This document shows, one piece after another, positions 1 through 64,000 of a stretch of 64,000 nucleotides of DNA. Within the stretch, counting starts at the first letter, position 1. Every line of letters begins with the position of its first letter. A program made the translations under genes and the position numbers. The notes below the pieces were generated by a model. That model worked only from the letters and a program-made list of their open reading frames with translations, had not been told where the DNA came from and made no database searches. The stretch is from an uncultured delta proteobacterium (lineage in GTDB: Bacteria > Desulfobacterota > Zymogenia > Zymogenales > Zymogenaceae), in assembly GCA_963735595.1 (NCBI GenBank), contig CAVTLK010000001.1, forward strand, positions 227,008-291,007, in the 5' to 3' direction.

Positions 1-1
1 T

Positions 2-196
2 TCTCTGTATATCGCATGCGGAATATCGGGCGCAATCCAGCACCTTGCCGGTATGGGCTCGTCTAAGTTCATCGTGGCCGTAAATAAGGACGCCGACGCT
101 CCCATATTTGCGCGGGCCGACTACGGCATTGTCGATGATCTCTTTAAGGTGGTCCCCGAGATCACCAAAGAGGTCAAGAAACTTTTGGCCGAATAA
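2..196 (+). CDS. etfA: Electron transfer flavoprotein alpha subunit (EtfA), C-terminal fragment; its start lies upstream of the window
   Basis: Frame-2 translation reads ...[62 protein letters not shown]. This matches the conserved ETF-alpha C-terminal FAD-binding motif ([29 protein letters not shown]). Stop is TAA at 194-196. Confidence 0.8.
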
Positions 197-199
197 CCG

Positions 200-229
200 A
201 AAGGGGGGGATTTTCCCCCCCCTTTTTTA
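200..229 (+). terminator. Rho-independent terminator after etfA (G7 / C8 stem followed by a T-run)
   Basis: aaGGGGGGGattttCCCCCCCCTTTTTTT, read directly from the sequence. Confidence 0.6.
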
Positions 230-314
230 TGTGAGTAGGATATGGACTATCAGATTTCACGCGAAGTGTTTTTTAACCTCGGCGGTCCCCACGGCGTGGT
301 GCGGCTGATCGTCT

Positions 315-2477
315 ATGCGATCGCGCTTCTCGTTATGGCGACGTTTATCTACTTGCTTGTCGAAGAAGATAAAGGTCTGGCGCCTGGGTCAAGCGGAAAT
401 GCGGACGGATAAGATAGTGACCCGGCTCTGGGGGATCGTACAGTTTGTCTTCCTCCAGGTAAAGATCCTCGGGGAGAAACTGCCCGGTATTACCCATTTC
501 TTCCTCTTCTGGGGTTTTGGGGTTCTCTTCGTCGGAACCGCCCTGATCGTTATACAGGAAGACTTTACGCTCCTCTTGTTTGACACCAGGTTCTGGTACG
601 GTACGTTCTATAAGTTTTATTCGTTGGCCCTGGACCTGTTTGGGCTTTTCGCCCTCATCGCAATTATCGTGTTTGCGGTGATTCGATATGTAGTCAGGCC
701 CAAGCGTCTGGATAACCAGGCGACCGACGCGATTTCCCTTGCCTTGATCTTCCTCATACTCGCTACCGGGTTCGTCAACGAGGGTCTCCGTATGGCGGCC
801 ACCGAAGTATCCACGAACCCAAAGGTTGCGGCTATGAGCGAGGTGCTGGCGGCGTCCGGTGACGAATTTCTCCGGGAAGCACCGGAGCTGACCGACGATC
901 AGCTCATTGAGAAGGCCAACAAGAACTCCGCCTTCAAGGATACCCCGGTCACCGAGGATAACGTCTATCTGGTTCGTAACGGCTACTACTATAACCCCGA
1001 GCTGGCGACGTGGTCTCCGGTTGGGTTGACGCTGGCAAACGTCTTCAACTCGACGATGAGTGAGGCCGGTATCCTGACCTTCCACAAGGTTAACTGGTGG
1101 GTGCATCTTCTTCTGGCGATGAGCTTCATCGTCTATCTCATGCTCGGCAAGCTCATGCACATCATCACGTCCAGCGTCAATGTCTTCTTCAGGAAGCTCG
1201 AGCCGAAGGGCGCGTTGAAGCCGATCGAAGACATGGAAAACGCGGAATGCTACGGGGTCGCGTACCCGGAGCAGTACACCTGGAAGCTCCTCATGGACGG
1301 GGATGCGTGCACTCGCTGCGGCCGCTGCCAGGACAACTGCCCCGCGTGGCTTTCCGACAAGCCGTTGTCGCCCAAGAAGATCGTCAACGACACCAACGAC
1401 AACCTTTACGAACGGGCGCCCCAGCTCTTCAAGAAAGTTCCGAGCGAAGAGGTCAAGTCCAAAGCCCTTATCGGTGAGGCGAATGAGCTGGACGCCGTTT
1501 GGTCGTGCACGACATGCCTAGCGTGCGTCGAAAACTGCCCCGTGGCGATAGACCAGGTGCAGAAGATCAACGAGATGCGGCGGTGCAAGGTCCTCATGGA
1601 AGGGGATATGACAAAGGAGCTGACGGCAGCCCTGCAGAACATGGAAAAGAATTCTAACCCCTACGGGTTTGGTTTCCATGAGCGGGGCAACTGGGCGGCC
1701 GATCTCCCGATAAAGACGCTGGCCGAGGACCCTGACGTCGAATACCTCTACTACGTGGGATGCGCCGGGTCATTTGACGACCGGTATAAGAAAGTGGCGA
1801 CGGCCTTCGTCAAGATCATGGAGCAGGCAGGGGTTAAGGTCGGCATGCTCGGCCAGGAAGAGGGATGCTGCGGTGACAGCGCCCGCAGGGCCGGAAACGA
1901 GTATCTCTTCGCGACGCTGGCGCAGGTTAACATCGAGACGTTCAAGAACTATAACGTCAAGAAGATCGTGACGACGTGTCCGCACGGGTATAATTGCCTG
2001 AAGAACGAATACCCGCAATTCGAGGGCGGAACGTTCGAAGTCTATCACTTCACGGAAGTGGTCCTCGATCTGATCAAACAGGGGCGCATCAAGCTCAATA
2101 AGCCCGTGGATGGGATCAGAGAGGTTGCGTATCACGATTCCTGCTTCCTGGGCCGATACAACGGGCTCTATGATCAGCCGAGACAGATCATCAAGTCGAT
2201 CCCTGAGATGAAGGTCGTGGAGTTTACGCGAAACAAGTCAAAGAGCTATTGCTGTGGGGCGGGAGGGGCCCGGATGTGGATGGAGGAAACCCTCGGCAAG
2301 CGCATAAACCATGTCAGGACTCAGGATGCGATAGACAAGGACTACAAAACGCTCAGCACTGCCTGCCCGTTCTGCCTGACGATGCTCTCGGACGGCATCA
2401 AGGAACTGGGTAAGGGAGAGTCGATGGAGACGTATGACGTCCTTGAACTGGTTATGAAATCCATGGATATAAAGTAA
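315..2477 (+). CDS. Membrane-anchored Fe-S oxidoreductase (HdrD/GlpC/DsrK-like, with a NarI-like polytopic N-terminus); the likely ETF-associated quinone-reducing partner
   Basis: 720 aa. The N-terminal ~300 aa are hydrophobic, with multiple predicted TM helices. There are two 4Fe-4S ferredoxin motifs (CTRCGRCQDNCP, CTTCLACVENCP) and two CCG cysteine-rich domains (EGCCGD; YCCGAGG...CPFC). It sits immediately downstream of etfA, as in the EtfAB-associated DUF224/HdrD-like oxidoreductases of syntrophs. The start is uncertain; M at ~399 is an alternative. Confidence 0.7.
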   Translation: MRSRFSLWRRLSTCLSKKIKVWRLGQAEMRTDKIVTRLWGIVQFVFLQVKILGEKLPGITHFFLFWGFGVLFVGTALIVIQEDFTLLLFDTRFWYGTFYKFYSLALDLFGLFALIAIIVFAVIRYVVRPKRLDNQATDAISLALIFLILATGFVNEGLRMAATEVSTNPKVAAMSEVLAASGDEFLREAPELTDDQLIEKANKNSAFKDTPVTEDNVYLVRNGYYYNPELATWSPVGLTLANVFNSTMSEAGILTFHKVNWWVHLLLAMSFIVYLMLGKLMHIITSSVNVFFRKLEPKGALKPIEDMENAECYGVAYPEQYTWKLLMDGDACTRCGRCQDNCPAWLSDKPLSPKKIVNDTNDNLYERAPQLFKKVPSEEVKSKALIGEANELDAVWSCTTCLACVENCPVAIDQVQKINEMRRCKVLMEGDMTKELTAALQNMEKNSNPYGFGFHERGNWAADLPIKTLAEDPDVEYLYYVGCAGSFDDRYKKVATAFVKIMEQAGVKVGMLGQEEGCCGDSARRAGNEYLFATLAQVNIETFKNYNVKKIVTTCPHGYNCLKNEYPQFEGGTFEVYHFTEVVLDLIKQGRIKLNKPVDGIREVAYHDSCFLGRYNGLYDQPRQIIKSIPEMKVVEFTRNKSKSYCCGAGGARMWMEETLGKRINHVRTQDAIDKDYKTLSTACPFCLTMLSDGIKELGKGESMETYDVLELVMKSMDIK

Positions 2478-2495
2478 CGGGATAGTCCCGTATGT

Positions 2496-2528
2496 TCAAT
2501 TGCGGCCTTCGGGAAACCGGGGGCCGTT
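2496..2528 (+). terminator. Putative intrinsic terminator after the Fe-S oxidoreductase (GC hairpin followed by T8)
   Basis: gcggccttcgggaaaccgggggccgTTTTTTTT. Confidence 0.45.
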
Positions 2529-2726
2529 TTTTTTACGCCGAGAGTACCCTCGCCGCTAACGTCGATAGGCCGTTTTATCCGAGGGGTATCTGTAAAACGC
2601 GAACGATTAGGCTCATCGGGCGCTCGGGAGAAAAAATCTGATGGACACGCCTTATTGTTGGCGATATAATGAAATATTACATATCAATAACCTCTTTTAT
2701 CCATAGACGAGCCTTCGGGGGTATGT

Positions 2727-4106
2727 ATGAAGAAAGAATATATCATGGCAATCGACCAGGGGACGACGGGAAGCCGGGTCTATATTTTCGATGATAAGGG
2801 CGACGTGGTGGGAAGCGCCTACAAGGAGTTTACCCAGATATATCCGAAACCGGGATGGGTGGAACATAACCCCCTGGAAATATATAAGAGTGTCCAGGAA
2901 ACGATGCTGGACTCGTGCGTCCGTGCCGAGATAGAGCTGGGTTCGGTCTTTGCTATCGGGATAACCAACCAGCGCGAAACGACGGTCCTCTGGGATAAAA
3001 AAACCGGTGAGCCGATCCACAACGCCATCGTCTGGCAATGCAGGCGTACGGCCGATATCTGCGACGACCTCAAGAAGAGGGGACATGAAGATCTCTTTAA
3101 GAAAAAGACCGGCCTGGTACTGGATGCCTACTTTTCGGGCACCAAGGTTAAGTGGATTCTCGATTACGTAAAGGGTGCAAGGGATCGGGCGCGCAAGGGT
3201 GAGATTCTGTTTGGAACCATCGACACATGGCTCATGTATAAACTTTCCGGCGGAATAATCCATGCCACCGATTTCACCAACGCCTCACGGACGCTCCTTT
3301 TCAACATCGAACAAAAGAAGTGGGATAGAGAGATTCTTGACATACTGGACATACCGGAGGAGATGCTGCCGGAGGTAAGGGATTCCGCCGGTCACTTCGG
3401 CAACACGGCATCACAACTCCCGATGGGCCGCGAGGTGCCGATCACCGGGGTGGCCGGAGACCAGCAGGCGGCACTCTTCGGGCAGGGATGCACGGCGCCG
3501 GGAACAGCAAAAAATACGTATGGTACGGGTTGCTTTCTCCTTTCGATCACGGACGGCTTGGTTCATTCCCATAACGGGCTCTTGACTACCATTGCCTGCT
3601 CGGAAACGGGGAAACCGGTATATGCCCTGGAGGGATCGGTCTTTATCGCCGGGGCAGTGGTGCAATGGCTCCGGGATGAGCTGGGCATGATTAAGAACTC
3701 TGCGGAGACGGAGGAACTGGCCCGCAAGGTGGAAGATACCAACGGCGTCTATATCGTTCCCGCCTTCGTGGGCCTTGGAGCCCCTTATTGGGATATGCAC
3801 GCCCGCGGCGGCATATTAGGGATTACCCGCGGGGCAAACAGGGCTCATATCGTAAGGGCGGCGTTGGAGTCGATTGCCTACCAGGCCAGGGATCTGGTTG
3901 AGGTAGTCAATGCAGAAAGCGGTAAGAAACTCTCGACACTTATGGTTGACGGTGGCGCCGCGAAGAATGACTTCCTCATGCAGTTTCAGGCCGATATGCT
4001 GGGCATTCCCGTCGATCGTCCGAAGATGACCGAGACGACGGCGGCGGGGGCGGCATTTCTTGCGGGTCTCGGGTCAAACTTCTGGGGATCGGCCCAGCGA
4101 GCTTAA
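2727..4106 (+). CDS. glpK: Glycerol kinase (FGGY family). The conserved last ~35 aa are encoded in another frame, so the full gene would run to the stop at 4213-4215.
   Basis: Reads [16 protein letters not shown]...GWVEHNP...[11 protein letters not shown]..., canonical GlpK over 459 aa. After the stop at 4104-4106, the +1 frame reads ...[39 protein letters not shown], which matches the GlpK C-terminus (compare E. coli ...DELQEKAVIEREFRP...YAGWKKAVKRA). The shift falls near the GGGG run at ~4088. Confidence 0.85.
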
Positions 4107-4318
4107 AAAATGCCGTAAGGTTGAAACGATCTTCAAACCCCGTATGGATAAAGGCAAACGGGACCTGCTCTATTCGGGATGGAAAGAAGCGGTTAAGAGG
4201 GTAAGCACCCGATAGGATGTGATTACCTGTTGGAAATTAACCGGGCACCTGGGCGCTGAAGGGCTGCCGCGCGCGTCACCCTTTTAGGCGCCGGCAGGAC
4301 GGGAGCAAGAGGAGACTA

Positions 4319-5527
4319 ATGGATTTTCATACCGAAGCGCTCGTCGTGGGAGGAGGCGCAACCGGCGCCGGCATCGCCCGTGACCTCGTCATGCGAGGCA
4401 TCGAGACGATCCTCATCGAGAAGGGGGACCTTGCGGCCGGCGCGACGGGCCGTTGCCATGGCCTCCTCCATTCGGGGGGGCGGTACGCGGTCAAGGATCA
4501 GGAATCGGCCCTCGAGTGTATCGCCGAGAATATGATCGTCAAGCAAATTGCCTCAAAGGCCGTCGAGGACACCGGCGGCCTTTTCGTGGGGATGTCCGAA
4601 GACGACGAGTCTTATGTGGATCGCTTTGTCTCGGCCTGTTATCGAGTCGGGATTGAGACCGTCAATCTCACCCCGTCACAGGCCAAGCGGATGGAGCCTA
4701 ATCTTTCGGATGATGCTACCGTCATTATTCGAGTTCCCGATGCGGCAGTGGACCCGTTCATGCTCACCGTGATGAACGTGGGTGATGCCGAGAAGCGGGG
4801 CGCCAGGATACTTCGCCATACCGAGCTTACCTGTATCATCGTCGAGCGTGGACGCGTTACGGCGGCGCTCGTGCGTGACAATCTGAGCGGGCAGACTCAT
4901 CGGATACGAACCCGGTACATCGTAAACGCGACCGGGGCATGGGCGGCACGGGTCGCGCGGCTTGCGGGGGCGAAAATAAACATGACGCTGTCAAAAGGCA
5001 GCCTTCTGGTCTTTAACCGAAGAATAAATAACTGCGTCATCAATCGCCTGCGTCCGCCGGGGGATGGGGATATAATCGTCCCCAATGAACCTACTTCCAT
5101 TATCGGCACGACATCGATTACGGTAAAAGACCCGGAGGACTTCCGTGTGACGGACGATGAAGTCGAGCTGATGATGCGTCAGGCGGGCCTCATGCTCCCG
5201 GAATCGGCCGAGGCCCGGGTGATCAGGGCTTACGCGGGAATACGCCCCCTGGCGGCGCCGGAGACGGGTTCCGGCCGCGACGTTTCGCGGACCTTTACGA
5301 TCATCGACCACAAGAAAACGAGCGACACGTCGGGTTTTCTCTCGATCATCGGAGGGAAGCTCACGACGTACCGGCTCATGGCGGAAAAAATCACCGACAT
5401 TATCGCAGGCGATCTCGGCGTGTCTATCCCGTGTAAAACCGCGTCGACGCCGATCCTGGGGACCGAGCGGCATGAGCACTACAGCCTCGAAGACAGGTTC
5501 AAGTCAATTGAGATCGTTCAAGGATGA
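4319..5527 (+). CDS. glpA: Anaerobic glycerol-3-phosphate dehydrogenase subunit A (FAD-dependent catalytic part)
   Basis: Reads MDFHTEALVVGGGATGAGIARDLVMRGIETILIEKGDLAAGATGRCHGLLHSGGRYA... (dinucleotide-binding fold). An SD (GGAG) precedes the ATG. The ORF stops at 5527 in an ATGA overlap with the next ORF. Confidence 0.85.
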   Translation: MDFHTEALVVGGGATGAGIARDLVMRGIETILIEKGDLAAGATGRCHGLLHSGGRYAVKDQESALECIAENMIVKQIASKAVEDTGGLFVGMSEDDESYVDRFVSACYRVGIETVNLTPSQAKRMEPNLSDDATVIIRVPDAAVDPFMLTVMNVGDAEKRGARILRHTELTCIIVERGRVTAALVRDNLSGQTHRIRTRYIVNATGAWAARVARLAGAKINMTLSKGSLLVFNRRINNCVINRLRPPGDGDIIVPNEPTSIIGTTSITVKDPEDFRVTDDEVELMMRQAGLMLPESAEARVIRAYAGIRPLAAPETGSGRDVSRTFTIIDHKKTSDTSGFLSIIGGKLTTYRLMAEKITDIIAGDLGVSIPCKTASTPILGTERHEHYSLEDRFKSIEIVQG

Positions 5528-5907
5528 CAAACCCTCCGGGAGTCGAAGAGATCGTCTGCGAGTGTGAGCTGGTCAGCAAGCGTGAGATCGTCTCGGTTGT
5601 CAAGGATACCGGCACGAAAGATCTCAATGATATCCGCGTGCGGACGCGGGTGGGGATGGGATCGTGTCAGGGTGGATTCTGCACCTATCGCCTGCTTGGG
5701 ATACTGCACGAATTACAGATGGTTCCCGATTACGAGGCAAATGAGATACTGATCGATTTTCTCGAAGGACGGTGGAAAGGGATCAAGCCGATCCTCTGGG
5801 GAGACCAGCTCCGGGAAGAACAGCTCATTGAAGGCATATATATGGGGATTTTCGCCCTCGATAAGGCGGCGATGCGTTCGGTGGCCAAGAAGGGGAGGTT
5901 GAAATGA
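5524..5907 (+). CDS. glpA: BFD-like [2Fe-2S]-binding domain, normally the C-terminus of GlpA. Here it is a separate ORF overlapping glpA by ATGA (a genuine split gene or a frameshift).
   Basis: Reads EEIVCECELVSKREIVSVV...GMGSCQGGFCTYRLLGIL, the BFD-like 2Fe-2S motif (C-x-C ... C-x2-C). It lies in a different frame from the 4319 ORF. Confidence 0.7.
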   Translation: MTNPPGVEEIVCECELVSKREIVSVVKDTGTKDLNDIRVRTRVGMGSCQGGFCTYRLLGILHELQMVPDYEANEILIDFLEGRWKGIKPILWGDQLREEQLIEGIYMGIFALDKAAMRSVAKKGRLK

Positions 5908-7157
5908 ACTACGATGTCGTAGTTATCGGGGCGGGTCTGTCCGGACTCATGGCGGCGGAGGCGGCGGCACAGCAGAAAAAGAGGGTGCTCGTCGTCTCTC
6001 GGGGTATGGGCATCATCACGATTTTCACCGGGACCATCGACGTTTTCGGGTATTGGCCGATCGACGAGGCGCGGCCCCTGGCTTCCCCGCTCGCGGGAAT
6101 CCAGCGGCTGATTCGTAAAGACGCGGAGCACCCGTATACTAAAATGGGTATTGATTCTATACGAAAAGGGATCGCGGCCTTTATCCAGACCGCCGGGAAA
6201 GGCGGCGTCCAGTACGTCGGCGATCTTTCCGAGAACATCCTTATCCCCACGGCGGTGGGAACGGTAAAGCCCACGTGCCTGGTTTCGTCCAGTATGGCCG
6301 GCGGCGACATGAAGAATGAACGCAACGTGTTGATTTGCGGCTTTTCGGGCCTCAGGGATTTCTATCCGGACTACATGGCCCATAACATATCGACGTTCGA
6401 GATGGAAGGGCTGACGCTCCCGCGGTTTCGCGCGCGGACCTGACGGTCGACATGGGCGACCGGACGTCGGGTCTCAACTGCCTGACGCTGGCCGGAAGGC
6501 TCGAGGATCAACGGCTGCTCAGGGCAATGACCGAGGAGGTCTATAGTCACGTCGAACAGGGAGAACGGGTAGCCTTTCCGGCGGTTCTCGGTATCAGGAA
6601 CAGCCGGGATATCCATAAAAGGTGGAACAGGCATGCGGCGTCCCCATATTCGAGACGCCGACGCTGCCGCCGTCGGTTCCGGGATACCGGCTGTATAAGT
6701 CACTCGAGGATACCCTCAGGGCAATGGGAGTCCACATGCTCGTCGGGTACGACGTCTACAACCCGAAGACATTCGGAAGGAGAATCGGCGAGATCAGTAT
6801 CGCGATGGGTAAGAGCGAGAAACGGGTTTCGGGACGCGCCTTTATCCTGGCAACGGGAGGGCTTGGTCGGCAAGGGAATCACCGGATCGTATGACAGCGC
6901 TCAAGGAGTCCGATTTTCGAACTTGCCGGTGGCGGCCCCGAAAAAGAGAACGGACTGGTTCAGAAAGAGACTATTTGATCCGGCGGGCCATCCGATCAAA
7001 CAGGGCGGGGATCGTCGTCGACGACCATCTGCGCCCGGTCGACAAAAAAGGAGAGCCGGTCTATGATAACCTGCTGGTGTGCGGAACCCAGCTCTTTGGC
7101 TTTGACGCCCTGAGGGAGAAATCGGGAGGGCGGAGTGGCCGTTTCATCGGGATATAA
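5904..7157 (+). pseudogene. glpB: Anaerobic glycerol-3-phosphate dehydrogenase subunit B, split over three frames (5904-6443, 6622-6894, 6891-7157)
   Basis: N-terminus MNYDVVVIGAGLSGLMAAEAAAQQKKRVLVVS (FAD fold) with SD GGGAGG. The middle piece PIFETPTLPPSVPGYRL...ATGGLGRQG and the C-terminal piece ...LLVCGTQLFGFDALREKSGG continue the GlpB family in frames 1 and 0. At least two frameshifts. Confidence 0.7.
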
Positions 7158-7186
7158 GGCGGGCGTCGAGGCGTCGAGGATGTAAC

Positions 7187-8407
7187 ATGGCTGTTATAAG
7201 ACGAGATATACACTATCCGGCCGATCAGTGCATAAATGTACGATTTGCGTTGAGCACTGCCCGGTGGTTAAGGTTACCGATAAATTCCTGGGCCCAAAAC
7301 AGGTCGGCCCCGATTTCCAGCGTTTCCGCAGTGAACAGGACGATACCCGCACGACGTATCGGTGGACTATTGCACCGGCTGCCGTATCTGCGACGTGGTC
7401 TGCCCGTCCGGGGTCAATATCTCGGAGCTCAACATACGGTCAAAGATAGCCGTCAGGGAAAAGGAAGGGATTCCGATTCGGGATACGCTGCTGTCTCACG
7501 CCTATATGTTCGGCCAGATCGCCAGCTTTACGGCGCCGGCGGCCAACGCCTTCCTGAAATTCCGTCCCTTCCGCTGGCTTTCGGACAAGATGCTGCACCT
7601 CGAAAAGAGCCTTCGCTATCCGTTCTATCAGCGCGAATCGTTCGAGAAAGTGGATCAGGGGCTATACGTTTAAGTCAGAGCGGAAGGTGGCCTATTTCTA
7701 CGGTTGTTTTACCAACTATAACGATCCGTCTGTCGGAAAGGCGGTCGTCAGGGTACTGGAAAAGAACGGTATTCAGACCGTTTTCCCGCGCAGGAATGCT
7801 GCGGGCTTCCGCTGCTGGGCAACGGAAACGTGCGGGAGGCGCGCAAACTGGCCCGCAGAAACCTGGCCGGACTCATGTCCGCGCTTGACGAGGGCCTCGA
7901 TATCATATACAGCTCCACGTCCTGCGGTATGATGATCCGGGACGACTATATCACGTATCTTGACCTGTACGAGGCCGAGCCGCTGTTTGACCGAATGAAA
8001 GAGGTCTCGGAGTACCTCTGGGAGCTTCACGAAAAGGGGGGGCTTAATACCGATTTCGAGGAGGTCCCGATGACAATGTCCTATCACATTCCGTGTCATT
8101 TGAGGTCTTTGGGCATCGGATTTCCGGCAATCGACCTGATGAACCTGATTCCGGGTCTTACCGTCAGGGAACTGGGAAGCTACTGCTGCGGGATGGCGGG
8201 GACCTACGGATTCAAGAGCGACAAGTACGAGATCACGAGGGCGATCGGGCAGGACCTCGCAAGGCGCTGGCCGAGACCGATGGCGAGTACGCCGCGTCGG
8301 ACTGCGAGGCCTGCCGGATGCAGATAGAAAATATGTCGGCCAAGAAGGCCATCCACCCCATCAAGACGCTCCTCTGGGCTTACGGGATTGAGCCTGTGGG
8401 GGTATAG
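7187..8407 (+). pseudogene. glpC: Anaerobic glycerol-3-phosphate dehydrogenase subunit C (Fe-S/CCG subunit), fragmented over at least five frame switches
   Basis: Pieces are: MAVIRRDIHYPADQCI (frame of 7187), then KCTICVEHCPVVKV (7228 frame), CTGCRICDVVCPSGV (7362), AYFYGCFTNYNDPSVGKAV (7687), SYHIPCHLRSLG...SYCCGMAGTYGF (7830), and CEACRMQIENMSAKKAIHPIKTLL (8093). Joined, they reproduce GlpC architecture (2x 4Fe-4S + 2x CCG). One shift sits in the A-run at ~7232-7236. Confidence 0.7.
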
Positions 8408-8439
8408 GCCGATGGGCTTGCCGAAAACGGGCCGAGGAC

Positions 8440-9236
8440 ATGGGGAACGCGCGCCCCATAGTGCATACGATCAGGCTCGGACTCCTCTTTCCCCTCTTTC
8501 CCGTGAATATCTATCTAATCGACGGGGACAACCCGACCCTCATAGACACCGGGCTCGATACCGACGTGGCGTGGCAGGGATTGGTTAGCGGGCTCTCGGC
8601 CGTCGGGCGAAGTCCGGGGGATATCAAACGGGTCGTCCTCACCCACGGCCACATCGACCACGTCGGGCTGTGCCCGAGGCTGCTCATGGAAGGGTCCCCC
8701 GAGATCATGATCCATGCGCGGGACGCCGGGCGCATTCGTTCGGACGTGGAGCACCTGGTCGGTCTCGTCGAGAAAAACGCCGCCAGGTTCAAGAAGATGG
8801 GTATCCCTGCCAGGGACATAGATCGGCTCTTCAGGAGCTATGTATCCGTGCTCAGACGATTTCACGTGGGACCGTTCCCGATAACGGAGCTTACCGACGG
8901 AGACCGTGATAGAGTGCGGGGACGCTGAACTCGCGGTGATTCATACACCGGGGCATACCGTCGGGGAGCGCCTGCTTTTTCCTGGATGCTATCCATACCC
9001 TCTTTTCGGGTGATCACGTCATGGAGGGTACATCGACCAACCCGCTGGCGGAGATGATCCCGGAAGAGGGGGTTGGCCTCATTCCGTATCTCGAATCGTT
9101 GAAAAAGGTCGATGACATCGGGGCGGAAACGATCCTGCCGGGCCACGGCGCCGTGATCAAACGTCCGGAGAAGTACATCTCGCAGATAGCGCTCCATCAC
9201 GATACGACGGCCCGGCGGATCAGGCAAATCGCTTGA
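8440..9236 (+). CDS. MBL-fold metallo-hydrolase with two apparent frameshifts (near 8900 and 8975)
   Basis: Reads LTHGHIDHVG (HxHxDH motif). After 8928 the frame moves to IECGDAELAVIHTPGHTVGERLLF, then to LDAIHTLFSGDHVMEGTSTNP...LPGHGAVI (ORF 9021-9236). Confidence 0.6.
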
Positions 9237-9479
9237 CACCGGGAGCATGACGCCGGCAGGGCTTGCCGGGACGGCTCTTTCCCGAACTCAAAGGAATTGC
9301 CGGAGGGAGCGCCGTGTTCGAGGTCTTTTGTCATCTCATGGAGCTTGTTGGGCGAGATGAGGCCGTTATGGAGGAACGGGAAGGCCTCTTCTCTTTCAGA
9401 CGGGATCGGTAAGCATAGATTATACCGGAAGTATGTGCCGCGCGGGGGATATGGGATCGCAATCGGCGACAAGAAACCG

Positions 9480-10568
9480 TCACGACCCCGCGGCGTCCAA
9501 ACGCATCCGCACCCCCATCCCCGGCCCCTCGGGGACGGGAATAACCCTTCGTTCAAAATCGACGGTAAAACCGTCGGCTATGTCGTGCTTCAAAAAGGCC
9601 GGGCCGATCGCCTCGCAGGCTATGATCCCCGGCTTTGCTGCGACAAGCTGCATCCCAGCGGCGCTGCCCAGCGACGATTCGAGCATCGACCCAACGATGG
9701 TGGGAATCCCGGCCGCCTCGGCAATCGCGTAGATCTTCGTGGCCCGCAGGAGCCCCCCGGATTTCATCAGCTTGATGTTGATAATATCGGCGGCCTTATT
9801 CGAAACGACCGCCAGCGCGTCCTCGGGGGAGAGGCACCCCTCGTCCACCATGATCGGGAAAGGGGAATGCCTTTTTACCTCGGCCAGGGCCGGCATGTCG
9901 CCCGCGGTCGTGGGTTGCTCGACCCACCGGACGGGATAGGCCCGGAGGCGCTCGAGGGCCGCCATGGCCGTCGGCGCGTCTTTCCATCCCTGGTTCACGT
10001 CCAGGAGGAGCCTCGCGCCGGGGGCCGCCGCCGAGATCAGGCGCACGCGGTCACAGTCCTGGTCGGGATTGCGTGCCTATCTTTACCTTGATGTCCCGAA
10101 AGCCGCCCCGGAAAAAACCTTCGGCATATCCGGCCATGACCTCGGGATCGTCCAGCGGGATCACCGGGTAAAACGCGATGGCCGACCTGCTCATCCCACC
10201 GAGAAGGCGATACGCGGGTACGCCGAGCGATTTTGCCCATCAGGTCAAAGAGCGCCATATCGAGCGCCGCCCACGCCGTCGGTGAGGCGGGGGCGGCCTT
10301 CTCGGCGAGTGCCATTATCGCCTCGATGTCAAAGGGGTCTCTGCCCGAGGAGGTCCGCCGGATATGGCGGAAAGGGCCGTCTTTACGTCCTGACGCGTTT
10401 CCCCGGTCACGTCGAAATCGACGGCACCCTCGCCGTATCCGATCGTCCCGTCATCCGTCGTCAGGGTCAGCAGGACGTAGTCAAGTGTTTCGAACGTCCC
10501 GTAGGAAACAACGAGCGGGACTACCGGGACGAGGTCAAGATCATCGACGTGTACCGACGCGATTTTCA
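9480..10568 (-). CDS. Enolase-superfamily enzyme (mandelate racemase/muconate lactonizing enzyme family; L-Ala-D/L-Glu epimerase or OSBS-like), frameshifted into three pieces
   Basis: N-terminus MKIASVHVDDLDLVPVVPLVVSYGTFETL (start 10568). Middle piece AWAALDMALFDLMGK. C-terminal barrel piece LLLDVNQGW...KLMKSGG...EQP (metal-binding DxN.W, K.K catalytic dyad). Confidence 0.6.
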
Positions 10569-10569
10569 T

Positions 10570-11754
10570 GAGGATGGTTTTACCTTTCCTGAATATCGCC
10601 GGTATCATCGGAAGGACGGCAAGGTTGATCAGCGCAAGGATCACAAACGTCCACCGGAATCCGACGTTGTCCACCAGAACTCCCGCCAGCGACTGTCCCA
10701 CGGCGATGCCGAGATTGCCTATGGCCATGAAGACCGCAAACATGGTTGCGGCAATCCGCGGGTTCGAAAAATCCATGCTCAGGGCGAAATAGACGGTTTC
10801 GTAATAGCCGAAGCCCATTCCGAACAAGAAGAGGAGCACGTAGGCCGTGTTCAGGTGATGGGCGCCGGCGATCGGAAGAATGGTCGCGGTTGAGATAAGC
10901 CAGCGCGATAACGAGGGAGTAGCGTGTGCCCGAGCCTATCGATGAACGCGCCGCCGAGTGCTGCGCCCGCTCCCGTCCCGATTCCGAAGAGGGCGGTCAC
11001 AAATCCTACGTTGAGCATCGAGATATCCGAGTCCCTCCTTAAGGAAGGGATTGGCGATACCCTCGACGTTATAGATGACCAGGGGATAGAGAAAGCCGAC
11101 CAGCATGAAGAAGAAGACGGGAAGGGATGCAAACGACTTGAACGCGGAAAACGAGAAGCTCACTTCGTCTTTTCGCGGCACCTCCGGTGGAACGAAGAAA
11201 TAGTAGATAACCGGGAGAATGGTAATGGCGCCGATGCCGAAGAAGACCGGCCGCCATCCGTAGTACTCGGTAACGTATCCGATCGACGCCGCCGCCAGCA
11301 CCATTCCAACGGCCCTGCCGCCCACCATGATTCCCTGAACGAATCCCCGTTTGTCTTTAGGAGTCCTGTCCAGGGCGTATCCGTCGGTTGCGGTATCAAA
11401 CGTGGCCATGCCGAGGGGAGCAAGGAAGAGGACCGCCGTAAACAGGACGGGGGTCTTAACGGGGGACAAGAACGGGACAAGGCATATGATAGTTCCCTCA
11501 AGAAGCAGGCCGACAATGATGAGGGGCTTTCGATAGCCCAGACCGAAGGGATTGACCGAATCGGAGAAGAGCCCGATAAAGACCTTGATGATCAGCGGGA
11601 TGAGCGCGATGGAACTGATAAGGCCGATCGTCGTGAAAGAAAGATCGAAGGTTCTCAGATAAATGATATTGAATCCGGTAAAATAGGTAATGAGGATACC
11701 CTCGAGGAAATAGATGAGCGAGTAGAATCCGCCGAGAAGATATTTATGTTCCAT
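10570..11754 (-). CDS. MFS transporter, frameshifted (pieces 11754-10936, 11132-10851, 10839-~10570)
   Basis: Twelve-TM-like hydrophobic profile. Reads GYRKPLIIVGLL..., DRTPKDKRGFVQG, then the C-terminal TMs. The 3' end runs into the epimerase start with no in-frame stop, which implies a shifted true stop. SD AAGGAG precedes the ATG at 11754. Confidence 0.55.
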
Positions 11755-11909
11755 GGTCTAACTCCTTGGTGAGAGATGAAAGCCGGGGGAAACCGTTATG
11801 AATGGGATTCCCCCGGCTCACTCGTGAAACACATAGGCAGGCCGTCCCGGGCAATTTATCTGCCGGGCAGGCCCGCGCACGGACGTGCCTTACCGGCACG
11901 TACACTCCT

Positions 11910-12625
11910 CTATTTCTTCTTAAGCCACATCTCCCAGAGGGGCACGAAGAAGAAGAAGAGGAAAGCGATACCGAGGAGCGCACCGCCGACTACGGAGAAA
12001 TAGGCAAAGGCCGCCGCAGTCTTGGCAAGCCACCACGAAAAGACGTCCATCACGATACCGGCATAGGCCGTGAGAACGAGCAGGATCTTCCAGCGGTCTT
12101 TGACGGTGGTCGCGATAAAGATCAGAGACAGGAGAAAGAACATCACCCCATGGGAGATGAGATGGGTATGAGAGAGGGTGCCGAGACGGCCGGGGGAAAC
12201 GCCGGTTGAAACCGCAACGTATTTCATGACTTCGTCATAGGTCGTCAACGGGGAACCGGACTCGGTGCCGTCTTTTGAGTGGCACATGGTGCAGCTTTTC
12301 TTCAATATCGGGACGACGGTCTCTTCGTACGACGTCTCTTCGGCACCGGCCCGATCCACTCTATAACGGCGTTCTTATCGCCGTCCGACGAGAAATAGGT
12401 CGCCATAGACCCGAGGCTCTTGTCCTCGAGGGCGGTTCCCTCGCGGTTGCCGTAGTAGGTGATGACGATATCGTTCATCGAGAGGCCCGGTTTGGCATCG
12501 GCATTTTCGTGGCAGATGTAAATGGTAAACAGGGCAAAGATATAACCGAGCCCCATTACGCAGAGGAAAACGGTAATCAGCAGCTTTGCCGGAATTCCAA
12601 GCTTAACAAGTCCTTTTTCAAACAT
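11910..12625 (-). CDS. Membrane protein with a single CXXCH heme-c motif plus a His-rich 3-TM C-terminus, with a frameshift near 12300-12360
   Basis: N-terminal piece MFEKGLVKLGIPAKLLITVFLCVMGLGYIFALF... (TM1). Second piece ...ILKKSCTMCHSKDG... followed by TM helices carrying SHTHLISHG. Neither piece is an independent ORF. Confidence 0.45.
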
Positions 12626-12723
12626 GGTGTGTCCTTTCCTCCAAGAGAGTGAAGTTCGGAGTGAGGGTATCCTGTTCTGCGGTAGATCAAAAGGAGATAC
12701 GGCGGCGGCCGATCAAGGCCCGA

Positions 12724-12970
12724 TTAACCGCCGCCGATAATCTGAAGAATCCTGATTTCGTCGCCGTCCGATCAGCACGTGGTCAGGCGTCACCCGGGAA
12801 CCGTTTATCATCGCGACAAACGGCATGCCCGCCCGGATGACTCCGGATTCCTTGAGGGCCTTTTTGAGTCTGGCGCCCTCATTAAGGTTATAGGTTCCGC
12901 CCCTGATGCGGGCCGCCAACGGGCCGTACGGTTTAACGGTTACGGTGATCTTTTTTCTCGAAAACAGCAT
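12724..12970 (-). CDS. ThiS/MoaD-family sulfur-carrier protein; the C-terminal GGG tail is recovered only after a 1-nt frame correction
   Basis: Reads ITVTVKPYGPLAARIRGGTYNLNEGARLKKALKESGV...VAMINGSRVTPDHVLIG. Shifted by one, the tail reads DGDEIRILQIIGGG* (TAA at 12724-12726), the canonical beta-grasp carrier ending in Gly-Gly. Confidence 0.6.
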
Positions 12971-13027
12971 GTCGGAAATCCGATAGAGATGATGAATAGG
13001 GTATTGCCGTACTAATTGACCGTGCCG

Positions 13028-13426
13028 CTATTTTATTGTGGGCCATACTCCCCTTGTGCCGGAGAACGTTGCGCCGGAGATCGCGGTTCCATAGCCGAAG
13101 GTGCCGACGAACGAGTCGCCCGCCTCATTCAGGGTGACAATACCACGGCCCGAGCCGAGTGGGCCCTCCCAGTCAAATTCGAATTTCGATCCCCTGACGG
13201 CTCCCCGGATCGTACGAAACTTCAGGGGAGAGGGGAAGGTTCCGGAGGCGTAACATTCATTCTGGGTGATCTCAACGGGACCGGCATCGGTGTTCCAGGT
13301 TCCAACGAAGCTCGCGCAGAGTGTCTTAGGCGGGACGCTCGGCGGCACCCGGACGCAGCCGGCGACTGCAATAATCGAAAGACCGACTATGATTGCCACG
13401 ACAAGAACTCTTGAGTAGCTTTTCAT
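13028..13426 (-). CDS. Hypothetical lipoprotein
   Basis: Signal peptide plus lipobox (MKSYSRVLVVAIIVGLSIIAVAGC). Intact ORF with no recognisable family. Confidence 0.5.
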   Translation of the reverse strand: MKSYSRVLVVAIIVGLSIIAVAGCVRVPPSVPPKTLCASFVGTWNTDAGPVEITQNECYASGTFPSPLKFRTIRGAVRGSKFEFDWEGPLGSGRGIVTLNEAGDSFVGTFGYGTAISGATFSGTRGVWPTIK

Positions 13427-13536
13427 CTGTTGCCTCCTGTTACATCCATAGATGTCGCTACTATACCACATCCGTATCTACCGTGCAACGGCTTCGGAGA
13501 CATCCGGCCGTTTCGGGATCGGGGACGGCCGTCCAA

Positions 13537-15748
13537 TTATGGTTTGAGCGTTTTGTACACGAAGCTCTCCCATCGGCGTATATCCGAAGTATAGTAGGGT
13601 GAGTAACGGCGGTCCGAGGGACCGCCGGCAATGTCCGTGTGAATTGCCGTTTCGCCGAGGTCGGCAATTATCCGATACGACGGGGCGAAGCTCGTCAATC
13701 TACCTCCGGTCCTGAATATCTGCCCCTGGACGATGGTGGCCCGGTTGCCGGGAAGTTCGACGGGACCGAAATCAAAGCCAAGTATACGGGGGAGCTTACC
13801 GCCGAAGAAGAGGTTTGCCATGAGTACCTTATGAGTCCTGCCATACGCAACGGCCGGTCCCTTCAGGCCGCGGTGGATTGCCTTCTGGTACAGCTCCTGG
13901 CGGTTCTTATCTCCAAACCAGAGCGATTTCTTGGCCAGCAGGATGCGGTCAAAATTAATATAGAAGTCGTTGAAAAGCCCCGTCTCGGCGAGACAATAGT
14001 CGATAACGTCCCTGCCCATTTCGAGCTCGCCGAAGACGAGATCGAGGAGCGACGTATATACCCGTTCGAACAGGGTAGCTCCCAGCGACTCGGTGTCGTA
14101 ACAAAGGTCCCAGTCACGCAGGATTTTCCCGTTGGGTGTGTCGGGCAGGAGCGGCTCGATAATCTTCATGAAGTATTGAGCCTGGAGGGAATAGAGGTCG
14201 CTACTGGATCTTCTTCATCTCCTCCACGTCCAGCGGTGTCCGCTTTTTCAGGAGGTCTCTTATCCGGTCGCCGCGATAGCTTCCCATCGGAAGGTTCTGA
14301 ACGACAACCTTGGAAAGGTGTGAGAGATCTTCGTTGGCAGTGGCTACGTAACCCTCGGGAGGATTATAGCTCCGCGGGTAGCTCGTCGGCGGAACTGATG
14401 CCCTTCCACTGGTGAGACGGATCCCAGCCGAGGTAGGGCAGTAGACCCGAAGTACCTTTTTTCCGCTTCGGGAAGTTCCCGCTCATCTGATAGCCGATGT
14501 TACCGGCGGTATCGGCGGCAACCCAGTTGAAGGCCGCAAAGCTCAGACCCGCAAAACGGCTCATCGCTTCCTTGACGTTCTTTGACCTGGGGACTTTGAG
14601 GATACTTTCCATAGACTGTGCGACGTTTCCGCGACGGCCCGACCAGGCAAACGAGAGCCAGTAGCCGTCGGCGGTCGGTTCTCCCTCGAGTACCCCATTA
14701 TCGCTCTCGTAAAATCGCAGGGTGATAGGCGCCTTCTTCTTGGGCCGGATGACCTCCTCGCGAACGGCAAAGGGGACCCGCTTCTTACCGCGCAGGCATT
14801 TCTTGTTTACGACATCCTCGATAAAATAGTCGATCGTATCCATAAAACCGTACGTGACCGACCACGCCAGGGTTATTGGAGCGGCCAAGGACAACCGCCG
14901 GTATGCCGGGGAAGGTCGCCCCCATAACGTAAAAGTCTCCCGATACCAGTACGGCCTCGTACCATAACGGCGGGCAGGCGGTTGACTTCGAGGTGCGGGT
15001 CGCCGCAGAGGATAGGCTTCTTTGACCTGGAGCGTGCGCCGGACACGGCCCAGTTATTACTGGCCGAAAATCGGGTAAGGACCGATAGCCATTTGACGGA
15101 CTCGGGCACCACGGGATTGACAAGGTTGACCTGCTTAATGATTTCGGTGAGGGACTCTTTCGGGCGTTCCATCGAGGGGAACAGCTCCTTGAGCTTTTCT
15201 ACCGACACCCCCTTTCGGATCATCTGGATGATACCCTTTTCCATTTCTCCCTGGGATTGGGTAAGGCCGATAAATCCGATAATCCTGGACATGAGGACGA
15301 TATCCTCCGGCGTCCACGGGTCGGGCTTGTACCCAACCAGTTTGAACTCGAAGGGCACGCCCGAATCGGCGATTGCCTTGTTTGCGCCGGCGCAGTAGGC
15401 GCTCAGGACGGCCAGTGTCTCCTTGTTCATCTTCTTTAATTCTTGTTTGGCGTCACCGCCGAGGGAAATCCATCTCATATACGTATCGGCGGCGATCAGC
15501 TCTTCGTCGGCCTTTAGCTTTTCGGAGGCCCGCCCCTGGCCGATGAGCTTTACGAGCCACATCGCAAGCTGCCGGTCGGTTCCATGCATATAGCCCAGCC
15601 CCCAGTAGAGGTCGATCTCGTGATCGGCACTGATATGGGGCACTCCGCCGGCGATACGCTTGATGGTGACGTTCCCCTTGGTTCCGCGAAGAACCGTCTC
15701 GACATCAGTTATCTTCATGATTACTCCAACTATGGATAATATAGACAT
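13537..15748 (-). pseudogene. Penicillin amidase / acyl-homoserine-lactone acylase family Ntn hydrolase (~735 aa), fragmented by at least three frameshifts
   Basis: Alpha-subunit piece 15748-14873 (...HEIDLYWGLGYMHGTDRQLAMW...). Beta-subunit nucleophile SNNWAVSG. Further family pieces are at 15123-14785 (GDFYVMGATFPGIPAVVLGRSNNPGV), 14894-14364 and 14169-13537. Confidence 0.65.
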
Positions 15749-15942
15749 TATGTACCATTACGGGAATCGTATTTCAAGAGATTAAATAGGATTTCTGTAA
15801 ATACGCGCAGCATTCATACGCGTAAAACGGTCGGCGGTTCCTCCGTCAGTATCTCTTCTCAAATAAAGTTCAGGCGCAAGAATCGGATAGTCAGAATGGC
15901 CGCTCCCATATAGTATATAATAAAACTGTTGAGGTATGAGCT

Positions 15943-17049
15943 ATGACGATATCAAGCGAGCATCCGCGCTGGTGGCGTGCCGTACTGGCACGGGATGACA
16001 ATTTTGACGATGTCTTTGTTTACGGCGTCCGCTCGACGGGAGTCTACTGCCGCCCGTCATGCGGGGCAAGGAAGCCGCGCGAGGATCAGGTGGTGTTCTT
16101 TGCCACGGCGGACGGGGCGCGGGCGGCCGGCTTTCGACCGTGTCGCCGGTGCCTGCCGGACGATACCTCCGGCCGGGATATACGGGGAGAGATGGTCAGG
16201 CTATCCCGCTTCATTGAAGACTACGACTCGCCGGACCGGCCGCTTACCCTGGCCGTTATGAGCGACTATATGAAGCTCAGTCCCTCGCATCTGCAGCGCA
16301 CGTTTACGAGGATAATGGGCGTGAGCCCCAGGAAGTACGCGGAGATGATGCGTCTCAAACTGCTCAAGACGCTGGTTAGGAACGGGCAACGGGTAACCGA
16401 CGCGCTGTACGAGGCGGGATACGGTTCCAGCAGCAGGGTTTACGAGGGCTCGGCCCATCGTCTGGGAATGACGCCCGGTGCGTATCGAAAGGGCGGTGCG
16501 GGTATGCGCATCCACTATACCGTTGTCGATTGCATTCTCGGGCGTCTCCTGGTCGGGGCTACCGAAAAGGGCGTTTCCGCGGTGCTGATCGGGCGGTCCG
16601 ATCGGGAGCTTAAAAACGCCCTCCGGGAGGAATACCCGTCGGCAGTGATCGTTCAGGATTCGTCCGGACTCGAGGAATATAGCGGGGCGCTTTTAGACTA
16701 TCTGAGGGATGGCCGGTCGGTACTCGACCTTCCCCTGGACATTCGTGTCACGGCTTTCCAGGCGCGGGTCTACGAGGAGCTGAAGAAGATCACCCGAGGA
16801 TCGGTACGAACCTACAGTCAGATCGCCGAGGGGATCGGAATGCCGGGGGCGGCCAGGGCGGTGGGCAACGCCTGCGCCGCGAACCCAACGGCGCTCGTGA
16901 TTCCGTGCCACCGGGTCGTAACAAAGAGTGGGGAACCGGGCGGCTACCGCTGGGGAGTGGAACGGAAGAAAGCGCTGCTGGCCATGGAAAGACGATCGGA
17001 CCGGCGATCGGACCGGGACGAGTTGTTCGAGCAGGGAGCGGGAATTTAG
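15943..17049 (+). CDS. ada: Bifunctional Ada: methylphosphotriester-DNA methyltransferase with AraC-type regulator, fused to O6-methylguanine-DNA methyltransferase
   Basis: N-terminal Zn Cys4 (YCRPSCGAR...FRPCRRC), AraC HTH, and C-terminal MGMT active site IPCHRVV. Intact, 368 aa. Confidence 0.85.
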   Translation: MTISSEHPRWWRAVLARDDNFDDVFVYGVRSTGVYCRPSCGARKPREDQVVFFATADGARAAGFRPCRRCLPDDTSGRDIRGEMVRLSRFIEDYDSPDRPLTLAVMSDYMKLSPSHLQRTFTRIMGVSPRKYAEMMRLKLLKTLVRNGQRVTDALYEAGYGSSSRVYEGSAHRLGMTPGAYRKGGAGMRIHYTVVDCILGRLLVGATEKGVSAVLIGRSDRELKNALREEYPSAVIVQDSSGLEEYSGALLDYLRDGRSVLDLPLDIRVTAFQARVYEELKKITRGSVRTYSQIAEGIGMPGAARAVGNACAANPTALVIPCHRVVTKSGEPGGYRWGVERKKALLAMERRSDRRSDRDELFEQGAGI

Positions 17050-17275
17050 GGCTACAGGAAACGTGGTCTATACCGTATACAACGCGATGCGGCGCGATGA
17101 GGAGCTAATCGATCTGTGACACGTCCGTAAGTAGGGTGGGTGCAGAACGTTGAGTTCACCAAGGGCGAATCCATTGAATGCCGGGAATCATTACTGCCGC
17201 CTTACCTTTCGACCGTTAAACGGCGCTTAGTCCATATAGGTAATCCATTCTTTGCCAGCTGAGCGGATAAGCGTC

Positions 17276-17545
17276 TTACCGAAGGGCGGATGAATCGCCG
17301 TCCGACATCTCCTCCATATAGACTATCTGCTCCTTGTTGACCAGGACAGTCCGCTCCTTCTGCCCCTGGACTGTGGCGCAGCTGAGGACCAGGAAACGGT
17401 TCTTCCCCTTGATCATCAGATCGCTGATTCGATGCATCGGCTCACTTTCGCTGTTGAGGTTGACGGTTCCCCGGATGGTGCTCCCATCGGTCATCCTCAC
17501 CTGGACATACCTGTCAACCGTGGTGACCTTTAGTGAATTGGGCAT
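17276..17545 (-). CDS. Hypothetical small protein (89 aa)
   Basis: Intact ORF between ada and the SDR gene. No motif recognised. Confidence 0.35.
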   Translation of the reverse strand: MPNSLKVTTVDRYVQVRMTDGSTIRGTVNLNSESEPMHRISDLMIKGKNRFLVLSCATVQGQKERTVLVNKEQIVYMEEMSDGDSSALR

Positions 17546-17736
17546 CGCGTCCTCCTTTACAGAATTTAATTGTTATATAATACTATCATTTGTGCAACAA
17601 ATCAATGCCGGTTTGAGACACGCACCGTTTCGACCGTTGCCGTGATGAATGATTGACTTTTTAAAGGTACTCGATTATCCTTGCCGGGCGATGCTGAATA
17701 TACCCCTTTTTTAACTATCAGAGGCGCGAGGAAATT

Positions 17737-18564
17737 ATGAAGAGGCATGATTTTAGAGACAAGAAGGTCCTGATAACGGGAGCTGCCGGCGGGATTGGGC
17801 GGGAGCTTTCGGCTCAATTCGCCAAGCGGGGGGCGCGGCTCCTTCTGGCGGGGCTTCCGGCGGAGAGAAAATCGCTGACGGAACTGGCGGCCCGGCTCAC
17901 CAAGGAGTACGGAGTCCAGGCGCATCTGTTTACGGTCGATCTCTCTTTGCGTGGCGGGCCGGAAAAGCTATATGCATCGGTCAAGAAGGCGGTCGGGGAT
18001 ATCTATGCGCTGGTCAATAACGCCGGCGCCGTTGCCTACGGTAGCGTGTGGGAGGTTCCGTGGGAGCCGCAGGAGAAGACCGTTACCGTTAATCTTCTCG
18101 TCCCCCTCAGGCTTATGCACCTGTTCATCCCGGACATGGTAAAGAAGGGAGAGGGTGTTGTCTTCAACACCGCCTCCGTGCAGGCGTTTCAGCCCACGCC
18201 GTACCATTCGGTCTACTGCGCCACGAAGGCGGGCATACAGATGTTGTCGGAGGGGATTCGGGCGGAACTCACGGGCACCGGCGTGTCGGTCTGTACGCTC
18301 AACCCGCCCTATACCAATACGGCCATGCTCAGGACAAAGGGATTCCCCAGGGAGATACGTTTTTACCGGATCAGCGGGATTAAGGAACCGGCGTGGATCG
18401 CACGAAAGGCGCTCGGCGCGTTCGAGAAAGACAAGTTCATGTACGTCCCCGGCCTCTGGACGAAGTTCATTCACCTGGTTCTGATTCGGTTCTCACCCAG
18501 ACGACTCGTTGATTTTGTGACGTACCACCTGCTCAAGGGGACGAGGAAGAGCGGCGTGTATTAA
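17737..18564 (+). CDS. Short-chain dehydrogenase/reductase (SDR) family oxidoreductase
   Basis: Reads TGAAGGIGRELS (Rossmann motif), ...NNAG..., YCATKAG (YxxxK). An SD precedes the start. Confidence 0.85.
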   Translation: MKRHDFRDKKVLITGAAGGIGRELSAQFAKRGARLLLAGLPAERKSLTELAARLTKEYGVQAHLFTVDLSLRGGPEKLYASVKKAVGDIYALVNNAGAVAYGSVWEVPWEPQEKTVTVNLLVPLRLMHLFIPDMVKKGEGVVFNTASVQAFQPTPYHSVYCATKAGIQMLSEGIRAELTGTGVSVCTLNPPYTNTAMLRTKGFPREIRFYRISGIKEPAWIARKALGAFEKDKFMYVPGLWTKFIHLVLIRFSPRRLVDFVTYHLLKGTRKSGVY

Positions 18565-18604
18565 GGACGTAACCGCGCGTGAAGAAACGGCCTTTCTGAA
18601 ACCG

Positions 18605-21600
18605 TCATTGGGGATTGTAAAAGACGATCTTGGGATCGGTTACGATTCCGGATAGCATCGGTTTTCCGAGGATGTTCTCCGTCGTATTCGTAACCGAAAT
18701 CTCAATCTCGTTTTCTCCGGAAGATAGGGCGTCGGTAACGTCATACCGATAGGGCGGCCAGAGCCTCGCCCCCATGTCGTGCCCGTTAAGGACGACGCGG
18801 CAGGCAACCCGCACATCACCCAGTTCAAGGATCGAGACCTTCCCCGTGAAACGCTTCGGGAGTCGGAACCGGGTCCTGTAGGCGATTGTTCCGCTGTAGT
18901 TGCCGGTTGCATTCGTACCCCAGGACAGGTGCCGTGTGGTTTCTTTTCTCGCGGTGATGATATCCAAATTGACATCAAAGTCACCGGCAAGAACAATCGG
19001 TTCAATACAGTGGATGGCCGGAATAACGGTCGGGAAACCGGGCTGACGGGATCGTATCCCAATACGGTTCGTTCCCCACCTGACGATATCGGAGAGGCTT
19101 GCCCTTTTGTTCTGACGATCCCACACAAAACACCCCTGAGCCCGGTTGCTGACAAGGACTCCGTTGACAAATATTTCAGTCGGCTGGCCGGTATCCTCCC
19201 ATACTAAAAAGATGCGCCGGGGAATGGTGCCCACAATGAAGTTTGCCTCAATCTCGAACTCAGAACCCACCGGGGGCAGGGGTGTTGAAAAGAAAAGTCC
19301 CATGTATCGGGCGGCGTCCCGTATCAGGTCAACCTTCCGGTAGTGAGTTTGACCCGGAACGGTTAGTCGGGCCAGGCGGGCCGCTGAGGAGTAAAACCGC
19401 ATTTCTCGCTCCATCGACGTGAAGGATCGATAGCCGATCTTTTTCCGAATACCCCAGACTCTACCGATCGATTCCGTAAGAACACGCACAGAGGCAATAA
19501 TGATCTTCGTAAAAAGACTAAAACGATCGTCTCCGGTAAGACGATTGAGCGGCGGCAGGGCTACAGGCGGCACAGATCGAATAAGTCTGAAATTGTCTAT
19601 TCGTAACATATTATCGGATCGATAATCGATTTCCCACCTTTCGGGAAAGAAGAACTCCCCTATCCTGTGCTCCTGAGGGGTAGACAGCCCGTGGAGGGCA
19701 TCGGTGCGTTCGGAGTGAATAACGTATATCCAGGACCTTCCCGGCTCGAAGGTAACCGGGAAGCAAACCCCGCGTTGTATCACCTGAAACTCGGGGACGC
19801 CGTATCGACGCCCATCTTCGGGGTCCCATGCCTCGGGAGCACCCGTGCCGGTCAGCGCAAGCGTTCCGGTGAATCGTTCTTCTCCGAGGTAAGAAAAGAA
19901 GTATATATCGGCGTCGTGAAACGTGCGTCTCTGATGTAAGAATTTATCAGAATTGTCTCCTAAAATATACAGCTGTTTCGGTATATTCAGGCGCAGATAA
20001 TGGATGAGATCGGCAGCATCCTTAACAAGGGTAATACCGATCCCAAGGGTAGCGGTTTGCTGCTTATTGATAACCGCGGGGTATTCCCCAACGAAAATGA
20101 CATTAACGCCGTTTCTCTTGGCGTTTTCGGTAAAGGCAAGCGTCGATGCGGGCATATACGTCGCCCTGGGAACAATGAGGGTTGAATAACGATTAGGTCC
20201 GATTGATATAACGCCGTCTTTACAGCGCACCAGCCCGCGTTCCAGCGCCTCTTCGTAGAGGAAGTCAAAATCACGGTGGTCGGAGAGGAGACGACCGATC
20301 AAATCGGTGAGGCCGGCGATAATTTTATTTCCCTCGCTAGTAAGGCGGCCCAGTCCTATGGTATTTACGAATAGAGACGACCGGGGAAATAATACGAGGG
20401 CGTCGGCCTTTGAATGTCCGGCGCTCATCATGAGGCATGTTCTGGAGATATAATCGGCCAGTATCGGAGCGTCACTCCAGTAAGGGAGTTGAAAGTAAAC
20501 GGAGGGCGGAAAATCCCGTTTGCGGAGGCCGACAATCGAGGCAAAGACGCCGTGAGTAAAAAATGATGTAATTCCAAGGGAAACGCCGCAGTCGATCGTC
20601 CGCTTCAGCAGTTGGGGCGTAACGCCCCATCCTTCTCCTTCCCATACCGCGGCCAGTGTCCGATCATCCTTGCCAATCCGTGAAACGCTCGATACAAATT
20701 TTGGGGTAAAATTCGACATAAGCAAGGGGGGGGTATCACTCAGATAATGTTTCCCGGTACAGCGGTAGCTTGTCGCCGGGACGCTCATTTCCGAAAGCGC
20801 CGCGTACGGATCACCCTGTGAATGGGGAAGCGTTTCAATGAATCCTTCCCTGCCGATGGTGGCCGAAAACAAAAGATTATGCTGACGGGCCCACGTTCCC
20901 ACGGCGTGATAGAAGTCCCGTGTGAGGTCGCTGATGAGGCAATAGTAATCGGTGCGCACGGAAACAAAATCGCCAACCTCACTGATAAGGGAGGGAAGGC
21001 GGCCCAGAAGGTCATAGCCGAATTTCTTCTTGAATATATCAGGCAGCGAGCCTGTCCAGGGGAAAGGGCACTGATTCTGAGGTGATTGAATCAGGATGCC
21101 TTCGATCGTATTTTCGAAGTATTTCTTGAGTATTTTTCGGAGCGGTTCGAGCACGGTATTGACATAATAACGGACGGCATCGGAGTTCAAGATATCCAGC
21201 CTGCCCATCCCGCCATGCGGGACCGATAGAGCATCCGGGTCTATCGGCGTCGGGGGATACAGGACATCGACTGAGGCGATAAGGCACTTCTTTCCCGGAG
21301 GATGTTCAGGCAGGTGCGTGACGGATCGTCCGCTGGTCAGATAGGTGCCGATTACTTGCCGGCTGGAATCCGGACGCTTTGCCGTTCGGAATACGATACC
21401 CTGGGCGCAGAAGCCGGGCCGCTCGGCGGACGGCGGTACGTGAGGAGGGCCGATCGGCTGCTGGTAATCGACGCAGATCCAGACTCTCATCGAGCGCGCC
21501 TTTGCGCGTCCGACAATCTCTGAGAGCCTGCGCCAGTACTCCTCCGAGGCCCACGGAACCGATAGACCGCTCCTCGGGGAAAGGACGACCTTCGTAAATC

Positions 21601-21751
21601 CCTTTTCAGACAGATTCTCAAAAATATCGTCGAAGACCGCCGCGTCCATGGAATCGTTAAGAAACACGAATGGCGCAGCGGAAAAGTCCCTCGGCGATCC
21701 GGCGAAGGCCTGATAGAGTGTCTGAATCCTATTTCGTTTTCGTTGTAGCAT
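18605..21751 (-). CDS. Large (1048 aa) hypothetical protein, possibly glycoside-hydrolase-like (C-terminal galactose-binding-like / GH2-sugar-binding-type jelly roll). Function unknown.
   Basis: Single intact ORF. The C-terminus ...VVLNGHDMGARLWPPYRYDVTDALSSGENEIEISVTN resembles carbohydrate-binding jelly-roll domains. No catalytic motif recognised by eye. Confidence 0.4.
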   Translation of the reverse strand: MLQRKRNRIQTLYQAFAGSPRDFSAAPFVFLNDSMDAAVFDDIFENLSEKGFTKVVLSPRSGLSVPWASEEYWRRLSEIVGRAKARSMRVWICVDYQQPIGPPHVPPSAERPGFCAQGIVFRTAKRPDSSRQVIGTYLTSGRSVTHLPEHPPGKKCLIASVDVLYPPTPIDPDALSVPHGGMGRLDILNSDAVRYYVNTVLEPLRKILKKYFENTIEGILIQSPQNQCPFPWTGSLPDIFKKKFGYDLLGRLPSLISEVGDFVSVRTDYYCLISDLTRDFYHAVGTWARQHNLLFSATIGREGFIETLPHSQGDPYAALSEMSVPATSYRCTGKHYLSDTPPLLMSNFTPKFVSSVSRIGKDDRTLAAVWEGEGWGVTPQLLKRTIDCGVSLGITSFFTHGVFASIVGLRKRDFPPSVYFQLPYWSDAPILADYISRTCLMMSAGHSKADALVLFPRSSLFVNTIGLGRLTSEGNKIIAGLTDLIGRLLSDHRDFDFLYEEALERGLVRCKDGVISIGPNRYSTLIVPRATYMPASTLAFTENAKRNGVNVIFVGEYPAVINKQQTATLGIGITLVKDAADLIHYLRLNIPKQLYILGDNSDKFLHQRRTFHDADIYFFSYLGEERFTGTLALTGTGAPEAWDPEDGRRYGVPEFQVIQRGVCFPVTFEPGRSWIYVIHSERTDALHGLSTPQEHRIGEFFFPERWEIDYRSDNMLRIDNFRLIRSVPPVALPPLNRLTGDDRFSLFTKIIIASVRVLTESIGRVWGIRKKIGYRSFTSMEREMRFYSSAARLARLTVPGQTHYRKVDLIRDAARYMGLFFSTPLPPVGSEFEIEANFIVGTIPRRIFLVWEDTGQPTEIFVNGVLVSNRAQGCFVWDRQNKRASLSDIVRWGTNRIGIRSRQPGFPTVIPAIHCIEPIVLAGDFDVNLDIITARKETTRHLSWGTNATGNYSGTIAYRTRFRLPKRFTGKVSILELGDVRVACRVVLNGHDMGARLWPPYRYDVTDALSSGENEIEISVTNTTENILGKPMLSGIVTDPKIVFYNPQ

Positions 21752-21825
21752 AATAGGTGTCGGTACGATAGCCGGGACGGCTCGGCCATCGGCGCGCTTC
21801 CCGATAGAACAGACGCCGACGGTAT

Positions 21826-23727
21826 TTAGTCGTTTGCCAGCACAATAATACGGTCGTCCGGCTCAAAAGTAATCATGTCTGATTTGTGCGGATTCAGCGT
21901 TACCCCGTACGATCGACGCGTGTCGTGCGCCCGGGCGGCGATCCGATAACCGATGGCAACCTCGCCTTTTTGACGTGTCGACTCGATGACCGTATAGAAA
22001 TTCACGGGCCTTCCGGTTTGGACGTAATGATCGGCAGGTTTTATGTATATTTCGGATCCCTCGGGATCAAAGAGGTCGGCAAAGACAGCCGAGAGTTCCC
22101 TGTTCTCTGAAATCTGGGAGAGTGCAAGGCTGATAAGTCGGTCACTGATGATGAAGTCATCGGCCTGCGTCACCTCGGCGAGGTCCCTGTTTTTCACGTC
22201 GAGCATCTCGCTGACGATGGTAAAGGAATCGCCTGTCCTTTCGTTGATGTCGCGCAGGTGGAGAAGACAGATAAGCGTGTGGGCATCGGCCCGCTCAGCA
22301 TCGAGTATGTCCGAATAGCTCAAGACGATTACGTTTTTATACGTGTGTATCGCCAGGCCGTCCAACACGGAGCGATCGGTAATATCCCCGAGATGGCTGG
22401 ATACCGACGCGTTTTTCAGTTGGAGTTCCCTGACCTGATCGCCGATCCCCTGGCCCGGGAGATCGTTATCTTCGGCAACGACGGTTATCCGAGAACCGCG
22501 GGCAAGGTAGCTGTCGAGCTCCCTGATAATGGTCTTCGTGCGGTGGTTCCATCCAAGGATGAGAATATTTTCCGGGGCGAGAGGCTTTGGCGTTACATGT
22601 CGGAGTGCGCCTTTGTCGATAGCCCAGTCGGTTAAGCCGGAAAGTACGATAGTGTCGTCATCCTCGGAGATGGCGATCAACCGGTCGCCGGTTTGAATTA
22701 TCGTGTTCATTGGGGGATTGAGTTGGATAGTGCCGGTGGAAAACAGCACGCCGATAACCAATGTATCCTCAAAGGCAAGCAAGGAATCAGCGAAAGTCCT
22801 GCCGACAAGGGACGGCTCTTCTTTTAAATAGATCTCATCGCCGCCAAAGTCGAGAAGCTCGGTGTATACGACCGAGAGGCCTGACTGACGGCAGGTCTGC
22901 GCGGCGATCCGCGCGATGAGATCGCTCGTTAAGATAAATTGAGCCTCGGCCTTTCCGACCATGCGGGCAACCTCGAGATTCTTGGGATCACGAACGGCGG
23001 CAACTATGTGATAGGGCTCGGATCGACGATCCCTGCGATTGACCAGAGCGAGGACCGACTTGATCACGTGGATGTCCGGTTCCTTTGTCTCGGGGGCAAG
23101 GATGATAATGGATCGGGCGGCGTCGGGATTGACGATTTCAAGGTCGGCAAGGTCTATGGGGTTACCTGTCCTGCAGACGATACGGGTGCGACGGGGGGTG
23201 CCGACCTTGTCACGTATGGCGTCCTCCATCTGAATCTTGTCTTTCTGGGCGAGAATAACGATAGAGGAGCGCGGCTTATTCTCGTTTGCGATGGCGAGCT
23301 CGGATATGACCGCGAATATCTGCGAGGACCAACCAAGGATGATAACATGTCCCGTTTCCGTCACGGAAGAACGACCCTTACGAAGATCATCGATCTTATT
23401 CTTGATGCCGGTAGTCAAGAGCCCTATCAGGATGCTGACAATGAAAACGCCTCCGAACGTGGTTAACAGCATCAGCAGCAGGAAGAGAACGCTCCCCTTA
23501 TCTCGGCCAACGGCTCCGGTGCCCAGGGTTCGCATGAGAGTTTCCCACATGATCCCGAAGAAGCCCTTATCCTGAAAGCCGACCTTCGTGAAATAGACGA
23601 TGAGCGACATCCCACCGATCAGCGCAAACGCCGCTAGAAAAAGCCAACCGATGACTGCGACGGTTCCGGCCGACATCGTGTTCTCGAAGCTATATCTGAT
23701 CCGATCGCCGAAACGTATCTTTTTCAT
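21826..23727 (-). CDS. CASTOR/POLLUX-like ion channel with tandem RCK (TrkA-N) domains
   Basis: N-terminal TM region, then VIILGWSSQIFAVISEL and ILILGWNHRTKTIIREL (two Rossmann-like RCK/TrkA-N GxGxxG-type motifs). Intact, 633 aa. Confidence 0.6.
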   Translation of the reverse strand: MKKIRFGDRIRYSFENTMSAGTVAVIGWLFLAAFALIGGMSLIVYFTKVGFQDKGFFGIMWETLMRTLGTGAVGRDKGSVLFLLLMLLTTFGGVFIVSILIGLLTTGIKNKIDDLRKGRSSVTETGHVIILGWSSQIFAVISELAIANENKPRSSIVILAQKDKIQMEDAIRDKVGTPRRTRIVCRTGNPIDLADLEIVNPDAARSIIILAPETKEPDIHVIKSVLALVNRRDRRSEPYHIVAAVRDPKNLEVARMVGKAEAQFILTSDLIARIAAQTCRQSGLSVVYTELLDFGGDEIYLKEEPSLVGRTFADSLLAFEDTLVIGVLFSTGTIQLNPPMNTIIQTGDRLIAISEDDDTIVLSGLTDWAIDKGALRHVTPKPLAPENILILGWNHRTKTIIRELDSYLARGSRITVVAEDNDLPGQGIGDQVRELQLKNASVSSHLGDITDRSVLDGLAIHTYKNVIVLSYSDILDAERADAHTLICLLHLRDINERTGDSFTIVSEMLDVKNRDLAEVTQADDFIISDRLISLALSQISENRELSAVFADLFDPEGSEIYIKPADHYVQTGRPVNFYTVIESTRQKGEVAIGYRIAARAHDTRRSYGVTLNPHKSDMITFEPDDRIIVLAND

Positions 23728-23773
23728 GCCGATCCCTTAGGAAGATGAAAAACGTTACCTGTTCCTATCTTTG

Positions 23774-25156
23774 TTATGCGTTACGAGTTGCGGAAAGTTT
23801 CGTCACGATATCCTCACAGTACCGCCTGTTGAGGGGAAACGCCCAGAGGAAGATGAGGCCGAGCGCGAAAAGGATGGACGGAATTACCCCTACCAGGAGC
23901 CTGATCCCCAACAGGGTTTGTTGGGTCTGGGGTGCGTCAGGGACGTATCCTAAGGTAGTGAGGATTGTGCCGGTTATAAATGGGGCCAGGGCGATGGAGA
24001 TCTTAAAGATCAGGAAGGCGATCCCGAAATATGCCCCCTCGCGGCGGGTCCCCGACGTCAGCTCATCGTAGTCGATGATTTCGGGCAATATCGAATAGGG
24101 GAAGAGAAAGTAGGCGCCCGTGCCGATACCGGCAAGCCCCATGAGGATAAAGAGAAAGGCCCCCCCCGTCGGCGGAAGGAAAAAGATTGCGCCCGCGGAT
24201 ACGATTAATACCACGATTCCGATAAGGAAGCCCTCTTTCTTCCCGATCTTGCCGCTGACCCACACCCACAAGGGAATGGAAAGAAGTAGAAATCCCATCA
24301 CGATTCCCATCATAACGGTAAATAGCCCTTCATTAAGCAGCCAATACTTCGCGTAATAGATCAGGACGCCGGAGAGGATTGTGTATCCGAGCGATACGAG
24401 GGAATAGGCGGCGATAAACCACCAGAACGGACGATTCTTGAACGTCAGGATGAATGATCGGCCGATTGGTACGGAGCCTTTACGCGAGAAATCTATCCGC
24501 TCCCGAACGGAGGTTGCGGTGATGAGAAAAACGATCAACGCCACGACCCCGAATATGGCCGCCATGAGGATATAACCCTGCCTGCCGCCGCCCAGGGCGG
24601 CGACAAGGGGTAACACGAGGGCGCTGCCGGCCACCCAGCCGATGACCGCGAATGGCTGGCGATAGGCGGTCAGCTTCGTCCGCTCGTGGGGCAACAGGGC
24701 AAGCTCCGGCAGAAGGGCGTTGTAGGGGACGGTGACGATCGTTGAAGCCGTGAAGAAAAGTATGAAGAGACCGGTGACGATAAGATAGTTCACGGTGGCG
24801 CTGGAAGAAACGTGGGCGGTCCAGATCAGGACGAAGAGGATCGCGTAGGGCAGTGCGCCGAACAGGAGGTACGGCCGGCGCCTTCCCCAGCGGCTCCTTG
24901 TTGCATCGGATATCTGGCCCATGAGTGGATCGGAGACGGCGTCCCACGCCTTTGCGACCAATAGGGCGGTGCCGGCCAGCAGGGGAGAAAGGTGAACAAC
25001 GTCCGTATAAAAGTAAAGGAGAAAAAACGCGATGGATGAAAGGGGCAGGGTGATGCCAAGGTCAGATACGCCGTAGGCGATCTTCGTTCTCAGGGAAAGG
25101 GACGTGCCGGAAGTAATGCTTCGTTTATTCATGGTATATATTACGCAAGAAACCAA
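23774..25156 (-). CDS. Glycoside-pentoside-hexuronide (GPH) family sugar:cation symporter (MFS superfamily)
   Basis: Reads AYGVSDLG...DAVSDPLMGQISDATRSRWGRRRPYLL, the GPH signature (D-x-x-D and R-x-GRRRP). Twelve-TM profile. The start may be the M at 25132. Confidence 0.75.
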   Translation of the reverse strand: MVSCVIYTMNKRSITSGTSLSLRTKIAYGVSDLGITLPLSSIAFFLLYFYTDVVHLSPLLAGTALLVAKAWDAVSDPLMGQISDATRSRWGRRRPYLLFGALPYAILFVLIWTAHVSSSATVNYLIVTGLFILFFTASTIVTVPYNALLPELALLPHERTKLTAYRQPFAVIGWVAGSALVLPLVAALGGGRQGYILMAAIFGVVALIVFLITATSVRERIDFSRKGSVPIGRSFILTFKNRPFWWFIAAYSLVSLGYTILSGVLIYYAKYWLLNEGLFTVMMGIVMGFLLLSIPLWVWVSGKIGKKEGFLIGIVVLIVSAGAIFFLPPTGGAFLFILMGLAGIGTGAYFLFPYSILPEIIDYDELTSGTRREGAYFGIAFLIFKISIALAPFITGTILTTLGYVPDAPQTQQTLLGIRLLVGVIPSILFALGLIFLWAFPLNRRYCEDIVTKLSATRNA

Positions 25157-25393
25157 GTGTTATTTGCGCGTCAGATGATAGCACAACTGCCGGACGTTTC
25201 AAGGAAATAAAATCCAAGGAGATGACATGCCGGAATTATATTTTTGAAGTTGCCGGTATCATTTTACTTGACACAAAAAACCGGGTATGGTATTTTGTCC
25301 CTTCTTGAATGAGTATTCATTCATTGTATATGGAGTGACGTTATCGCGATAGAATAGTGTAGCAATATCATAGCATTATGAGGACGGCACAGA

Positions 25394-25708
25394 GTGGTTA
25401 AGGCAATTGTCGAAAAAATTAAGAACGCCGAGGTGAAAGCCGACAAGCTCGTAAAAGAGGCGGAGGCCAAGGCGGAACAAAACGTCGTTAAGTTCACCCG
25501 TGACAGGGAGAAACGCCTGGAGGCAGTCGAAAAGGAAAACAGGGAAATCAGGGGTAAGGCTCTCGAAGAGGCGGAAGCGCAGGCAAAGAAAGAAGAAGCA
25601 CGGATACTTGACGACGCCCGGAAAGAGATGAACGCTTTGCGGGCGGCGGCCGACAAAAAGAAGGAAGAAGCCGTTTTATTAATCATACGGAAGATATTAG
25701 AGCAGTGA
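25394..25708 (+). CDS. atpH: V/A-type ATPase subunit H (small coiled-coil peripheral stalk-associated subunit)
   Basis: 104-aa Lys/Glu/Ala-rich coiled coil, the first gene of the V-ATPase operon. GTG start. Confidence 0.6.
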   Translation: MVKAIVEKIKNAEVKADKLVKEAEAKAEQNVVKFTRDREKRLEAVEKENREIRGKALEEAEAQAKKEEARILDDARKEMNALRAAADKKKEEAVLLIIRKILEQ

Positions 25709-27699
25709 GCATTTCACCTCTCACCAAAGTACTATTCGTCGCGCATCGCGAAGAGAAGGCGCCCTTTCTGAAGTATATTCAGGAACAGGGGATTGTCCAG
25801 ATTACGGAGCTTGCCCAGCGAGATGTTCGGGAGTCGTTTCCCGAGCTTGCGCGCGAGGATTCGGGTAAGCTGAATGACCTGGTTACACTCACCTCTCAGA
25901 TCGATTTTGCTATAAATTTCCTTGCGCCGTATAAGAACAAGAAATCGATCAAGCCCGCATTTCCCGACTGGGGGCTCAAGAGCACAGCGGACCTCAAATC
26001 GTTGGCCGAGTCGGTAAAAGTCAAGAAAATTATCGATACGGTATTTCAGCTCAACCGGGATCTGTCCGAGGCCCGTAACCAGATTACCCGTCTCGAATCG
26101 ATAGAGGGCACGTTCGACCGTTGGCTCAGCCTGGACGCGTCCATTGAGAGTCTCAAGGAGACCGCCTCCGCCTACCAGATGCTCTTCATGATATTCAGGG
26201 TCGAGAAAAATGCCATTGAGGAGCAGCTCAACGGGATAGGTAACCTCCATGTCCTGACGCCGGTCAGCGTAAGCCCCAACTATTCGTATTATCACTTTAT
26301 CTGTCATAAAGATAAAAGGACGGCCTACGAAGACGTACTGACGAAACTTGGTGCGGAACGCGAAAGCCTCCCCGATTATAAGGGGACATATAGGCAGGCC
26401 CACAATACGATAGAAAAGGAAATAAAGGCAATCAAGGAAAAGATCGCATCGCTTGAAGTCAAGGCGGCCGAGGTCGCTCAGGAGCATGAGCGATTGCAGG
26501 CCCTCTATGATTACTACACGATCGAAAAGGAGCGTGAAGAGCTCCATAACGAGCTCGTTTCTTCGACCGGCGTCGTGTATATCGAGGGATGGATTCCGGT
26601 CAAGAAGGTGCAGGACGTACAGGACCACATCCGCAGCGCATTCAGGCTCGTCGAAATGGTGACGTTTGAGCACGCGGAAGACGATAAGCCGCCCATCCTG
26701 CTCAAGAATAGCAGGCTGAACCGTCCCTTCGAGATAATAACCTCTCTCTATGGGATGCCCGATCCAAAGGAATTCGACCCCACGCCGTTCTACGCATTCT
26801 TCTATCTGATCTTTTTCGGGACGTGCCTGACGGACGCGGGTTACGGGGTGGTGCTGACGATCCTCCTTCTGTTTATCGTTATCAAGTTCAGGCATTCTTT
26901 CGGAAAAAACAAGATTGTTCACGTCCTTTTGCTCGGATCGATATGTACGATATTCCTCGGAGCGATAACCGGCGGTTGGTTCGGCGATCTCCTTCCGCGC
27001 CTTCCCGAGGGATCCTGGCTTAAAAATCTTGGGAACTCTATTGTCGTGCTGGACCCGCTGAAAGATACGATCAAGTTTATGCTCTTCTGCATAGCGATAG
27101 GCATCGTTCAGATAAACGTCGGGATGTTAGTCGGATTCGCAAAATTTGTGAAAAACCGGGAGCATCGCGAGGCGTTCGTAAAGCTGTTCTGGATATTCTT
27201 TGTTAACGTAGGTGTGGTTTTGGTCGCTGAATACATGTCACCTGGAATAGTCCCTCCGGTTATAACAAAGATCTGCATAGGTGTAATTGCGGCGGCATCT
27301 CTGGGGATTGTACTTTTCTCACAGCCTGAAAAAAATGTATTTGCGCGGATCGCATGGGGGCTTTACAGCCTATACGGATTTACAGGTTTTCTGGGTGATA
27401 TACTGAGCTACCTGAGGCTTTTAGCGCTCGGTCTTTCCACCGGCATCATCGCTTCGGTCGTAAACCTGGTAGCGGCTATGGTCGGACAGGTCCCGTACGT
27501 GGGGTTTGTCCTGGCGGGGGTGGTGTTCATAGGAGGGCATGCGTTTAATATCGTCATCAACGCGCTGGGAGCCTTCGTACATACGACGAGGCTCCAGTAC
27601 GTAGAGTTCTTTACCAAGTTCTATGATGGAACGGGCAAACCCTTTAAGCCATTCGGGGTAAGTCCCAAGTACGTGTATCTGAAGGAAGCCGTCGAATAG
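25705..27699 (+). CDS. atpI: V/A-type ATPase subunit I (a-subunit, membrane stator)
   Basis: 664 aa, soluble N-terminal half plus a multi-TM C-terminal half. Overlaps atpH by 4 nt (GTGA). Confidence 0.8.
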   Translation: MSISPLTKVLFVAHREEKAPFLKYIQEQGIVQITELAQRDVRESFPELAREDSGKLNDLVTLTSQIDFAINFLAPYKNKKSIKPAFPDWGLKSTADLKSLAESVKVKKIIDTVFQLNRDLSEARNQITRLESIEGTFDRWLSLDASIESLKETASAYQMLFMIFRVEKNAIEEQLNGIGNLHVLTPVSVSPNYSYYHFICHKDKRTAYEDVLTKLGAERESLPDYKGTYRQAHNTIEKEIKAIKEKIASLEVKAAEVAQEHERLQALYDYYTIEKEREELHNELVSSTGVVYIEGWIPVKKVQDVQDHIRSAFRLVEMVTFEHAEDDKPPILLKNSRLNRPFEIITSLYGMPDPKEFDPTPFYAFFYLIFFGTCLTDAGYGVVLTILLLFIVIKFRHSFGKNKIVHVLLLGSICTIFLGAITGGWFGDLLPRLPEGSWLKNLGNSIVVLDPLKDTIKFMLFCIAIGIVQINVGMLVGFAKFVKNREHREAFVKLFWIFFVNVGVVLVAEYMSPGIVPPVITKICIGVIAAASLGIVLFSQPEKNVFARIAWGLYSLYGFTGFLGDILSYLRLLALGLSTGIIASVVNLVAAMVGQVPYVGFVLAGVVFIGGHAFNIVINALGAFVHTTRLQYVEFFTKFYDGTGKPFKPFGVSPKYVYLKEAVE

Positions 27700-27762
27700 A
27701 GACGGTACGGTTAGCAGTGTACGTAATCCTGTACGGGTGTATCAAACTTTGTGGAGTGTGCC

Positions 27763-28263
27763 ATGTCTGAAGTTTTATACGTTTTGACGTTGCCTCATCT
27801 CGCCCTTCCGGTTCTGGGAGCGGCCCTGGCCGTTGGGCTTTCCGGTTTTGGCTCGGCTACCGGCATCTCTATTGCCGGTCAGGTGGCCGATGGCGTGCTT
27901 GCGGAAGACCCGGATATCTTCGGTAGGATCCTGATCTTCGTGGCGATGCCCGGCACTCAGGGTATTTACGGTTTCCTCGGTGCCTTCCTGATCCTCCTCA
28001 AGGCCGGCATTATCGGCGGCGCGCCGATCGAAACCATGACCCTGACGCAGGGCTGGATGTTCTGCTTTGCCGGGCTGCCGGTCGGATTGGGCGGATGGAT
28101 TTCGGGCATTTACCAAGGCAAGGCATGCGCCACCGGTATCTCGCTGGCGGTAAAAAGGCCGGAGGCCATGATGAAGGGCGTTATCTACAGCGCGATGGTC
28201 GAGACCTACGCCATCCTGGGACTTCTTATCACGATTCTCTCGCTTAACGGCATTCAGCTTTAA
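27763..28263 (+). CDS. atpK: V/A-type ATPase subunit K (proteolipid c-subunit, duplicated hairpin) with a Na+-binding-type motif
   Basis: The first hairpin carries PGTQGIYGF and the second carries VETYAILG. These are the T/Q and E residues matching the Na+ site of Enterococcus hirae NtpK, as I recall it. Confidence 0.8.
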   Translation: MSEVLYVLTLPHLALPVLGAALAVGLSGFGSATGISIAGQVADGVLAEDPDIFGRILIFVAMPGTQGIYGFLGAFLILLKAGIIGGAPIETMTLTQGWMFCFAGLPVGLGGWISGIYQGKACATGISLAVKRPEAMMKGVIYSAMVETYAILGLLITILSLNGIQL

Positions 28264-28293
28264 GCGATAACGAACGGCCCATAAGGTGGTGTT

Positions 28294-28914
28294 ATGTCGG
28301 TAGAAAATATCGCAAAAAAGATAATTGACGAAGCCCAGAGCGCCGTCCGTGTGATTGAAGAAAAGGCCGGACGAGAGACGGCTCGGACCACGTCGGAACT
28401 TGACCGGCAGGAGCGGGAGCTCAAGGAGTCCGCAGGCCGTCAGATCGAGGCCGAGGCCCAGGAAGTCATTAAAAGGTGCGTATCGTCGGCCAGGCTTGAG
28501 GGCAGAAAGCGGATCCTCGGTGAAAAGGAGATGATCCTGGGCGAGATCTATGCGGAGGCTCGACAGCGAATCCTCGCACTTACGGAGGAAAAATACCTCG
28601 GGTTTCTCACAAAACTCGTCGTTACTCATAGCCTCGGTGGTCAGGAGAAGGTTAATTTATCCCGCAAGGACCTTGACCGGCTAAAGGGAAAGATACCACA
28701 GTGGGAAAAAGAGCTGGCCCGGGAAGTTCAAAAGAAGTATAAGGACAGCTCCATAACCGTATCCGCTGAAGCAAGGGACATCGAAGGAGGGCTCGTTCTC
28801 TCTCAAAGCAGGACTGAGATAAACCTTAGCCTCGATGTTATCCTTGCGGAAACGAAATACGCCCTCGAGTCGGAAGTGACCGGCGTCCTTTCCTGGACAA
28901 GCCGCAAGGGGTAA
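28294..28914 (+). CDS. atpE: V/A-type ATPase subunit E
   Basis: 206-aa coiled-coil N-terminus plus globular C-terminus, in subunit-E position and length. Confidence 0.75.
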   Translation: MSVENIAKKIIDEAQSAVRVIEEKAGRETARTTSELDRQERELKESAGRQIEAEAQEVIKRCVSSARLEGRKRILGEKEMILGEIYAEARQRILALTEEKYLGFLTKLVVTHSLGGQEKVNLSRKDLDRLKGKIPQWEKELAREVQKKYKDSSITVSAEARDIEGGLVLSQSRTEINLSLDVILAETKYALESEVTGVLSWTSRKG

Positions 28915-29097
28915 CGGGGCGCGGGAGTCTACCCCGAGGAAAACGGGACACATGCCGTCGCACGGCTTTCGAGTCCCGGTGGGTTCTCGTAAAACGAGAA
29001 GTATGGACGCCCGAGGGATTGATAAAGACTTTCGGTGATCCGGGGACACGAAACACGTATTCCCGGCGGCGTGCCGATAAGGCAGGAACATAAAACA

Positions 29098-30258
29098 ATG
29101 AGTGATATCGAATTTCCCATCAATATCGATCGGGAAATGGACCTCAGTAAAGAATTAGCGCGGAAATCGTTGGAAGGCATATCGAGCCTGAACTACGATG
29201 CGTTTGTTGTCTCGGAAGAATGGAAATGGGGAGACGACGAGCGATACGCATTTGCCACGGGGCACGTCCGCGCTATCGAACATCGGCTGATTCCCCCGGA
29301 CCGTTTTCTCCGTCTTGTTGACGCGAGGAACTCCGCTGAGGTCCTCGGTATGCTCGGCGATACCGACTATGGCAAGGGCTATCAGGACGAGATGGCGATG
29401 ATTTCCGGGCCCAGCGCCGATGGGGTCAATATCGAGCAGGTGCTGAAGCAGGAAGCGGAGCGGGTAAAGAAATTCATCAGCGAGCTGACTCAGGATCGGG
29501 AACAGACCGATATCCTTTTTTCTCGTTACGACTTCTTCAACCTGAAACTATCGCTCAAGGGCATCTTCGGTAATACCCCGGTGGAGGATTTCTTCCTGCC
29601 TCTCGGCACGTTACCTCCGGCACTGATCTACCAGGAAGGAAAAGAGGCCGAGAAATCGGAAGCGCTGCCTCCTCATCTAAAGGAAGCGGCAATTCAGGCC
29701 GCTAAGACGTATACCGATACGAGAAGTTCTATGGAGATAGACCGTGTCGTTGACGCCTCGATGTACCGATATATGCTGAGCCGGACGAGGGATAAGGAAC
29801 TGTTCTTCCTCTTCAGACTCATTACAACGGAAATCGACCTTACAAATATCATCACGTTTTTCCGCCTCAAGTGGGTTGGTGAGTCACTACCGACGCTTCA
29901 GTCCGCCTTGATCGAGGGAGGAAGGATTCCCTTTTCGTCATATTACGAGTATTTCCCCCGGGAAATCGATGATATAGAAACGGGCCTTTTGTCCGACGAG
30001 GTCTACCATGACTTCATCGCGGAGGGGGTGCACCATCTGAAGAACGAGAATTCCTTCATCAGGATGGAGTCGCTCATAGACCGGGAACTCATGAAGATCA
30101 TCAGCCGGGAAAAGGAGATCAACTTCGGGGTTGAGGTACTTATCGCCTATTTTTACAAGAAATCTATTGAGATGAAAAAACTCAGAACCGTTATTATCGG
30201 TAAGGAAAACGGGCTTTCACCTGACGAGATTAAGGCAAGGTTGGGTTATGTCGGATAG
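29098..30258 (+). CDS. atpC: V/A-type ATPase subunit C (archaeal-type C/d)
   Basis: ~387 aa, positioned between E and F. Start chosen at the ATG at 29098 with the upstream AGGAAC. Confidence 0.7.
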   Translation: MSDIEFPINIDREMDLSKELARKSLEGISSLNYDAFVVSEEWKWGDDERYAFATGHVRAIEHRLIPPDRFLRLVDARNSAEVLGMLGDTDYGKGYQDEMAMISGPSADGVNIEQVLKQEAERVKKFISELTQDREQTDILFSRYDFFNLKLSLKGIFGNTPVEDFFLPLGTLPPALIYQEGKEAEKSEALPPHLKEAAIQAAKTYTDTRSSMEIDRVVDASMYRYMLSRTRDKELFFLFRLITTEIDLTNIITFFRLKWVGESLPTLQSALIEGGRIPFSSYYEYFPREIDDIETGLLSDEVYHDFIAEGVHHLKNENSFIRMESLIDRELMKIISREKEINFGVEVLIAYFYKKSIEMKKLRTVIIGKENGLSPDEIKARLGYVG

Positions 30259-30583
30259 CAAGGTAATGGTCATCGGCGATAGGGACGCCGTGCTGGGTTT
30301 CGGAGCGCTCGGGGTAAAAGTCAGCACGCCTCCGGCTGAAGCGGAAAGGATTCGAGAGGCCATCAGGTCCGCCATTGACGAAGAAGTGGCGATTCTCTTC
30401 ATCACAGAGCGTCTGGCGGAGGAAGTCCCCGAAATGATCAAGGACCTTTCTCGGCGGCCGCTTCCGTCCGTCGTAGTGATACCGGATGCGTCCGGCAGCA
30501 AGGGTATGGGCCTCAAGAAGCTTAATGAAATCATCGTCAAGGCGGTCGGCTCGACGATCGGTGCTCAGGAAGAAACCAACTGA
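30248..30583 (+). CDS. atpF: V/A-type ATPase subunit F
   Basis: Reads MSDSKVMVIGDRDAVLGFGALGVKV, typical subunit F. Overlaps atpC by 11 nt. Confidence 0.8.
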   Translation: MSDSKVMVIGDRDAVLGFGALGVKVSTPPAEAERIREAIRSAIDEEVAILFITERLAEEVPEMIKDLSRRPLPSVVVIPDASGSKGMGLKKLNEIIVKAVGSTIGAQEETN

Positions 30584-30701
30584 CGGGCGGTAGGACGTGC
30601 CCGCCGGTCCGCTCTACAAGGAAAGATAAGCAGAACAAAATAGTATACACGCAGGTTAGAGATACTATAACAAAAGGGATATACGGAGAAACGGTGGATC
30701 T

Positions 30702-32486
30702 ATGAAACAGGGTGTCATTATCAAGGTTTCGGGACCCCTTGTGGTTGCCGATAATATGTCCGACTCCAAAATGTTTGACGTGGTGAAGGTGAGCGATGAG
30801 GGACTCATCGGCGAGATCATCGAGCTCCACGGCGACAAGGCCTTTATCCAGGTCTATGAAGAGACCGGGGGTATAGGCCCGGGCGATCCGGTCTACCCGA
30901 CTTATATGCCGCTCTCGGTGGAGCTTGGGCCGGGACTGGTTACGTCGATTTACGATGGAATCCAGAGACCGCTTTCCGTTATCAAGGATCAGGTCGGCGA
31001 TTATATAACCCGGGGAGTCGTGGCCGCGCCTCTCGACCACAACAAGGTCTGGGACTTCACGGCGACCGCCAAGGAAGGCGACGAAGTCGTGACGGGAGAC
31101 ATCCTGGGAGAAATCAAGGAGACGGTCGCCGTTGTTCACCGGATCATTGTGCCGCACGGCGTGAAGGGAAAGATAAAGAAGCTCAAATCGGGACAATATA
31201 AGATCGACGATACCGTCTGCGATGTTGAGACCAAGGACGGCATCAAGAATATCACGATGGTGCAGAAGTGGCCCGTCCGCGTTCCGCGTCCCTATAAACG
31301 AAAGCTCCGGCCCGAAAATCTCCTGATCACAGGACAGCGGGTCGTGGACGCATTCTTCCCGCTGGCGAAGGGTGGAACGGCGTGCGTTCCCGGCCCGTTC
31401 GGGAGCGGCAAGACCGTTATCCAGCACCAGCTGGCCAAGTGGGCGGATGCCGAGATCATCGTCTATATCGGGTGCGGTGAGCGAGGAAATGAGATGACGG
31501 ACGTTCTCCTGGAATTCCCGCACCTCAAAGACCCGAAATCGGGAGCGACGCTCATCAACCGAACCGTCCTTATCGCCAACACCTCAAACATGCCGGTTGC
31601 TGCGCGGGAGGCCTCGGTCTATACGGGGATCACGATCGCGGAGTATTTCCGCGATATGGGATACTCGGTGGCCGTCATGGCCGACTCGACGTCCCGGTGG
31701 GCGGAGGCGATGCGCGAGATATCGGGACGTCTTGAAGAGATGCCCGGTGAGGAAGGATATCCGGCGTACCTCGGCACCAGGATCGCGGAGTTCTACGAGC
31801 GCTCGGGGCGGGTATCGGTCCTCTGCTCGGGGAACCGTGAGGGCAACCTCTCGACAATCGGCGCCGTCTCACCTCCGGGCGGTGACCTTTCCGACCCGGT
31901 CGTTCAGGCGACGCTCAGGGTCGTCAAGGTGTTCTGGAGCCTCGAAGATAAGCTTGCGTTTCAGCGGCACTTCCCGGCCATTTCGTGGCTCAACAGCTAT
32001 TCGCTCTACCATGAGAATCTCGAAGCGAGCCTCAGGAAAGAGGTGGCCCATGATATCGTGGAAACACGGCAGGAAGCCATGAAGATACTCCAGGAAGAGG
32101 CTGAGCTGGCCGAAATCGTAAAACTGGTCGGCGTCGATTCCCTTTCCCCGGGCGACCGGATTACCCTGGAAACGGCGCGTTCGCTGCGTGAAGACTTCCT
32201 TCATCAAAACGCGTTCCATGAAGTGGATTCGTACTGCTCGTCAAAGAAGATGAACACCATGCTCAAGCTCATCCTGAAGCTTCATCACTTATCGCTTGAT
32301 GCGCTGCATGGAGGGGTTCCCTTTGAAGAGTTAGCCAAGATAAAGGTAAAAGAGGATATCGCGCGATCTAAGTATATCCCTGAAGACCAGGCTGCTCAGC
32401 TTGATAAGATCGAGAAGAACGCGGAGAGCGAGATTGAGGTCCTCAGAAATATGTACGGCCAAAAGGAAGTCGTACTGGGCTTTTAG
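30702..32486 (+). CDS. atpA: V/A-type ATPase catalytic subunit A
   Basis: Walker [10 protein letters not shown], plus the non-homologous insert region typical of A subunits. 594 aa. Confidence 0.95.
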
Positions 32487-32511
32487 ATAATTACAGGGGA
32501 GCTATCTTCAG

Positions 32512-33909
32512 ATGCAAAAGGAATATCTTACCATAAAAGATATATACGGCCCGCTGGTCATCGTCGAGGGTGTAGAGGGAGTGAAGTACGAGGAGCTGGT
32601 GACGGTGGAACTGAAAAACGGCGACAAACGGGCCGGTAAAGTCCTCGAGGTGGACGGCGACAAGGCAATGATCCAGCTGTTCGAGGGGACGACGGGCGTG
32701 GATATTTATACCTCCCGGGTCCGCTTCCTGGGCAGGGGAATCCAGATCGCCCTGTCGGAGGATATCCTCGGCCGGGTATTCGATGGGATGGCAAATCCGA
32801 TAGACGACGGACCCCAGATCATCGCCGAAAAGCGCATTGATATCAACGGCGACCCGATCAATCCGTACGCTCGCGACTATCCCGAGGAGTTCATACAGAC
32901 CGGGATCTCGTCAATCGACGGCCTCAATACGCTGGTCCGCGGTCAGAAGCTCCCGATATTTTCCGGGTCGGGCCTCCCGCACAACCGGCTTGCCGCTCAG
33001 ATCGCGCGACAGGCAAAGGTGCGCGGCTCGGGCGAGAGCTTCGCGGTGGTTTTTGCGGCCATGGGCATCACGTTTGAAGAGGCCAATTACTTCATCCTCG
33101 AATTCAACAAGACCGGCGCTATCGACCGATCGGTTCTCTTCCTCAACCTGGCCAACGACCCGGCCCTCGAGCGCGTGGCGACCCCGAGAATGGCGCTGAC
33201 CGCGGCCGAATACCTCGCCTTTGACAAGGGTATGCACGTGCTGGTTATACTTACGGATATGACCAACTACTGCGAGGCGCTGCGGGAGATATCGGCGGCC
33301 CGAAAGGAGATCCCGGGACGCCGCGGATACCCGGGCTACCTGTATACCGACCTTTCGACGATCTACGAACGGGCCGGCAAGATCCAGGGGAAAAGCGGAT
33401 CCATTACCCAGATCCCGATCCTGACCATGCCCGAGGATGACAAGACACACCCGATCCCGGACCTGACCGGTTACATTACGGAGGGACAGATTATCCTGTC
33501 CAGGGTCCTGTATCGCAAGAACGTTATGCCCCCCATCGACGTGCTGCCTTCGCTTTCCCGCCTCAAAGATAAAGGCATGGGCAAAGACAAGACCCGCGAG
33601 GACCACGCGGACGTCAACAACCAGCTGTTTGCGGCGTACGCCCGCGGAAAGGAAGCCCAGGAGCTTGCGGTCATCCTCGGTGAAGCGGCGCTCTCGGAAA
33701 TCGACAAGATGTTCTTTGATTTTGCAAATACCTTTGAGATGAGCTACGTCTCACAGGGTGAATATGACGATCGCAGCATCGAGGAGACCCTGGACCTTGG
33801 TTGGAAGCTCCTGTCGGTCTTTCCGACCGGCGAGCTCAAGCGTATCAGGGCCGAATACCTCAGCAAGTACCTGCCGAGATTCAAGAAGGAAGAAGCGGCA
33901 GCCGACTAA
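32512..33909 (+). CDS. atpB: V/A-type ATPase subunit B
   Basis: 465 aa, conserved B-subunit sequence ([16 protein letters not shown]...). SD AGGGGAG. Confidence 0.95.
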
Positions 33910-34032
33910 TCCCGATATACGGAAAGGGTTGCGTTACGGTGAATACAGGTAGCGCACGTAATTGCGCTATCAGGTAAGGACGGATTTTGAATTGCCCGAC
34001 TGTGGGACATAACAGGAAGACAGCGTAGCCAT

Positions 34033-34653
34033 ATGAAACTTAACGTTAATAGCACACGGATGGAGCTCATGAGGCTTAAGAAACGCCTCATCGTCGCGCA
34101 GCGCGGCCATAAGCTCCTCAAGGACAAGCAGGACGAGTTGATGCGCCAGTTCATGGAGATCATCGAGGAGACGCGGACCATCCGGGCCAAGATTGAAAAG
34201 GACCTCTCCGATATCTTAAAACGGTTTATACATATCAACTCGTACATGGGATCGGAGCGGGTTTACGAGGCACTCGTACTTCCGTCGGTAAAGATAGACC
34301 TCACTGTCAGGGTAATCTCCATTATGAACGTAAAGGTGCCGGAGATTACCTTCAAGCAGGAAGGATCGGTCAGATGTTACGGGTATGCGGAGACGTCCGG
34401 GGAACTGGACCTCTACCTGATTGATCTGGGCAGGATATTCGGTGATATGATACGGCTGGCGCAAAATGAGAAGCGCGCCGAGCTCCTGGCCGATGAGCTG
34501 GTAAAGACACGGCGTCGCGTCAATGCACTTGAGTACGTCCTGATACCTAATATTAAGGAGACCGTCCGGTATATCACGATTAAACTCGACGAGATGGAGC
34601 GTTCAAACCTCTCGCGCCTTATGAAGGTGAAGGACATCGTACGGGCGAAATAA
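34033..34653 (+). CDS. atpD: V/A-type ATPase subunit D (central stalk)
   Basis: 206-aa coiled coil, MKLNVNSTRMELMRLKKRL... Confidence 0.85.
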   Translation: MKLNVNSTRMELMRLKKRLIVAQRGHKLLKDKQDELMRQFMEIIEETRTIRAKIEKDLSDILKRFIHINSYMGSERVYEALVLPSVKIDLTVRVISIMNVKVPEITFKQEGSVRCYGYAETSGELDLYLIDLGRIFGDMIRLAQNEKRAELLADELVKTRRRVNALEYVLIPNIKETVRYITIKLDEMERSNLSRLMKVKDIVRAK

Positions 34654-34662
34654 GATGCCCCT

Positions 34663-34740
34663 AAAAGCCCCGCGAGCCTCACGAGGCTCCTTTCGGGGCT
34701 TTAAATATAGACAGACGGCCGAAAGGCCGTCTTTTTTATT
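34663..34740 (+). terminator. Tandem hairpins ending the V-ATPase operon; the second is a canonical rho-independent terminator
   Basis: AAAGCCCCGCGAGCCTCacgGAGGCTCCTTTCGGGGCTTT, then GACGGCCgaaaGGCCGTCTTTTTT. Confidence 0.7.
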
Positions 34741-34844
34741 GTCACTGCCGGACAACTCGACTACTATTAGTTCACGGGAATCTCCGGGGCCTTCCGATAA
34801 TTCGGATTATAATGTATCGTAACCCGTTGGGGAGGAACTGACGA

Positions 34845-35204
34845 ATGTTATGCTCTTCGTGCGGCCAGACAAACGCCGATGACGTCCGTGTATGTTCGAA
34901 GTGCGGCGCCGAGCTGGGATCGGGCCGAAATCCGGGGACGGATAAACCCTATCTCTCGAACTACCTGGCGCCCGCGGTCATTGTCACCTTCATCTGCTGT
35001 ATGCCGCTGGGTGCGGTGGCGCTTATCTTTGCCGCTCAGGTCAACGGGCGCCAGATTGCCGGCCAATGGGAAGAGGCCAGGAAATCGTCGGAAAGCGCGC
35101 GCCTCTGGTGTTGGATCGCCTTCGGAGTGGGCATCGTCTTCTGGACACTCTACATCACGCTCATAATAGTCATCATGATCCTCGGAAGCAAGGGGCAGTT
35201 GTGA
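34845..35204 (+). CDS. CD225/dispanin-family membrane protein with an N-terminal zinc-ribbon
   Basis: N-terminus CSSCG...CSKCG. Then FICCMPLGAVALIFAAQV...W and a second TM, the hallmark of the dispanin/CD225 fold. Confidence 0.65.
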   Translation: MLCSSCGQTNADDVRVCSKCGAELGSGRNPGTDKPYLSNYLAPAVIVTFICCMPLGAVALIFAAQVNGRQIAGQWEEARKSSESARLWCWIAFGVGIVFWTLYITLIIVIMILGSKGQL

Positions 35205-35205
35205 C

Positions 35206-35634
35206 GTGGTGAGAGACCGGATTGTATTGCAGGGTCGGAAGGGGAGTATAGCTGCCGTTGCTATGGTTCTCGCCATCGGCGCCGTGTGTATTATCCTCTT
35301 TTTCATCGATCCGGGAACGTCGTCGATGCTGCCGCCCTGTCCCTTCCACTGGTTGACAGGCCTATGGTGTCCCGGATGCGGGTCCGTCCGGGCACTTCAC
35401 GCATTGCTGCATGCCGACATACTGCAGGCCCTTGATTTTAACCCGCTCATGGTTATGTCGCTGCCGCTTCTCGGCTACGCCGGGATGTCATGGTTGTGTC
35501 TCTATACCCGGGGTAGACTGCTCCCAAGGATATTCACCGGTCGATACTGGGGGTGGCTTGTTGTTAGCCTTGTTCTCGTCTACTGGGTCGTGAGAAATAT
35601 ACCCGTCTATCCCCTTACCATACTATCCCCCTAA
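35206..35634 (+). CDS. DUF2752-family membrane protein
   Basis: Reads CPFHWLTGLWCPGCGSVRA, the signature of DUF2752. The gene is separated by 1 nt from the CD225 gene, a recurrent pairing. Confidence 0.6.
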   Translation: MVRDRIVLQGRKGSIAAVAMVLAIGAVCIILFFIDPGTSSMLPPCPFHWLTGLWCPGCGSVRALHALLHADILQALDFNPLMVMSLPLLGYAGMSWLCLYTRGRLLPRIFTGRYWGWLVVSLVLVYWVVRNIPVYPLTILSP

Positions 35635-35749
35635 CTATCTACCCATATATCATACCGACTTTACTCGATTTACCTCCGGGCAGGCTCAATCAAATAGATG
35701 AGCCGGTTTAGTAAACAGTATAGGGAGAATTCGAGATATATCTTATGCC

Positions 35750-35778
35750 TTGACAATGGGACGGAAATAGCATAATTT
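35750..35778 (+). promoter_or_regulatory. Sigma-70-like promoter upstream of murI
   Basis: TTGACA - 17 nt - TAATTT, about 28 nt upstream of the GTG start. Confidence 0.4.
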
Positions 35779-35805
35779 GAAACGTTACTTACAGAAGCAG
35801 GTACC

Positions 35806-36633
35806 GTGAAAGAAAAGGAACATCACATCTCACAAAACGGTTCCATCGGGGTATTCGATTCGGGGGTAGGGGGGCTCACCGTGCTTCGCGAGATCGTCCG
35901 GGCCCTCCCGAACGAGGACTGCGTGTACCTCGGCGATACTGCGCGATTGCCCTACGGAAACAAATCCCGGGACACCGTTACCAAGTTTGCCCTCCAGAAC
36001 TCAAGATTCCTCGTGTCGCTCGGGATAAAATTCCTGGTCATCGCGTGTAATACCGCCGCATCGGCGGGGCTCGATGCCGTCAAAGATAGCTTCGACATAC
36101 CGACTACGGGTGTCATAAAACCGGAAGCGCTGAGGGCCGCCAGGACTACGAAAAACCGAAAGGTCGGTGTAATCGGCACAAGGTCAACGATAGCCAGCGG
36201 CGCTTACGAGCGAGAAATACACCGTCATGATTCGGGCATAACGGTCATCACCAAGCCGTGCCCCCTCTTTGTCCCGCTGGCCGAGGAGGGATGGTTTGAA
36301 GAAGACGTAACACGTACAATTGCAGAGCGCTATCTTGCCGATCTCATTGGCGAGGAAGTAGATACGCTCGTGCTTGGGTGCACGCACTACCCGCTCCTCA
36401 AAAAGGTGATCGCCGAGACGATGGGCCGTGACGTGGCCCTGATCGATTCGGCGGGTCCGATCGCACGGGAAGTGAAGGATACGCTCGAATCGATGAGAAT
36501 GCTGAGAGACGAAAATACACTGCGGCATCTCACCTATTACGTTACCGATGACCCAAAGATATTTACACGGGTCGGAGAATCATTTCTGGGATTTCCCCTC
36601 GAAGACGTTCGGCACGTCGATATTGCGGTTTGA
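35806..36633 (+). CDS. murI: Glutamate racemase
   Basis: Reads GVFDSGVGGLTVLREI...LVIACNTA...LGCTHYP. Confidence 0.9.
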   Translation: MKEKEHHISQNGSIGVFDSGVGGLTVLREIVRALPNEDCVYLGDTARLPYGNKSRDTVTKFALQNSRFLVSLGIKFLVIACNTAASAGLDAVKDSFDIPTTGVIKPEALRAARTTKNRKVGVIGTRSTIASGAYEREIHRHDSGITVITKPCPLFVPLAEEGWFEEDVTRTIAERYLADLIGEEVDTLVLGCTHYPLLKKVIAETMGRDVALIDSAGPIAREVKDTLESMRMLRDENTLRHLTYYVTDDPKIFTRVGESFLGFPLEDVRHVDIAV

Positions 36634-36666
36634 TGAGATTGCGACCGACACGTGGAGAATACGAGT

Positions 36667-38706
36667 ATGGCGGGTGAAGGCAGGTTAAAAAAGATCCGAA
36701 ATATCGGGATCATATCCCATATTGATGCGGGGAAGACTACCGTCACCGAAAGGATACTCTACTATACCGGTGTTTCGTATAAGATCGGGGAAGTTCATGA
36801 CGGCCAGGCGATCATGGATTGGATGCCTCAGGAACAGGAGCGGGGGATTACCATTAGCAGCGCAACGACCACCTGCCAGTGGCTCGACCATGAGATTCAT
36901 ATTATCGATACTCCGGGACATGTCGATTTTACGATAGAGGTTGAACGGTCGCTCAGGGTCCTGGACGGGGCAATCGCTATATTCTCGGCAGTGGAGGGAG
37001 TGGAGCCCCAGTCGGAGACCGTTTGGCACCAGGCGGACCGGTATCGCGTTCCACGGATCGCATTTATCAACAAGATGGATCGCGTTGGCTCCAACCTCTT
37101 TGCCGTCCTTGATATGATCGTTGAAAAACTGGGAGTTAAGCCGCTTCTCATGCAGCTCCCGATCGGGACAGAGGCCGATTTCACGGGAATCGTGGATCTC
37201 ATTGGCATGAAGAGCTTTACGTTTTCTCAGGACGATCTCGGCGTAACGGTAAATACGGCCGATGTGACCGATCCTATAAGGGATGAAGCCCTACGAATGC
37301 GTGAAAGGATTATCGAAGCGGCGGCGGATATTGAAGACGGGCTGGCCGAGAAGTATCTCGAAGACGGAGATGTCTCGGCAGAGGAGATACGGGCAGCCCT
37401 GAGAAAGGGAGTAATCGGGGGTACGATCGTTCCCGTCTTTATCGGATCGGGACTTAAGAACAAAGGAATACAGCCGTTACTTGACGCCGTCGTAGATTAC
37501 CTCCCGTCACCGCTGGACGTACCGCCCGTGGAAGGAGTAAATCCCGAGACCGGCAACGTCGAGATCAGGCAGAGCAGCGACTCGGAGGCATCGGCGGCGC
37601 TCGCCTTTAAGGTCCAGATGGACGGCGGGAGGAAAGTCACCTACTTCCGAGTATACTCGGGCGTGCTCAAGGCAGGAGAGGAGGTCTATAACCCCCGGCT
37701 CAAACATCCCGAGAAGATCGCCCGGCTGCTGAAGATCCATGCCAACAGAAAAGAACGGATCGACGTGGCCAGGGCCGGTGATATCGCGGCGGCCATGGGA
37801 CTGAAGGATACCGCAACAGGTGATACTCTGTGCGATAAGGACAGACCGATCCTGCTTGAATCGATATCGTTTATGGACCCGGTCATCAGCATGGCCATTG
37901 AGCCCAAGACCGTCCTCGACCAGGAAAAGCTGGCCGATTCACTCGAAAAGCTCGTAGAAGAAGATCCGACACTGTCGGTATCGGTCAACGAAGATACGGG
38001 CCAGACGATCATATCAGGTATGGGAGAGCTTCACCTTGAAATCCTGATCGATCGACTCAAACGGGAGTTTAACGTATCTGCAAATGTCGGAAAACCGCAG
38101 GTGGTCTACCGCGAAACAATTATGGAGCCCTCGATGTCGGAAATTACCCTCGATCGCGAGATCGCGGGCCAGGCGCGGTATGCGAAGGTCTCGGTTCTCA
38201 TGGAGCCGCAGGAGCGGGGTAAGGGGGTGGATGTTAAGAGCCGAATCGAGCCGGATGTTTTCCCGTCGAAGCTTATTGAGGCCGCTCTTTCTGCTATGGA
38301 AGATGCGTCGCTATCAGGTCCGATCCTCGGCTATCCGCTCCACGACGTCAAGCTCAGGCTGCTCTCGGCGGAAAAACGAGACGGCGTCAGCGACGAGATG
38401 GCGTTTTCGATAGCCGCCGGCATGGCCGTAAAGGAGGCCGCGCGAAGCGGTCATCCCTTGCTCCTTGAGCCGATTATGGTTGTCGATATAGTTACGCCCG
38501 AGGAATTCATGGGAGAGATCATCGGTGACCTGAATGGGCGGGGCGGTCACTTGAGGGGAATAGATACTCGCGGTAAAATAAAGGACATCAAGGCCGACGT
38601 TCCACTATCAAGGATGTTCGGGTACTCCACGTCTCTGAGATCATTCAGCCAGGGTAGGGCAACCTTCAGCATGCACTTTTCGCGTTACGACAGCATGGAG
38701 GATTGA
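36667..38706 (+). CDS. Elongation factor G family GTPase, probably an EF-G2-type paralog given its position outside the str operon
   Basis: Reads [47 protein letters not shown]. Full five-domain length. Start chosen at the ATG at 36667 with SD GGAGAA; an alternative GTG lies at 36652. Confidence 0.85.
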
Positions 38707-38707
38707 C

Positions 38708-39469
38708 ATGAGGCGTATATTCTATAACCTGGTATTTCCGCTCTATATACCCTTCTTCTTCCTTTTCGTCTCCATGAGTACCTTTTTCTTCGGAACGATC
38801 GTTATAATCCTTGCGTTCATTCCCGGGTTGGACCCGAAGAGAAATATCGGCAACTGGATCGGGCGTCTGTGGTCGTGGATGAACCTCGGGCTTTCGGGGA
38901 CCTCGGTCGAGATGAGAGGACGATCCAAGATCGATCCGGAACATTCTTACGTTGTCATGTCCAACCATCAGAGCCACTTCGATGTGTGGGCGCTCATCGC
39001 CTATCTCCCGCTGCAGCTTCGGTGGGTTATGAAGATTGAACTGAGGTCAATCCCGATCTTTGGACTCGGCTGCGAGAAACTCGGGATGATATATGTTGAT
39101 CGAGGGGATTCGGCAAAATCGCGTGAGAGCCTGGAGGTGGCCAAGGAAAAAATCAGGGCCGGCGCCTCTGTGGTCTTTTTCCCTGAAGGCACGCGCAGTC
39201 CCGACGGACTTGTTCACGAGTTTAAGAAGGGCGGCTTTGTGATGGCTCTTGCCACAGAGACGCCGATTCTTCCGATAACTATTAATGGGAGCAGATACGC
39301 CCTTCCAAAAGACATGCCCCTTCTTATGAAGCCCGGCGACATAGAGATTATCATTCACGACCCGGTCGAAGTATCGGGCCTCACCTACGAAGACCGGGAC
39401 GAGTTGATGGACAGGATCAGGAAAACGATAGAGGCGGATCTCGATCTCGAATACGGGAGAATCGTGTAA
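38708..39469 (+). CDS. plsC: 1-acyl-sn-glycerol-3-phosphate acyltransferase (lysophospholipid acyltransferase)
   Basis: Reads NHQSHFD (HX4D), FPEGTRS, and an N-terminal TM. Confidence 0.8.
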   Translation: MRRIFYNLVFPLYIPFFFLFVSMSTFFFGTIVIILAFIPGLDPKRNIGNWIGRLWSWMNLGLSGTSVEMRGRSKIDPEHSYVVMSNHQSHFDVWALIAYLPLQLRWVMKIELRSIPIFGLGCEKLGMIYVDRGDSAKSRESLEVAKEKIRAGASVVFFPEGTRSPDGLVHEFKKGGFVMALATETPILPITINGSRYALPKDMPLLMKPGDIEIIIHDPVEVSGLTYEDRDELMDRIRKTIEADLDLEYGRIV

Positions 39470-39512
39470 TAGGTAATCGATACGCATCGCTAATTCAACA
39501 AAGGACTGTTAC

Positions 39513-41537
39513 ATGAAGAAACATCCGATAGCAATTCTTTTACTGTTCCTTTTCCTTCTTTACCCCGTTTGCACCATCGCCGCGGATGATCCAGACCAGC
39601 TCTTCGAGCAGGGCGTCGCGGCATTCAATAGCGGTAAGTACGACGAGGCCATTTCCCTCTGGGAGCGGGCGCTGCCACTCTATAGGGAGGGCGGAGATAC
39701 CGAGCATGAAGCGATGATTCTCAACAACATAGGGCTGGTCCGGTTCTATTTACATCAATACGATGAGTCGGTCGGTTATTTCAAGGATGCCCTTGCCATT
39801 GATCGTAAACGGGGGATATCAAAAGACATCACGACGGATCTCCAAAACCTTGGCATGGCCTATTCGGCGTTGAGGGAATATGGGCAGGCCCTTTCTGCGT
39901 TCAAGGAGGCGGCGGAGATTGCCGACAGCGTCGGCGATATTGAGGCGCGGGCCAATAACCTCTACCGGATAGCTATTACCAATGTCTCTCTGGGTATGTA
40001 TGGCGAGGCCGGAGGCTACTTCATAGCGGCATCGGACCTCCACCGGGGGATCAGGGACAGGAACGGCTACGCGCTCGATCTCATGGGACTGGGGGATGTC
40101 TATGCGGCCCTGGGCCGGTTCGACAAGGCACTCGAAAATTACGAAGAGGCTCTGAAGGTAAGGGAAGTCCTGGGCGAACTGGAACCATATGTCAGTACAA
40201 AAATAAAGATAGCCCGCGCATACGGAAACAACGGCCGCTATGACGAGGCCCTCGATTATCTGCGCCAGGCCAAGAAAGACGCGAAGGAAGCGAAAGAAGG
40301 GGAGGGTGATGCGTTGGCGTCAGAAATCGCTTCGGCCTGGGGTGACGTGCTCAACTGGTCGGGCGACTCGGAGGGCGCGTTGGCGTCCTTTGACGAGGCG
40401 CTTGTACTGATGAAGAAACGTAACGACTTTTCCGGCGCGGGGATGATACTGACGAACCAGGGAATACTCCTCAGCGAGCTCCTTAGATTCCCCGAGGCGA
40501 AGAAATCCTTTGAGGACGCACGGCTAATCTATCAGGTAGGCAAGGATCCGAGGAATGAGGCAAAGATCCTCATAAATCTCGGTAACCTCGCGAACGGGAC
40601 CGGCGATCCTGACGGTGCGTTAGCCTTCTATCTGGAAGCGGATAGGCTCCTCGTGGGAGAAAAGGGGGGCGCGGTATCGGGTGTGAACTACCTCGGTATC
40701 GGTGAGACATACGTGAAGATAAAGGAATTCAAGAAGGCACGGGCATACTTTGAGAAGGCGGGCAGGCTGCTGGCCGACGAACGGGATAAACGATATACAG
40801 CCAAGATCGACGCGTATATCGGTGTGTTGGATTATTTCGAAGCAAATTACGCCTCATCGGTTACCCGTTTTAACGATGCACTAACGATACTCCGTAAAGA
40901 AAACGCTCGAACGCTCGTCGCGGATATCCTCGTTGGGACGGGAATGGCGTTGGTAGCGATAAATCGACCGGAAGTGGCCTCCGGGTATTTCATCGAGGCA
41001 AAACGGCTTGCAGATGATCTCTCAATCGGACCTGTCGGATGGCGGGCGGTTTACGGGGATGGGGTTATAAAGGAAATGGCGGGTGATGCCGCTACGGCCG
41101 GGGCGCGCTATGAGGACGCGCTATTTCGCTTCTCGGGAATGCCGGACGTTACGCCGACTCTCTATGGGTCGCGTATTGTGACAACCGACGACCTGCTCGA
41201 TAAGCTTTCAAAAGCTCCGGGGGATGGCGGTACGGGGACGGTTGATCGGACCGGGCTAAATGAGGGGCTGAACGGTATCACGGGTCTCTTTATCGGCGTT
41301 ACGGAGCCGGCGACCGCGAAGGAGGAGGTCATCGTCGGGAAGCTGAGAAACGCTGTAGGCGAGGCTAACTACCTTTCAAGGAGGCTGGCCGACGATGAAT
41401 ATCGAAAGGGGAATAACACGGATATATTTACCAGGAAACTCCTGTCGGCCCAGGGAGAATACCTCAAGCTGCTCGATGAGGTGAGGGAGAAAGAGCCGGA
41501 ACTTTGGGAGAGGTACTTCCAGGCCCTGTACGAATAG
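39513..41537 (+). CDS. Secreted tetratricopeptide-repeat (TPR) protein
   Basis: Signal peptide, then >10 TPR-like repeats (W-LG-Y ... A-F ... P patterns). 674 aa. Confidence 0.7.
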   Translation: MKKHPIAILLLFLFLLYPVCTIAADDPDQLFEQGVAAFNSGKYDEAISLWERALPLYREGGDTEHEAMILNNIGLVRFYLHQYDESVGYFKDALAIDRKRGISKDITTDLQNLGMAYSALREYGQALSAFKEAAEIADSVGDIEARANNLYRIAITNVSLGMYGEAGGYFIAASDLHRGIRDRNGYALDLMGLGDVYAALGRFDKALENYEEALKVREVLGELEPYVSTKIKIARAYGNNGRYDEALDYLRQAKKDAKEAKEGEGDALASEIASAWGDVLNWSGDSEGALASFDEALVLMKKRNDFSGAGMILTNQGILLSELLRFPEAKKSFEDARLIYQVGKDPRNEAKILINLGNLANGTGDPDGALAFYLEADRLLVGEKGGAVSGVNYLGIGETYVKIKEFKKARAYFEKAGRLLADERDKRYTAKIDAYIGVLDYFEANYASSVTRFNDALTILRKENARTLVADILVGTGMALVAINRPEVASGYFIEAKRLADDLSIGPVGWRAVYGDGVIKEMAGDAATAGARYEDALFRFSGMPDVTPTLYGSRIVTTDDLLDKLSKAPGDGGTGTVDRTGLNEGLNGITGLFIGVTEPATAKEEVIVGKLRNAVGEANYLSRRLADDEYRKGNNTDIFTRKLLSAQGEYLKLLDEVREKEPELWERYFQALYE

Positions 41538-41612
41538 GCACTGGTGAAGATGGAAGCGGCGTAGACGGATAGGCGGTTACGGTCGCCGTAAGCCCTCTTG
41601 GATAATAAATAA

Positions 41613-41657
41613 GAATAAAAAGTGGGGAAGGCAAAAAGCCTTCCCCACTTTTGTTTT
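41613..41657. terminator. Bidirectional intrinsic terminator between the convergent TPR gene and acs
   Basis: AAAAAGTGGGGAAGGcaaaaaGCCTTCCCCACTTTTGTTTTT, an A-run and a T-run flanking a 15-bp stem. Confidence 0.75.
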
Positions 41658-41700
41658 TCGAACGAGCAAACGGAAAAAGATCCGTCCGCGACAATCGGGA

Positions 41701-43662
41701 TTAGATCACCCGATTATTGATGAGGTCTTCCACAACGTGCGGATCTGCCAGCGTCGAGGTATCGCCGACCTGGTCGGGGGCGTTCTCGGCGATCTTGCGC
41801 AGGATCCGGCGCATGATCTTGCCCGAACGGGTCTTCGGCAGGCCATCCGCGAACTGGAGCTTATCGGGCGTCGCGATCGGGCCGATGAGGGTCCTGACGT
41901 GGGCAATCAGCTCTTTCTTGAGCTCATCGGATTTTGGAACGCCGGCGTTAAGGGTTACGTAGGCATAGATGCCCTGGCCCTTGATGTCATGGGGGAAACC
42001 GACGACCGCGGCCTCAGCCACCTTTGCGTGGGCTACGAGGGCGCTTTCGACTTCGGCCGTTCCCATCCGGTGTCCGGAGACGTTGATAACGTCGTCAACA
42101 CGTCCGGTGATCCAGTAGTAGCCGTCCGCATCCCGGCGGGCGCCGTCGCCCGAGAAGTAGTAGCCGGGGAACTGAATGAAATAGGTCTCTTTGTATCGCT
42201 TGGGATCTCCGTAGACGCCGCGCATCTGGCCGGGCCACGAACGCTTGATGCAGAGCGCGCCTTCGCCGGGGCCCTCGATTTCCTTACCGTTGGCATCAAC
42301 CAGGCAGGGCTCAACACCGAAGAACGGAAGGGTAGCGCTGCCGGGCTTGGTCGGCCAGGCGCCCGGAAGCGGGGTGATCAAAATACCGCCGGTCTCGGTC
42401 TGCCACCACGTATCGACGATCGGGCAATTCTCTTTGCCGATATTAAGATGGTACCAGCCCCAGGCTTCGGGGTTGATAGGCTCGCCCACAGAGCCGAGGA
42501 GCTTGAGGCTGGACAGGCTATGTTTCTTGACCCAGTCAAGCCCTTCCTTGGCGATTGCGCGGATGGCGGTGGGGGCGGTGTAGATGATGTTGACTTTGTA
42601 TTTGTCCACGACGTCCCAGAACCGGCCCCAGTCGGGGTACGAAGGAACGCCCTCGAACATGATCGAGGTGGCGCCGTTTGCCAGGGGGCCGTAGACGATG
42701 TAGGAGTGGCCGGTGACCCAGCCGATATCGGCGGTGCACCAATACATGTCGCCATCATGGTAATCGAAGATGATCTTATGGGTGTAGGAAACGTAGACCA
42801 TGTAGCCGCCGGTCGTGTGCATAACGCCCTTGGGCTTTCCGGTGGAGCCGGAGGTGTAGAGGATGAAGAGGGGATCTTCGGCGTCCATCTCCTCGCAGGG
42901 GCAGTCGGCGCTCGCCTTTGCCATCAGGTCTTCCCACCAGAGGTCGCGGCCCTCTTTCCAGGAGCAATTGATCTTATCGCCGACGCGCTTGTAGATGATG
43001 ACCTTTTCCACGGGGGTTCCTTCAACTGCTTTATCGGCATTGTCCTTCTGGGGGACAGCCTTGGCGCCGCGGAAGGTTCCGTCGCACGTGACGAGTATCT
43101 TGGACTTACAATCGATAATACGGTCCTTCAACGCATCGGCCGAGAAGCCGCCAAAGACGATGCTGTGGATGGCGCCGATGCGGGCGCAGGCCAGGAGCGC
43201 TATGGCAAGCTGCGGGATCATGGGGAGATAGATCGTTACGCGATCGCCCTTCTTGACGCCGAGGCTCTTGAGGACGTTGGCGAACTTGCTGACTTCGGCG
43301 TGTAATTCCTTATAGGTGTACTTCCACGACTCGCTGGGGTCGTTCCCCTCTCCGATGATAGCAACCTGGTTTTCCTTGGCGGTTCCCAGGTGTCGGTCGA
43401 GGCAGTTGTAGCAGGCGTTGAGCTTGCCGCCGACAAACCACTTGATCTCTGCCTCTTTGTAGTTCTCTTCGTTAACCTTGGTCCATTTCTTGTACCAGGT
43501 AATCTGCTCTTCGGCCACCTTACCCCAGAAAGCATCGGGGTCTTTCATGGACTGATCCCAAAGCTTCTGGTATTCATCCCTGCTCTTGATGTAGGCTTTT
43601 CCGGTGAATTCCTTGGGCGGCGCGAAGGTCTTACCCTCAAATGCGCTTTTCTCATCTGCCAT
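41701..43662 (-). CDS. acs: Acetyl-CoA synthetase (acetate--CoA ligase, AMP-forming)
   Basis: 653 aa. Reads MADEKSAF...[12 protein letters not shown] (AMP-binding motif)...WWQTETG. SD CACGGAGG. Confidence 0.95.
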
Positions 43663-44076
43663 ACTGCAAACCTCCGTGATTGTAAAATCCGTCTCGTCAG
43701 GGGTATTAAATATCTCTCAGAACCGATCCGCTCGGCCTATATCCCCCTTAGATAATAAACCCTAAATCCGTTGAAATATACCCTATAGAGCCTTTATGTG
43801 TCAAGTAAAAAATGAATGGTAATTCATTAACGCGAACGCCGTTAAGCTTAAAAATCATTCTTTTTGTGCTCCGGGCTATTGGCCGGGATCAGACTTCGGG
43901 ACAGGATAGCCTAACCGGATTTATAGGCGGCAGCCCACAGAAAAGTAAACTCGCCAGGGACCAAGAGGCCGTGGCGGCCATATAAGGTCGCAACCGTCGA
44001 TGATTCCCTGTCAGGACGGGAACGGGCGTTTCTGTGTGAAAACGCGGAGCCGCTTTACGGGGACGTCAGAGGATTG

Positions 44077-44907
44077 TCAGAGTGATTCCAGTTTTTTAGC
44101 GGCTGTCTCAGCCTGGGGCTCCTTTGGGTATTTCTTCACGATGTCGGAGAAGATCGTCCTGGCGTGTGCCGTATCGTTAAGCTCGAGGAATGCGAAACCC
44201 TCTTTGAGCATTGCGGCCGGAACCTTATCTCCCGAGGGGTATTTCTTGATAACCGTATCGTATTCAAGGATCGCCCGCTCGTACGATTTACGGGCGTAAT
44301 AGATCTCACCGATCCAGAATTGGGCGTTGTCGGCCAGCGACGAATCAGAGGAGCGCTCTATAAACGCCCTGAAGTCACGCTCGGCCCCGTCATAGTCCTT
44401 ATCCTGGAATTTCTTGTAGCCCGCGGCATAGAGATCCTCGGCTGTACGGCCGGCCCCGGAAGTGGGGGGCTCGTCCGTATCTCCGGGTACTGTGGTGCCG
44501 ATCTTGTCCGACGGGGGCGAGGTCCCGGACGGATCCGACGAAGACTTAATAGCGAGTTTATTCTCGACGGCCGATAGCCTGCGCTCGATGCTATAGAGGC
44601 GCGTCTCGATATCGGCGGTTGTCCTGTTGATAACCTCCTTCAGGACGGCGATTTCCTCGATCGCACGTTCGAACTCATACTGTTTTTCCTCGTAACTCCC
44701 CCGGATCTTTTTTACCTCTTCCATGACGGTATCATAATTAGCCCCGGATGTGGCCTTAGTATCCAGAGATGTCTTCTTGAGGATATCGACCTCGTCGTTC
44801 AACGAGCTGATCTGGCGCTGAAGATCTTCAATATTACCTGTTGTCACGCAGGACGAGATCAGGAATATACAAGAAAGTAATACGATACGTCCGTAGTAAG
44901 TTGACAT
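44077..44907 (-). CDS. ybgF: Tol-Pal system protein YbgF/CpoB-like (lipoprotein-type signal peptide, coiled coil, C-terminal TPR-like repeats)
   Basis: Reads MSTYYGRIVLLSCIFLISSC, a long coiled coil, then YAAGYKKFQDKDYDGAERDFRAFIERSSDSSLADNAQFWIGEIYY...YPSGDKVPAAMLKEGFAFLELND (YbgF-type repeats). Strong SD AAGGAGGT. Confidence 0.7.
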   Translation of the reverse strand: MSTYYGRIVLLSCIFLISSCVTTGNIEDLQRQISSLNDEVDILKKTSLDTKATSGANYDTVMEEVKKIRGSYEEKQYEFERAIEEIAVLKEVINRTTADIETRLYSIERRLSAVENKLAIKSSSDPSGTSPPSDKIGTTVPGDTDEPPTSGAGRTAEDLYAAGYKKFQDKDYDGAERDFRAFIERSSDSSLADNAQFWIGEIYYARKSYERAILEYDTVIKKYPSGDKVPAAMLKEGFAFLELNDTAHARTIFSDIVKKYPKEPQAETAAKKLESL

Positions 44908-45100
44908 CCCGACCTCCTTATAAAGAATCGTTCGTTTGACTATCGTCGTTCGATTGAATACGGTTTTATTATGAGCTATCGCTATTATACCGGGAACGAG
45001 GCTATCCATCAAGGCAAAATAAACGATAACTATTGACAACAGGCGGATTGATTGGGTACTATAAACCAACATGAAACGAATACTCGGGTTGAACATCTAA

Positions 45101-45697
45101 ATGATAGACTATAAAATAGTGTCCGATGATTCTCTCGTGGCGCAGGCTCAGAAAAAGGATTATCAGGCCTTTGAAGAGCTCGTGAAGCGCTATGAGGGTA
45201 AGATATATGGCCATACGTTGAGGATGGTTGGAAATCGAGAAGACGCGCAGGACGTATTGCAGGAGACGTTTCTTAACGTATTTAAGAGTTTAGAGAATTT
45301 TCGCGGTGATTCTTCGTTTTCAACATGGATTTACAGGATTGCGACAAACAATGCGCTGATGCGTTTGAGGAAGCTCTCCCATGCTGAACGCGAATTAAAC
45401 GATGAGCTCCCGCCTCCCGAATCGATGAAACGGCAAGCCCTGGCAAGCCATATACTTGATCCGAAGGATGCATTCCTCGAAAAAGAGATGCTGCGGGAGT
45501 TGGACAAGGCCGTGGAACGGCTGCCGGAAAAATACCGAACGATCTTCCTTCTCCGGGACGTGGAGGAGTTTTCCACCGAGAGGACGGCTACTGTCCTCGG
45601 CATTTCGGAGGCGGCTGTAAAATCCCGTCTTCATCGGGCTCGGCTTTTTATCCGGGAGGCACTGCTTAGGAAATTTGAGGGGAAGACGGAGTCGTAA
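45101..45697 (+). CDS. ECF (sigma-70 group 4) RNA polymerase sigma factor
   Basis: Region 2 (...DAQDVLQETFLNVFKSL) and region 4 (ISEAAVKSRLHRAR) are recognisable. Confidence 0.85.
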   Translation: MIDYKIVSDDSLVAQAQKKDYQAFEELVKRYEGKIYGHTLRMVGNREDAQDVLQETFLNVFKSLENFRGDSSFSTWIYRIATNNALMRLRKLSHAERELNDELPPPESMKRQALASHILDPKDAFLEKEMLRELDKAVERLPEKYRTIFLLRDVEEFSTERTATVLGISEAAVKSRLHRARLFIREALLRKFEGKTES

Positions 45698-45699
45698 AC

Positions 45700-45960
45700 A
45701 TGAACGAACATCACGAGTGCAAGGACTGCAAGAAGATATTCGAGAAGCTGTCGGAATACATCGATAAAGAGCTTAATGAAGAAGAATGCCTTGTATTCGA
45801 GGAGCATATCAGGAATTGTAAACCCTGCCTCGATTTTCTCGAAAGCCTTCACTGTACCATCAATCTCTGCAGGCGGCTTGACAATCAAGAGTCGTACCGA
45901 ATACCCCGTGACGTGAGCGTCCAACTGCACGAGTTCCTTAAGAAAGAATGCAAACTGTAA
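45700..45960 (+). CDS. Zinc-finger anti-sigma factor (ZAS family, RsrA-like)
   Basis: H-x3-C-x2-C motif (HIRNCKPC) plus an upstream Cys pair (CKDC). 86 aa, immediately downstream of the ECF sigma with a 2-nt gap. Confidence 0.7.
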   Translation: MNEHHECKDCKKIFEKLSEYIDKELNEEECLVFEEHIRNCKPCLDFLESLHCTINLCRRLDNQESYRIPRDVSVQLHEFLKKECKL

Positions 45961-46220
45961 CAGATCGAATGGAATCATGGTTGCCCTGTAGGAAACGGCG
46001 GCTGTAATATGAAACAATATATAAAAATAGCGGCGGGGACGGTACTGGGCTTCATCAGCGGGTGGATCCTCGGATTGGTGGTCCAATACGCCGGTTCCAC
46101 GTGAACGGTATTTTGCCATCCGGCGGTTCCGGCCGTATTAGGCGGGATCATCGGGTTGGCCCTGGCCCTGGGAGGGCCGGAAGGCGGGAAATCGGGAAAA
46201 GGGATGCGAGGTGATACATA

Positions 46221-47174
46221 GTGAATATACCGGAATATGATCTGGTCATCATTGGTGCCGGTCCCGCCGGTCTAACGGCTGCGCTCTATGGGGGAAGGGG
46301 TGGATTGAAAACCCTTGTTCTCGAGCGGATGTCGGCAGGTGGACACGCGGCGATGACCGATGCCATTGAAAACTACCCCGGATTCCCCGAAGGGATATCC
46401 GGAACGGCGCTCGCCGAATCCATGGAGAAACAGACCAGGAAATTCGGCGCCTCCTTCAAGACGATTACCGAAGTGACTAAACTCGACCGTGCCGATGAGC
46501 TGTTCACGGTTACGGCCGGCGATGAGATGTTTACCGGTAAGGCCGTTATCGTCGCCTCCGGGGCCGATCCAACGAAGCTCGGCGTACCGCGGGAGGATGA
46601 GCTTATCGGCAAGGGGGTGAGCTATTGCGCCGTTTGTGACGGAGCATTTTTCAAGGGGGCGCAGGTAGCCGTTATCGGCGGAGGCAATTCCGCGTTGGAA
46701 GAGGCGATCTATTTAACGCGATATGCGAAACGGGTATACCTGATTCACCGCCGGGACAGGTTCAGAGCCGATAAGATACTTACCGATCGCGCGCTCTCTC
46801 ACCCCTCGATCGAAGTTGTCATGGAGACCGTCGTCGAAGAGATAATTGGAGACCGGGCGGTGTCGGCGGTTAAGCTTAAAAACGTAAAGACATCACAGAC
46901 CAAGACCCTGGCGATCGAGGGGATATTCATATACGCCGGGTACCGGCCGAACACGGAGTATCTCACGGGTGTTGTTGATCTGGACGAGGTCGGGTGCATT
47001 GTCACCGACGCTGAAATGGCCACAGGTGTCCCGGGTCTTTTTGCGGCCGGGGACGTGAGGTCAAAGGGTCTCAGGCAGGTGGTCACGGCGGCGGGTGACG
47101 GCGCGACGGCGGCCTACTCGGCGGAAAAATATATCGAAGCCATGGAAAACCGTCAGTATGGGGAATTCAAGTGA
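46221..47174 (+). CDS. trxB: Thioredoxin-disulfide reductase
   Basis: Reads DLVIIGAGPAGLTAALY, redox-active CAVCDG, GGGNSALEEA. 317 aa, GTG start. Confidence 0.9.
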   Translation: MNIPEYDLVIIGAGPAGLTAALYGGRGGLKTLVLERMSAGGHAAMTDAIENYPGFPEGISGTALAESMEKQTRKFGASFKTITEVTKLDRADELFTVTAGDEMFTGKAVIVASGADPTKLGVPREDELIGKGVSYCAVCDGAFFKGAQVAVIGGGNSALEEAIYLTRYAKRVYLIHRRDRFRADKILTDRALSHPSIEVVMETVVEEIIGDRAVSAVKLKNVKTSQTKTLAIEGIFIYAGYRPNTEYLTGVVDLDEVGCIVTDAEMATGVPGLFAAGDVRSKGLRQVVTAAGDGATAAYSAEKYIEAMENRQYGEFK

Positions 47175-47236
47175 AACTGGAGCTGCCGGCAGAATACCGG
47201 GTCATTACAAAACAATATAAAGTAACGAGGTGAACG

Positions 47237-47443
47237 ATGCCTATCTATGAATATCGCTGCGCCAGATGCGCGAAGGAGTTCGAGGTACTGCAAAAACCGA
47301 CCGACGGGCCGGAGGGCGTTGTCTGTCCATCCTGTGGTAACCCAAAGGCGGAAAAGATTCTTTCGTCGTGTTGCGCCCCGTCATCCCATAAGTCGGAGGG
47401 GGTGTCCGGGACTTCATCCTGCTCGACACGTAAGTTTGGCTGA
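47237..47443 (+). CDS. FmdB-family zinc-ribbon protein
   Basis: Reads MPIYEYRCARCAKEFE...CPSCGNPKAEK, the FmdB/CxxC_CxxC_SSSS-type signature. Confidence 0.75.
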   Translation: MPIYEYRCARCAKEFEVLQKPTDGPEGVVCPSCGNPKAEKILSSCCAPSSHKSEGVSGTSSCSTRKFG

Positions 47444-47492
47444 CGGTAAACGTACCCCTGAGTATCAGGGGAAGGATGTTGGAGCACTAAGC

Positions 47493-47531
47493 GGACACAC
47501 GGACACTACTGGTGTCGGTGTGTCTTTTATT
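47493..47531 (+). terminator. Rho-independent terminator after fmdB
   Basis: GGACACACGGACACtactgGTGTCGGTGTGTCTTTTATT. Confidence 0.7.
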
Positions 47532-47600
47532 GTCGAACATGGTAGACTATCAGATCGCACCGCACACTGGACGGAGAAGATCTGATGAGGATTTAGACCG

Positions 47601-48938
47601 TTGAAAGAGAGAAAGATCGCGGTTATCGGAATGGGATACGTCGGGATTCCCTGCGCGGCGCTTCTGGCCGATGTGCCGGGACATAACGTCATCGGGCTGG
47701 AGAAAGGATCAGACAGAAGTGCCTGGAAAATCGATACCCTCAATGCCGGCCTCTCGCCGATAGAGGGCGATGAACCGGGTTTGGCAGAGCTTCTGGGACG
47801 TGTCGTCGGGAAGGGATCGTTTCGCGCCACGGGAGACTACGCGGCGTTATCGGATCGTGACACGATCCTCATCTGTGTCCAAACGCCCACCGAGGGCGAT
47901 AATCATCGGCCCAGATACCTTGCGCTCAAAGATGCCGCAAAAGGAATCGGCGATAATTTGAAGACGGGGGCCCTTGTTATTACCGAGTCGACCCTTGCGC
48001 CCGGAACAACGGAGCACGTCATCAAACCGATCATCGAGCGTGCCTCCGGTCTCAAAGCGGGCAAAGATTTCTCCCTTGCGTATTCCTACGAGCGCCTGAT
48101 GCCGGGCCGCCTTATCCGTTATATCCAGGAGCTACCCCGCATCGTCGGGGGTATTGACACGGAAAGCGAACGCAGGGCGCGCGAGCTCTACGCTACGATA
48201 GTGAAGGCCCCCGTCCATACCACCGATGTCATGACGGCGGAGGCGACCAAGACCATCGAAAACGCCTACCGGGACGTGAACATAGCGTTTTCCAACGAAA
48301 TGGCACTCGTATGCGAGAGCCTCGGTATTAACGTATATGAGGTGCAACGGCTCATCAATACGCGATCCGAGCGGATGATGCACTATCCGGGAGCGGGCGT
48401 CGGCGGACACTGTCTTCCAAAGGATACGTGGCTTCTGCTCCATGGACTATCCATGTATGGTAAGCATGAAGTAAAGACCCACTTTGTTGAACTGGCACGC
48501 TCAATTAACGAATCGATGCCCGTTCACGTCTTTAGGCTCCTCGAGGATGCCTTAAGGCAAAAGGGAAGAGAATTCCCCGATGTCAAAGTAGCGCTTTTAG
48601 GCGTCGCGTATCTCGAGAACTCCGATGATACGAGGAACACCCCGGCATACGCTTTGATCGACCGGCTGGCCGCGTACGGGGCCGATATTATAGCGCACGA
48701 TCCGTACGTGACCATATTCCCGGAGGCGCGGCTGACCCATGATCTTGACGAGGCCATACGGGATGCCGATGCCCTCGTGATTATGACCAAGCATTCGCAG
48801 TACGATTCCATGAGCCTGGCAGATGCGGCAAAGGCCATGCGCACTCGCATAATCATCGACGGGAGAGACACGTTTGACCCTGATGATGCGCTGTCCGCGG
48901 GATTTTTCTATCGGGCTATAGGCAAAGGCACCGCCTAA
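47601..48938 (+). CDS. Nucleotide-sugar dehydrogenase (UDP-ManNAc / UDP-GlcNAc 6-dehydrogenase family, WecC/WbpA-like), paralog 1
   Basis: Reads IAVIGMGYVGIPCAALLA (N-terminal Rossmann), GGHCLPKD catalytic Cys motif, C-terminal UDP-binding domain. TTG start. Confidence 0.85.
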   Translation: MKERKIAVIGMGYVGIPCAALLADVPGHNVIGLEKGSDRSAWKIDTLNAGLSPIEGDEPGLAELLGRVVGKGSFRATGDYAALSDRDTILICVQTPTEGDNHRPRYLALKDAAKGIGDNLKTGALVITESTLAPGTTEHVIKPIIERASGLKAGKDFSLAYSYERLMPGRLIRYIQELPRIVGGIDTESERRARELYATIVKAPVHTTDVMTAEATKTIENAYRDVNIAFSNEMALVCESLGINVYEVQRLINTRSERMMHYPGAGVGGHCLPKDTWLLLHGLSMYGKHEVKTHFVELARSINESMPVHVFRLLEDALRQKGREFPDVKVALLGVAYLENSDDTRNTPAYALIDRLAAYGADIIAHDPYVTIFPEARLTHDLDEAIRDADALVIMTKHSQYDSMSLADAAKAMRTRIIIDGRDTFDPDDALSAGFFYRAIGKGTA

Positions 48939-48961
48939 TATAAAGAATACCGTTGTCTGCA

Positions 48962-48995
48962 AATGCACGATGTGATATGAAATGCATCGTGCATT
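48962..48995. repeat. Perfect 11-bp inverted repeat between the two dehydrogenase paralogs (AATGCACGATG-N12-CATCGTGCATT)
   Basis: Read directly. No clear T-run follows, so it is an operator or an attenuator hairpin. Confidence 0.6.
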
Positions 48996-49019
48996 ATTCA
49001 TTTTCAAGGGGCCGTAACC

Positions 49020-50354
49020 GTGAAGAAAAAGATTGCCGTTGTTGGAATGGGGTATGTGGGAATACCGTGTGCCGCGTTGCTGGCCGACGTCGAGGGGTTT
49101 GACGTTACCGGTATACAGCGGAGATCACAGCGAAGCGGGTGGAAGATCGATGCCCTCAACTCGGGAAAATCACCGATAGAAGGGGACGAGCCGGGACTCG
49201 ATGAGCTTCTGACGCGGGTGGTCGGAAAAGGGAGTTTCCGGGTTACCGACGATTTCTCTGTAATCAAACAAATGGACGTTGTCCTTATTGACGTACAAAC
49301 CCCTACGGACGGCGCGGGACATGAGCCCCAGTATCTTTCTTTGAAAGAGGTTGCCAGGGAGATCGGGACATACATGAAGCAGGGTGTACTTGTCATAACC
49401 GAATCGACCGTTGCCCCGGGAACCACCGAACACGTAATCTGCCCGATTCTCGAGAGAAAATCGGGATTGCAGGCGGGCAAAGACTTCTCCCTGGCATATT
49501 CCTATGAGCGGGTTATGCCGGGAAAACTGATAGAATATATCGTGAATTTGCCCCGGATCGTCGGCGGTATCGATCCACAAAGCGAGAACAGTGCGCGGGA
49601 ACTCTATGCCACGATAGTGAAAGCAAAGATCCACACCACCGACGTCCTGACGGCCGAGACAACCAAGACCATTGAAAACGCCTACCGGGACGTGAATATA
49701 GCGTTTTCCAACGAGATGGCCCTCGTATGCGAGAGCCTCGGAATAAACGTATACGAGGTTCAGCAGCTCATTAATACGCGATCCGAACGGATGATGCACT
49801 ATCCTGGCGCGGGGGTGGGCGGACACTGCCTTCCCAAGGATACGTGGCTTCTTCTCTACGGACTCAATACGTACGGCTCAAAGAAGGTCCAAACGCATTT
49901 TGTGGAGCTCGCCCGGAGTATCAATGAATCAATGCCGAATCATCTGGTAAATCTCCTCTCCGAATGCCTGAAATCGCGCGGAAAAAGTTTCCCCGACTCA
50001 AAGGTAGTAGTCTTGGGTGTTGCGTACCTGGAAAACTCGGATGACACGCGTAATACGCCTGCCTATGATGTGGTGGCGCGTCTAATGGCCCACGGAGCCG
50101 AAGTCATTGCACACGATCCGTACGTACGCGAATTCCCTCAGGTTGAGCTCACCAGGGACCTCATAGCGGCGGCCCAAGACGCCGATGCCCTCGTCATAGT
50201 TACAAAGCACAAGGAGTACTATACGATGGACTTGGGAGCCCTCAAAAAGGTAATGCGGGATCATATAATCATTGACGGCAGAGACGTGATAAATCGGGCG
50301 TCGGCGCGCGCGGCGGGGTTCCTTTATCGAGGTATCGGAAAGGGTGGCGAATAG
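49020..50354 (+). CDS. Nucleotide-sugar dehydrogenase, tandem paralog 2 (roughly 70% identical to paralog 1 by eye)
   Basis: Reads IAVVGMGYVGIPCAALLA...GGHCLPKD. GTG start. Confidence 0.85.
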   Translation: MKKKIAVVGMGYVGIPCAALLADVEGFDVTGIQRRSQRSGWKIDALNSGKSPIEGDEPGLDELLTRVVGKGSFRVTDDFSVIKQMDVVLIDVQTPTDGAGHEPQYLSLKEVAREIGTYMKQGVLVITESTVAPGTTEHVICPILERKSGLQAGKDFSLAYSYERVMPGKLIEYIVNLPRIVGGIDPQSENSARELYATIVKAKIHTTDVLTAETTKTIENAYRDVNIAFSNEMALVCESLGINVYEVQQLINTRSERMMHYPGAGVGGHCLPKDTWLLLYGLNTYGSKKVQTHFVELARSINESMPNHLVNLLSECLKSRGKSFPDSKVVVLGVAYLENSDDTRNTPAYDVVARLMAHGAEVIAHDPYVREFPQVELTRDLIAAAQDADALVIVTKHKEYYTMDLGALKKVMRDHIIIDGRDVINRASARAAGFLYRGIGKGGE

Positions 50355-50519
50355 CCGGTTAACCGTTTGACAGATTACGGGGGTACGGTGATCGGAAGGG
50401 AATGGCCGACTTTTTAATAACGGCCCGAATTGTTATCTGATATTTACAATAAATGTATTATAAAAAATATAAATTATGCTAAATAGTAGAACAATAGTAC
50501 ATATATAACGAATTTTTTA

Positions 50520-50549
50520 TTGACATTGGTACTGCATATCTCGTAGAAT
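50520..50549 (+). promoter_or_regulatory. Sigma-70-like promoter in the AT-rich region upstream of the OMP / FecR-domain cluster
   Basis: TTGACA - 18 nt - TAGAAT. Flanked by a direct repeat TCGTAGAA x2. About 70 nt upstream of the start at 50621. Confidence 0.45.
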
Positions 50550-50620
50550 CTACCTATAGATTCGTAGAAAGGAAGAACGTTCCGGCCCCCCTCGCACCAA
50601 CCCCATGTAAGATTTAACGT

Positions 50621-52252
50621 ATGAAAAGAACGCTCGTAATTCTATCCTTTCTTGGCGTCCTATTTTCAATAGCGTTTCCCGCCTTTGCGATAAAATGGGA
50701 AGACGGCCGGCTTACAACAGACTACTCCGTTGATATCTATTATGAGAACGTGTACGGGAATGCCGATCGGTCCGTTCTTGACGTCGATCGCTCAACGAAG
50801 GACAATTGGCACTTCATGGAGGGCCTCAAGGTTCAACTTGAGCAGAAGATCGGTAATACATCAAAACTTGAATTGTTCTTTTATGGGAGACACACATCCG
50901 ACAAGCAAATCCAGGACGAGAGTGCGAAAATCCTGCAGGCCTATCTACGGATATACGGGGATAATTATGAAATATCCGTGGGAGACATCGGGGAGTACTA
51001 CACCAAATATACCTTTAATAATACCTTCCTTGGGGCGCGGGGATGGCTGAGACCGTTTTCCTCCCTGAGGATCATGCTGCTGGGCGGGAGAAATCGCGAG
51101 AGAGTTGACGATACGTACGAACACAACTTCGGCGGCGGCAGAATAGAATATTCCCCGAACCCGAGGTATATTTTCGGGACGACCTATATCCACTCGGAAA
51201 TCGCGAAGCTCTATACCGGCACGACTACTCTGGATTACAGCAACGACGTCTTTTCCGTCGATGCCCGGCTCAGGCTGCTGGATCGCAAGCTGTTGATCTT
51301 TGGAGAGGCAGCATTCAGCTGGTATACCGTAGACAGAAACGATCCTTCCGCCGATGAACCCACCGGGCGGGCGTTTAATCTCGAGATCGACTACCGTCCT
51401 ATTCAGTCGTTAAAACTTTCGCTTGATTACGAGTATGTGCGGCCGAACTTCATTACCGTCATGGGAAGCGCTCCAAGAGACCGCGAAACCGTCAAGGGAG
51501 AGGTTCGTTATTACCCGACGGATTCCTTGGATATATGGGCGAAATACCGGTTCACCGGAGACAAGCTGTCGGAGAGCTCACCACTTGCGTATAGAACGGA
51601 GACAAACTACTCGGAGATCGGCCTCATCTATAAGCCCTTCTTCATGGAAAAAGAGAGCTATTTCAGGAACCTCAAGTTCGACGTGAGGCTCGATTACACG
51701 AGGAGAGTTTCCATCAATGACCCGATGAGCGTAAACGACGGTCGTATCAGTACACGCCTGATTGTGACCAATCTCTACAATAAGATGCGGTATTCAGTAG
51801 AGTATGGATTCAGGTATACCGATGACTACGTTACAGGTACGCCCGATAGTATGCTCAATACGGTCGGCGCTAAATGGGGATACTCGTTTGCGGCGCTCGG
51901 GTTGGATTGGGACGTCGATCTTTTCGGAAAGGTTGATTTTATAACCACCTATGAGCCGGATGATATACTCTATGATACGGTTTCATCGTTTACGACCGGA
52001 ATAACCATCAGGCATTCACCGACTAATACCCTCCTGAGGATGTCGTATCTGGGCGTATTTTCGAGGATCGACAATGGGTACGACACCAACAAGAACGCCA
52101 CGGAGGTCTCTCTTGAGCAGGTCCTGTACGAGAACAAAGGGATTACCTCAATTCTCGGAATCAGCTATCGAAACCTTGATTTCCGGTCGGAAAACCACGT
52201 CGACAGCTACGGCGAAAACATCTACATGCTCAGTCTTACGTTACGCTTCTAA
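50621..52252 (+). CDS. Outer-membrane beta-barrel protein (hypothetical)
   Basis: Signal peptide MKRTLVILSFLGVLFSIAFPAFA. Alternating amphipathic beta-strand pattern, rich in Y/W/R/D. The C-terminal residue is Phe (LTLRF). Confidence 0.6.
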   Translation: MKRTLVILSFLGVLFSIAFPAFAIKWEDGRLTTDYSVDIYYENVYGNADRSVLDVDRSTKDNWHFMEGLKVQLEQKIGNTSKLELFFYGRHTSDKQIQDESAKILQAYLRIYGDNYEISVGDIGEYYTKYTFNNTFLGARGWLRPFSSLRIMLLGGRNRERVDDTYEHNFGGGRIEYSPNPRYIFGTTYIHSEIAKLYTGTTTLDYSNDVFSVDARLRLLDRKLLIFGEAAFSWYTVDRNDPSADEPTGRAFNLEIDYRPIQSLKLSLDYEYVRPNFITVMGSAPRDRETVKGEVRYYPTDSLDIWAKYRFTGDKLSESSPLAYRTETNYSEIGLIYKPFFMEKESYFRNLKFDVRLDYTRRVSINDPMSVNDGRISTRLIVTNLYNKMRYSVEYGFRYTDDYVTGTPDSMLNTVGAKWGYSFAALGLDWDVDLFGKVDFITTYEPDDILYDTVSSFTTGITIRHSPTNTLLRMSYLGVFSRIDNGYDTNKNATEVSLEQVLYENKGITSILGISYRNLDFRSENHVDSYGENIYMLSLTLRF

Positions 52253-52441
52253 GTTATGCCTGAACAATTCACATGATTCACGTGGCGGATTTCGGTACGT
52301 TTTCCCTGTTTATGATACAAATGTTCCGTAAACCGATTATATAGTTACGCGTTGCTTATTCATTTCTTAATACGGCTGATAGGGTAATATCCCACGGCGG
52401 GTATTTTCAGCTATTCAAGAGATTATATATCGATACCGGGG

Positions 52442-54183
52442 ATGACTGATATGAAACCGATGCTTAAGTCCGTGAAGGCTATCGCGTGCTTCGGGTTGCT
52501 TTTATCGGTTGTTATTGGCCTTAATTCCGCCGAGGGGCAGGTAGGCAACGGGGCATCGGTTATTGCCGTCAACGGATTCGTAGACGTCAAGTTCAAGGAT
52601 AAGGGCCTATTTGTACCGCTTGAAGAAGGCATGATGCTTGGCGTCGGCGATACCATTGAAACGGATACCGAAGGGGAGGCCGAATTGCGGCTGGCCGATA
52701 AGAGCATCCTGAAAATCGGCCCCTCGTCGCGCGTCCTTATCAAGGAGCTGGGTACACTTGAAGTAACCAGGGTCTCCGTCACAACCTTCGAGCTGATCAA
52801 GGGGAAAATACGGGCCGTTGTTTCCCCGCTCATCAATGATAAATCCCGCTTTACCATAGAAACGACGAATGCCACCGTGGGTGTGAGAGGCACGGATTTC
52901 GTGGAAAGCTTTGATCCTGATACCGAGTCAACCTACGTTATCGGCTTGGACGACTGTGTCTCGCTGTCTTTCAGGAATACCCCCGGCAGCGCCCCCGTTT
53001 CGATCTGTGGAACAGAAGAGCTGACGGTAAAGGGGCGAGGAGCGCCCGGATTACCGTCGAAGGCATCAAAGGAAACAATAGACCGGACACTCCGTGAGAT
53101 GGGGTTGACGGGAGAAAAAGGCGGAGAGCTGGGAAAAGTCAGGGGAGCCCCGTATATCACCGGCATCTTCGTTAATCGGACAATAGATCTTGAACGCGTC
53201 GAAGGGTTGCTCACGCTCACGCGGGACGATCTTTCCGTAGAGAGAAAGATACTACTCAGCGGGCGGTCAAAAGACGATGTCGGACGCGTCGTATCCGTTG
53301 AGGTGAGCCTCGATGGAGGAGCGACATTTGAAAAGGCGACCGGCACGGAAGACTGGACATACGAGTTCGAGCCGCGCGAGAATAGGGAATACGAAGTCAT
53401 GGTACGTGCCGCGAACGATGCGGGTCTTGGTTCCGATCCCCGCGATATGGGACGGATTGCGATCGCGTTCAAAGACGATAGCTATGATGACGTCGCCCGT
53501 TCATTTATCGAGGCCTTCGTCAACGGTATCAGGACCGGGGATAGCCGGGCCGTCGAGGGCAACATTACTGATGGTTACGACGGGGCGGTGGGAGGATTCT
53601 ATTCAAGGGATGATCTCTATACAGTCCGGTATAGAAGACCTTTCCGGCTATACGAGCGGGACCACCATCAGCTACACGATAGACCAGGTCAGCTCGCTGG
53701 GAGACAGGATTGTGGTGGTGACCGGATGGTCCGTGACATCGGGCACGACAAACGACCACGGGAAAACGACGTGGTGGCTCTCGAAATCCGATGACTTCAG
53801 GCTTTCTCATGCGGAAGGGGATTGGTTGTTGCGGTCGATAGCAACGGTGGAACCGGCGCTTTGGATCGATTTTTACGATAATGGCATGGGGCCGCCCTGC
53901 AATAAGGTCGCGCGAGTGTTCTTGAGGGCGCCTAACATCCCGGATTCGGTACTATTCGTCCAGGTGCAGGTTGAGACGTCGTGCGGCCCGGTGAACCTGT
54001 TCGTTGATCGGTGGTACTATGAGGCGTATGTGGGTGATGAGAACGGATTCGGGAGCGACGTTCCGTTAGAAACGATGATATCGGCATGCGTAGCGCCATC
54101 GTGCGGTGTAGTTCGTACCGCCATTCGATCCCAATCTCAATTGCACTTTTACCGATTATGGCTATGATCTCAGTACGGACTAA
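52442..54183 (+). CDS. Secreted FecR-domain protein (~580 aa) with a Cys-containing C-terminal domain, paralog 1; two apparent frameshifts
   Basis: Signal peptide, then the FecR-like fold (GDTIETD...A-L-L-D-S-L-I-P...TTNATVGVRGTDF). The C-terminal half continues in the 53313-54167 frame (WWLSKSDDFRLSHAEGDW...GPPC...) and finishes as ...TDYGYDLSTD* at 54183. Confidence 0.6.
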
Positions 54184-54310
54184 CGATACCGTAGGGAAAT
54201 AGTCCGATGTATTGAAAAAGGCCTGATGGGAAACCGGACCATCCGAACCCGAGAGCTCGGAGGTGTACAATGACTATAATGATGAACGACAATCGGAAAG
54301 GAGACTTACC

Positions 54311-56051
54311 ATGACACGACGGATCAGACCTATAAGGGCTGCCGGACTCGTCTCTCTGTTGCTGGTCGTCATGAGCCTTACGTCGACCGGTGCTCAGAAT
54401 CCCGTTGATGCGCTCGTAGTCTCCTCGGAAGGGTATGTAGACGTTAAATTAAACGGTACGGACAAATTCGTTCCTCTCGTTGAGGGAACGGGGCTTAGTG
54501 TCGGCGATATCATCCAGACAGACAGCGAAGCGAAAGTTGTCTTATGGCTCCCCGATAAAAGCACGCTCATAATCGGTGAGAACAGCCGGGTCGTAATTAA
54601 GGAACTGGGGATGGTCGAGCTGACTAAGGTATCCGTAAGCACGTTCGAGATCATCAAGGGGAAGATTAGGGCTATTGTCAATCCCTTTATCAATACGGAA
54701 TCCACCTTCATGATAAAGACCAACAACGCGACGGTCGGCGTGCGCGGCACGGACTTTGGAGAGGCATATGATCCCGATACCGATCGGACATATATCCTGG
54801 GTCTGGAGGATTGCGTATCGTTGACGCTCGCGAAGATCCCGGGGAGTGCTCCCATTTCGATATGCGCGGGAGACGAACTAACGATCCTTGGCGGTCAACA
54901 GCCCGGCCTGCCAAAAGGGGCGTCACGTGCGACAATAAACGAGTTTATCGAGGAGATGAACGCTGCCGAAACGCCGGGGACTTCTGAGGAGATACCCCCC
55001 CCGTATATTACGAGCCTATTCATCAATAGGGTGATCAATCTCCAGGACATTGACGGAACGCTCACCCTTACACAGGGTGATCTCTCCATTGACAAGAACG
55101 TAGTCATCAATGGGACGGCCGTAGACGAAGCCTATACGGTAACAGAGGTCGAGGTAAGCCTTGACCGGGGGACAACCTGGGAAAAGGCCTCGGGTACGGC
55201 GAACTGGGCCTACGAGTTCCGGCCGCAGGAAAGGATAGAATATGAGCTAATGGTAAGGGCAAAAAACGATAAAGGCGCCGTTTCCGATACCGGTGAGCTT
55301 GGGAGCTGGGTCATTGTCTATCTGGACCAGGATTATGAATCGATAGCACGCTCGATGATAGATAAGCTTTTTGCGGCCGTCTTAGACGGGTGACTCGACG
55401 GGTGACGATCTGATTTCCGATTATTATGACGGCGTTATCGATAACGTCTATACCAAGTCGGAGGTCGTCGATAAGATAGCGGGTTCGAATAGCAACGTAA
55501 CGGCCGGTTATACGCTCAATCAGATTAACTCCACCGGTGACGCGATAATCGCGACGATTAGCTGGTCGTCGACCGTCAATGGGAGAAAGGACGACGGAAC
55601 CACAAAGTTCTGGCTCGCGAAGTCAGATGAATTCAGGATTACCCACTCGGAAGGCACCTGGTTCCTGATGAGCTCACGGACGCCCGAATTGAAGCTTGAG
55701 GTTGTTTCAAGTATCTATGGCCCCCCATGCGAAAACGCGTTGCGTATACTGCTCGTAGTGCCGGACGTTCCGGCGAATGTTCCCTCGGTTATCGTATTTC
55801 CTATCACGACATGCGAAAGCACTCATTTCGCCATTCTGACTCGGGCGGGTTTCGAGGACATGACCGGAGAAACGGATGGTTTTGGCGGTGATTTCCACTA
55901 CGAGAAAACCACCGGGTGTACGGCGTCGGGCGGCCCCCCGTGTGCGGGGACGATTCCGTTTCTCTATCAGGATTTGAACCCGCTCGTTACCGTCAACTAC
56001 ACAGACTACGGGTATAATCTATCGGCAAGCACGATGTTGCCGTCGCCGTAA
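54311..56051 (+). CDS. Secreted FecR-domain protein, tandem paralog 2; one frameshift at ~55386 in a GGG run
   Basis: SD AAGGAG. Signal peptide. FecR core (GDIIQTD...TNNATVGVRGTDF). After the stop at 55391-55393 the frame-0 read-through TGDSTGDDLISDYYDGVI...FWLAKSDEFRITHSEGTW... joins ORF 55668-56051 (...GPPC...TDYGYNLS). Confidence 0.6.
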
Positions 56052-56099
56052 AACGGTTCGACAACCAATTGCTTGCTTGCAGTGTGATTAAAGCGAGAC

Positions 56100-56540
56100 A
56101 TGAGACCGATACAAGGCAAACGAACCGCGAGCCTTACGAAGCTCCCTCTGGGGACGGCTTTTCTTGTCATAGCCATTGTTTTGGTTGGATACACGGTATC
56201 ATTCGGACAGGAGAATCCAGGGAGTATCGAACTCGGGATAATAGGGACGCTCAATCTCTATCCGGTGCTGCCGGAGGAGGGAGACGACGTCGTGATAGGC
56301 GTTCTCGTCGCTAACCGGGGCGTAAAAGACGCCCGGGACGTGGCGGTCTATTTCTATGAAGATGATGTCTATTTTGAGAAGGTAACGGTAGATATACGGG
56401 CGGGTGATACCGTGTATGTCGAGGCGGATTGGATTGCGGACTCGGGGGACAGCTATATCTCGGCAATCGTCGACCCTAATCGGGTATACGCCGAAGATAG
56501 GCGTGATAATGGGGCGAATGCGTGGGTGACGGTTCGGTAG
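56100..56540 (+). CDS. CARDB-domain (cell-adhesion-related) secreted protein
   Basis: Signal/TM segment, then VVIGVLVANRGVKDARDVAVYFYEDD...VDIRAGDTVYVEADW...AIVDPNRVYAEDRRDNGAN, the CARDB pattern. Confidence 0.65.
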   Translation: MRPIQGKRTASLTKLPLGTAFLVIAIVLVGYTVSFGQENPGSIELGIIGTLNLYPVLPEEGDDVVIGVLVANRGVKDARDVAVYFYEDDVYFEKVTVDIRAGDTVYVEADWIADSGDSYISAIVDPNRVYAEDRRDNGANAWVTVR

Positions 56541-56697
56541 GGTGATAACACGGAACACAGAGCGTTTTTTTCTTGCAATCTGCCGATTGCGGTGATATAA
56601 ATGTTCAATGTTTATAGACCGCATTACATATAATGCGGTCTTGGGCTTTTTGGAATAAGATGTCTATGGGAATGAATAAAAAAGGAAGGAGAATTTA

Positions 56698-57210
56698 ATG
56701 AAGAGACTGAGTTTTGTTGTGGCAATTATTTTCGTTCTCTCTTTATCGCTTTCGGTTTACGCTGCCGACGTAAAAGTGGGTGTCCTTGATCTTATGAAGG
56801 TTATCGACCTGTCCGCGCAGGGCAAGAAGGCTAAAGACGAGATGAACGTGAAGATCAAGGCCGCAGAGACCGAAGTGAAAAAGAAACAGGACGAAATACT
56901 CAGGATGAAGGCTGACATTGAGAAGCAGGCCCCTATGCTTTCGGCCTCGGCGCTTGCCGATAAGAAGAGGGCGTACGAAGACAAAGTCCTGGATTTCCAG
57001 CGGATGGTTCAGGATTATGAGTATGAATTACAGCAGAAGGACTTCGAGCTTGCGCAGGTAATCCTGACTCAAACGAAAGACATTATCGATAAGATCGGCA
57101 AGGAAGAAGGATATACCATTATCCTTGAGAGGACGAATTCGGCGGTTCTTTATTTCCCGGCAAGCGCCGATATAACCGATAAGGTTATCAAGGCACTCAA
57201 CGCGAAGTAG
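56698..57210 (+). CDS. skp: Periplasmic chaperone Skp (OmpH family)
   Basis: Signal peptide, then a long Lys/Glu-rich coiled-coil arm. 170 aa. Reads VGVLDLMKVID. Confidence 0.8.
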   Translation: MKRLSFVVAIIFVLSLSLSVYAADVKVGVLDLMKVIDLSAQGKKAKDEMNVKIKAAETEVKKKQDEILRMKADIEKQAPMLSASALADKKRAYEDKVLDFQRMVQDYEYELQQKDFELAQVILTQTKDIIDKIGKEEGYTIILERTNSAVLYFPASADITDKVIKALNAK

Positions 57211-57232
57211 TAGCTGTAGAAAAATTGATACG

Positions 57233-57263
57233 TAAAAAAACCCGCCTAGGCGGGTTTTTTTTT
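57233..57263. terminator. Bidirectional intrinsic terminator (14-bp perfect palindrome flanked by an A-run and a T-run)
   Basis: AAAAAAACCCGCCTAGGCGGGTTTTTTTTT. Confidence 0.8.
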
Positions 57264-57319
57264 GGCGTGAAATAGAGATTGCGGATACGTAATAGGAATG
57301 AAATCCTTCCCGGGAAGAC

Positions 57320-57730
57320 TTATTCACAGGTAAAAGGGTAGGGACTTGCGGTATCGGTTAAGTCGTTAAAGACGTTCCATGGTTCACGGCTGCAATCGGT
57401 CACAACCCAGACATCGTCTATGTTATCGTGATCAAGGTCTGCCGAGCAGCTGGCGGTGAAATGGAAAGCTGTCGCCGGAAATATTGAGGTACCAGTTCCT
57501 ATAATATTTCGGCTCAGAGGCAGGTCGAAACGCGATTTGTTCGTAATTCCGGCATATACGGAGTGTTCGGCGAAGTACGTACCTCACTTCCGTAGACGCC
57601 GGTAAGCAGGATTCGCGCCTCGGACTGTCTCGACTTATTCTGGAAGCTCATATAATTAGGAATAGCGATGGCGGCAAGGATCGCTATGATTGCCACAACG
57701 ATCATCAGCTCAATCAGGGTAAACCCGGAT
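57320..57730 (-). CDS. Type IV pilin / pseudopilin-like protein; has an internal frameshift (~57590) and no in-frame ATG before the leader
   Basis: Reads ...[46 protein letters not shown] (class III signal, G-1, E+5). After the frame change it reads ...[17 protein letters not shown]...[22 protein letters not shown]...FTCE*, a C-terminal disulfide loop. Confidence 0.5.
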
Positions 57731-58033
57731 ACGGAATTTTCGGAGTCTGGTTCGATAGGTATTATAGTGTCATAGGACTTATTAATAAAGCAAATAGTAT
57801 GCCATATGGTGCCGGAGGTCTTCCCTGTGGCGCGATCCTACAACATATTGCGATCATTATCTTTTTTATCTTCGGGACATGATATCCAGGATTGAAACTG
57901 ATAGCCGTATGGACGGACTGATATATGACAAAACTGTAACTATGCCTTTGCAATATCGCAATTATAATTGTATTGAACGTTGTGAGACAGACATTAAGGA
58001 GATAGTATAGGTAGTTAAAACATAAAAAAAGTC

Positions 58034-58063
58034 TTGACATACGATTCGCTATTACGATAGTAT
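58034..58063 (+). promoter_or_regulatory. Sigma-70-like promoter of the trp leader transcript
   Basis: TTGACA - 18 nt - TAGTAT. Confidence 0.45.
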
Positions 58064-58093
58064 TACGCTCAAAATGTAATCGTAAGGAATGTA

Positions 58094-58177
58094 ATGAAGC
58101 GGACACGTACGGTAATCGAAAAGAAAAATTGGGTGTGGCGTATCCACATAGGTGATTTGGTGCGCCCAATAGGTTGA
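58094..58177 (+). CDS. Trp-codon-containing leader peptide (27 aa, MKRTRTVIEKKNWVWRIHIGDLVRPIG), a transcription-attenuation leader for trpB2
   Basis: SD AAGGAA lies 5 nt upstream. Two Trp codons sit in a W-V-W cluster. The stop lies 6 nt before the first terminator hairpin. Confidence 0.5.
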   Translation: MKRTRTVIEKKNWVWRIHIGDLVRPIG

Positions 58178-58183
58178 GTAATA

Positions 58184-58258
58184 GGCCGTGGGCGGCCAAA
58201 GTCGCCCACGGCTTTTTTGTTTTTACAGCAGGCCGTGAATAGCTCACGGCCTTTTTTT
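58184..58258 (+). terminator. Two tandem rho-independent terminators (attenuator) between the leader peptide and trpB2
   Basis: GGCCGTGGGCGgccaaagtCGCCCACGGCTTTTTTGTTTTT, then GGCCGTGAatagcTCACGGCCTTTTTTT. The upstream segment GCGCCCA (58162-58168) can alternatively pair with TGGGCG of the terminator 5' arm (antiterminator), and ATTGGG (58128-58133) can pair with CCCAAT (58165-58170). Confidence 0.6.
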
Positions 58259-58364
58259 ATCGAAAAGGGGGTGATTGCCGCATGAGGCACCGGTGGAATT
58301 GAAGGAATATGAGAAGTCATAATTTATAGACATAGGTAGCGAAACAACCAAAACGGAGAAGAAA

Positions 58365-59729
58365 ATGACTGACAAGATAATCACCCTGTCCAGGAGCGAA
58401 ATGCCGACGAAATGGTACAATATCGTCCCTGACTTCCCGGTCCCGATGAAACCGGTCCTCAGCCCGCAAACCCTGCAGCCTGCAACTCCCGACGATTTTG
58501 CGCCGATCTTTCCGATGTCGATTATCGAACAGGAAATGAGCGACCAATCCTATATCACGATTCCCGATGAAGTCATGGAAGCTTATTCCCTTTATCGGCC
58601 GACGCCGCTGGTGCGCGCCACCAGGCTCGAGAAACTACTCGATACGCCGGCCCATATATATTTCAAAAACGAGAGTGTGTCTCCTGCGGGATCTCATAAA
58701 CCTAATACGGCCATCCCCCAGGCGTTTTACAACAAGAAGGCCGGGATGAAGCGGATGGCTACGGAGACGGGCGCCGGACAGTGGGGCAGCGCCCTTTCAT
58801 TTGCCGGGTCCCTCTTCGGGATTGATGTAACGGTATATATGGTGAGGATATCGTTCGATCAGAAACCGTACCGTAAATCGATGATGCAAACCTGGGGAGG
58901 CACCGTATATTCCAGCCCGAGCGATAAAACGGAGGTGGGACGAGCGATCCTGAAGGATAATCCAAACACTAACGGGACGCTTGGAATGGCCATCTCGGAG
59001 GCGGTTTTTGATGCAGCGACACATCCCGATACCAATTATTCCATCGGCAGTGTCCTGAACCACGTCTGCATGCACCAGACCATCGTGGGGCAGGAAGCCA
59101 TGCTCCAGATGAAAAAGGCCGGTGAATACCCGGACGTTATTATTGGGTGTGTCGGCGGCGGGAGCAATTTTGCGGGAATTTCCTATCCCTTCTTACGGGA
59201 GAAAATCAAGGGCAACAAGAATCCCGAGGTTATCGCGGTAGAACCGTTTTCGTGTCCTACCCTCACAAAGGGTGTCTATGCGTACGATTTCGGTGATACG
59301 GCGATGGTAGCGCCGGTTGCGTATATGCACACGCTTGGGCATACGTTTGAGCCCCCCGGAATACACGCGGGTGGATTACGATACCACGGGATGGCCCCCA
59401 CGATATGCCTCCTCTATGATCAGAAGCTCATGAATGCGGTGGCGGTACATCAGAACGCCTGTTTTGAGGCGGCCATGATGTTCGCGCGAACCGAAGGGAT
59501 CATCCCGGCGCCGGAGTCATCGCATGCGATCAGGGTAGCGATCGATGAGGCGCTCAAGGCGAAGAAAGATAAAAAGGAGAAGGTCATCCTATTCAACCTG
59601 TCAGGACACGGGCATTTTGACATGGTGGCGTACGATAAATACTTCGCCGGACAATTGGAGGATTACGAGTACCCCTCCGAAAAGATTAAAGAGGCCCTCT
59701 CACATCTCCCGAAAGTCAAGGTTATGTAA
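58365..59729 (+). CDS. trpB: TrpB2-type tryptophan synthase beta-chain-like PLP enzyme
   Basis: 454 aa. Reads ...[16 protein letters not shown] (PLP Lys motif)...[11 protein letters not shown]...PESSHA, with the TrpB2 N-terminal extension. SD GGAG. Confidence 0.8.
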
Positions 59730-59748
59730 CGTATTCACTTCGTTTCGT

Positions 59749-59790
59749 AACGAGAGACCGCGGGCGCGTCCTGCGGTCTCTCGTTTTTTC
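59749..59790 (+). terminator. Rho-independent terminator after trpB2
   Basis: AACGAGAGACCGCgggcgcgtcctGCGGTCTCTCGTTTTTT. Confidence 0.75.
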
Positions 59791-60128
59791 GTATCTCGAT
59801 AGCACATCTTTGAGGAAATGACGGGTACGAGTATCGGTGCCGTTTTTATGATGTATCAATCGAATCGGGAGAATATGGTCTACGCCGCCATACTAACGAA
59901 GAATCGGCCCTTGCCGGATTGTTCGGAATCGGGTCTTGCTGCCCGGATCGGGGATTACTGATAGATAAAAAAGGCGGTATGCCCATATAAGACACATGAA
60001 ATAAGTTTACGAATATATTTTGTTGCTTTTATTACGCGGTTCTATATGGTAATATTATAAGAATGTGTGCACAAGTGTAAGATTTGGCGTATTGTCCGCA
60101 CGGGGTTGTTTCGGTGGAAGAGTCGTTC

Positions 60129-61679
60129 ATGTCATCGTTGGAAACTAAGATCCTCCATGAGTTTTACGAGATCTCGGGCTCAAAGGGAAACTCGATCGAG
60201 GTTCTCAACAAGATGTTTGATATGCTGATTTCCGGGATCGGCGCGAGCAGCGGTCGGGTTTCGGTATTCGACGAAGTAACCGGAGAAGAAACGGAAATCG
60301 TGATGTTGGGTGTACGTATGTCGCTCGAGAATCCCGACCTGCAGGGCAAGGCTCTACTCAAACGATTCCAAAATAATAAATCGCGATTGATTGTCGAGAC
60401 GATAAATGACGGCCACGGCCAGGCGGCATTTGCGCCGTTGCTGATTTCCGGTAAGCTGATCGGGATTATCCTGGCCGAAAGAGAGAAAGATGCGGCCCCT
60501 TTTACGAGAAACGAGCTAACGACGATAGAACATGTCGCGGTGCTTGCCGTACTCCTGGTTGACAATATCAGGCTCGAGAGAATACGTAATCGGAGTCTGG
60601 CCGAGATATCAGAGTTGATGGAGATCTCGGCCATTCTCAATTCGTCGCTCGACACAACTTCCATTCGCGAGAAAGCGATAACGGCGATTACGAGGCTGCT
60701 CGAATGTGAAGTGGCGTCTTTGCTTCTCGTCGATGACGTAACCGGTGAGCTTTATTTCGAAGTGGCGCTCGGTGAAAAAGGTAACCGGGTTAAAGAGATT
60801 CGGCTGAAGCAGGGCGAAGGAATTGCGGGCTGGGTTGCTACCCATAACCAGCCGGTTCTCATAGACGATGTAAAGAGCGACCTTCGCCATTCACGGCGAT
60901 TTGATGACCGGTCAAAATTCGAGACGCGCAGCATGATCTGTGTGCCGATGATTATAAAGGCCAGAGTTGCCGGTGTATTACAGGCCATCAACAAGCTTGG
61001 TGCGTCGGGATTCTCTCAGACGGATCTCGACCTGCTTATCTCCCTTTCTCATGAAGTTGCAATTGCGGTAGACAACGCGCGCCTCTACAATGAGCTCAGG
61101 GAAACGTTTTATCAGACTGCCGAAGCTCTCGCGGATGCCATAGAAAAGCGCGATCCATATACGGGTAACCATACGAGACGCGTCATGCACTACTCTATGG
61201 CGATATCCCGATTTATGAATCTCACTGAGACCGAAATGGAAAACCTGAGACTTGCCGCTATCCTCCATGACATCGGTAAAATAGGGGTGGAGGACTCCGT
61301 TCTTCGAAAGGACACTGATCTTGATAGCGATGAATACCAAAAAATAGTCCGTCACCCTGACATCGGCGTAGATATACTCGGCCATATCAAATCGCTGGAA
61401 GGCGTAATACCGGGTATCAAGTCACACCATGAGCGTATCGATGGAAAGGGCTATCCTGATATGATCATGGACGGAGATATACCGCTCATTGCCAAGATAA
61501 TCGCCGTGGCCGATACTTTTGACGCAATGACAACCGACCGTCCGTATCGATCGGCGCTATCCGAAAAGGAAGCGGTGGAGGAGCTTCAGCGATTCGCGGG
61601 AACCCAGTTTGACCTTGACGTGGTTAACGCGCTCGTTAAATCGTACGAAAACGGATACATCGCCAAGAATGTTGACTAA
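60129..61679 (+). CDS. GAF-domain sensor fused to an HD-GYP phosphohydrolase (likely c-di-GMP phosphodiesterase)
   Basis: Two GAF-like regions, then HD...HDIGKIGV...HHERIDGKGYPD (the HD-GYP signature). Confidence 0.75.
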   Translation: MSSLETKILHEFYEISGSKGNSIEVLNKMFDMLISGIGASSGRVSVFDEVTGEETEIVMLGVRMSLENPDLQGKALLKRFQNNKSRLIVETINDGHGQAAFAPLLISGKLIGIILAEREKDAAPFTRNELTTIEHVAVLAVLLVDNIRLERIRNRSLAEISELMEISAILNSSLDTTSIREKAITAITRLLECEVASLLLVDDVTGELYFEVALGEKGNRVKEIRLKQGEGIAGWVATHNQPVLIDDVKSDLRHSRRFDDRSKFETRSMICVPMIIKARVAGVLQAINKLGASGFSQTDLDLLISLSHEVAIAVDNARLYNELRETFYQTAEALADAIEKRDPYTGNHTRRVMHYSMAISRFMNLTETEMENLRLAAILHDIGKIGVEDSVLRKDTDLDSDEYQKIVRHPDIGVDILGHIKSLEGVIPGIKSHHERIDGKGYPDMIMDGDIPLIAKIIAVADTFDAMTTDRPYRSALSEKEAVEELQRFAGTQFDLDVVNALVKSYENGYIAKNVD

Positions 61680-61735
61680 CGGCGATATATCATATATAGT
61701 AAATTAACTGACCGGGTAACGGTGCGGAGGAATTT

Positions 61736-62392
61736 ATGGTGGCCCAGGATATCCTGTTGCAGAAATTCGGCCGTGATTTCGAGAAAGGTACGATACTCTT
61801 TCACGAGGGTGATACCCGAAGCAAAGAGATGTACGTCATCCATAAGGGTAAGGTAAAGATATATAAGAAGGTCGGCAACCAGGAGACCGTACTGGCATAT
61901 CTGGGCCAGGGAGAGTTCTTTGGTGAAATGGCGATCCTTAATAATAAACCACGATCGGCGACGGCCGAGGTTGTCGAAAATGGAACCCTTTTGGTGATCG
62001 ATCCCAAGACGTTTGAGACAATGATAAAGAATAACGCAGGGGTAGCCTTCAGGATGATCAAGAAGCTGGCCGACCGTATTGAGGAGACCGACAATACGAT
62101 TGAACGCCTGATGATAAAGGATACCAACAGCCGTGTCGTGCATGCACTTGAGAGCCTGGGAGAGTCTATCGGCGTTCGAAACGATGGCGAGCTCGTCGTT
62201 CCGCTTTCACAAGAGGAATTCCTATCCAGGGCGGGCGTCAGCTACGATCACGCCTCCGATATACTTGAGAAGTTGAAAAAAGCGAAGATTATTACGGTAT
62301 CGGCCGATGCCATCTGTATCCACGACATAGGCAAACTGAGGAAATTCGTCCAGTTCCTGATTCTCAAGGAACAATTTGGTGATTTGGATTAG
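61736..62392 (+). CDS. Crp/Fnr-family transcription regulator (cNMP-binding domain plus C-terminal HTH)
   Basis: Reads FFGEMAILNNKPRSATA (cNMP-binding loop). C-terminal helix-turn-helix. SD GGAGG. Confidence 0.8.
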   Translation: MVAQDILLQKFGRDFEKGTILFHEGDTRSKEMYVIHKGKVKIYKKVGNQETVLAYLGQGEFFGEMAILNNKPRSATAEVVENGTLLVIDPKTFETMIKNNAGVAFRMIKKLADRIEETDNTIERLMIKDTNSRVVHALESLGESIGVRNDGELVVPLSQEEFLSRAGVSYDHASDILEKLKKAKIITVSADAICIHDIGKLRKFVQFLILKEQFGDLD

Positions 62393-62397
62393 CACGT

Positions 62398-63162
62398 ATG
62401 GAAATCCGAGTATTAGGATGTAACGGTGGTATCCTCCCCGGTTTCCGATCTTCAAGTTTCCTGATCAATGAGCGGATACTCATCGATTCGGGAAACGTCG
62501 CGGATATTCTCACGCTCGAGGAACAAAACAGGATCAGGGATATCTTCGTTACCCATTTCCACCTCGATCACACGAAAGACATTGCCTTCCTGACGGATAA
62601 TGCTTTTGGGGATCATAATCTTCCCATCACCGTATACGGTACAGAACAAACCGTTTCTGATTTTAAGAAACACTATTTCAATAACGCGACCTGGCCCGAT
62701 TTCACCAAGATCAATTCGGATGACCAACCGATCGTAAGGCTTGTCGCCATTAAAACAAAAGAGAAAACGGTGGCGGGTGGTATGGAAGTAACGCCTTTTA
62801 TCGTCAACCACTCCATAGACGGGGTGGGCTATACCGTCCGAGACGGATCCACCGTTATCGTTTTTTCCGGGGACACCGGACCCACTGACGACTTATGGGA
62901 TATAGTTAACGCCGATATGAACGTCAAGGCGGTCTTTGTGGAGACCTCGTTTCCAAATGAGCTCCAGGCGATAGCGGATGCGTCCGGTCATTTTACTCCG
63001 CAGACACTTGATGCTGACCTGAGGAAACTCACTAAGAGCACCATTCCGATATATCTCTATCATCTCAAACCGAGGTACCACGATACTATCGTCAAAGAGA
63101 TCGAGGCGCTCAAACGGGACAATCTCATTATACTGCGAAATGATCTCCGCCTAACTTTCTGA
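62398..63162 (+). CDS. MBL-fold hydrolase of the class-II 3',5'-cyclic-nucleotide phosphodiesterase-like family
   Basis: Reads VTHFHLDH (HxHxDH). 254 aa, the expected length for cAMP phosphodiesterase class II (PF02112-like). Confidence 0.6.
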   Translation: MEIRVLGCNGGILPGFRSSSFLINERILIDSGNVADILTLEEQNRIRDIFVTHFHLDHTKDIAFLTDNAFGDHNLPITVYGTEQTVSDFKKHYFNNATWPDFTKINSDDQPIVRLVAIKTKEKTVAGGMEVTPFIVNHSIDGVGYTVRDGSTVIVFSGDTGPTDDLWDIVNADMNVKAVFVETSFPNELQAIADASGHFTPQTLDADLRKLTKSTIPIYLYHLKPRYHDTIVKEIEALKRDNLIILRNDLRLTF

Positions 63163-63171
63163 GGAATCGTC

Positions 63172-64000
63172 TTGGCAATACGGAAAGAACAATCAACGGG
63201 AGTCGGTATCGACGAACGAACTGCATGGGTGCGATGTCCCGGATGCAGCCGTATTCTTTTTTCGCGAGAAGCCACGAGGAACCTCTCGGTCTGTTCAGAA
63301 TGCGGGTATCATTTTCGGATCGGGGCGCGCAGGCGAATTGAAATAACGGTTGACCCGGAAAGTTTTGAAGAGCTTTTCGATACTATCCTCACGTCCGACC
63401 CTCTCTCATTTGTGGACAGTAAGCCATACGCAAAGCGGATTGAGCAGGCTCGTGAAAAATCGGGCAATAACGAGGCCGTGATTGTGGGAAAGGCAGCGAT
63501 CTTTGACCACCCGCTCATTGTATCTGTCATGGATTTTGATTTTATGGGCGGAAGCATGGGTAGCGTAGTAGGGGAGAAGGTGACCCGGGCCATCGAGGAG
63601 GCTATCAATTCTTCGTTGCCGTTAGTATCGTTTACGGCTTCAGGCGGAGCCCGGATGCAAGAGGGACTTATATCACTGATGCAGATGGCCAAGACGGCGG
63701 GCGCGGTGGCCCGTATGCGGGTAAAACGCCTGCCGTTCATATCGGTACTTACCGACCCAACCACCGGCGGAGTGGCGGCGAGTTTTGGAATGCTCGGTGA
63801 TATAAGCATAGCGGAGCCGGGCGCGCTTATTGGATTTGCAGGCAGGCGCGTTATAGAACAGACGATCAACCAGAAGCCGCCGGAAAACTTCCAAAAAGCC
63901 GAGGAACTGATACGCCATGGAATAATCGACATGATCCTCGAAAGAAAACACGTCCGCCCAACGATCGGCCGGCTTCTTGACTACCTGAGTTCCGATACCG
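63172..64000 (+). CDS. accD: Acetyl-CoA carboxylase carboxyltransferase beta subunit, 5' part. Putative TTG start; the gene continues past the window end.
   Basis: Zinc ribbon WVRCPGCSRILF...VCSECGYHFRIGARRRI. Then the carboxyltransferase motif DFDFMGGSMGSVVGEKV...SGGARMQEG. No in-frame ATG, so a TTG at 63172 right after the upstream stop is proposed. Confidence 0.8.
   Translation, partial: MAIRKEQSTGVGIDERTAWVRCPGCSRILFSREATRNLSVCSECGYHFRIGARRRIEITVDPESFEELFDTILTSDPLSFVDSKPYAKRIEQAREKSGNNEAVIVGKAAIFDHPLIVSVMDFDFMGGSMGSVVGEKVTRAIEEAINSSLPLVSFTASGGARMQEGLISLMQMAKTAGAVARMRVKRLPFISVLTDPTTGGVAASFGMLGDISIAEPGALIGFAGRRVIEQTINQKPPENFQKAEELIRHGIIDMILERKHVRPTIGRLLDYLSSDT

Follow-up and report, generated by a model that had tools for sequence, protein, structure and literature searches.

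The window (the whole 64,000-nucleotide stretch of DNA that was analyzed) opens with what are likely two neighboring catabolic units, transcribed separately, of a Syntrophales-like bacterium among the uncultured "Deltaproteobacteria": an etf/fatty acid unit that ends in a gene for an ETF:(methyl)menaquinone oxidoreductase (EMO; also EtfD), and a glycerol operon, glpK-glpA-glpB-glpC, closed by a gene for an MBL-fold hydrolase. We hold this with good confidence as a joint reading that also takes in the electron route through EMO, a lipid catabolism theme and the attribution of the many frame-breaking indels to assembly errors. All features of the two units lie on the + strand, and in the raw sequence etfA, a 720-aa open reading frame (ORF), glpK and glpABC are found where a sequence-only reading had placed them.

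The ETF:menaquinone oxidoreductase

The window begins in the 3' end of etfA (2..196, frame 2; last 64 codons and stop), which matches Pfam ETF_alpha and is 97% identical to aa 261 to 324 of the EtfA of two relatives (L162 and L165); full EtfA in relatives has 324 aa. It is followed by a terminator- or attenuator-like GC-rich hairpin with a U6 run (199..228; -21.2 kcal/mol, z -3.1), and a matching G-run/C-run hairpin sequence stands at the equivalent place in L001 and L162. The next gene had been read as a 720-aa ORF with membrane helices, two 4Fe-4S motifs and two CCG motifs. These features stand, but the length does not. The ORF (315-2477) is the frame-3 part of a longer EMO gene (242..2477), whose start at 242 (MDYQISREVFFNLGGPHG...) has AGGA 5 nt before it. 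Near 361 one additional base moves the gene from frame 2 to frame 3, and its removal gives 744 aa, compared with 743 to 754 aa for intact EMO of relatives.

In the 720-aa ORF, hydrophobic helices occupy the N-terminal ~300 aa; they are followed by CxxCxxCxxxC motifs (aa 332 and 398) and, further on, CCG motifs (aa 518 and 646). Profile searches, proposed by the sequence-only reading, returned Pfam CCG (122 bits in two stretches) and a Fer4 dicluster (Fer4_8/9/10), while the strongest Hdr-like match in NCBIfam, TfrB, was far below threshold (152 bits against a cut-off of 385). By alignment, the N-terminal domain has five NarI-like helices and the three heme-ligand histidines. A phmmer search against PDB found 9ojn_A at E 9.5e-112, with three matching stretches (query 19-742) that jointly cover most of the protein, and the AF2 model of P0003, 88% identical to the window EMO, matched 9OJN with a TM score of 0.78 over the whole chain (E 3e-32). 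With etfA directly upstream, the earlier assignment to the EtfAB-associated membrane oxidoreductases is borne out, and the product is clearly an ordinary member of the EMO/EtfD family, which passes fatty acid electrons from ETF to menaquinone and has been characterized biochemically and structurally (bioRxiv 10.64898/2026.08.18.745454; PDB 9OJN).

Among the closest known systems is SaEMO, the ETF:methylmenaquinone oxidoreductase of Syntrophus aciditrophicus, for which a cryo-EM structure (bioRxiv 10.64898/2026.08.18.745454) and earlier work (PMC8805022) are available. Both proteins combine in one polypeptide a five-helix NarI-like heme b domain, an HdrC-like two-cubane domain and an HdrB-like CCG (non-cubane cluster) domain, and both genes come right after etfBA in a set of beta-oxidation genes. 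Conservation extends to the three heme-ligand histidines and the Ca-ligand glutamate: H87, H233 and H251 of SaEMO align with invariant H85, H288 and H306 of the window EMO, and E187 with invariant E180. However, identity to a homologue from a Syntrophus metagenome-assembled genome does not exceed about 37% in the TM domain and 52% in the cytoplasmic part, and R and D stand where SaEMO has its proposed quinone-protonating residues, E22 and H109. The window gene also adjoins a glp operon, unlike that of SaEMO. The window EMO lacks a long linker insertion present in the Syntrophus protein, and itself has an insertion of ~66 aa after TM helix IV (797..1009; aa ~186-256, alignment columns 207-275) that SaEMO lacks and all clade members carry. 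AF2 places helices at 193-255 (block-mean pLDDT about 73-88), predicting a small helical bundle, and by analogy with the topology given in the SaEMO structure paper it would lie on the periplasmic side.

The Mycobacterium smegmatis EtfD (MsEMO; PDB 9OJN) is the best solved-structure match by both sequence and fold. It shares the three-domain architecture and the ETF-acceptor role, but identity is about 30%, and MsEMO has 1042 aa with extra regions, one heme b only and a [3Fe-4S] distal cluster (bioRxiv 10.64898/2026.08.18.745454). By sequence, the TM domain of the window EMO appears nearer to the tri-heme, HdrE-like type. Methanosarcina HdrDE, a membrane-bound heterodisulfide reductase invoked by the sequence-only reading, has a like architecture, with two [4Fe-4S] and two CCG motifs in HdrD and a five-helix heme b protein, HdrE, and is the closest non-EMO relative of EMO (bioRxiv 10.64898/2026.08.18.745454). 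In the window EMO, however, these parts are fused into one chain, and the associated genes are those of ETF rather than of methanogenesis.

In relatives, the order upstream of EMO is TetR-HCDH/ECH-ACAD-EtfB-EtfA. For the TetR gene the match is to Bacillus-type FadR, with 189.5 bits, and the FadJ/FadB and ACAD models match as well. The etfB and acyl-CoA dehydrogenase genes anticipated just upstream of the window are found there in relatives, preceded by a FadB/J-like gene and the Bacillus-type FadR.

The glycerol operon

The second unit starts with glpK (2727..4215, start at 2727; 495 aa corrected), whose product scores above the equivalog cut-off for glycerol kinase (TIGR01311, 685 bits against 590). 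It is followed by glpA (4319..5907; FAD DAO and C-terminal BFD [2Fe-2S] domains, 528 aa corrected), glpB (5904..7185; 425 aa corrected), assigned by the NCBIfam GlpB model and comparison with relatives, and glpC (7187..8407; ~407 aa corrected), with two 4Fe-4S and two CCG motifs and no TM domain. The NCBIfam models for GlpA, GlpB and GlpC match within 4319-8407 in pieces that, with the genes broken, each fall short of the whole-protein cut-off; TIGR03377 matches both pieces of the split GlpA ORF. The earlier placement of glpK and glpABC downstream of EMO thus holds, but not as intact ORFs, given one indel in glpK, seven in glpB and five in glpC in the raw sequence. After correction, GlpB shares 92% identity with the intact protein P0241. 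The proposed homology of GlpC to the C-terminal half of EMO is real (E 9e-10) but distant (23% identity over 367 aa).

The last gene of the unit in relatives encodes an MBL-fold metallo-hydrolase (8440..9412; Pfam Lactamase_B), which overlaps glpC or starts within a few bases of its end in L162, L165, L169, L170 and L171 and is fragmented by at least four indels in the window. In L169 it is followed by a gene for an alpha/beta hydrolase. The glpA-glpB-glpC order and the overlapping or abutting genes are as in the E. coli-type system, from which the unit differs in that glpK heads it, that the conserved MBL gene follows glpC and that the window genes bear what look like assembly indels.

Transcription units and conservation of the gene order

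After the EMO stop codon lies an intrinsic terminator (2502..2535) with an 11-bp stem of which 8 pairs are GC, a T8 run (U8 tail) and a predicted free energy of -21.6 kcal/mol. Six relatives keep the hairpin and T-run; the stem of L169 has another sequence. A predicted sigma-70-like promoter (TGGACA-17-TATAAT, 2642..2670) with 11 of 12 consensus matches precedes glpK; its -10 box is kept in all but one of seven aligned sequences (L171 has TAAAAT) and its -35 box in close relatives, and a conserved block, GAAATATTACGTAT, follows. Both assignments are predictions from consensus matches. As the terminator and the promoter-like site are conserved, the etf/EMO and glp genes probably form separate transcription units. 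Transcription may run on past the EMO gene into glpK.

The order etfBA-EMO-glpK-glpABC-MBL is also found in nine other independent assemblies (samples 3300075153, 3300063113, 3300056905, 3300042731, 3300037424, 3300037484 and 3300057056; GCA_016931225.1; ERZ25039545), all from one uncultured "Deltaproteobacteria" clade, with EMO identities of 74-90%. As far as each contig reaches, the full order is TetR-HCDH/ECH-ACAD-EtfB-EtfA-EMO-GlpK-GlpA-GlpB-GlpC-MBL, and every clade contig that extends beyond EMO carries glpK-ABC next to it. The units stay adjacent even where GlpB identity falls to 53% (L169), which could mean that selection keeps them linked and that this is not simply inherited. However, none of glpK, glpA, glpB and glpC was found in flanks of up to 10 kb at 160 loci of 34-56%-identical EMO homologues, so the expected recurrence is confined to the clade and is not a trait of the family. 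Association with ETF is wider, as anticipated: EtfA/B occur in the flanks of 58 of the 160 distant loci as well as in the clade.

The sequence-only reading saw in this juxtaposition a shared or alternative quinone-linked electron route. Functional coupling of this kind, for instance from GlpAB/GlpC into the heme b membrane domain of EMO, would explain why the genes are kept together. The adjacency in ten independent assemblies, the window included, would fit such coupling, as would the paralogy of GlpC with the cytoplasmic half of EMO, the lack of a membrane domain in GlpC and the clade-specific, putatively periplasmic insertion in EMO. We nevertheless consider it unlikely. The conserved terminator and promoter separate the units, GlpABC is complete and canonical with its own GlpC, a related glpK-ABC-MBL operon occurs without etf/EMO in L170, and no glp genes accompany the distant EMO loci. 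By standard redox potentials, electron transfer from glycerol-3-phosphate to menaquinone is exergonic, which makes a heme wire coupled to the proton-motive force unnecessary. Furthermore, in published work on EMO, ETF is the specific donor and docks on the CCG domain. Beyond a common menaquinone pool, the shared route is unsupported.

Frame-breaking indels

Indels were located in EMO (one), glpK (one, an extra base at about 4098), glpA (two extra bases, at about 5520 and 5535-5541), glpB (seven: 6438, 6618, 6863, 6908, 6920, 7000 and 7127) and glpC (five: 7233, 7343, 7650, 7790 and 8266), and the MBL and downstream genes are hit too. Their concentration in about 10 kb is odd, as the 64-kb window is otherwise clean: no fewer than 30 frame breaks fall within ~5.5-15.7 kb, in unrelated genes on both strands, and the remaining window reads in long single frames.

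The indels look like errors left in the consensus of a long-read assembly, most of them where polishing was poor, at ~5.5-15.7 kb. All 16 in the five genes are of 1-2 bp, and 12 are insertions. The corrected ORFs (744, 495, 528, 425 and ~407 aa) have no internal stops. Compared with L165, corrected GlpB and GlpC are 84% and 93% identical, with non-synonymous fractions of 0.32 and 0.16; the intact L167 proteins give 86% and 94%, with fractions of 0.28 and 0.15. Comparison with relatives showed no drop in nucleotide identity within the indel-rich zone. The four reference relatives used for alignment (JGI contigs L162, L165 and L167 and NCBI L169, taken to be short-read assemblies) had no isolated frame-breaking indels; what differences there are lie at the ends of genes and in the MBL region, which aligns poorly. 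L171, with a Flye-style contig name, carries three 1-bp insertions of its own, in glpK, glpA and glpB.

Alternatively, the frameshifts could be real, and the glycerol operon and its neighbors (MBL, MR_MLE, MFS and a penicillin-amidase-like gene) a decaying pseudogene block with a truly split GlpA/BFD, for example after recent inactivation of glycerol use. The dense packing of the breaks would fit this, as would the broken glp genes of L171 and the position of most indels outside long homopolymers (one of 17 checked lies in a run of at least four identical bases). This is improbable, however. Bacterial gene decay tends towards larger deletions, in contrast to the short, insertion-biased changes seen here. 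No nonsense codon occurs in ~2,600 corrected codons, amino acid identity and the non-synonymous fraction are as in intact relatives, with no substitution excess, corrected GlpB closely matches an intact protein, and the window and L171 have their indels at different positions, while the reference relatives have none.

Of the two options offered earlier for GlpA, a frameshift or a genuine split, the first stands and the second falls: the sequence comparison indicates that the split is almost certainly a sequencing error. A natural GlpA of two polypeptides (DAO subunit and BFD ferredoxin-like subunit), with translation coupled by the ATGA at 5524-5527 where the raw 402-aa DAO and 127-aa BFD ORFs overlap, and seemingly echoed by ORFs of 414 and 129 aa in L171, can be dismissed almost entirely, as every JGI/NCBI relative without frame-breaking indels has a single 525-534-aa DAO-Fer2_BFD fusion, removal of the two 1-bp insertions restores a 528-aa ORF, and the L171 break stems from a different insertion, at window-equivalent position 5336.

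Proposed roles of the two units

Unit 1 would start upstream of the window, with a FadR-type TetR regulator, a FadB/J-like 3-hydroxyacyl-CoA dehydrogenase/enoyl-CoA hydratase, a short-chain acyl-CoA dehydrogenase, EtfB, EtfA and EMO. Following the published SaEMO work and standard redox potentials for the direction of electron flow and its energetics, reduced ETF would donate electrons to the cytoplasmic HdrB-like domain of EMO (CCG, non-cubane cluster), from which they would pass through two cubane 4Fe-4S clusters to the heme b groups of the five-helix NarI-like domain. (Methyl)menaquinone would be reduced near the periplasmic face, so that the proton-motive force can pull the uphill step. 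Unit 2, from its own promoter, would phosphorylate glycerol and oxidize glycerol-3-phosphate to DHAP, with electrons passing downhill from the GlpAB flavins through the heme-less, membrane-peripheral, HdrD-like GlpC to menaquinone. Most likely, the two units form a lipid/acylglycerol catabolism neighborhood, with fatty acids handled by unit 1 and glycerol by unit 2. Both halves would feed the quinone pool via paralogous Fe-S modules, with no common route at the protein level.

Identity of the EMO gene

The window opens in frame 2 with the last 64 residues of EtfA (positions 2 to 196; Pfam ETF_alpha), which share 97% identity with the C-terminal end of the 324-aa EtfA in related contigs. After a 45-nt gap follows the gene in which the sequence-only reading had seen a 720-aa fusion of a membrane domain with [4Fe-4S] and CCG motifs. 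This open reading frame is indeed present at positions 315 to 2477, with all of its reported elements. Its hydrophobic helices lie within the N-terminal ~300 residues (four regions in a hydropathy scan), two cubane 4Fe-4S motifs (CxxCxxCxxxC) are found at residues 332 and 398, and the two CCG motifs at 518 and 646. The Fer4_8, Fer4_9, and Fer4_10 models exceeded their Pfam cut-offs, and the CCG model (PF02754), representing the HdrB-like non-cubane cluster domain, matched in two stretches with 122 bits (cut-off, 20.6).

The 720-aa ORF has no entry of its own in the protein collection searched, and all of its closest relatives are 743 to 754 aa long. DNA and protein comparison with three contigs of relatives (L001, L162, and L165; the L001 protein is 88% identical) placed the start of the gene at position 242 (MDYQISREVFFNLGGPHG...), 5 nt downstream of an AGGA box. 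The raw frame is not intact: one extra base near position 361, which we judge to be a sequencing error, shifts frame 2 to frame 3 and cuts off the first 40 codons. The 720-aa reading thus lacks most of transmembrane (TM) helix I, the missing portion being the frame-2 part upstream of position 361. Deletion of the extra base yields a 744-aa ORF.

The corrected protein matched the iron-sulfur-binding reductase EtfD of Mycobacterium smegmatis (PDB 9OJN; 9ojn_A) with an E value of 9.5e-112, in three stretches that jointly span most of the protein, and it is 37 to 52% identical to the ETF:(methyl)menaquinone oxidoreductase (EMO) gene of a Syntrophus aciditrophicus metagenome-assembled genome (MAG). 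An AlphaFold2 model of the 88% identical database protein P0003 (mean pLDDT, 75; pTM, 0.66) aligned with 9OJN in Foldseek at a TM score of 0.78 over 779 columns, with HdrB subunits as the next matches.

According to a 2026 preprint, the cryo-EM structure of the S. aciditrophicus ETF:methylmenaquinone oxidoreductase (SaEMO) shows five NarI-like TM helices, with the N-terminus in the periplasm and with TM I and TM IV followed by short connecting helices (bioRxiv 10.64898/2026.08.18.745454). This topology is reproduced by the P0003 model, which has helices at residues 19 to 46, 79 to 113, 121 to 151, 159 to 186, and 274 to 301 and extra connecting helices after TM I and TM IV. In SaEMO, heme bP is ligated by H87 and H251, the stacked distal "twin heme" has H233 as the ligand of heme bD1, with a Ca ion coordinated by E187 at the propionates, two cubane clusters reside in an HdrC-like domain, and the HdrB-like non-cubane cluster (CCG) domain is the electron entry from ETF (bioRxiv 10.64898/2026.08.18.745454). 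The counterparts of the SaEMO heme and Ca residues in the window protein are H85, H288, H306, and E180, which are invariant in an alignment of 16 diverse homologues and match the Syntrophus MAG protein residue for residue. The proposed proton donors of SaEMO, E22 and H109, align to R and D in the window protein.

The NarI Pfam model (PF02665), which is on record for many homologues, found no significant match in the window EMO; the TM domain was therefore assigned from the alignment, the conserved histidines, and the fold match. On every sequence-level criterion, the corrected protein belongs to the EMO/EtfD family, and its earlier placement among EtfAB-associated membrane oxidoreductases holds, given the 9OJN match, the invariant heme-ligand histidines, the CCG and Fer4 domains, and the adjoining etfA. 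The name EMO/EtfD can be assigned with confidence, and structures and a mechanism are now available for this enzyme.

A clade-specific insertion in EMO

Between TM IV and its connecting helix, the window EMO carries an insertion of ~66 residues (positions 797 to 1009; residues ~186 to 256), which starts five residues past the Ca-ligand glutamate. It occurs in all members of one uncultured "Deltaproteobacteria" clade and in no other aligned EMO homologue. AlphaFold2 predicts it as four to five short helices (block-mean pLDDT, about 73 to 88). By analogy with the published SaEMO topology, the insertion probably lies on the periplasmic face near the distal heme/quinone region. Its probable location near the proposed quinone and twin-heme site is of modest interest and leaves the picture of the family unchanged.

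The glycerol genes and the quality of the assembly

Downstream of EMO, glpK starts at position 2727 and contains FGGY N- and C-terminal domains; it scored 685 bits against NCBIfam TIGR01311 (cut-off, 590) despite the last ~38 aa being out of frame. GlpA is split in the raw sequence into two pieces (positions 4319 to 5527 and 5524 to 5907), which scored 522.5 and 124.9 bits, respectively, against TIGR03377 (cut-off, 552.8). The ATGA overlap at positions 5524 to 5527 is genuinely present in the raw sequence. Directly after glpA, a first glpB fragment (positions 5904 to 6443) is covered by GlpB models over residues 1 to 165, and three fragments between positions 7362 and 8407 match PRK11168 (GlpC; profile positions 58 to 399).

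The frame-breaking differences were read from a multiple alignment with the DNA of four intact relatives. These comprise one in EMO (~361), one in glpK (~4098), two in glpA (~5520 and 5535 to 5541, both 1-bp insertions), seven in glpB (~6438, 6618, 6863, 6908, 6920, 7000, and 7127), five in glpC (~7233, 7343, 7650, 7790, and 8266), and at least four in the following MBL-fold hydrolase (MBL) gene, downstream of position 8440. All are 1 to 2 bp in size, and insertions outnumber deletions. After their removal, the EMO, glpK, glpA, glpB, and glpC ORFs are 744, 495, 528, 425, and ~407 aa long, which equals the lengths in relatives, and contain no internal stops. With its indels removed, GlpB shares 92% identity with an intact protein that JGI names glycerol-3-phosphate (G3P) dehydrogenase subunit B.

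In a Viterbi pass based on codon usage across the entire window, the reading frame changed rapidly on both strands, and did so only between ~5.5 and 15.7 kb, with about 20 same-strand switches between ~5500 and 15750 and long single-frame blocks elsewhere. The MBL gene (positions 8440 to 9412) and, on the minus strand, an MR_MLE gene (9510 to 10506), a major facilitator superfamily transporter (10579 to 11757), and a penicillin-amidase-like gene (about 12351 to 15733) are likewise broken here but intact in L171, a relative's 166-kb contig with a Flye-style name (ENA ERZ25039545 contig_146054). L171 itself has three 1-bp insertions between its positions 6553 and 11011, at sites different from those in the window, which split its glpK (192 plus 321 aa), glpA (414 plus 129 aa), and glpB (53 plus 336 aa). 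Isolated indels of this kind are absent from the four reference relatives (contigs from JGI and NCBI that were presumed to be short-read assemblies).

Judged from these assembled sequences, the indels are very probably consensus errors rather than gene decay, because they are small, introduce no nonsense codons, are not accompanied by relaxed selection, affect unrelated genes, and recur at differing positions in long-read-type assemblies. Pseudogene decay was rejected as unlikely after codon-by-codon comparison: corrected GlpB and its L165 counterpart are 84% identical with a non-synonymous fraction of 0.32, vs 86% and 0.28 for the intact pair L167 and L165, and for GlpC the corresponding values are 93% and 0.16 vs 94% and 0.15. 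Nor is nucleotide identity in the indel-rich stretch below that of other stretches. A homopolymer origin of the indels was also ruled out, since just 1 of 17 checked positions lies within a run of at least four identical bases.

As the indels are read as consensus errors, the apparent separation of GlpA from its BFD domain is very probably an artefact. The sequence-only reading had allowed for either a real split or a frameshift, and the latter is favoured: removal of the two 1-bp insertions restores a fused 528-aa protein, and in every relative free of frame-breaking indels GlpA is a single protein of 525 to 534 aa with fused DAO and BFD domains. A natural two-subunit GlpA was rejected as very unlikely in view of these fused relatives and the different sites of the L171 insertions. 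Neither the GlpA/BFD split nor the fragmentation of glpB and glpC should be taken as biology, and a ~10-kb stretch of such poor consensus quality (5.5 to 15.7 kb) misleads any gene-level reading within it. The main value of the analysis is corrective, its most useful outcome being the negative one that the gene splits are very probably artefacts and that the window includes a low-quality stretch.

Outside this zone, a FecR-domain ORF (positions 52388 to 53794) overlaps a second ORF (53307 to 54167), with a change of coding frame near position 53627 that may represent an isolated frameshift. The V/A-type ATPase operon (positions 25394 to 34650; subunits I, C/AC39, A, B, and others) lies in the clean part of the window, and a database protein matches its A subunit at 100% identity. 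Named relatives are "Deltaproteobacteria," "Syntrophobacterales," and "Thermodesulfobacteriota" MAGs. Three consecutive minus-strand genes (positions 18605 to 25159) encode a GH106-like glycoside hydrolase of 1,085 aa, a Castor/Pollux-RCK ion-channel protein (636 aa), and an MFS_2 sugar transporter; there is a 37-nt overlap (21826 to 21862) between the ORFs of the first two. Two tandem UDP-glucose/GDP-mannose dehydrogenase paralogues of 449 and 457 aa are located at positions 47589 to 50354. Neither tRNA genes nor Rfam families at gathering score were detected in scans of the whole 64,000-nt window.

Transcriptional organization

Between the EMO stop (position 2477) and the glpK start (2727), a terminator-like hairpin (positions 2502 to 2535; 11-bp stem with 8 GC pairs followed by T8; -21.6 kcal/mol; z, -3.0) precedes a promoter-like site (2642 to 2670; TGGACA-17-TATAAT). 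In a spacer alignment, the hairpin and its T-run are kept in 6 of 6 relatives, with a different stem sequence in L169 (GCA_016931225.1). Beyond the hairpin, conservation is confined to the -35 box, the -10 box, and the following GAAATATTACGTAT block, and the rest of the spacer has diverged. At the motif level, the conserved hairpin and promoter-like site therefore argue for EMO and glpK belonging to two transcription units. The block ATGAAATATTACGTAT (positions 2671 to 2690), directly after the glpK -10 box and conserved in all close relatives, could be an operator bound by a glycerol-responsive regulator.

A second strong hairpin (positions 199 to 228; G7...C8 and a U6 run; -21.2 kcal/mol) occupies the etfA-EMO spacer, and L001 and L162 show a matching hairpin sequence made of a G-run and a C-run. 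As an internal attenuator, or as a processing or stability element, the hairpin may adjust the proportion of EtfAB to EMO.

Phylogenetic range of the EMO-glp neighborhood

For the family, linkage of EMO to etfBA is the textbook arrangement. The order EtfB-EtfA-EMO-GlpK-GlpA-GlpB-GlpC-MBL was found in every close-relative contig (EMO, 74 to 90% identical) that runs past EMO; these came from seven JGI samples, NCBI (L169), and ENA (L171). Three more clade contigs stop at EMO. In L169, EMO and GlpB are 75% and 53% identical to those of the window, respectively.

The sequence-only reading had raised the question whether etfB and an acyl-CoA dehydrogenase (ACAD) lie just upstream of the window. Both are present there in the contigs of relatives, and all clade contigs reaching far enough upstream have the order ACAD-EtfB-EtfA-EMO. 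Contigs that cover the region further upstream carry a TetR gene whose best match is a Bacillus-type FadR (189.5 bits), then a gene for a 658-aa 3-hydroxyacyl-CoA dehydrogenase/enoyl-CoA hydratase, and then that of the ACAD (382 aa).

Outside the clade, 80 GTDB-genome and 80 metagenome loci with full-length EMO homologues (34 to 56% identical) were inspected, including as much as 10 kb of flank in either direction. Among the matches listed, none of these 160 loci had glpK, glpA, glpB, or glpC in its flanks, while EtfA or EtfB was found in 58. We quote this figure rather than a stricter count of EtfA directly upstream (26 of 117 distant loci), because the latter, which takes the EMO start from the C-terminal HSP, is an underestimate. 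A scan of metagenome contigs with P0003 returned, among the matches listed, only 34 to 54% identical homologues, which served as extra negative controls for glp adjacency. Conversely, GCA_964542895.1 encodes a 56% identical GlpB inside a glpK-ABC-MBL operon with no etf or EMO genes nearby; this assigns the MBL gene to the glp unit, which is an independent module.

The adjacency of EMO and glp is thus a trait of the lineage and not of the family: the recurrence that had been asked about is borne out inside one clade and is absent from the 160 loci outside it. A literature search on an EMO-glp link found nothing relevant. Both the EMO/EtfD and GlpKABC families were already known; the window supplies a further EMO from an uncultured clade and adds the lineage-restricted EMO-glp synteny and the clade-specific, probably periplasmic insertion.

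Proposed function

For the fad-etf-EMO unit, we adopt by analogy the mechanism proposed for SaEMO (bioRxiv 10.64898/2026.08.18.745454). Acyl-CoA would be oxidized by ACAD, which would reduce EtfAB; ETF would dock on the CCG domain of EMO, and electrons would move along four Fe-S clusters, then the hemes, and reach (methyl)menaquinone near the periplasmic face. The membrane potential would thereby help the uphill step. In the glp unit, glycerol would be phosphorylated and the resulting G3P oxidized via GlpAB and a heme-less GlpC, with menaquinone as the acceptor. By standard potentials, electron transfer from G3P to menaquinone is downhill, and no transmembrane wire is needed.

GlpC has two 4Fe-4S and two CCG motifs and lacks a TM domain, and the corrected protein is 93% identical to that of L165. 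It is 23% identical to the cytoplasmic half of EMO (E value, 9e-10), and the two are distant paralogues; the locus therefore sets side by side two versions of one Fe-S module, each fitted to a different thermodynamic problem.

When the FadR-type regulator and an alpha/beta hydrolase in L169 are considered along with the two units, the simplest reading of the locus is a lipid or acylglycerol catabolic neighborhood. The hydrolase, which belongs to the PcaD/BioH-like esterase family (L169 positions 13688 to 14452), fits a theme of ester or lipid hydrolysis. It follows the MBL gene in L169, and the window has no equivalent at this place.

A shared or alternative electron route for glycerol and ETF-dependent substrates, as initially suggested, applies only trivially, in that electrons from both units end in the quinone pool; direct coupling of EMO to GlpABC is unlikely. 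Within the clade, the two units stay linked down to 53% GlpB identity. Also improbable is a co-selected respiratory island for acylglycerol degradation, in which exergonic G3P and endergonic acyl-CoA electron flows to menaquinone would balance each other at a shared quinone site, possibly one altered by the insertion. If true, such coupling at the quinone level would lighten the energetic load of syntrophic beta-oxidation.

Read as a lipid or acylglycerol catabolic locus, the neighborhood is of modest interest and does not change the current understanding of the family. The retention by this clade of a FadR-controlled beta-oxidation/ETF/EMO operon beside a glycerol kinase/GlpABC/MBL operon suggests an organism specialized in degrading glycerides or phospholipids. 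The two halves of its substrate would then reach the menaquinone pool via paralogous HdrD-like modules, one coupled to the proton motive force through transmembrane hemes and the other peripheral.

Follow-up and report, generated by a model that had tools for sequence, protein, structure and literature searches.

In programmed frameshifting and at phase-variable loci there is one conserved site per gene, accompanied by a slippery motif or a repeat tract. Bacterial pseudogenes show a deletional bias and carry indels of mixed sizes. In long-read consensus sequences, single-base indels truncate conserved genes at a frequency that is set by read depth and by polishing (PMC9262707; PMC12313526), and the errors of Nanopore consensus are described as chiefly homopolymer indels (PMC9262707). 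Here we compare with these systems a block of ten frameshifted genes in a 64,000-nucleotide stretch of DNA (the window). Judged from the sequence and its relatives, the frameshifts in the block are very probably consensus errors in the deposited sequence and not mutations in the organism.

Extent of the frameshifted block

A four-way MAFFT alignment of window positions 1-15560 with the relatives L001, L002 and L003 yielded 46 indel events that are private to the window. Thirty-nine of them, each of 1-2 bp, fall between 4093 and 14873, and an extra one-base insertion at ~4093-4098, whose placement in the alignment is ambiguous, brings the total for this 10.8-kb block to about 40, at a density of 3.2-3.7 per kb. 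When frameshifts were scored gene by gene with the intact L002 genes as the frame reference, about 35 of the block events were found to shift the frame, and they are distributed across ten consecutive genes from glpK to a penicillin amidase gene (Table 1). All ten genes named in the original prediction of a frameshift-dense block are therefore affected; its figure of at least 20 frame switches holds as a minimum but is an undercount. In the ORF lists, the region 4.1-15.7 kb consists of pieces of 60-400 aa and the region 15.9-52.3 kb of long unbroken ORFs.

The 35 events in the 10.8 kb of the block compare with three in the remaining 53.2 kb (at 362, 53618 and 55385), a 57-fold concentration (binomial P = 4e-24) that bears out the earlier argument for a non-uniform indel process. 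The 38.7 kb from 14874 to 53617 should hold about 126 events at the block rate, and none was detected. This stretch, correctly described beforehand as clean from ada to the gene for a 543-aa OMP, also contains an SDR gene, a GH106 ORF of 1048 aa, the V-type ATPase operon, the genes for EF-G and a TPR protein, acs, and paralogues of UDP-glucose dehydrogenase. The proteins of L008 match the window end to end in a single frame at 15.9-37.4 kb, and at 36-64 kb gene lengths and Pfam coverage agree with those of relatives, with the exception of two FecR genes. Two isolated shifts had been missed earlier, one upstream of the block in the CCG/4Fe-4S gene (744 aa; position 362) and one in a FecR gene (53618). 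The shift that had been placed near 55386 is real, but it is a G between two A's at 55385 and not an event in a GGG run.

No direct or inverted repeats of at least 30 nt were found near 4 kb or 15 kb, and a collapsed repeat or assembly junction at the block edges was rejected for that reason. Neither GC nor skew has a break at these edges. Clustering of errors within the block was dropped as unconvincing: a hand count gave seven inter-event gaps of less than 35 bp, where about five are expected.

Table 1. Coordinates of the block, of the genes that carry frameshifts and of the frameshift-free stretch, in window positions
Feature	Position	Strand	Observations
CCG/4Fe-4S cluster oxidoreductase	242..2477	+	744 aa in relatives; single G inserted at 362, outside the dense block, severs the N-terminus (ORF pieces 242-412 and 315-2477)
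glpK, glycerol kinase (FGGY)	2715..4214	+	499 aa in L002; 1 frameshift; ORF in window ends at 4106 (459 aa), after the 1-bp insertion at ~4093-4098
Putative error block	4093..14873		First to last window-private small indel; 31 insertions, 9 deletions, plus 3-bp deletion at 8397
glpA (DAO and BFD-like 2Fe-2S domain)	4319..5907	+	528 aa in L002; 2 insertions, 5520 and 5536
glpB (FAD_binding_2)	5904..7185	+	425 aa in L002; 8 private frameshifts: 6436, 6617, 6865, 6897, 6909, 6925, 6998, 7131
glpC (CCG and 4Fe-4S)	7187..8407	+	407 aa in L002; 5 private frameshifts: 7236, 7343-7344 (2 bp), 7650, 7784, 8267; also 3-bp in-frame deletion at 8397
Metallo-beta-lactamase-fold (MBL) hydrolase	8412..9475	+	351 aa in L002; 4 private insertions: 8907, 8960, 9229, 9271
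Enolase-superfamily (MR_MLE) epimerase or cycloisomerase	9484..10569	-	360 aa in L002; 5 private frameshifts: 9490, 10071, 10235, 10347, 10358
MFS transporter	10566..11754	-	394 aa in L002; 4 private insertions: 10576, 10899, 10920, 11025
Membrane protein with CTMCH motif	11910..12625	-	238 aa, no Pfam hit; 1 private deletion, 12348
ThiS/MoaD-like small protein	12713..12970	-	87 aa ending GGG in L002; C-terminal tail lost in window via 2 indels, 12719 and 12772
Penicillin-amidase-family protein (acylase)	13532..15748	-	3 frameshifting private insertions: 14204, 14399, 14873; further private insertion at 13535, adjoining the stop; 5' 875 nt (14873-15748) clean
Frameshift-free stretch, 38.7 kb	14874..53617		No detectable frameshift
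FecR-domain gene, first of tandem pair	52442..54167	+	581 aa in L010; isolated T insertion at 53618
FecR-domain gene, second of tandem pair	54263..56051	+	579 aa in L010; isolated G insertion at 55385

Close relatives, repaired genes and selection

Comparison with close relatives had been proposed as a check on the block, and it found the indels to be private to the window: they are absent from L001, L002 and L003. L002, an Illumina 'k87' assembly, has unbroken versions of all ten genes, and in L001, which has 91% DNA identity to the window, glpC, the epimerase gene and the MFS transporter gene are intact. Once the private indels are removed, every gene in the block translates at full length, and the repaired proteins are 81-93% identical to those of L002 (70% in the case of the MBL hydrolase). 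The repaired frames contain no internal stops except in the C-terminal tail of the MBL hydrolase, a feature common to L001 and L003, and the lesions of the block include no nonsense codon and no deletion of more than 3 bp. A metagenome scan for an independent, near-identical contig covering the block yielded no more than two distant hits and one contig of 1.3 kb with 87% identity.

Substitutions on the window branch are distributed over codon positions 1, 2 and 3 of the block genes as 26/19/122 (chi-square P = 1e-26), so that 73% are at the third position. The raw N/S ratio is 0.46 in the block and 0.33 in the clean flanks, a difference that is not significant (Fisher P = 0.22). The third-position bias and the similarity in N/S to the clean flanks show that selection was active until essentially the present: purifying selection on the block genes has not weakened relative to those flanks. 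The relaxed selection that had been predicted for the case of real frameshifts was thus not seen. At most ~68 neutral substitutions could be hidden in the block; the ratio of indels to substitutions would then be at least 0.56, which far exceeds what is known of natural pseudogene decay. The idea that substitution errors, too, are in excess in the block was rejected: substitutions private to the window are, if anything, scarcer there.

The indel spectrum and the origin of the frameshifts

All of the frameshifting events in the block are of 1-2 bp, with a ratio of insertions to deletions of 31:9 (a test of insertion bias on 30:10 gives P = 0.002), and each window indel is one base gained or lost amid well-aligned, conserved coding sequence. 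The original prediction had remarked that several shifts sit in short homopolymers. This is true of a small minority, since 3 of the 39 events lie in same-base runs of three or more; 24 of the 39 have no identical adjoining base. No common motif of the kind left by a methylation-type systematic error was evident on inspection of the contexts of the inserted bases. Adjacent shifts share the same sign, as do three +1 events in the 28 bp from 6897 to 6925, and therefore do not compensate one another. Both L001 and L003 are Nanopore-only MAGs made with metaFlye and one round of Medaka (PMC12313526). Eight coding frameshifts, seven of them insertions and most of them outside homopolymers, occur in 21 kb of L001, and the racemase and EF-G genes are broken in the L003 contig. 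The errors in these two MAGs are of the same kind as those in the block, at about one-tenth of the density, and the spectrum of the block matches theirs, in which the private frameshifts are of 1 bp and arise mostly from insertions outside homopolymers. An association with homopolymers is not a necessary feature because these known Nanopore MAGs are also without it.

A locally poor assembly consensus had been ranked first among the possible causes and deserves that place, now on firmer grounds: the genes are intact in relatives, they are under purifying selection and the spectrum is Nanopore-like. The most likely source of the window is the long-read metagenome-assembled genome of a relative of Candidatus Zymogenaceae. 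Its consensus is good overall, at ~0.06 frameshifts per kb. The consensus at 4093-14873 would have been called from too few or too mixed reads, or missed by polishing, the outcome being ~40 spurious indels of 1-2 bp, mostly single inserted bases outside homopolymers. In the real genome, glpK, glpABC and the genes for the MBL hydrolase, epimerase, MFS transporter, membrane protein, ThiS-like protein and penicillin amidase would be intact and functional. Candidate local causes include a dip in depth, a mixture of strains and a gap in polishing. The default chunk of Medaka is ~10 kb, and the size of the block makes a single failed chunk, leaving an unpolished draft, an attractive possibility. There are counterpoints to a consensus artefact: homopolymer indels are expected from the literature and the block has mostly non-homopolymer insertions, and nothing was found in the sequence to explain the choice of this particular 10.8 kb.

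The consensus may also be chimeric, the block being drawn from a rarer co-occurring strain or from a strain mixture, such that its substitutions would be real and its indels poorly called. This would be a sub-case of the artefact and not an alternative to it, and we regard it as possible but somewhat doubtful. Private substitutions of the window and of L001 stand at 74:50 in the flanks and at 70:130 inside the block. Change points estimated by maximum likelihood fall at 5.1-10.2 kb with the L001 recombinant segments masked and at 6.3-13.0 kb without masking, and the observed value was reached in 0 of 200 permutations; in places within the block, the window and L001 reach an identity of 0.95-0.98. 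However, neither pair of change points falls at the block edges (4093 and 14873), and recombinant segments in L001 (6.5-7.5 and 10.5-13 kb) account for part of the signal. The shift in the substitution ratio hints at a different history for the block core, one that is incompletely explained. Some unusual regional history of this sort, to which the adjoining L001 recombinant segments also point, and the presence of frameshifts in ten neighbouring genes could be taken to favour a real and very recent pseudogenisation, in which a ten-gene glycerol/amino-acid catabolic block was inactivated in the population by small indels. We consider this very unlikely, in keeping with the lower rank that it had been given: the repaired genes have neither nonsense codons nor large deletions, selection on them is undiminished by the measures of third-position substitution and N/S, and there is no gene decay elsewhere in the window. 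Moreover, the indel-to-substitution ratio and the 3:1 insertion bias contradict the known pattern of bacterial pseudogenes, and similar indels are scattered as errors in the Nanopore MAGs of relatives.

Real indels could also have arisen in a very recent, confined burst of single-base insertion mutagenesis, for example in a patch of ~10 kb left by error-prone repair or replication restart, which put all ten adjacent catabolic genes out of action in a natural population. The chance of this is slighter still, and the burst would need to have happened too recently for the relaxation of selection to show in the substitutions. Programmed recoding, by which ribosomal frameshifting, transcriptional slippage or phase-variable simple repeats would keep the genes expressed, has nothing in its favour beyond the presence of the frameshifts, and its probability is negligible. 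It was already refuted by sites that are unconserved and too numerous, the latter as had been argued from the start: there are ~35 of them, with up to eight per gene, and none is conserved in any relative. Few are in homopolymer runs, they share no motif or tract, and neighbouring shifts have the same sign.

Practical meaning and known systems

The value of recognising a consensus error here is practical and not biological. Annotation of the contig would either mistake the ten genes for pseudogenes or overlook the anaerobic glycerol-3-phosphate pathway (glpK, glpABC) and the catabolic genes beside it. Errors in long-read MAGs can be strongly patchy, and genome-wide quality scores such as coding density or the IDEEL score may look fine although a single operon has been wrecked. 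Reads are not required to distinguish an artefact from a pseudogene: close relatives serve to polarise private substitutions, the separating criteria being the codon-position bias of those substitutions and nonsense codons in the repaired frames. Read mapping, which the original prediction had held to be needed for the exclusion of pseudogenisation, is dispensable in this respect: comparative evidence separates artefact from biology.

The block shares with programmed +1/-1 frameshifting (prfB, dnaX, IS3-family transposases) and with phase-variable loci an ORF that continues in another frame, but its sites are many, unconserved and without a motif. It resembles the pseudogene blocks of reductive genomes, such as those of Mycobacterium leprae and recent host-restricted lineages, in having neighbouring genes that are frameshifted; unlike them, it has no nonsense mutations, deletions of more than 3 bp, relaxed selection or deletional bias, and its surroundings are intact. 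The likeness to the long-read (Nanopore or PacBio) consensus errors that are measured by the IDEEL test lies in single-base indels that truncate conserved genes. Textbook errors of this type are genome-wide and concentrated in homopolymers, whereas those of the window are mostly outside homopolymers and are gathered in one 10.8-kb stretch of an otherwise clean contig.

Distribution of frameshifts along the window

Scanning species-representative genomes with a 402-aa GlpA fragment gave three syntenic relatives of the window. L001, a Microflora Danica Nanopore MAG, has 91.4% DNA identity to window 1-15550; L002, a Candidatus Zymogenaceae MAG assembled from short reads, judging by its contig name ('k87_'), has ~82%, and L003, a second Microflora Danica MAG, ~78%. 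In a single metagenome scan, no independent assembly covering the block was closer than these. The four-way MAFFT alignment of these sequences contains 46 window-private indel events; 39 events of 1-2 bp lie at 4214-14873 and a further one-base insertion lies at ~4093-4098. The block total is 31 insertions and 9 deletions, besides which there is one in-frame 3-bp deletion at 8397. Alignment excerpts show well-conserved surroundings at each event, the difference being a single base gained or lost; at 6897, 6909 and 6925 three separate bases are inserted within a 28-bp span.

Each of the ten block genes is a single ORF in L002, and with its reading frames as reference ~35 events shift the frame, hitting every gene (Table). 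The original prediction, which had counted at least 20 frame switches in ten genes, is borne out; its gene names agree with Pfam and, as it held for nearly every gene between glpK and the acylase, the ORF lists break 4.1-15.7 kb into pieces of ~60-400 aa on both strands.

Table. Features of the window, protein lengths and frameshifting events
Feature	Window position	Length (aa)	Frameshifting events
CCG/4Fe-4S oxidoreductase	242-412 / 315-2477 (ORF pieces)	744 (relatives)	G inserted at 362
GlpK		499 (L002)	1
GlpA		528 (L002)	2
GlpB		425 (L002)	8
GlpC		407 (L002)	5
MBL-fold hydrolase		351 (L002)	4
MR_MLE epimerase		360 (L002)	5
MFS transporter		394 (L002)	4
Membrane protein		238 (L002)	1
ThiS-like protein		87 (L002)	2
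Penicillin amidase (acylase)		>606 (L002, cut by locus end)	3
V/A-type ATPase operon	25394-34653
UDP-glucose/GDP-mannose dehydrogenase	47601-48938	445
UDP-glucose/GDP-mannose dehydrogenase	49020-50354	444
FecR-domain gene 1		581 (L010)	T inserted at 53618
FecR-domain gene 2		579 (L010)	G inserted at 55385

Three coding frameshifts of the same kind lie outside the block. The window-private one at 362, which is beyond the interval originally reported (2727-15748), costs the oxidoreductase gene upstream of glpK its first ~40 codons. The other two disrupt tandem FecR-domain genes; they are isolated, neither is in a homopolymer, and they represent block-type error at background density. An intergenic poly-C (~8 C) at 212-224, the sole long homopolymer among the indel sites, adjoins a window-private 2-bp insertion and has a 2-bp deletion in L003.

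No frameshifts were found at 14874-53617 (38.7 kb) from ORF lengths, Pfam and alignments to relatives; at the block rate ~126 would be expected in this indel-free stretch. The earlier claim of ~36 kb without frameshifts therefore holds, 15.9-52.3 kb being an unbroken series of long ORFs. Every protein of L008, the continuation of the L003 contig that is collinear with window 15.5-37.6 kb, aligned end to end in a single frame; the sole split in that comparison, in the racemase, belongs to L008, and the window's racemase ORF spans the Pfam model. Across 36-64 kb, ORF lengths agree with those of a 43-kb JGI contig and of L010 (a JGI contig with 92.9% identity to window 45.9-57.2 kb) and Pfam models are fully covered, the exception being the two FecR genes; at 37.6-45.9 kb and 57.2-64 kb this cleanness is judged by gene length and Pfam coverage alone, without nucleotide alignment. 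The density of coding frameshifts is 3.2 per kb in the block versus 0.06 per kb in the rest of the window (57-fold; binomial P = 4e-24).

The V/A-type ATPase operon is complete (subunits I, c, E, C, F, A, B and D, preceded by a 104-aa ORF), intact, and collinear with L008 and L009. The adjacent dehydrogenase paralogues share ~67-70% DNA identity, and the pair is kept in L010 and in the P0116 contig.

Artefact or pseudogenes

Four independent lines of evidence point to the frameshifts as an artefact. Recent pseudogenisation of the block, which would make them real, is very improbable, being contradicted by the repaired genes, the substitutions, the indel spectrum and the intact surroundings of the block. 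When the private indels are deleted, full-length proteins result, the MBL hydrolase with 70% and the others with 81-93% identity to L002. In-frame stops in the repaired frames are confined to the C-terminal tail of the MBL hydrolase and recur there in L001 and L003, so ~35 frameshifts stand against zero nonsense mutations. In that tail (window 8412-9475, last ~20 codons) frame and length differ between L002 and the group of window, L001 and L003, in what looks like a genuine lineage difference and not an error. Selection, too, is still visible. Polarised with L002, window-branch substitutions in the block fall 26/19/122 at codon positions 1/2/3 (P = 1e-26 against equality), and raw N/S on this branch is 0.46 in the block versus 0.33 in clean flanking genes (Fisher P = 0.22), with 0.31 on the L001 branch; the relaxed selection originally expected of real frameshifts did not appear, since the codon-position bias is strong and N/S does not differ from the flanks. 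These counts could conceal at most ~68 neutral substitutions, and the indel:substitution ratio would therefore be at least 0.56 if the indels were real, far in excess of that known for bacterial pseudogenes.

The indel spectrum is that of errors. Bacterial mutation is deletion-biased with mixed indel sizes; the block has 1-2 bp events only, with insertions outnumbering deletions 3:1. Events that lie close together share one sign, so none offsets its neighbour. Contact with an identical base is absent in 24 of the 39 events; the suggestion that several shifts sit in short homopolymers survives for the 3 of 39 in runs of three or more and fails for the rest, as it does for the G at 55385. The number of sites, their absence from all relatives and the lack of an evident tract or motif exclude both phase variation and programmed frameshifting, the latter already dismissed in the original prediction because of the site count. 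Sound repaired genes, visible selection, the error spectrum and a signature shared with Nanopore MAGs place assembly error ahead of pseudogenisation, the order that the original prediction had preferred.

Proposed origin of the block

The indels are private, localised and non-biological in pattern. The window most likely belongs to a long-read MAG whose consensus, good in general, would over ~10.8 kb have been built from reads that were too sparse or too mixed, or left unpolished. We found no repeats flanking the block, unremarkable composition at it and no excess of private substitutions within it; the failure is therefore confined to indels, as single-molecule consensus errors would give.

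Window-private and L001-private substitutions stand at 74:50 in the flanks versus 70:130 inside the block core, with total distance about equal, and the change-point statistic for this ratio was matched by 0 of 200 permutations. This flip hints at strain mixture or a haplotype switch as the local cause. With change points at 5.1-10.2 kb (6.3-13.0 kb if unmasked), the flip does not line up with the block edges, and recombinant L001 segments at 6.5-7.5 and 10.5-13 kb feed into the signal; either a switch of haplotype during assembly or past recombination could lie behind the flip at 5.1-13 kb. A failed polishing chunk would also fit, as one refilled from the draft matches the ~10 kb block size under Medaka defaults.

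At L001 ~17.2-18.2 kb (window 11.5-12.5 kb) and at window 6.5-7.5 kb, the identity of L001 to the window falls to 73-81%; in the same segments the window has 86-91% identity to L002, the more distant relative, and site patterns uniting window and L002 exceed the one expected from the species tree. These observations suggest that lineages have recombined across glpB/glpC and the membrane-protein/MFS region.

Comparison with long-read assemblies

L001 and L003 were assembled from Nanopore reads alone, with metaFlye followed by one round of Medaka, and the catalogue's authors, who checked for Nanopore-associated errors, noted that coding density was low in some MAGs of lower coverage (PMC12313526). 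Consensus errors depend on depth, near-finished consensus requiring ~40-fold R10.4 coverage (PMC9262707). Over 21 kb, L001 carries 8 frameshifts of its own in coding sequence (~2204, 4765, 5386, 9702, 11111, 12731, 17955 and 17993; ~0.3-0.4 per kb); 7 are insertions, and homopolymers are mostly not involved. L003/L008 have disrupted glpK, glpA, glpB, racemase and EF-G genes (EF-G in L008). Private 1-bp frameshifts are a general problem of deposited Nanopore-only MAGs, and the window indels share the signature of these known examples, which carry it at lower density.

The block is a caution for annotation and an example of how comparative analysis alone can tell artefact from pseudogene. It is not a biological feature but a familiar long-read problem, resembling known long-read assembly errors in that indels fragment the gene calls. 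It differs from the textbook form in that its errors are very patchy and are mostly non-homopolymer insertions, the latter being equally true of the two known Nanopore MAGs.

Follow-up and report, generated by a model that had tools for sequence, protein, structure and literature searches.

An envelope gene cluster encoding a predicted plug-less outer-membrane barrel and exported FecR-domain proteins in a narrow group of uncultivated bacteria

The gene cluster at 50400-57263 of a 64,000-nucleotide window from an uncultured delta proteobacterium (GCA_963735595.1, CAVTLK010000001.1:227008-291007) is a genuine but fairly ordinary envelope operon that occurs only in a narrow set of uncultivated bacteria (Table 1). 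The gene order given by the original prediction, an outer-membrane protein (OMP), two tandem FecR-domain paralogs (P1 and P2), a CARDB protein and Skp, was recovered with all elements at or near the claimed positions. Our tentative preferred reading, given a probability of roughly 0.4, is a lineage-restricted envelope operon of a barrel, zero to two docked FecR accessories and a CARDB protein, with frame breaks that are more likely assembly errors. A strong, conserved sigma-70 promoter drives a predicted plug-less barrel, followed by zero to two (here two) Sec-exported accessory proteins and then by the CARDB protein. The FecR-type domain may dock each accessory protein onto the co-encoded barrel, by analogy with the periplasmic domain of FecR on FecA and with the 26-strand barrels LptD and MtrB, which hold LptE and MtrA, and the fast-evolving distal domains would be left free to bind a ligand or surface.

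Table 1. Coordinates of the features of the cluster, counted from the first nucleotide of the window.
Feature	Position	Strand	Remarks
AT-rich spacer with sigma-70-type promoter	50400..50620	+	A/T-rich tract upstream of promoter; ~70-nt leader
-35 element, TTGACA	50520-50525	+	
-10 element, TAGAAT	50544-50549	+	
OMP, 543 aa	50621..52252	+	Signal peptide; ~26 predicted strands; C-terminal ...LTLRF
FecR paralog P1, 580 aa repaired	52442..54194	+	From ORFs, three-frame translation and Pfam; unrepaired first frame (450-aa truncated product) ends at 53794
P1 indels	53618 (+1); 54111, 54119, 54175 (-1)		
FecR paralog P2, 580 aa repaired	54311..56051	+	Architecture as P1
P2 indel	55385 (+1)		One extra G
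CARDB protein, 146 aa	56100..56540	+	N-terminal hydrophobic segment; one CARDB domain (PF07705)
Hairpin between CARDB gene and skp	56616..56641	+	11-bp hairpin, then T-run; -18.5 kcal/mol, z -5.2
Skp/OmpH chaperone, 170 aa	56698..57210	+	Periplasmic; PF03938
Intrinsic terminator	57233..57263	.	A-run, CCCGCC/GGCGGG stem, T9; -18.9 kcal/mol, z -3.7

The spacer upstream of the OMP gene was AT-rich and carried a near-consensus promoter, as originally described, with a GC content of 0.33 at 50400-50599 and ~0.52-0.54 in the flanks. Other intergenic spacers were similarly low in GC (0.37 at 56600-56799 and 0.335 at 57900-58099), so this composition is typical of spacers in this genome. The promoter (TTGACA-18 nt-TAGAAT, 50520-50549) matched the consensus at 11 of 12 positions, and the TTGAC and TAnAAT hexamers, together with the upstream A/T tract, were kept in nine aligned loci, down to 46-52% OMP identity. 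All cluster genes were co-oriented in the ORF listing, and the gaps between the OMP, FecR and CARDB genes, scanned for terminator-like sites, contained none, the first strong hairpin with a T-run of the operon lying 3' of the CARDB gene. This hairpin, also present in related locus L002 with a 1-nt loop difference, is probably a terminator or attenuator that ends the OMP operon. The strong terminator expected 3' of skp was confirmed, its stem being followed by nine T, and could be active in both directions. An Rfam search of 50000-58400 gave no match.

The domain assignments of the last two genes held, with PF07705 matched by the CARDB protein (E 3e-9, 37.4 bits, gathering score 22.7) and PF03938 by Skp (E 6e-29, 101.4 bits, gathering score 32.4, profile positions 1-141 of 141); the inclusion of Skp in the system probably does not. 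The CARDB gene was found downstream in every related locus that was long enough, FecR-less loci included. Skp is probably a housekeeping neighbour outside the system, since a strong hairpin and T-run separate its gene from the CARDB gene, and since it is 96.5% identical to its orthologue in related locus L001, compared with only 54-74% for the OMP, FecR and CARDB proteins.

The 543-aa OMP had been put forward as a beta-barrel, and its AlphaFold2 model (pLDDT 86.5) comprised 26 beta-strands, with no plug, periplasmic domain or N-terminal signalling domain; a signal peptide was present. Structure comparison aligned MtrB over 402 residues, with LptD also among the matches, and a PDB profile search with the OMP alignment gave no match at E-values up to 1. 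DUF6029 (PF19494) was matched by 9 of 20 OMP homologues (best E 1.7e-5, 24.1 bits, below the gathering threshold of 27 bits), in a colinear alignment of OMP residues 130-259 with profile positions 131-263 of 538, and the Pfam search with the window OMP itself gave no match to this family. Judged by the model, the OMP is predicted to be a large plug-less barrel of ~26 strands; it may be distantly DUF6029-like. When metagenomes were scanned for remoter relatives of the OMP, only five loci were returned.

The repaired P1 and P2 proteins (44% identity) shared one architecture, consisting of a signal peptide, FecR domain, Ig-like domain, NTF2-like domain and Cys-rich beta-sandwich. The anticipated N-terminal FecR-type domain scored above the gathering cut-off of 24 bits in both (PF04773; E 2.8e-12 and 47 bits in P1, E 1.9e-10 and 41 bits in P2), beginning at about residue 35, right after the ~30-aa signal peptide, with no other N-terminal Pfam match; the FecR-region model was poorly predicted at residues 98-146. 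Big_7 was matched in P1 (E 0.003), and Pfam searches of 36 homologues matched FecR in all 36, Big_7 in 32 and DUF4440/SnoaL in 11. The '~300-aa C-terminal domain' of the original prediction exists as a region and resolves into three domains instead of one: the Ig-like domain, the NTF2-like domain and a Cys-rich beta-sandwich of ~120 aa. Foldseek comparison of the whole FecR-family model with the PDB was dominated by matches to the Ig-like and NTF2 domains. The third domain showed the alpha+beta cone fold of the NTF2-like superfamily, with a potential ligand pocket; Pfam matches bearing on the NTF2-like enzymes (SnoaL, ketosteroid isomerase, scytalone dehydratase) were weak and scattered. The Cys-rich beta-sandwich, presumably disulfide-bonded, can occur four to five times over in relatives and is repeated in P0035 and P0087, and the GPPC, TSCGP/TTCES and DYGY(D/N)LS motifs were present as reported, their cysteines and the YGY being invariant or nearly so across the 36 homologues. 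Each FecR-family protein is a Sec-exported string of binding-type modules. A PDB profile search with the FecR-family alignment gave weak Ig-like, NTF2 and retention-module matches only, and no FecR/PupR structure. Stand-alone secreted FecR-domain proteins are indeed poorly characterised, the closest named relatives (Lsa33/LipL45) being distant; the architecture was not described in literature retrieved on FecR with LipL45, on FecR with CHASE2, or on FecR domain-containing proteins with beta-barrels.

All full-length FecR-family relatives came from MAGs of uncultured 'delta proteobacterium', Thermodesulfobacteriota or Zymogenus, and the NTF2 and Cys-rich module was represented by 16 of 1.84 billion cluster representatives. 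In 15 loci, with OMP identity as low as 46%, an OMP gene lay directly upstream of a full-length FecR-family gene, the sole exception among loci with enough upstream sequence being L010, with a lone FecR gene and no OMP gene. In L007, where all genes upstream of the OMP gene differ, OMP-FecR adjacency persisted, with a gap of 5 nt. The FecR copy number in related loci was two, one or zero (L089 and L090), and the P1-type copy has been lost in L001 and L008. Since it varies while the OMP, CARDB and skp genes stay together, the FecR proteins are accessories, and we infer that they are most likely associated with the barrel. The pairing is not obligate, given the FecR-less L089 and L090 and the OMP-less L010, and synteny is weakened as evidence of a functional link because the genomes are mostly close, with the whole 20-kb neighbourhood colinear. 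Many short (~210-300 aa) proteins with a signal peptide and FecR domain occur across Proteobacteria, and the ORF layout around three of these FecR-only proteins (neighbours unannotated) showed no consistent arrangement.

Frame breaks were placed against L002, whose locus is 93% identical at the nucleotide level and carries both FecR genes intact (581 and 579 aa). All three regions flagged earlier (53.6-53.8 kb, ~54.11 kb and 55,386) were confirmed and exactly placed, and a fourth P1 indel, absent from the earlier list, was added (54175, -1). About 40 FecR-family homologues were intact. From sequence comparison, errors in the consensus of a long-read MAG are a likelier source of the breaks than genuine pseudogene formation, a reading favoured because the window contains further broken genes (pilin, penicillin amidase and probably a CCG-domain gene), because the -1 indels fall at GTAC, because relaxed selection is not apparent and because the relative is intact. 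All -1 indels and the pilin break lay within 6 nt of a GTAC, against only 4.1% of window positions; the two +1 indels did not. P1 and P2 showed no sign of relaxed selection: differences from L002 were mostly at third codon positions, amino-acid changes were not in excess in the window lineage (14 versus 18 for P1; 9 versus 9 and 4 versus 16 for P2), and no in-frame stops were found beyond those caused by the shifts. Five 1-nt reversions restored orthologue-like sequence and fully conserved motifs, up to the conserved ...TIP stop. Three P1 indels fell where identity to L002 is only 63-78%, a setting in which the consensus of mixed strains is prone to error. The length of the source contig (1.08 Mb) was counted toward a long-read assembly artefact, as was the finding that several full-length relatives are MAGs of the Microflora Danica project, for which Nanopore sequencing was employed.

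That the breaks are instead real, with the organism losing its FecR accessories and other exported proteins (pilin, penicillin amidase) by pseudogenisation, is possible but doubtful. The breaks are concentrated (four in P1, one in P2, one in the pilin gene and at least two in the penicillin amidase gene), with fourteen neighbouring genes intact relative to L001; three to five indels in 3.5 kb exceed the window-wide rate of ~8 in 64 kb (binomial P ~0.01), and long homopolymers are not involved in any of them. Given the loss of the P1-type copy in L001 and L008, P1 may plausibly be undergoing real decay. It is opposed by the selection pattern, by the return of conserved motifs on single-base reversion, by the association of deletions with GTAC, by the divergent P1 segment and by the break in the probable CCG-domain gene, which has no export-associated domain match. 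The breaks are not special to the FecR genes and, with several at GTAC, should be taken as biology only on the strength of reads.

For the function of the cluster, FecI/FecR-type trans-envelope signalling with an ECF sigma factor encoded 4.7 kb upstream is extremely improbable. The FecR domain and the synteny of the ECF sigma gene (45101-45697) in most relatives are consistent with it, yet it already fails on its defining features. P1 and P2, checked by Pfam and modelling, had no transmembrane helix and no cytoplasmic anti-sigma domain; the model contained a single N-terminal helix (residues 3-24), in agreement with the earlier view that a signal peptide is present and a transmembrane anti-sigma segment is not. 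Lacking any part that spans the membrane or lies in the cytoplasm, they cannot be anti-sigma factors of the FecR type. The companion claim that no sigma factor is adjacent stands in that none is directly adjacent, and needs qualifying for the ECF sigma/zf-HC2 pair in the window (anti-sigma gene at 45694-45960, same strand). This pair is self-contained, the sigma gene overlapping that of its own zf-HC2 partner, so the FecR proteins are not made anti-sigma factors by it. The OMP has neither the plug nor the N-terminal signalling domain of such a system, its promoter is of sigma-70 and not ECF type, and in L007 the cluster is unchanged, with no such pair called in the 10 kb upstream of it. ECF-type control of the OMP operon was rejected, the conserved promoter being sigma-70-like. 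The genes may also be unlinked neighbours, the OMP being an abundant general porin and the FecR-family proteins independent periplasmic accessory sensors, like LysM-FecR proteins (COG4254) with CHASE2 kinases, which we regard as unlikely. The strength of the promoter and the closeness of skp would be accounted for by an abundant porin, and highly expressed OMP genes typically have, as here, a near-consensus promoter preceded by an A/T-rich tract. The OMP-CARDB-Skp loci without FecR (L089, L090), a lone FecR paralog elsewhere in one MAG and the wide occurrence of short signal-peptide-FecR proteins in Proteobacteria point the same way, and stand-alone exported LysM-FecR proteins have been described paired with CHASE2 sensor kinases (PMC5192318). 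Against this, neither the genes scanned near the cluster nor the Pfam annotations of related loci included a CHASE2 or other sensor gene, and OMP-FecR adjacency is kept to 46% OMP identity and in L007 despite its new upstream context. Known general porins have 16-18 strands, far fewer than the 26 predicted here.

Improbable, too, is a polysaccharide role, with the OMP as a plug-less Wzi/DUF6029-type barrel exporting or anchoring a glycan made with the upstream UDP-sugar dehydrogenases, and the FecR-Ig-NTF2 and CARDB proteins as periplasmic or surface glycan-binding accessories. The colinear DUF6029 match in 9 of 20 OMP homologues argues for it, as do the HHpred link (PMC9603273) between DUF6029 and Wzi-like plug-less barrels with OPX genes in their vicinity and the one or two UDP-glucose/GDP-mannose-dehydrogenase-family genes that precede the OMP gene in the window and most relatives. 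These dehydrogenase genes, however, lie upstream of the OMP's own promoter, none was called there in L003, and unrelated genes take their place in L007; the DUF6029 scores are sub-threshold, with no match for the window OMP, and no OPX, Wzx/Wzy, chain-length (PCP) or glycosyltransferase gene was found at ~41.7-61.7 kb or in the Pfam tables of related loci.

Beyond the preferred reading of a barrel with docked FecR accessories, the proteins might form an undescribed outer-membrane two-component complex, with the FecR domain in or under the barrel (compare LptDE, MtrAB and the retention module), the Cys-rich domains displayed on the surface and the NTF2 pocket binding a small ligand, an extension by analogy that we hold to be rather unlikely. 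The sensing or trapping role suggested in the original prediction is a candidate function. Should barrel and FecR-family protein indeed associate in a complex, FecR domains would serve generally as OMP-docking modules beyond sigma-factor signalling, and a lineage without cultured members, Desulfobacterota-like, would have yielded a new barrel-plus-partner architecture and a novel means of surface display or of capturing ligands. The present value lies in a clean map of the domains in a protein family that is uncharacterised and has a very narrow distribution, and in a promoter backed by conservation across relatives.

Among known proteins, the best named matches to P1 and P2 (residues ~12-170) were the envelope-associated LipL45 and Lsa33 of Leptospira (NF033165, NF047849), which likewise run straight from a signal sequence into a FecR domain and lack transmembrane and anti-sigma parts. 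These models gave 30-48 bits, against cut-offs of 350 and 420 bits, over the FecR region only; they span 310-391 positions, with no counterpart in the match for the Ig-like, NTF2-like and Cys-rich part, and the window proteins lack a lipobox. We know of no dedicated upstream barrel for the Leptospira proteins. PF04773 is also common to P1, P2 and the FecR/PupR anti-sigma regulators, and in TonB-dependent cell-surface signalling the FecR domain is periplasmic and contacts an outer-membrane protein; unlike in those systems, there is here no cytoplasmic anti-sigma domain, transmembrane helix, adjacent FecI or TonB-dependent transducer with a signalling domain. LysM-FecR proteins (COG4254, PA4035-like) are similarly stand-alone exported FecR accessories in an operon with an envelope partner, whereas P1 and P2 have no LysM, no CHASE2 kinase or response regulator lies nearby, and the partner gene is an OMP gene.

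The first beta-domain of P1 and P2 (residues ~34-100) weakly resembled the LapA/MpIBP RTX adhesin retention modules: the LapA-type model NF033682 (cut-off 50 bits) reached E 5e-5 and 23.5 and 15.4 bits, and the retention-module PDB entries 5ix9 and 5irb matched the FecR-family alignment at E-values of 0.16 and weaker. The adhesin module serves to keep its protein at an outer-membrane channel; here, neither type I secretion genes nor RTX repeats were seen. DUF6029, the function of which is itself conjectural, is similar in length to the OMP (538 profile positions), with its colinear sub-threshold match given by OMP homologues and not by the window OMP. LptD-LptE and MtrB-MtrA, built on 26-strand barrels, are comparable to the predicted OMP in strand number and barrel size, and, as with the OMP, the barrel itself has no plug and an exported partner is encoded alongside.

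Both tandem paralogs, P1 and P2 (44% identical), scored above threshold for FecR PF04773 (E 2.8e-12 and 1.9e-10, respectively), and the FecR call of the original prediction was thereby borne out by profile search. Around 40 intact homologues of 576-597 aa each were found, and the domain map of the family was drawn from Pfam, fold searches and a structure model of P0001, a family protein 95% identical to P2 (36 homologues, mean pLDDT 75.6). This map replaced the single ~300-aa C-terminal domain described originally with three modules, Ig-like, NTF2-like and Cys-rich. For the Ig-like domain, Foldseek picked out the dimerisation domain of sulfite oxidase and the periplasmic sensor domain of BT4663, and no family match was obtained for the Cys-rich beta-sandwich. 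Neither an anti-sigma domain nor a transmembrane helix was present in the P1/P2 architecture, the lack of an anti-sigma transmembrane segment having been recognised at the outset. In two family members, P0035 (951 aa) and the partial P0087 (785 aa), the Cys-rich domain occurs in four to five tandem, adhesin-stalk-like copies, each ending ...LP.

Features of the operon, its upstream sigma factor locus and the FecR-family proteins (window coordinates, or residues where stated)
Feature	Position	Strand	Properties
BamD/YfiO-like TPR lipoprotein gene	44077-45096		divergent from ECF sigma gene
ECF sigma factor	45101-45697	+	upstream of operon
zf-HC2 anti-sigma	45694-45960	+	88 aa; overlaps ECF sigma gene
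OMP	50621-52252	+	543 aa; signal peptide; C-terminal end ...LTLRF
P1	starts 52442	+	580 aa after frame repair (three-frame translation)
Indel, P1	53618		extra T; not within 6 nt of GTAC
Indel, P1	54111		1-nt deletion; within 6 nt of GTAC
Indel, P1	54119		1-nt deletion; within 6 nt of GTAC
Indel, P1	54175		1-nt deletion; within 6 nt of GTAC
P2	starts 54311	+	580 aa after frame repair (three-frame translation)
Indel, P2	55385		extra G; not within 6 nt of GTAC
CARDB protein	56100-56540	+	146 aa; CARDB domain E 3e-9
Hairpin between CARDB gene and skp	56616-56641		11-bp stem, then T-run; -18.5 kcal/mol, z -5.2
Skp/OmpH	56698-57210	+	170 aa; E 6e-29
Terminator	57233-57263		-18.9 kcal/mol, z -3.7
Signal peptide, FecR family	residues 1-~30
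FecR-type beta domain	residues ~34-200		stretch 98-146 poorly predicted
Ig-like domain	residues 232-337		Big_7 in 32/36 homologues; Foldseek matches
Cys-rich beta-sandwich	residues 459-575		four conserved cysteines; conserved YGY...P end

With the NTF2 and Cys-rich part as query, exhaustive phmmer searching returned only 16 cluster representatives in 1.84 billion. Full-length relatives were found only in Microflora Danica uncultured 'delta proteobacterium' MAGs, Thermodesulfobacteriota and Candidatus Zymogenus (GTDB, one genome per species), with one family protein labelled Candidatus Dadabacteria; at the remaining loci of the genome scan the match was limited to the FecR region, and those inspected encode short FecR-only proteins. 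The family is uncharacterised, very narrowly distributed and assembled from known binding-type modules, and nothing in it or its operon indicates an unusual mechanism.

The five genes spanning 50400-57263 share one orientation on the + strand. Across related loci, the usual order was a BamD-like gene (minus strand), ECF sigma and zf-HC2 anti-sigma, a thioredoxin-reductase-like gene, 0-2 UDP-sugar dehydrogenases, the predicted outer-membrane beta-barrel protein (OMP), one or two FecR-family genes, CARDB, skp and a pilin (minus strand). At locus L007 a wholly different set of genes lies upstream, yet OMP-FecR-CARDB-Skp is retained, with an OMP-FecR gap of 5 nt; by tblastn, wherever a full-length FecR-family gene had enough sequence before it, OMP lay directly upstream, bar a lone copy at L010. 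In a neighbour-joining tree, the P1/P2 duplication falls within the clade and the P1-type copy was lost in L001 and L008, and the related loci L089/L090 encode at 5001-8830 an OMP (49% identical), a 284-aa CARDB-domain protein and two tandem skp copies, with no FecR-family gene. FecR copy number therefore varies from 0 to 2 against a constant OMP-CARDB-Skp. These loci show a conserved operon in which a barrel and a CARDB protein are encoded together with 0-2 exported FecR-Ig-NTF2-Cys-rich proteins. Tandem paralogous UDP-glucose/GDP-mannose-dehydrogenase-family genes occupy 47601-48938 and 49020-50354 in the window; two copies occur in L002 and a JGI 43-kb contig, one in L001/L005, and none was called in L003. 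The most distant OMP homologue, P0062 (34% identical; JGI sample 3300075153, 8.2-kb contig), is followed 3' by a 626-aa protein without a Pfam match and then a Peptidase_C14 (caspase-like) gene.

GC content was 0.33 in the spacer 50400-50599 against about 0.52-0.54 in the flanks, and TTGACA-18 nt-TAGAAT at 50520-50549 was the sole 11/12 promoter match across the 7-kb region. Alignment of 280 nt 5' of the OMP start from the window and eight related loci showed that the -35 TTGAC, the -10 TAnAAT and an upstream A/T-rich tract are kept even at 46-52% OMP identity, which supports the promoter across relatives; it is of the sigma-70 rather than the ECF type. The AT-rich spacer and near-consensus promoter described originally are present, but other spacers of the same genome are similarly AT-rich, so the supposed AT 'island' is normal intergenic composition. 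No sigma factor adjoins the operon, as had been stated, but 4.7 kb before it, in the same orientation, lies an ECF sigma/zf-HC2 pair, separated from the operon by three genes and OMP's own sigma-70 promoter. This pair is self-contained, and its arrangement with the BamD/YfiO-like gene is conserved in most relatives. Its presence does not turn the FecR-family proteins into anti-sigma factors: the sigma has its own zf-HC2 partner, three genes intervene, and no pair was called in the 10 kb upstream of OMP in L007. The operon is not a FecIR signalling device.

At the 3' end, both the CARDB and the Skp domains were confirmed, and the predicted terminator folds well. Identity to the L001 orthologues was 96.5% for Skp versus 74% for OMP, 66-68% for the FecR proteins and 54% for the CARDB protein; because of this difference, and of the hairpin separating the CARDB gene from skp, the latter is probably a slowly evolving housekeeping neighbour, not a dedicated component.

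The frameshifts suspected in both paralogs were placed against L002, 93% identical over 11.2 kb with both FecR genes intact, giving four indels in P1 and one in P2. Assembly or consensus error is the favoured explanation. Counted towards it were the five-base reversion, which yielded orthologue-like sequence as far as the conserved ...TIP stop; the substitution pattern, with window-L002 differences mostly at third codon positions and no window-lineage excess of amino-acid changes (14 vs 18 for P1; 9 vs 9 and 4 vs 16 for P2); other broken genes; GTAC within 6 nt of the three P1 -1 indels and the pilin break, true of only 4.1% of window positions; the position of the three P1 deletions in a segment with identity to L002 down from about 95% to 63-78%; the supply of several full-length relatives by Microflora Danica MAGs, a Nanopore-sequenced project; and the 1.08-Mb NCBI/ENA contig as source of the window proteins. 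True pseudogenisation of P1/P2 is the less likely reading: indels are concentrated in few genes and relatives dispense with the P1-type copy, as real decay would have it, but breaks also occur in the pilin, penicillin amidase and probably CCG-domain genes.

The pilin-like gene (57323-57726, minus strand; 142 aa, intact in L001 and L007) runs in two frames, with the break near 57580 inside GGTACGTAC. The penicillin amidase (PF01804) gene at 13537-15757 (minus strand) is spread over no fewer than three frames, with separate ORFs matching profile positions 1-203, 232-398 and 481-666, and at 7106-8327 (+) the overlapping ORFs 7106-7888 and 7722-8327 probably represent one broken gene, the second beginning partway through a CCG cysteine-rich domain, of whose 85 profile positions it covers 36-85. 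Three ORFs without a Pfam match at 12302-13477 (minus strand; 12302-12712, 12713-13027 and 13028-13477, stop-to-stop in one frame) may each be a small gene, or together a single gene interrupted by in-frame stops. The -1 indels relative to intact relatives (54111-54175, 57575-57583) lie at GTAC, which is also under-represented in the window (169 observed vs about 245 expected from base composition); methylation of the motif, leading to systematic errors in the consensus, or its being a target of restriction-modification may lie behind this. At 53740-54540 and 55940-56340, covering the P1 Cys-rich domain, P1-P2 spacer, P2 signal peptide and CARDB gene start, identity to the otherwise ~95%-identical L002 drops to 63-83%, and window P1 there looks nearer the family protein P0022 than the L002 orthologue; this stretch suggests recombination or strain mosaicism.

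For OMP, sequence searches against Pfam and PDB gave no match. An AlphaFold2 model built from 20 homologues (pLDDT 86.5, pTM 0.71) consisted exclusively of 26 beta-strands, which, with the signal peptide and C-terminal end, upheld the original barrel assignment; since the model holds nothing more, OMP is a predicted plug-less barrel, lacking a periplasmic domain. A rival reading takes it as a polysaccharide-related DUF6029/Wzi-like barrel: a colinear DUF6029 (Pfam) match was found in 9 of the 20 homologues (residues 130-259 aligned with positions 131-263 of the 538-position profile), its top score of 24 bits falling slightly short of the 27-bit cut-off, and one paper (PMC9603273) connects DUF6029 through HHpred with Wzi-like barrels that lack a plug and are encoded close to genes for polysaccharide export. 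Another makes the genes unlinked neighbours, a major porin and independent periplasmic FecR accessory proteins, like LysM-FecR/CHASE2 sets (PMC5192318).

Overall, the observation behind the original prediction was confirmed, and its interpretation was partly supported. The closest named relatives of P1/P2 are Leptospira Lsa33 and LipL45, at scores far under those families' cut-offs, and the first beta-domain of the FecR-family proteins weakly resembles LapA/MpIBP adhesin retention modules. As proposed here, the FecR-type domain would dock the accessory protein onto the co-encoded barrel, and the fast-evolving distal modules would bind ligand or surface. Docking is suggested by analogy with the FecR-FecA contact and with LptD and MtrB, 26-strand barrels that house partner proteins, OMP being likewise predicted to have 26 strands.

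Follow-up and report, generated by a model that had tools for sequence, protein, structure and literature searches.

One of the closest described counterparts of the element reported here is the E. coli trpL leader (RF00513). Both have a short promoter-proximal ORF whose neighbouring Trp codons fall within segment 1 of the RNA, mutually exclusive 1:2, 2:3 and 3:4 pairings, an intrinsic terminator before the structural gene, and an equilibrium preference for the terminator, hence a kinetic choice between the folds. The E. coli leader has 14 codons with WW and a stop between segments 1 and 2, and it controls trpEDCBA, whereas the leader analysed here has 27 codons with W-x-W and a stop after segment 2, is followed by two terminators and a second Trp-containing mini-ORF, and precedes a single stand-alone trpB2. 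Outside the classical model phyla, the Bacteroid-trp family (RF01692; Weinberg et al. 2010, PMC2864571) likewise combines a Trp-codon leader peptide with a terminator ahead of tryptophan genes. The trpL attenuator of Sinorhizobium meliloti (rnTrpL, peTrpL; PMC6614838, PMC7298713) also lies before a single gene, in a split trp pathway, and in both systems a short terminated RNA, stable and conserved, would be set free; the S. meliloti leader has no sequence relation to the leader studied here. Rodionov et al. 2004 was considered as a precedent for a delta-proteobacterial trp attenuator and set aside, as tryptophan is not mentioned there. The core mechanism is textbook; the twin terminator and the second Trp-containing mini-ORF are undescribed.

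Searching the window (the whole stretch of 64,000 nucleotides analysed here) with Rfam at gathering score gave no family match for the element, and at E <= 10 only sub-threshold terminator look-alikes were found over 57200-58450. RF00513 (Trp_leader, gathering score 41 bits) has no match in 58034-58364 even at E <= 10, the E <= 10 search yields no hit to RF01692 (gathering score 49 bits), and the T-box family RF00230 has no hit at gathering score or at E <= 10. The sole RF00513 hit nearby is a terminator at 57200-57263, with 22.5 bits.

From 58034 to 58364, all on the + strand, lie a promoter, a leader ORF, a 1:2 hairpin, the terminators T1 and T2 and a six-codon ORF, in this order, followed by trpB2. 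An earlier note on this DNA had described the promoter, the SD, the 27-codon ORF with two Trp codons and the two terminators, and all of them are where it had placed them. The promoter (58034..58063) is of the sigma-70 type, with a -35 TTGACA at 58034-58039, an 18-nt spacer, a -10 TAGTAT at 58058-58063 and an A-run ahead. It scores 10/12 in a consensus scan and is the only + strand promoter-like site that the scan places between the upstream gene and trpB2; no further one was found on the + strand in the gap from T2 to trpB2. Transcription would start at about 58070, judging from the position of these elements. The combination of AAAAAAGTCTTGACA with a TAtAnT -10 at 17-18 nt is kept in six relatives (L022, L001, L002, L081, L082 and L084).

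The gene downstream (ORF 58365-59729, + strand, SD GGAG at 58355-58) encodes a PLP enzyme of 454 aa that matches Pfam PALP. Its product is a predicted stand-alone TrpB2-type (TrpEb_2) tryptophan synthase beta-like enzyme, because it lies above the cut-offs of the TrpB2-specific NCBIfam models (NF009057, 722.8 bits against 366; TIGR01415, 630.4 bits against 518.85) and below that of canonical TrpB (TIGR00263, 164.9 against 392.45). None of the other annotated ORFs of the window is a trp gene. An intrinsic terminator with a 16-pair stem and a T-run follows at 59749..59785 (+ strand, terminator scan), and trpB2 is therefore monocistronic. The gene after trpB2, GAF-HD at 60084, begins about 300 nt beyond this terminator. 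The leader is overlapped on the minus strand by two ORFs, 57762-58247 and 58069-58320, which we do not accept as genes: L081 and L082 have no gene call in the matching stretch, L084 has there only a 49-residue + strand ORF without Pfam hits, and the conservation pattern instead fits RNA helices and a plus-strand ORF.

For comparison we used nine loci, namely the window and L022, L001, L165, L002, L081, L082, L083 and L084, all member sequences being uncultured metagenome-assembled genomes or contigs. The close relatives were gathered by exact-protein look-ups, since the relatives among the listed matches of a metagenome scan with the TrpB2 alignment all had <=65% identity; L166 and L167 were left out for having too little upstream DNA. 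The same architecture precedes trpB2 in all eight relatives with readable upstream DNA (TrpB2 identity 77-97%; L081 is syntenic with the window), and each of the eight keeps a leader with Trp codons as well as the terminators and alternative pairings, as the earlier note's reading would have it. When a covariance model was made from these nine loci, it matched L039 as well (52 bits, E 8e-13) and found no second copy elsewhere with a comparable score.

The leader peptide gene (58084..58177, + strand) has an SD AAGGA at 58084-88, an ATG at 58094 and a TGA stop at 58175-77, and encodes MKRTRTVIEKKNWVWRIHIGDLVRPIG. In the ORF list and its translation, the 27 codons of 58094-58177 include Trp at codons 13 and 15, so that the regulatory UGG codons occupy 58130-58132 and 58136-58138. 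The eight relatives have orthologous leader ORFs whose N-terminus drifts and whose remainder keeps W-[VA]-W-R-x-[HY]-I-G-x-L-[VL]-R-P; in L001 and L002 the leader SD is weak or has unusual spacing. W-x-W is found in 9/9 loci. Two regulatory Trp codons with one codon between them are the situation in most members, but L083 has three Trp codons (WIWVW) and L084 four (WVWQW..W). Throughout the nine loci, Leu in the leader is always encoded by UUG and Ile always by AUA, which indicates that the RNA rather than the peptide is under constraint.

Both UGG codons lie within 58128-58140, inside segment 1 (AUUGGGUGUG), which pairs with segment 2 (UGCGCCCAAU, carrying the Arg-Pro codons) to form hairpin 1:2 (58128..58170, + strand). 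This 43-nt hairpin, a probable pause or 'protector' hairpin, is present in both the MFE and the centroid fold, with -17.3 kcal/mol. The ATTGGG/CCCAAT pairing proposed in the earlier note does exist and forms the base of the hairpin, whose lower stem is held in 9/9 loci with G-C/G-U/U-A changes. Three motifs co-vary: UGGGyG in segment 1, CGyCCA in segment 2 and UGGrCG in the 5' arm of T1. The leader has its Arg-Pro codons because CGyCCA in segment 2 is fixed by pairing. According to the alignment, the segment 2 core ends 0-15 nt ahead of the stop codon in all nine loci.

The other proposed alternative pairing, GCGCCCA with TGGGCG, also exists, as the core of an 18-nt complementarity (inverted repeat I1) between 58151-58168 (GGUGAUUUGGUGCGCCCA) and 58189-58206 (UGGGCGGCCAAAGUCGCC). 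This is the antiterminator 2:3 (58151..58206, + strand), whose second arm runs through T1 from the upper part of its 5' arm, across the loop, to the upper part of its 3' arm. The alignment has 92.5% of these cells paired, compared with 40-53% for slid controls, and three pairs are changed on both sides; L081 and L082 share a C-G to U-A switch in 2:3 that is matched in both T1 arms. T1 itself (3:4; 58183..58224, + strand; stem 58183-58214, loop CAAA, T-run 58213-58224) begins 5 nt past the leader stop and has 14 pairs, ten of them G-C (terminator scan). Here 94.4% of cells pair, with compensatory changes in four pairs; L084 has a degenerate T-run and L165 a weak one. Taken jointly, 1:2, T1 and T2 have 90.5% of cells paired against 30-53% when slid, with 11 two-sided pair changes. 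The arrangement exceeds what chance would give: 13 terminator-like sites were counted in the region where 4.0 +/- 2.1 would be expected, the 199-nt leader folds with z = -4.4, none of 200 shuffles folding as well, and, above all, the eight other loci keep the whole of it. In the comparison of loci, shuffle controls overstate significance because the nine sequences represent perhaps five or six independent lineages.

Folding, which the earlier note had proposed as a check, does not show the antiterminator to be the weaker partner: as isolated helices in the window, 2:3 and T1 both have -27.5 kcal/mol. Helix energies are alike in all nine loci for 1:2, 2:3, T1, 4:5 and T2. When a ribosome footprint is masked on Trp15, 2:3 is the MFE fold of growing transcripts up to an end at 58210, and with the footprint masked it is the MFE fold in eight of the nine loci once the T1 loop is made. 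At equilibrium, the complete leader always folds into T1 and T2, and masking a stalled ribosome does not alter this (-56.0 versus -51.9 and -48.9 kcal/mol), so the choice between antiterminator and terminator would, as in E. coli trpL, have to be kinetic.

Very probably, then, the element is a ribosome-mediated (leader-peptide) transcription attenuator that ties the monocistronic trpB2 to the supply of charged tRNA-Trp. It has a short ORF with an SD between promoter and gene, clustered cognate codons, an intrinsic terminator, and an antiterminator that is exclusive with the terminator and covaries; its geometry is such that a stalled ribosome frees segment 2 and a ribosome at the stop covers it. 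The 1:2 / 2:3 / 3:4 logic put forward in the earlier note is borne out by conservation, compensatory changes and energies. Counting against it are the equilibrium preference for T1 plus T2, the low number of regulatory Trp codons (two) in most members and the leader SD of L001 and L002. With the elements, their conservation, covariation and energies read from the sequences, and with timing, stalling and termination modelled on the E. coli trpL paradigm, we infer the following course. Transcription would begin at about 58070 and a ribosome would translate the 27-codon leader. When Trp-tRNA is plentiful, the ribosome would reach the stop at 58175-77 and cover the CGCCCA core of segment 2; segment 3 would be free to pair with segment 4, T1 would form, and most transcripts would stop at about 58220, those escaping T1 being ended by T2 at about 58258. 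When Trp-tRNA is scarce, the ribosome would stall on segment 1, at the UGG of 58130-32 or 58136-38, leaving segment 2 (58151-68) exposed to pair with the emerging 58189-58206. This 2:3 antiterminator would prevent T1, the freed 3' arm of T1 might pair with the 5' arm of T2 (4:5) and block it, and RNA polymerase would then read on into trpB2.

The last of these pairings brings us to T2 (5:6; 58230..58258, + strand; stem 58230-58252, loop AUAGC, T7 at 58252-58258). Its stem has nine pairs, six of them G-C (terminator scan), and -15.5 kcal/mol; 98.8% of cells pair, three pairs are compensatory, the loop varies freely and the T-run is intact in 9/9 loci. In every genome, T1 and T2 have the same lower stem, and in L083 the two changed together. 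As these stems are shared, the 3' arm of T1 (CACGGCUU, 58207-14) is able to sequester the 5' arm of T2 (AGGCCGUG, 58230-37). In this proposed 4:5 pairing (58207..58237, + strand; -14.1 kcal/mol versus -15.5 for T2), 98.6% of cells pair in the nine loci, but with one compensatory pair only, and two stems so similar are bound to be complementary in this way. The freed 3' arm of T1 could thereby act as a relay, one sensing event disarming both terminators, and we give this proposal a little under an even chance. If it is true, leak would be very low and the induced level would not be lowered.

The strongest competing explanation accepts the classical attenuator and denies the additions: T2 would be a redundant back-up and the mini-ORF a neutral by-product, with neither a relay nor a second sensor. 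We consider it plausible, if on balance somewhat doubtful. It fits the equilibrium fold of T1 plus T2, the single compensatory pair behind 4:5, and the folding of stalled transcripts ending at 58238-58244, where only three of the nine loci (the window, L001 and L002) have 2:3 together with 4:5 as the MFE fold. Relatives at 67-68% identity, moreover, do with one terminator and no mini-ORF, as do Bacteroidales. However, a T2 that cannot be switched off would cap induction at its own efficiency, and the identity and joint change of the lower stems are not what a mere back-up leads one to expect. L084, and less clearly L165, have a T1 without its T-run and a T2 that keeps its own, so that regulated termination there must act at T2.

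The twin design also recurs, with different stem sequences, in L077 (Desulfovibrionaceae) and in L039 and L139, which again speaks against a simple back-up. With explicitly defined arms, the 4:5 energies are -15.6, -14.9 and -9.7 kcal/mol in L077, L039 and L139, matched by 0/500, 0/500 and 19/500 shuffles, respectively. Explicit arms replaced an automatic tandem-terminator finder, which allowed no bulges and whose permutation null was contaminated by the clade itself. As far as the sequences go, T2 is probably not a plain spare terminator, and the recurrence of twin terminators with unrelated stems may point to an overlooked general solution. A further pairing (6:7) of the 3' arm and U-run of T2 with the SD of the mini-ORF, at -9 to -12 kcal/mol, was not adopted; 3-10% of shuffles are equally good, and it is weak in distant members.

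The mini-ORF MRHRWN (58282-58302, + strand, Trp codon 58294-96) follows T2 and has an extended SD, AAAAGGGGGUGAU, at 58263-75; its AUG is held in a small GCC/GGC hairpin (58277-88, + strand). The earlier note had dismissed it as probably coincidental. This view does not hold, as SD, ATG and a TGG at codon 5 are conserved in 9/9 loci, in the form GGrGGTGA-N2-GCC-N2-ATG-N9-TGG with a near-perfect SD. The predicted peptides (MRHRWN, MRRRWN, MRRLWI, MRRRWKWE, MRRRWI, MGRVWC, MRRLWS, MGFRWEYAG and MGYKWKNGLMTT) have 6-12 codons, and the synonymous Arg codons are kept in all nine loci as well. Such conservation argues against a neutral by-product; the mini-ORF is probably translated and probably provides a second Trp-tRNA-dependent control at a stage after termination. 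On the side of the by-product, no conserved structure was found that links the mini-ORF to the trpB2 ribosome-binding site, and the mini-ORF is absent from the other trpB2 leader families. Translational attenuation was discarded, there being no conserved structure that sequesters the trpB2 SD; the GGGUGAUU/AAUCACCC pairing (I11) of the window is absent in L001. A Rho-dependent step after the mini-ORF is conceivable at most, since the spacer, judged by eye, is A/U-rich and C-poor and would be a poor rut site.

Serial sensing by short ORFs has parallels elsewhere. The anti-TRAP locus of B. subtilis (rtpA/yczA) has two serial tRNA-Trp sensors, as the leader here probably does: the first acts on transcription termination, and the second is an ORF of very few codons, Trp among them, close ahead of the structural gene. 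Its first sensor is a T-box and its rtpLP has three Trp codons, whereas here the first sensor is a leader peptide and the mini-ORF has one Trp codon. A ribosome terminating on rtpLP is said to block the next SD sterically; that mechanism is not directly applicable here, because the mini-ORF ends 41-77 nt before the start of trpB2. Salmonella mgtCBR (mgtM, mgtP; PMC3641672) also has two serial short ORFs read by downstream RNA structures. Those ORFs sense ATP and Pro-tRNA, whereas here both contain Trp codons, and no stem-loop controlled by the mini-ORF in the manner of mgtCBR was identified.

Taken together, these features could make up a three-stage Trp sensor of undescribed design, with a 1:2/2:3 choice, a 2:3->4:5 relay over six segments and a re-check at the mini-ORF. 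This composite is speculative, and we lean against it. Under it, the mini-ORF would act on trpB2 translation, mRNA stability or polarity, and the T1 of L084, perhaps also of L165, would have turned into a pure relay hairpin without a T-run.

Beyond these elaborations, the attenuator itself has to be weighed against explanations that do without it. The promoter, small ORF and terminators could be an independent gene for a micro-protein or a trans-acting small RNA, with trpB2 transcribed from elsewhere. The unit does have its own promoter and strong terminators, and conservation is high in the T1 loop and over the C-terminal half of the peptide. There is also a precedent, as the Sinorhizobium reports ascribe trans functions to the trp attenuator RNA, once released, and to the leader peptide (PMC6614838, PMC7298713). 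Nevertheless, we think an independent gene very unlikely, given the lack of a promoter-like site between T2 and trpB2 and the linkage of the element to trpB2 in 9/9 loci even where the upstream neighbours differ. RNA pairing explains the conserved residues (UGG/CCA, the fixed UUG and AUA codons, T1 loop/segment 2), and a trans role would supplement attenuation, not replace it; for the terminated leader RNA here, such a role is pure conjecture.

Even less probable is control by a trans factor, be it a TRAP-like protein, an uncharged tRNA (T-box) or a small-molecule riboswitch, with the ORF incidental. Gram-positive bacteria do control trp genes in this way, and leader terminators alone do not reveal the sensor. 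Against it, T-box and riboswitch models have no match even at E <= 10, and no array of (G/U)AG repeats was seen by eye in the window leader. A drifting N-terminus in an ORF that keeps its frame and its Trp codons is what marks a translated sensor, and clustered Trp codons are specifically enriched ahead of trpB2.

TnaC, with its key residues W12, D16 and P24, is another short peptide with a critical Trp in which the position of the ribosome decides on continuation; it senses free Trp, acts via Rho and induces a catabolic enzyme, whereas here the terminators are intrinsic and the gene biosynthetic. That the leader should be a TnaC-like arrest peptide, with high Trp stalling the ribosome and turning the gene on, is scarcely credible: W13/W15...D21...P25-x-x-stop, with a conserved Trp, Asp or Gly some residues on and Pro close to the stop, recalls TnaC loosely, but the W-x3-D-x7-P spacing before the stop, Rho-dependence and a catabolic target are all missing, the regulated gene being of biosynthetic or salvage type and the terminators consisting of hairpin and T-run. 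Four members have Gly or Ala in place of Asp21, and Pro lies anywhere between 0 and 5 codons from the stop. Pairing with the UGG codons accounts for the Arg-Pro codons, and the frozen synonymous codon usage indicates constraint at the RNA level.

The preferred reading, a leader-peptide attenuator ahead of trpB2, is not peculiar to this genome but recurs in Bacteroidales, Desulfovibrionaceae and others. In a strict scan of 148 trpB2 upstream regions, a Trp-Trp leader with terminator was found in 19, against 0/148 on the reverse strand and 0-2/148 when Cys, Met, His, Tyr or Gln took the place of Trp. Among the loci fetched, leaders of the Bacteroid-trp type (NNWWW) precede the monocistronic trpB2 of Bacteroidales, one of which (L062) reaches 45.6 bits to RF01692, below the gathering score of 49. 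Unlike the window leader, the Bacteroidales leader has WWW, one terminator and no mini-ORF. Trp-leader attenuators, as recognized by these sequence features, are common ahead of trpB2 in Bacteroidales, Desulfovibrionaceae and other lineages.

Stand-alone TrpB2 is widespread, and its role is debated (indole salvage, or an alternative serine/phosphoserine substrate). Finding trpB2 behind a Trp-tRNA sensor in several lineages offers direct genomic evidence that TrpB2 would be produced under Trp limitation, and regulation by Trp shortage fits a role in tryptophan supply. The leader family, missing from Rfam and coming from uncultured 'deltaproteobacterial' MAGs, extends leader-peptide attenuation far past the model phyla. 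Should the cross-complementary twin terminators and the mini-ORF prove functional, attenuation would gain a relay or multi-checkpoint design, which would help in understanding dynamic range and in the construction of synthetic switches.

The region 58034-58364 very probably holds a ribosome-mediated Trp attenuator controlling a stand-alone trpB2. The elements listed in the earlier note (promoter, SD, leader ORF, two terminators and trpB2) are all present there in the order given, on the + strand, with a frameshifted pilin-like gene (minus strand) on one side and the TrpB2 gene on the other. Between the upstream gene and trpB2, a sequence scan of the + strand finds a single promoter-like site, at 58034-58063 (-35 TTGACA at 58034-39, 18-nt spacer, -10 TAGTAT at 58058-63). 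It is followed by an SD, AAGGA (58084-88), and a leader ORF of 27 codons (MKRTRTVIEKKNWVWRIHIGDLVRPIG, 58094-58177) with UGG codons at 58130-32 and 58136-38. Terminator T1 is a 14-pair hairpin (58183-58214) with a T-run reaching 58224, and T2 a 9-pair hairpin (58230-58252) with a T7 ending at 58258. Then come a mini-ORF, MRHRWN (58282-58302), with a strong SD, the trpB2 SD GGAG (58355-58), the trpB2 ORF itself (454 aa, 58365-59729) and the gene's own terminator (59749-85). The protein encoded downstream belongs to the TrpB2 class of enzymes, scoring 722.8 bits against NF009057 (cut-off 366) and 630 bits against TIGR01415 (cut-off 519), and far under the cut-off of the canonical TIGR00263. As there is no other trp gene among the annotated larger ORFs of the window, trpB2 is stand-alone and monocistronic.

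Related trpB2 loci, designated here by L-numbers, were sought by a scan of one genome per species and then by exact-protein look-ups. The scan gave L022, L001 and L002, from MAGs labelled 'uncultured delta proteobacterium' (TrpB2 identity to the window 97%, 91% and 88%), and the look-ups gave L165 (91%) and L081-L084 (77%). Upstream of trpB2, the arrangement of the window, Trp-codon leader included, recurs in 8/8 of these relatives. Across the nine aligned loci the N-terminal half of the leader peptide varies freely, and the C-terminal half follows the pattern W-[VA]-W-R-x-[HY]-I-G-x-L-[VL]-R-P; L083 has three and L084 four leader Trp codons. The codons of the conserved half are frozen, with Leu = UUG and Ile = AUA throughout, and therefore point to constraint on the RNA. 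The heptamer ACAUAGG (58146-58152), rare AUA Ile codon included, is invariant in 9/9 leaders; the antiterminator helix accounts for its GG alone, and the heptamer possibly acts as a pause for RNA polymerase or as another signal. In L084, three tandem repeats of ~18 nt each (GGATGAGAAGGGAGT..., 600-720) are inserted between promoter and leader ORF and create an extra small ORF, MDEKGMAEKGVDEKGVDETGWLWWES, adding three Trp codons.

The 1:2/2:3/3:4 attenuation logic proposed from the sequence is supported by pairings, covariation and energies. Segment 1, UGGGyG (the Trp-Val/Ala codons), is complementary to segment 2, CGyCCA, a need that explains the Arg-Pro codons of the leader. Segment 2 is also complementary to UGGrCG in the T1 5' arm (segment 3), which in turn is complementary to CGyyCA in the T1 3' arm (segment 4). 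In the alignment, the terminated conformation (the 1:2 hairpin over the Trp codons, T1 and T2) has standard pairs in 90.5% of alignment cells, against 30-53% when the partners are slid, with both-sided changes in eleven pairs. For the antiterminator (2:3; 58151-68 with 58189-58206), the corresponding figures are 92.5% against 40-53%, with both-sided changes in three pairs. Among these is a change from C-G to U-A, found in L081 and L082, that has its counterpart in both T1 arms. In an alignment of nine related sequences a shuffle control exaggerates significance, and the slid controls and compensatory changes are the stronger evidence. The 199-nt leader also folds much better than shuffles (z = -4.4).

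Nor is the antiterminator much weaker than its competitors. Taken alone, the window's 2:3 and T1 helices both reach -27.5 kcal/mol, 1:2 reaches -17.3, T2 -15.5 and 4:5 (the T1 3' arm with the T2 5' arm) -14.1 kcal/mol, with similar values in the other eight loci. Equilibrium folding of the complete leader always favours T1 plus T2, also when the Trp codons are masked as by a ribosome, so the choice between folds must be kinetic, as it likewise is in E. coli trpL. When the growing window transcript was folded with the second Trp codon under a ribosome footprint, 2:3 was the minimum-energy fold up to end 58210, and at ends 58212-22 T1 was ahead by only 3.4 kcal/mol; at the stage with the T1 loop made, 2:3 is the minimum-energy fold in 8/9 loci. 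The layout suits such a switch. A ribosome stalled on UGG would cover segment 1 and leave 58151-68 free. In each of the nine aligned loci, 0-15 nt separate the segment 2 core from the stop codon that follows it, so that a ribosome that does not stall would sit on segment 2.

Beyond this core, the leader carries two conserved additions: twin cross-complementary terminators, possibly acting as a relay, and a second Trp mini-ORF. In the proposed relay, 2:3 frees the T1 3' arm, which would then block T2 through 4:5. T1 and T2 have a common lower stem in every genome (AGGCCGUG...CACGGCCU), which is why 4:5 can form, and in L083 all four arms have changed together to a CCGCG type. The 4:5 helix pairs in 98.6% of cells, with only one compensatory pair. 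Once the T2 5' arm is made, three loci (the window, L001 and L002) have 2:3 plus 4:5 as their minimum-energy fold, and the other six do not. The T1 T-run is gone in L084 (CTTTAGAG) and weak in L165 (TTCATG), and T2 keeps a good T-run in 9/9, so that regulated termination has to act at T2 in these two. Three further loci also have twin terminators with matching stems after a Trp leader that precedes trpB2: L039, from a Bacteroidota MAG (CTWRWWWN, 3770-3960; covariance model match 52 bits), L077, from a Desulfovibrionaceae MAG (FWWWQW, 3791-3970; stem sequence GCUACGAG, unrelated to that of the window), and the metagenome contig L139 (QQWWWRW, 2276-2460). Their 4:5 energies are -14.9, -15.6 and -9.7 kcal/mol, equalled by 0/500, 0/500 and 19/500 shuffles, respectively. 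The missing or weak T1 T-runs and the twin terminators elsewhere favour a functional relay, to which we nevertheless give slightly less than an even chance, because an origin of the terminators by duplication would give equal 4:5 complementarity without selection.

The mini-ORF had been dismissed as probably coincidental, a view that its conservation contradicts. It is present in 9/9 loci (MRHRWN, MRRRWN, MRRLWI, MRRRWKWE, MRRRWI, MGRVWC, MRRLWS, MGFRWEYAG and MGYKWKNGLMTT), always as an AUG, exactly three codons, UGG and a stop one to seven codons further. Its SD, GGrGGUGAU, is an almost perfect complement of the 16S tail and its AUG is held in a small hairpin, GCC(C)/GGGC. At codon 3, 7/9 loci have Arg, between them using all four CGN codons, as expected of a translated frame, which suggests that the mini-ORF is translated. 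Its SD shows marginal pairing with the T2 3' arm, the spacer to trpB2 (41-77 nt) is unconserved and A/U-rich, and no conserved structure hiding the trpB2 SD was found in the nine loci. The mini-ORF is absent from L039, L077 and L139 and from the other trpB2 leader families. The nearest precedents are the B. subtilis anti-TRAP operon, with two sensors of tRNA-Trp charging in series, where uncharged tRNA-Trp induces both transcription and translation (PMC4027176), and, for two uORFs in one leader, Salmonella mgtCBR (PMC3641672); neither mechanism transfers directly.

Trp leaders before trpB2 are not confined to this clade. A strict scan (ATG-ORF of 8-45 codons, two Trp at most two residues apart, then a GC-rich hairpin and T-run) was positive in 19/148 trpB2 upstream regions from many phyla, compared with 0/148 reverse complements and 0-2/148 when C, M, H, Y or Q replaced Trp. 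The Bacteroidales examples, with an NNWWW leader, a single terminator and a monocistronic trpB2 (flanking ORFs checked in L062), are close to Rfam RF01692, the Bacteroid-trp motif listed by Weinberg et al. 2010 (PMC2864571). L062 (3801-3928) scores 45.6 bits, just under the gathering score of 49, so several real members fall below the Rfam threshold; the gene behind such leaders is trpB2 in L062, L050, L056, L060, L061, L068, L069, L071 and L074. TrpB2 relatives at 67-68% identity (L169, L170 and L171) have WLWWW, FWW and WCWWW leaders, respectively, and one terminator, CCGUGGG...CCCrCGG, implying that the leader and T1 core predate the clade in which T2 and the mini-ORF were added. No Rfam family matches the window's element. 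The literature searched describes neither an attenuator before a stand-alone TrpB2-type gene nor a twin-terminator leader-peptide attenuator, absences that are weak evidence.

Several neighbouring features deserve mention. The 800 nt upstream of the leader seem empty because the type-IV-pilin-like gene there (PF07963 N_methyl; 57332-57744, - strand), whose homologue in L081 is at 4887-5315, is broken into two reading frames near 57578, either as a frameshifted pseudogene or through an assembly error. The leader promoter is preceded, at about 75-120 nt, by an imperfect dyad, TTTGCAATATCGCAA (TTTGC-N6-GCAAA, 57947-57961), which is kept in L022, L001 (mirror variant), L002, L081 and L082; it is probably a transcription-factor site in the region between the divergent pilin and trpB2 genes. 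Terminator-like hairpins on both strands directly after the OmpH/Skp-like gene (57205-57335) draw weak Rfam matches to several leader/sRNA models, including Trp_leader at 22.5 bits, and are probably a bidirectional terminator common to the OmpH/Skp-like and pilin-like genes. Downstream of trpB2, a cyclic-nucleotide cluster (60084-63162) encodes a GAF-HD(-GYP-like) protein, a Crp-family cNMP-binding regulator and a class-II cAMP phosphodiesterase/metallo-beta-lactamase-fold protein. It is conserved together with trpB2 in L081, which is syntenic with the window (FecR, CARDB, OmpH, pilin, trpB2, GAF-HD, cNMP-binding, PDEase_II). Elsewhere in the window, whose genome NCBI labels 'delta proteobacterium', lie a V/A-type ATPase operon (subunits I, C/AC39, A and B; 25705-34000), an EF-G paralogue (36652-38706) and two adjacent UDP-glucose/GDP-mannose dehydrogenase paralogues (47601-50354).

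Together, our data describe a new leader family within a well-known mechanism, with a textbook core. The leader provides regulatory evidence that TrpB2 serves tryptophan supply, and possibly represents a new design variant of attenuation.
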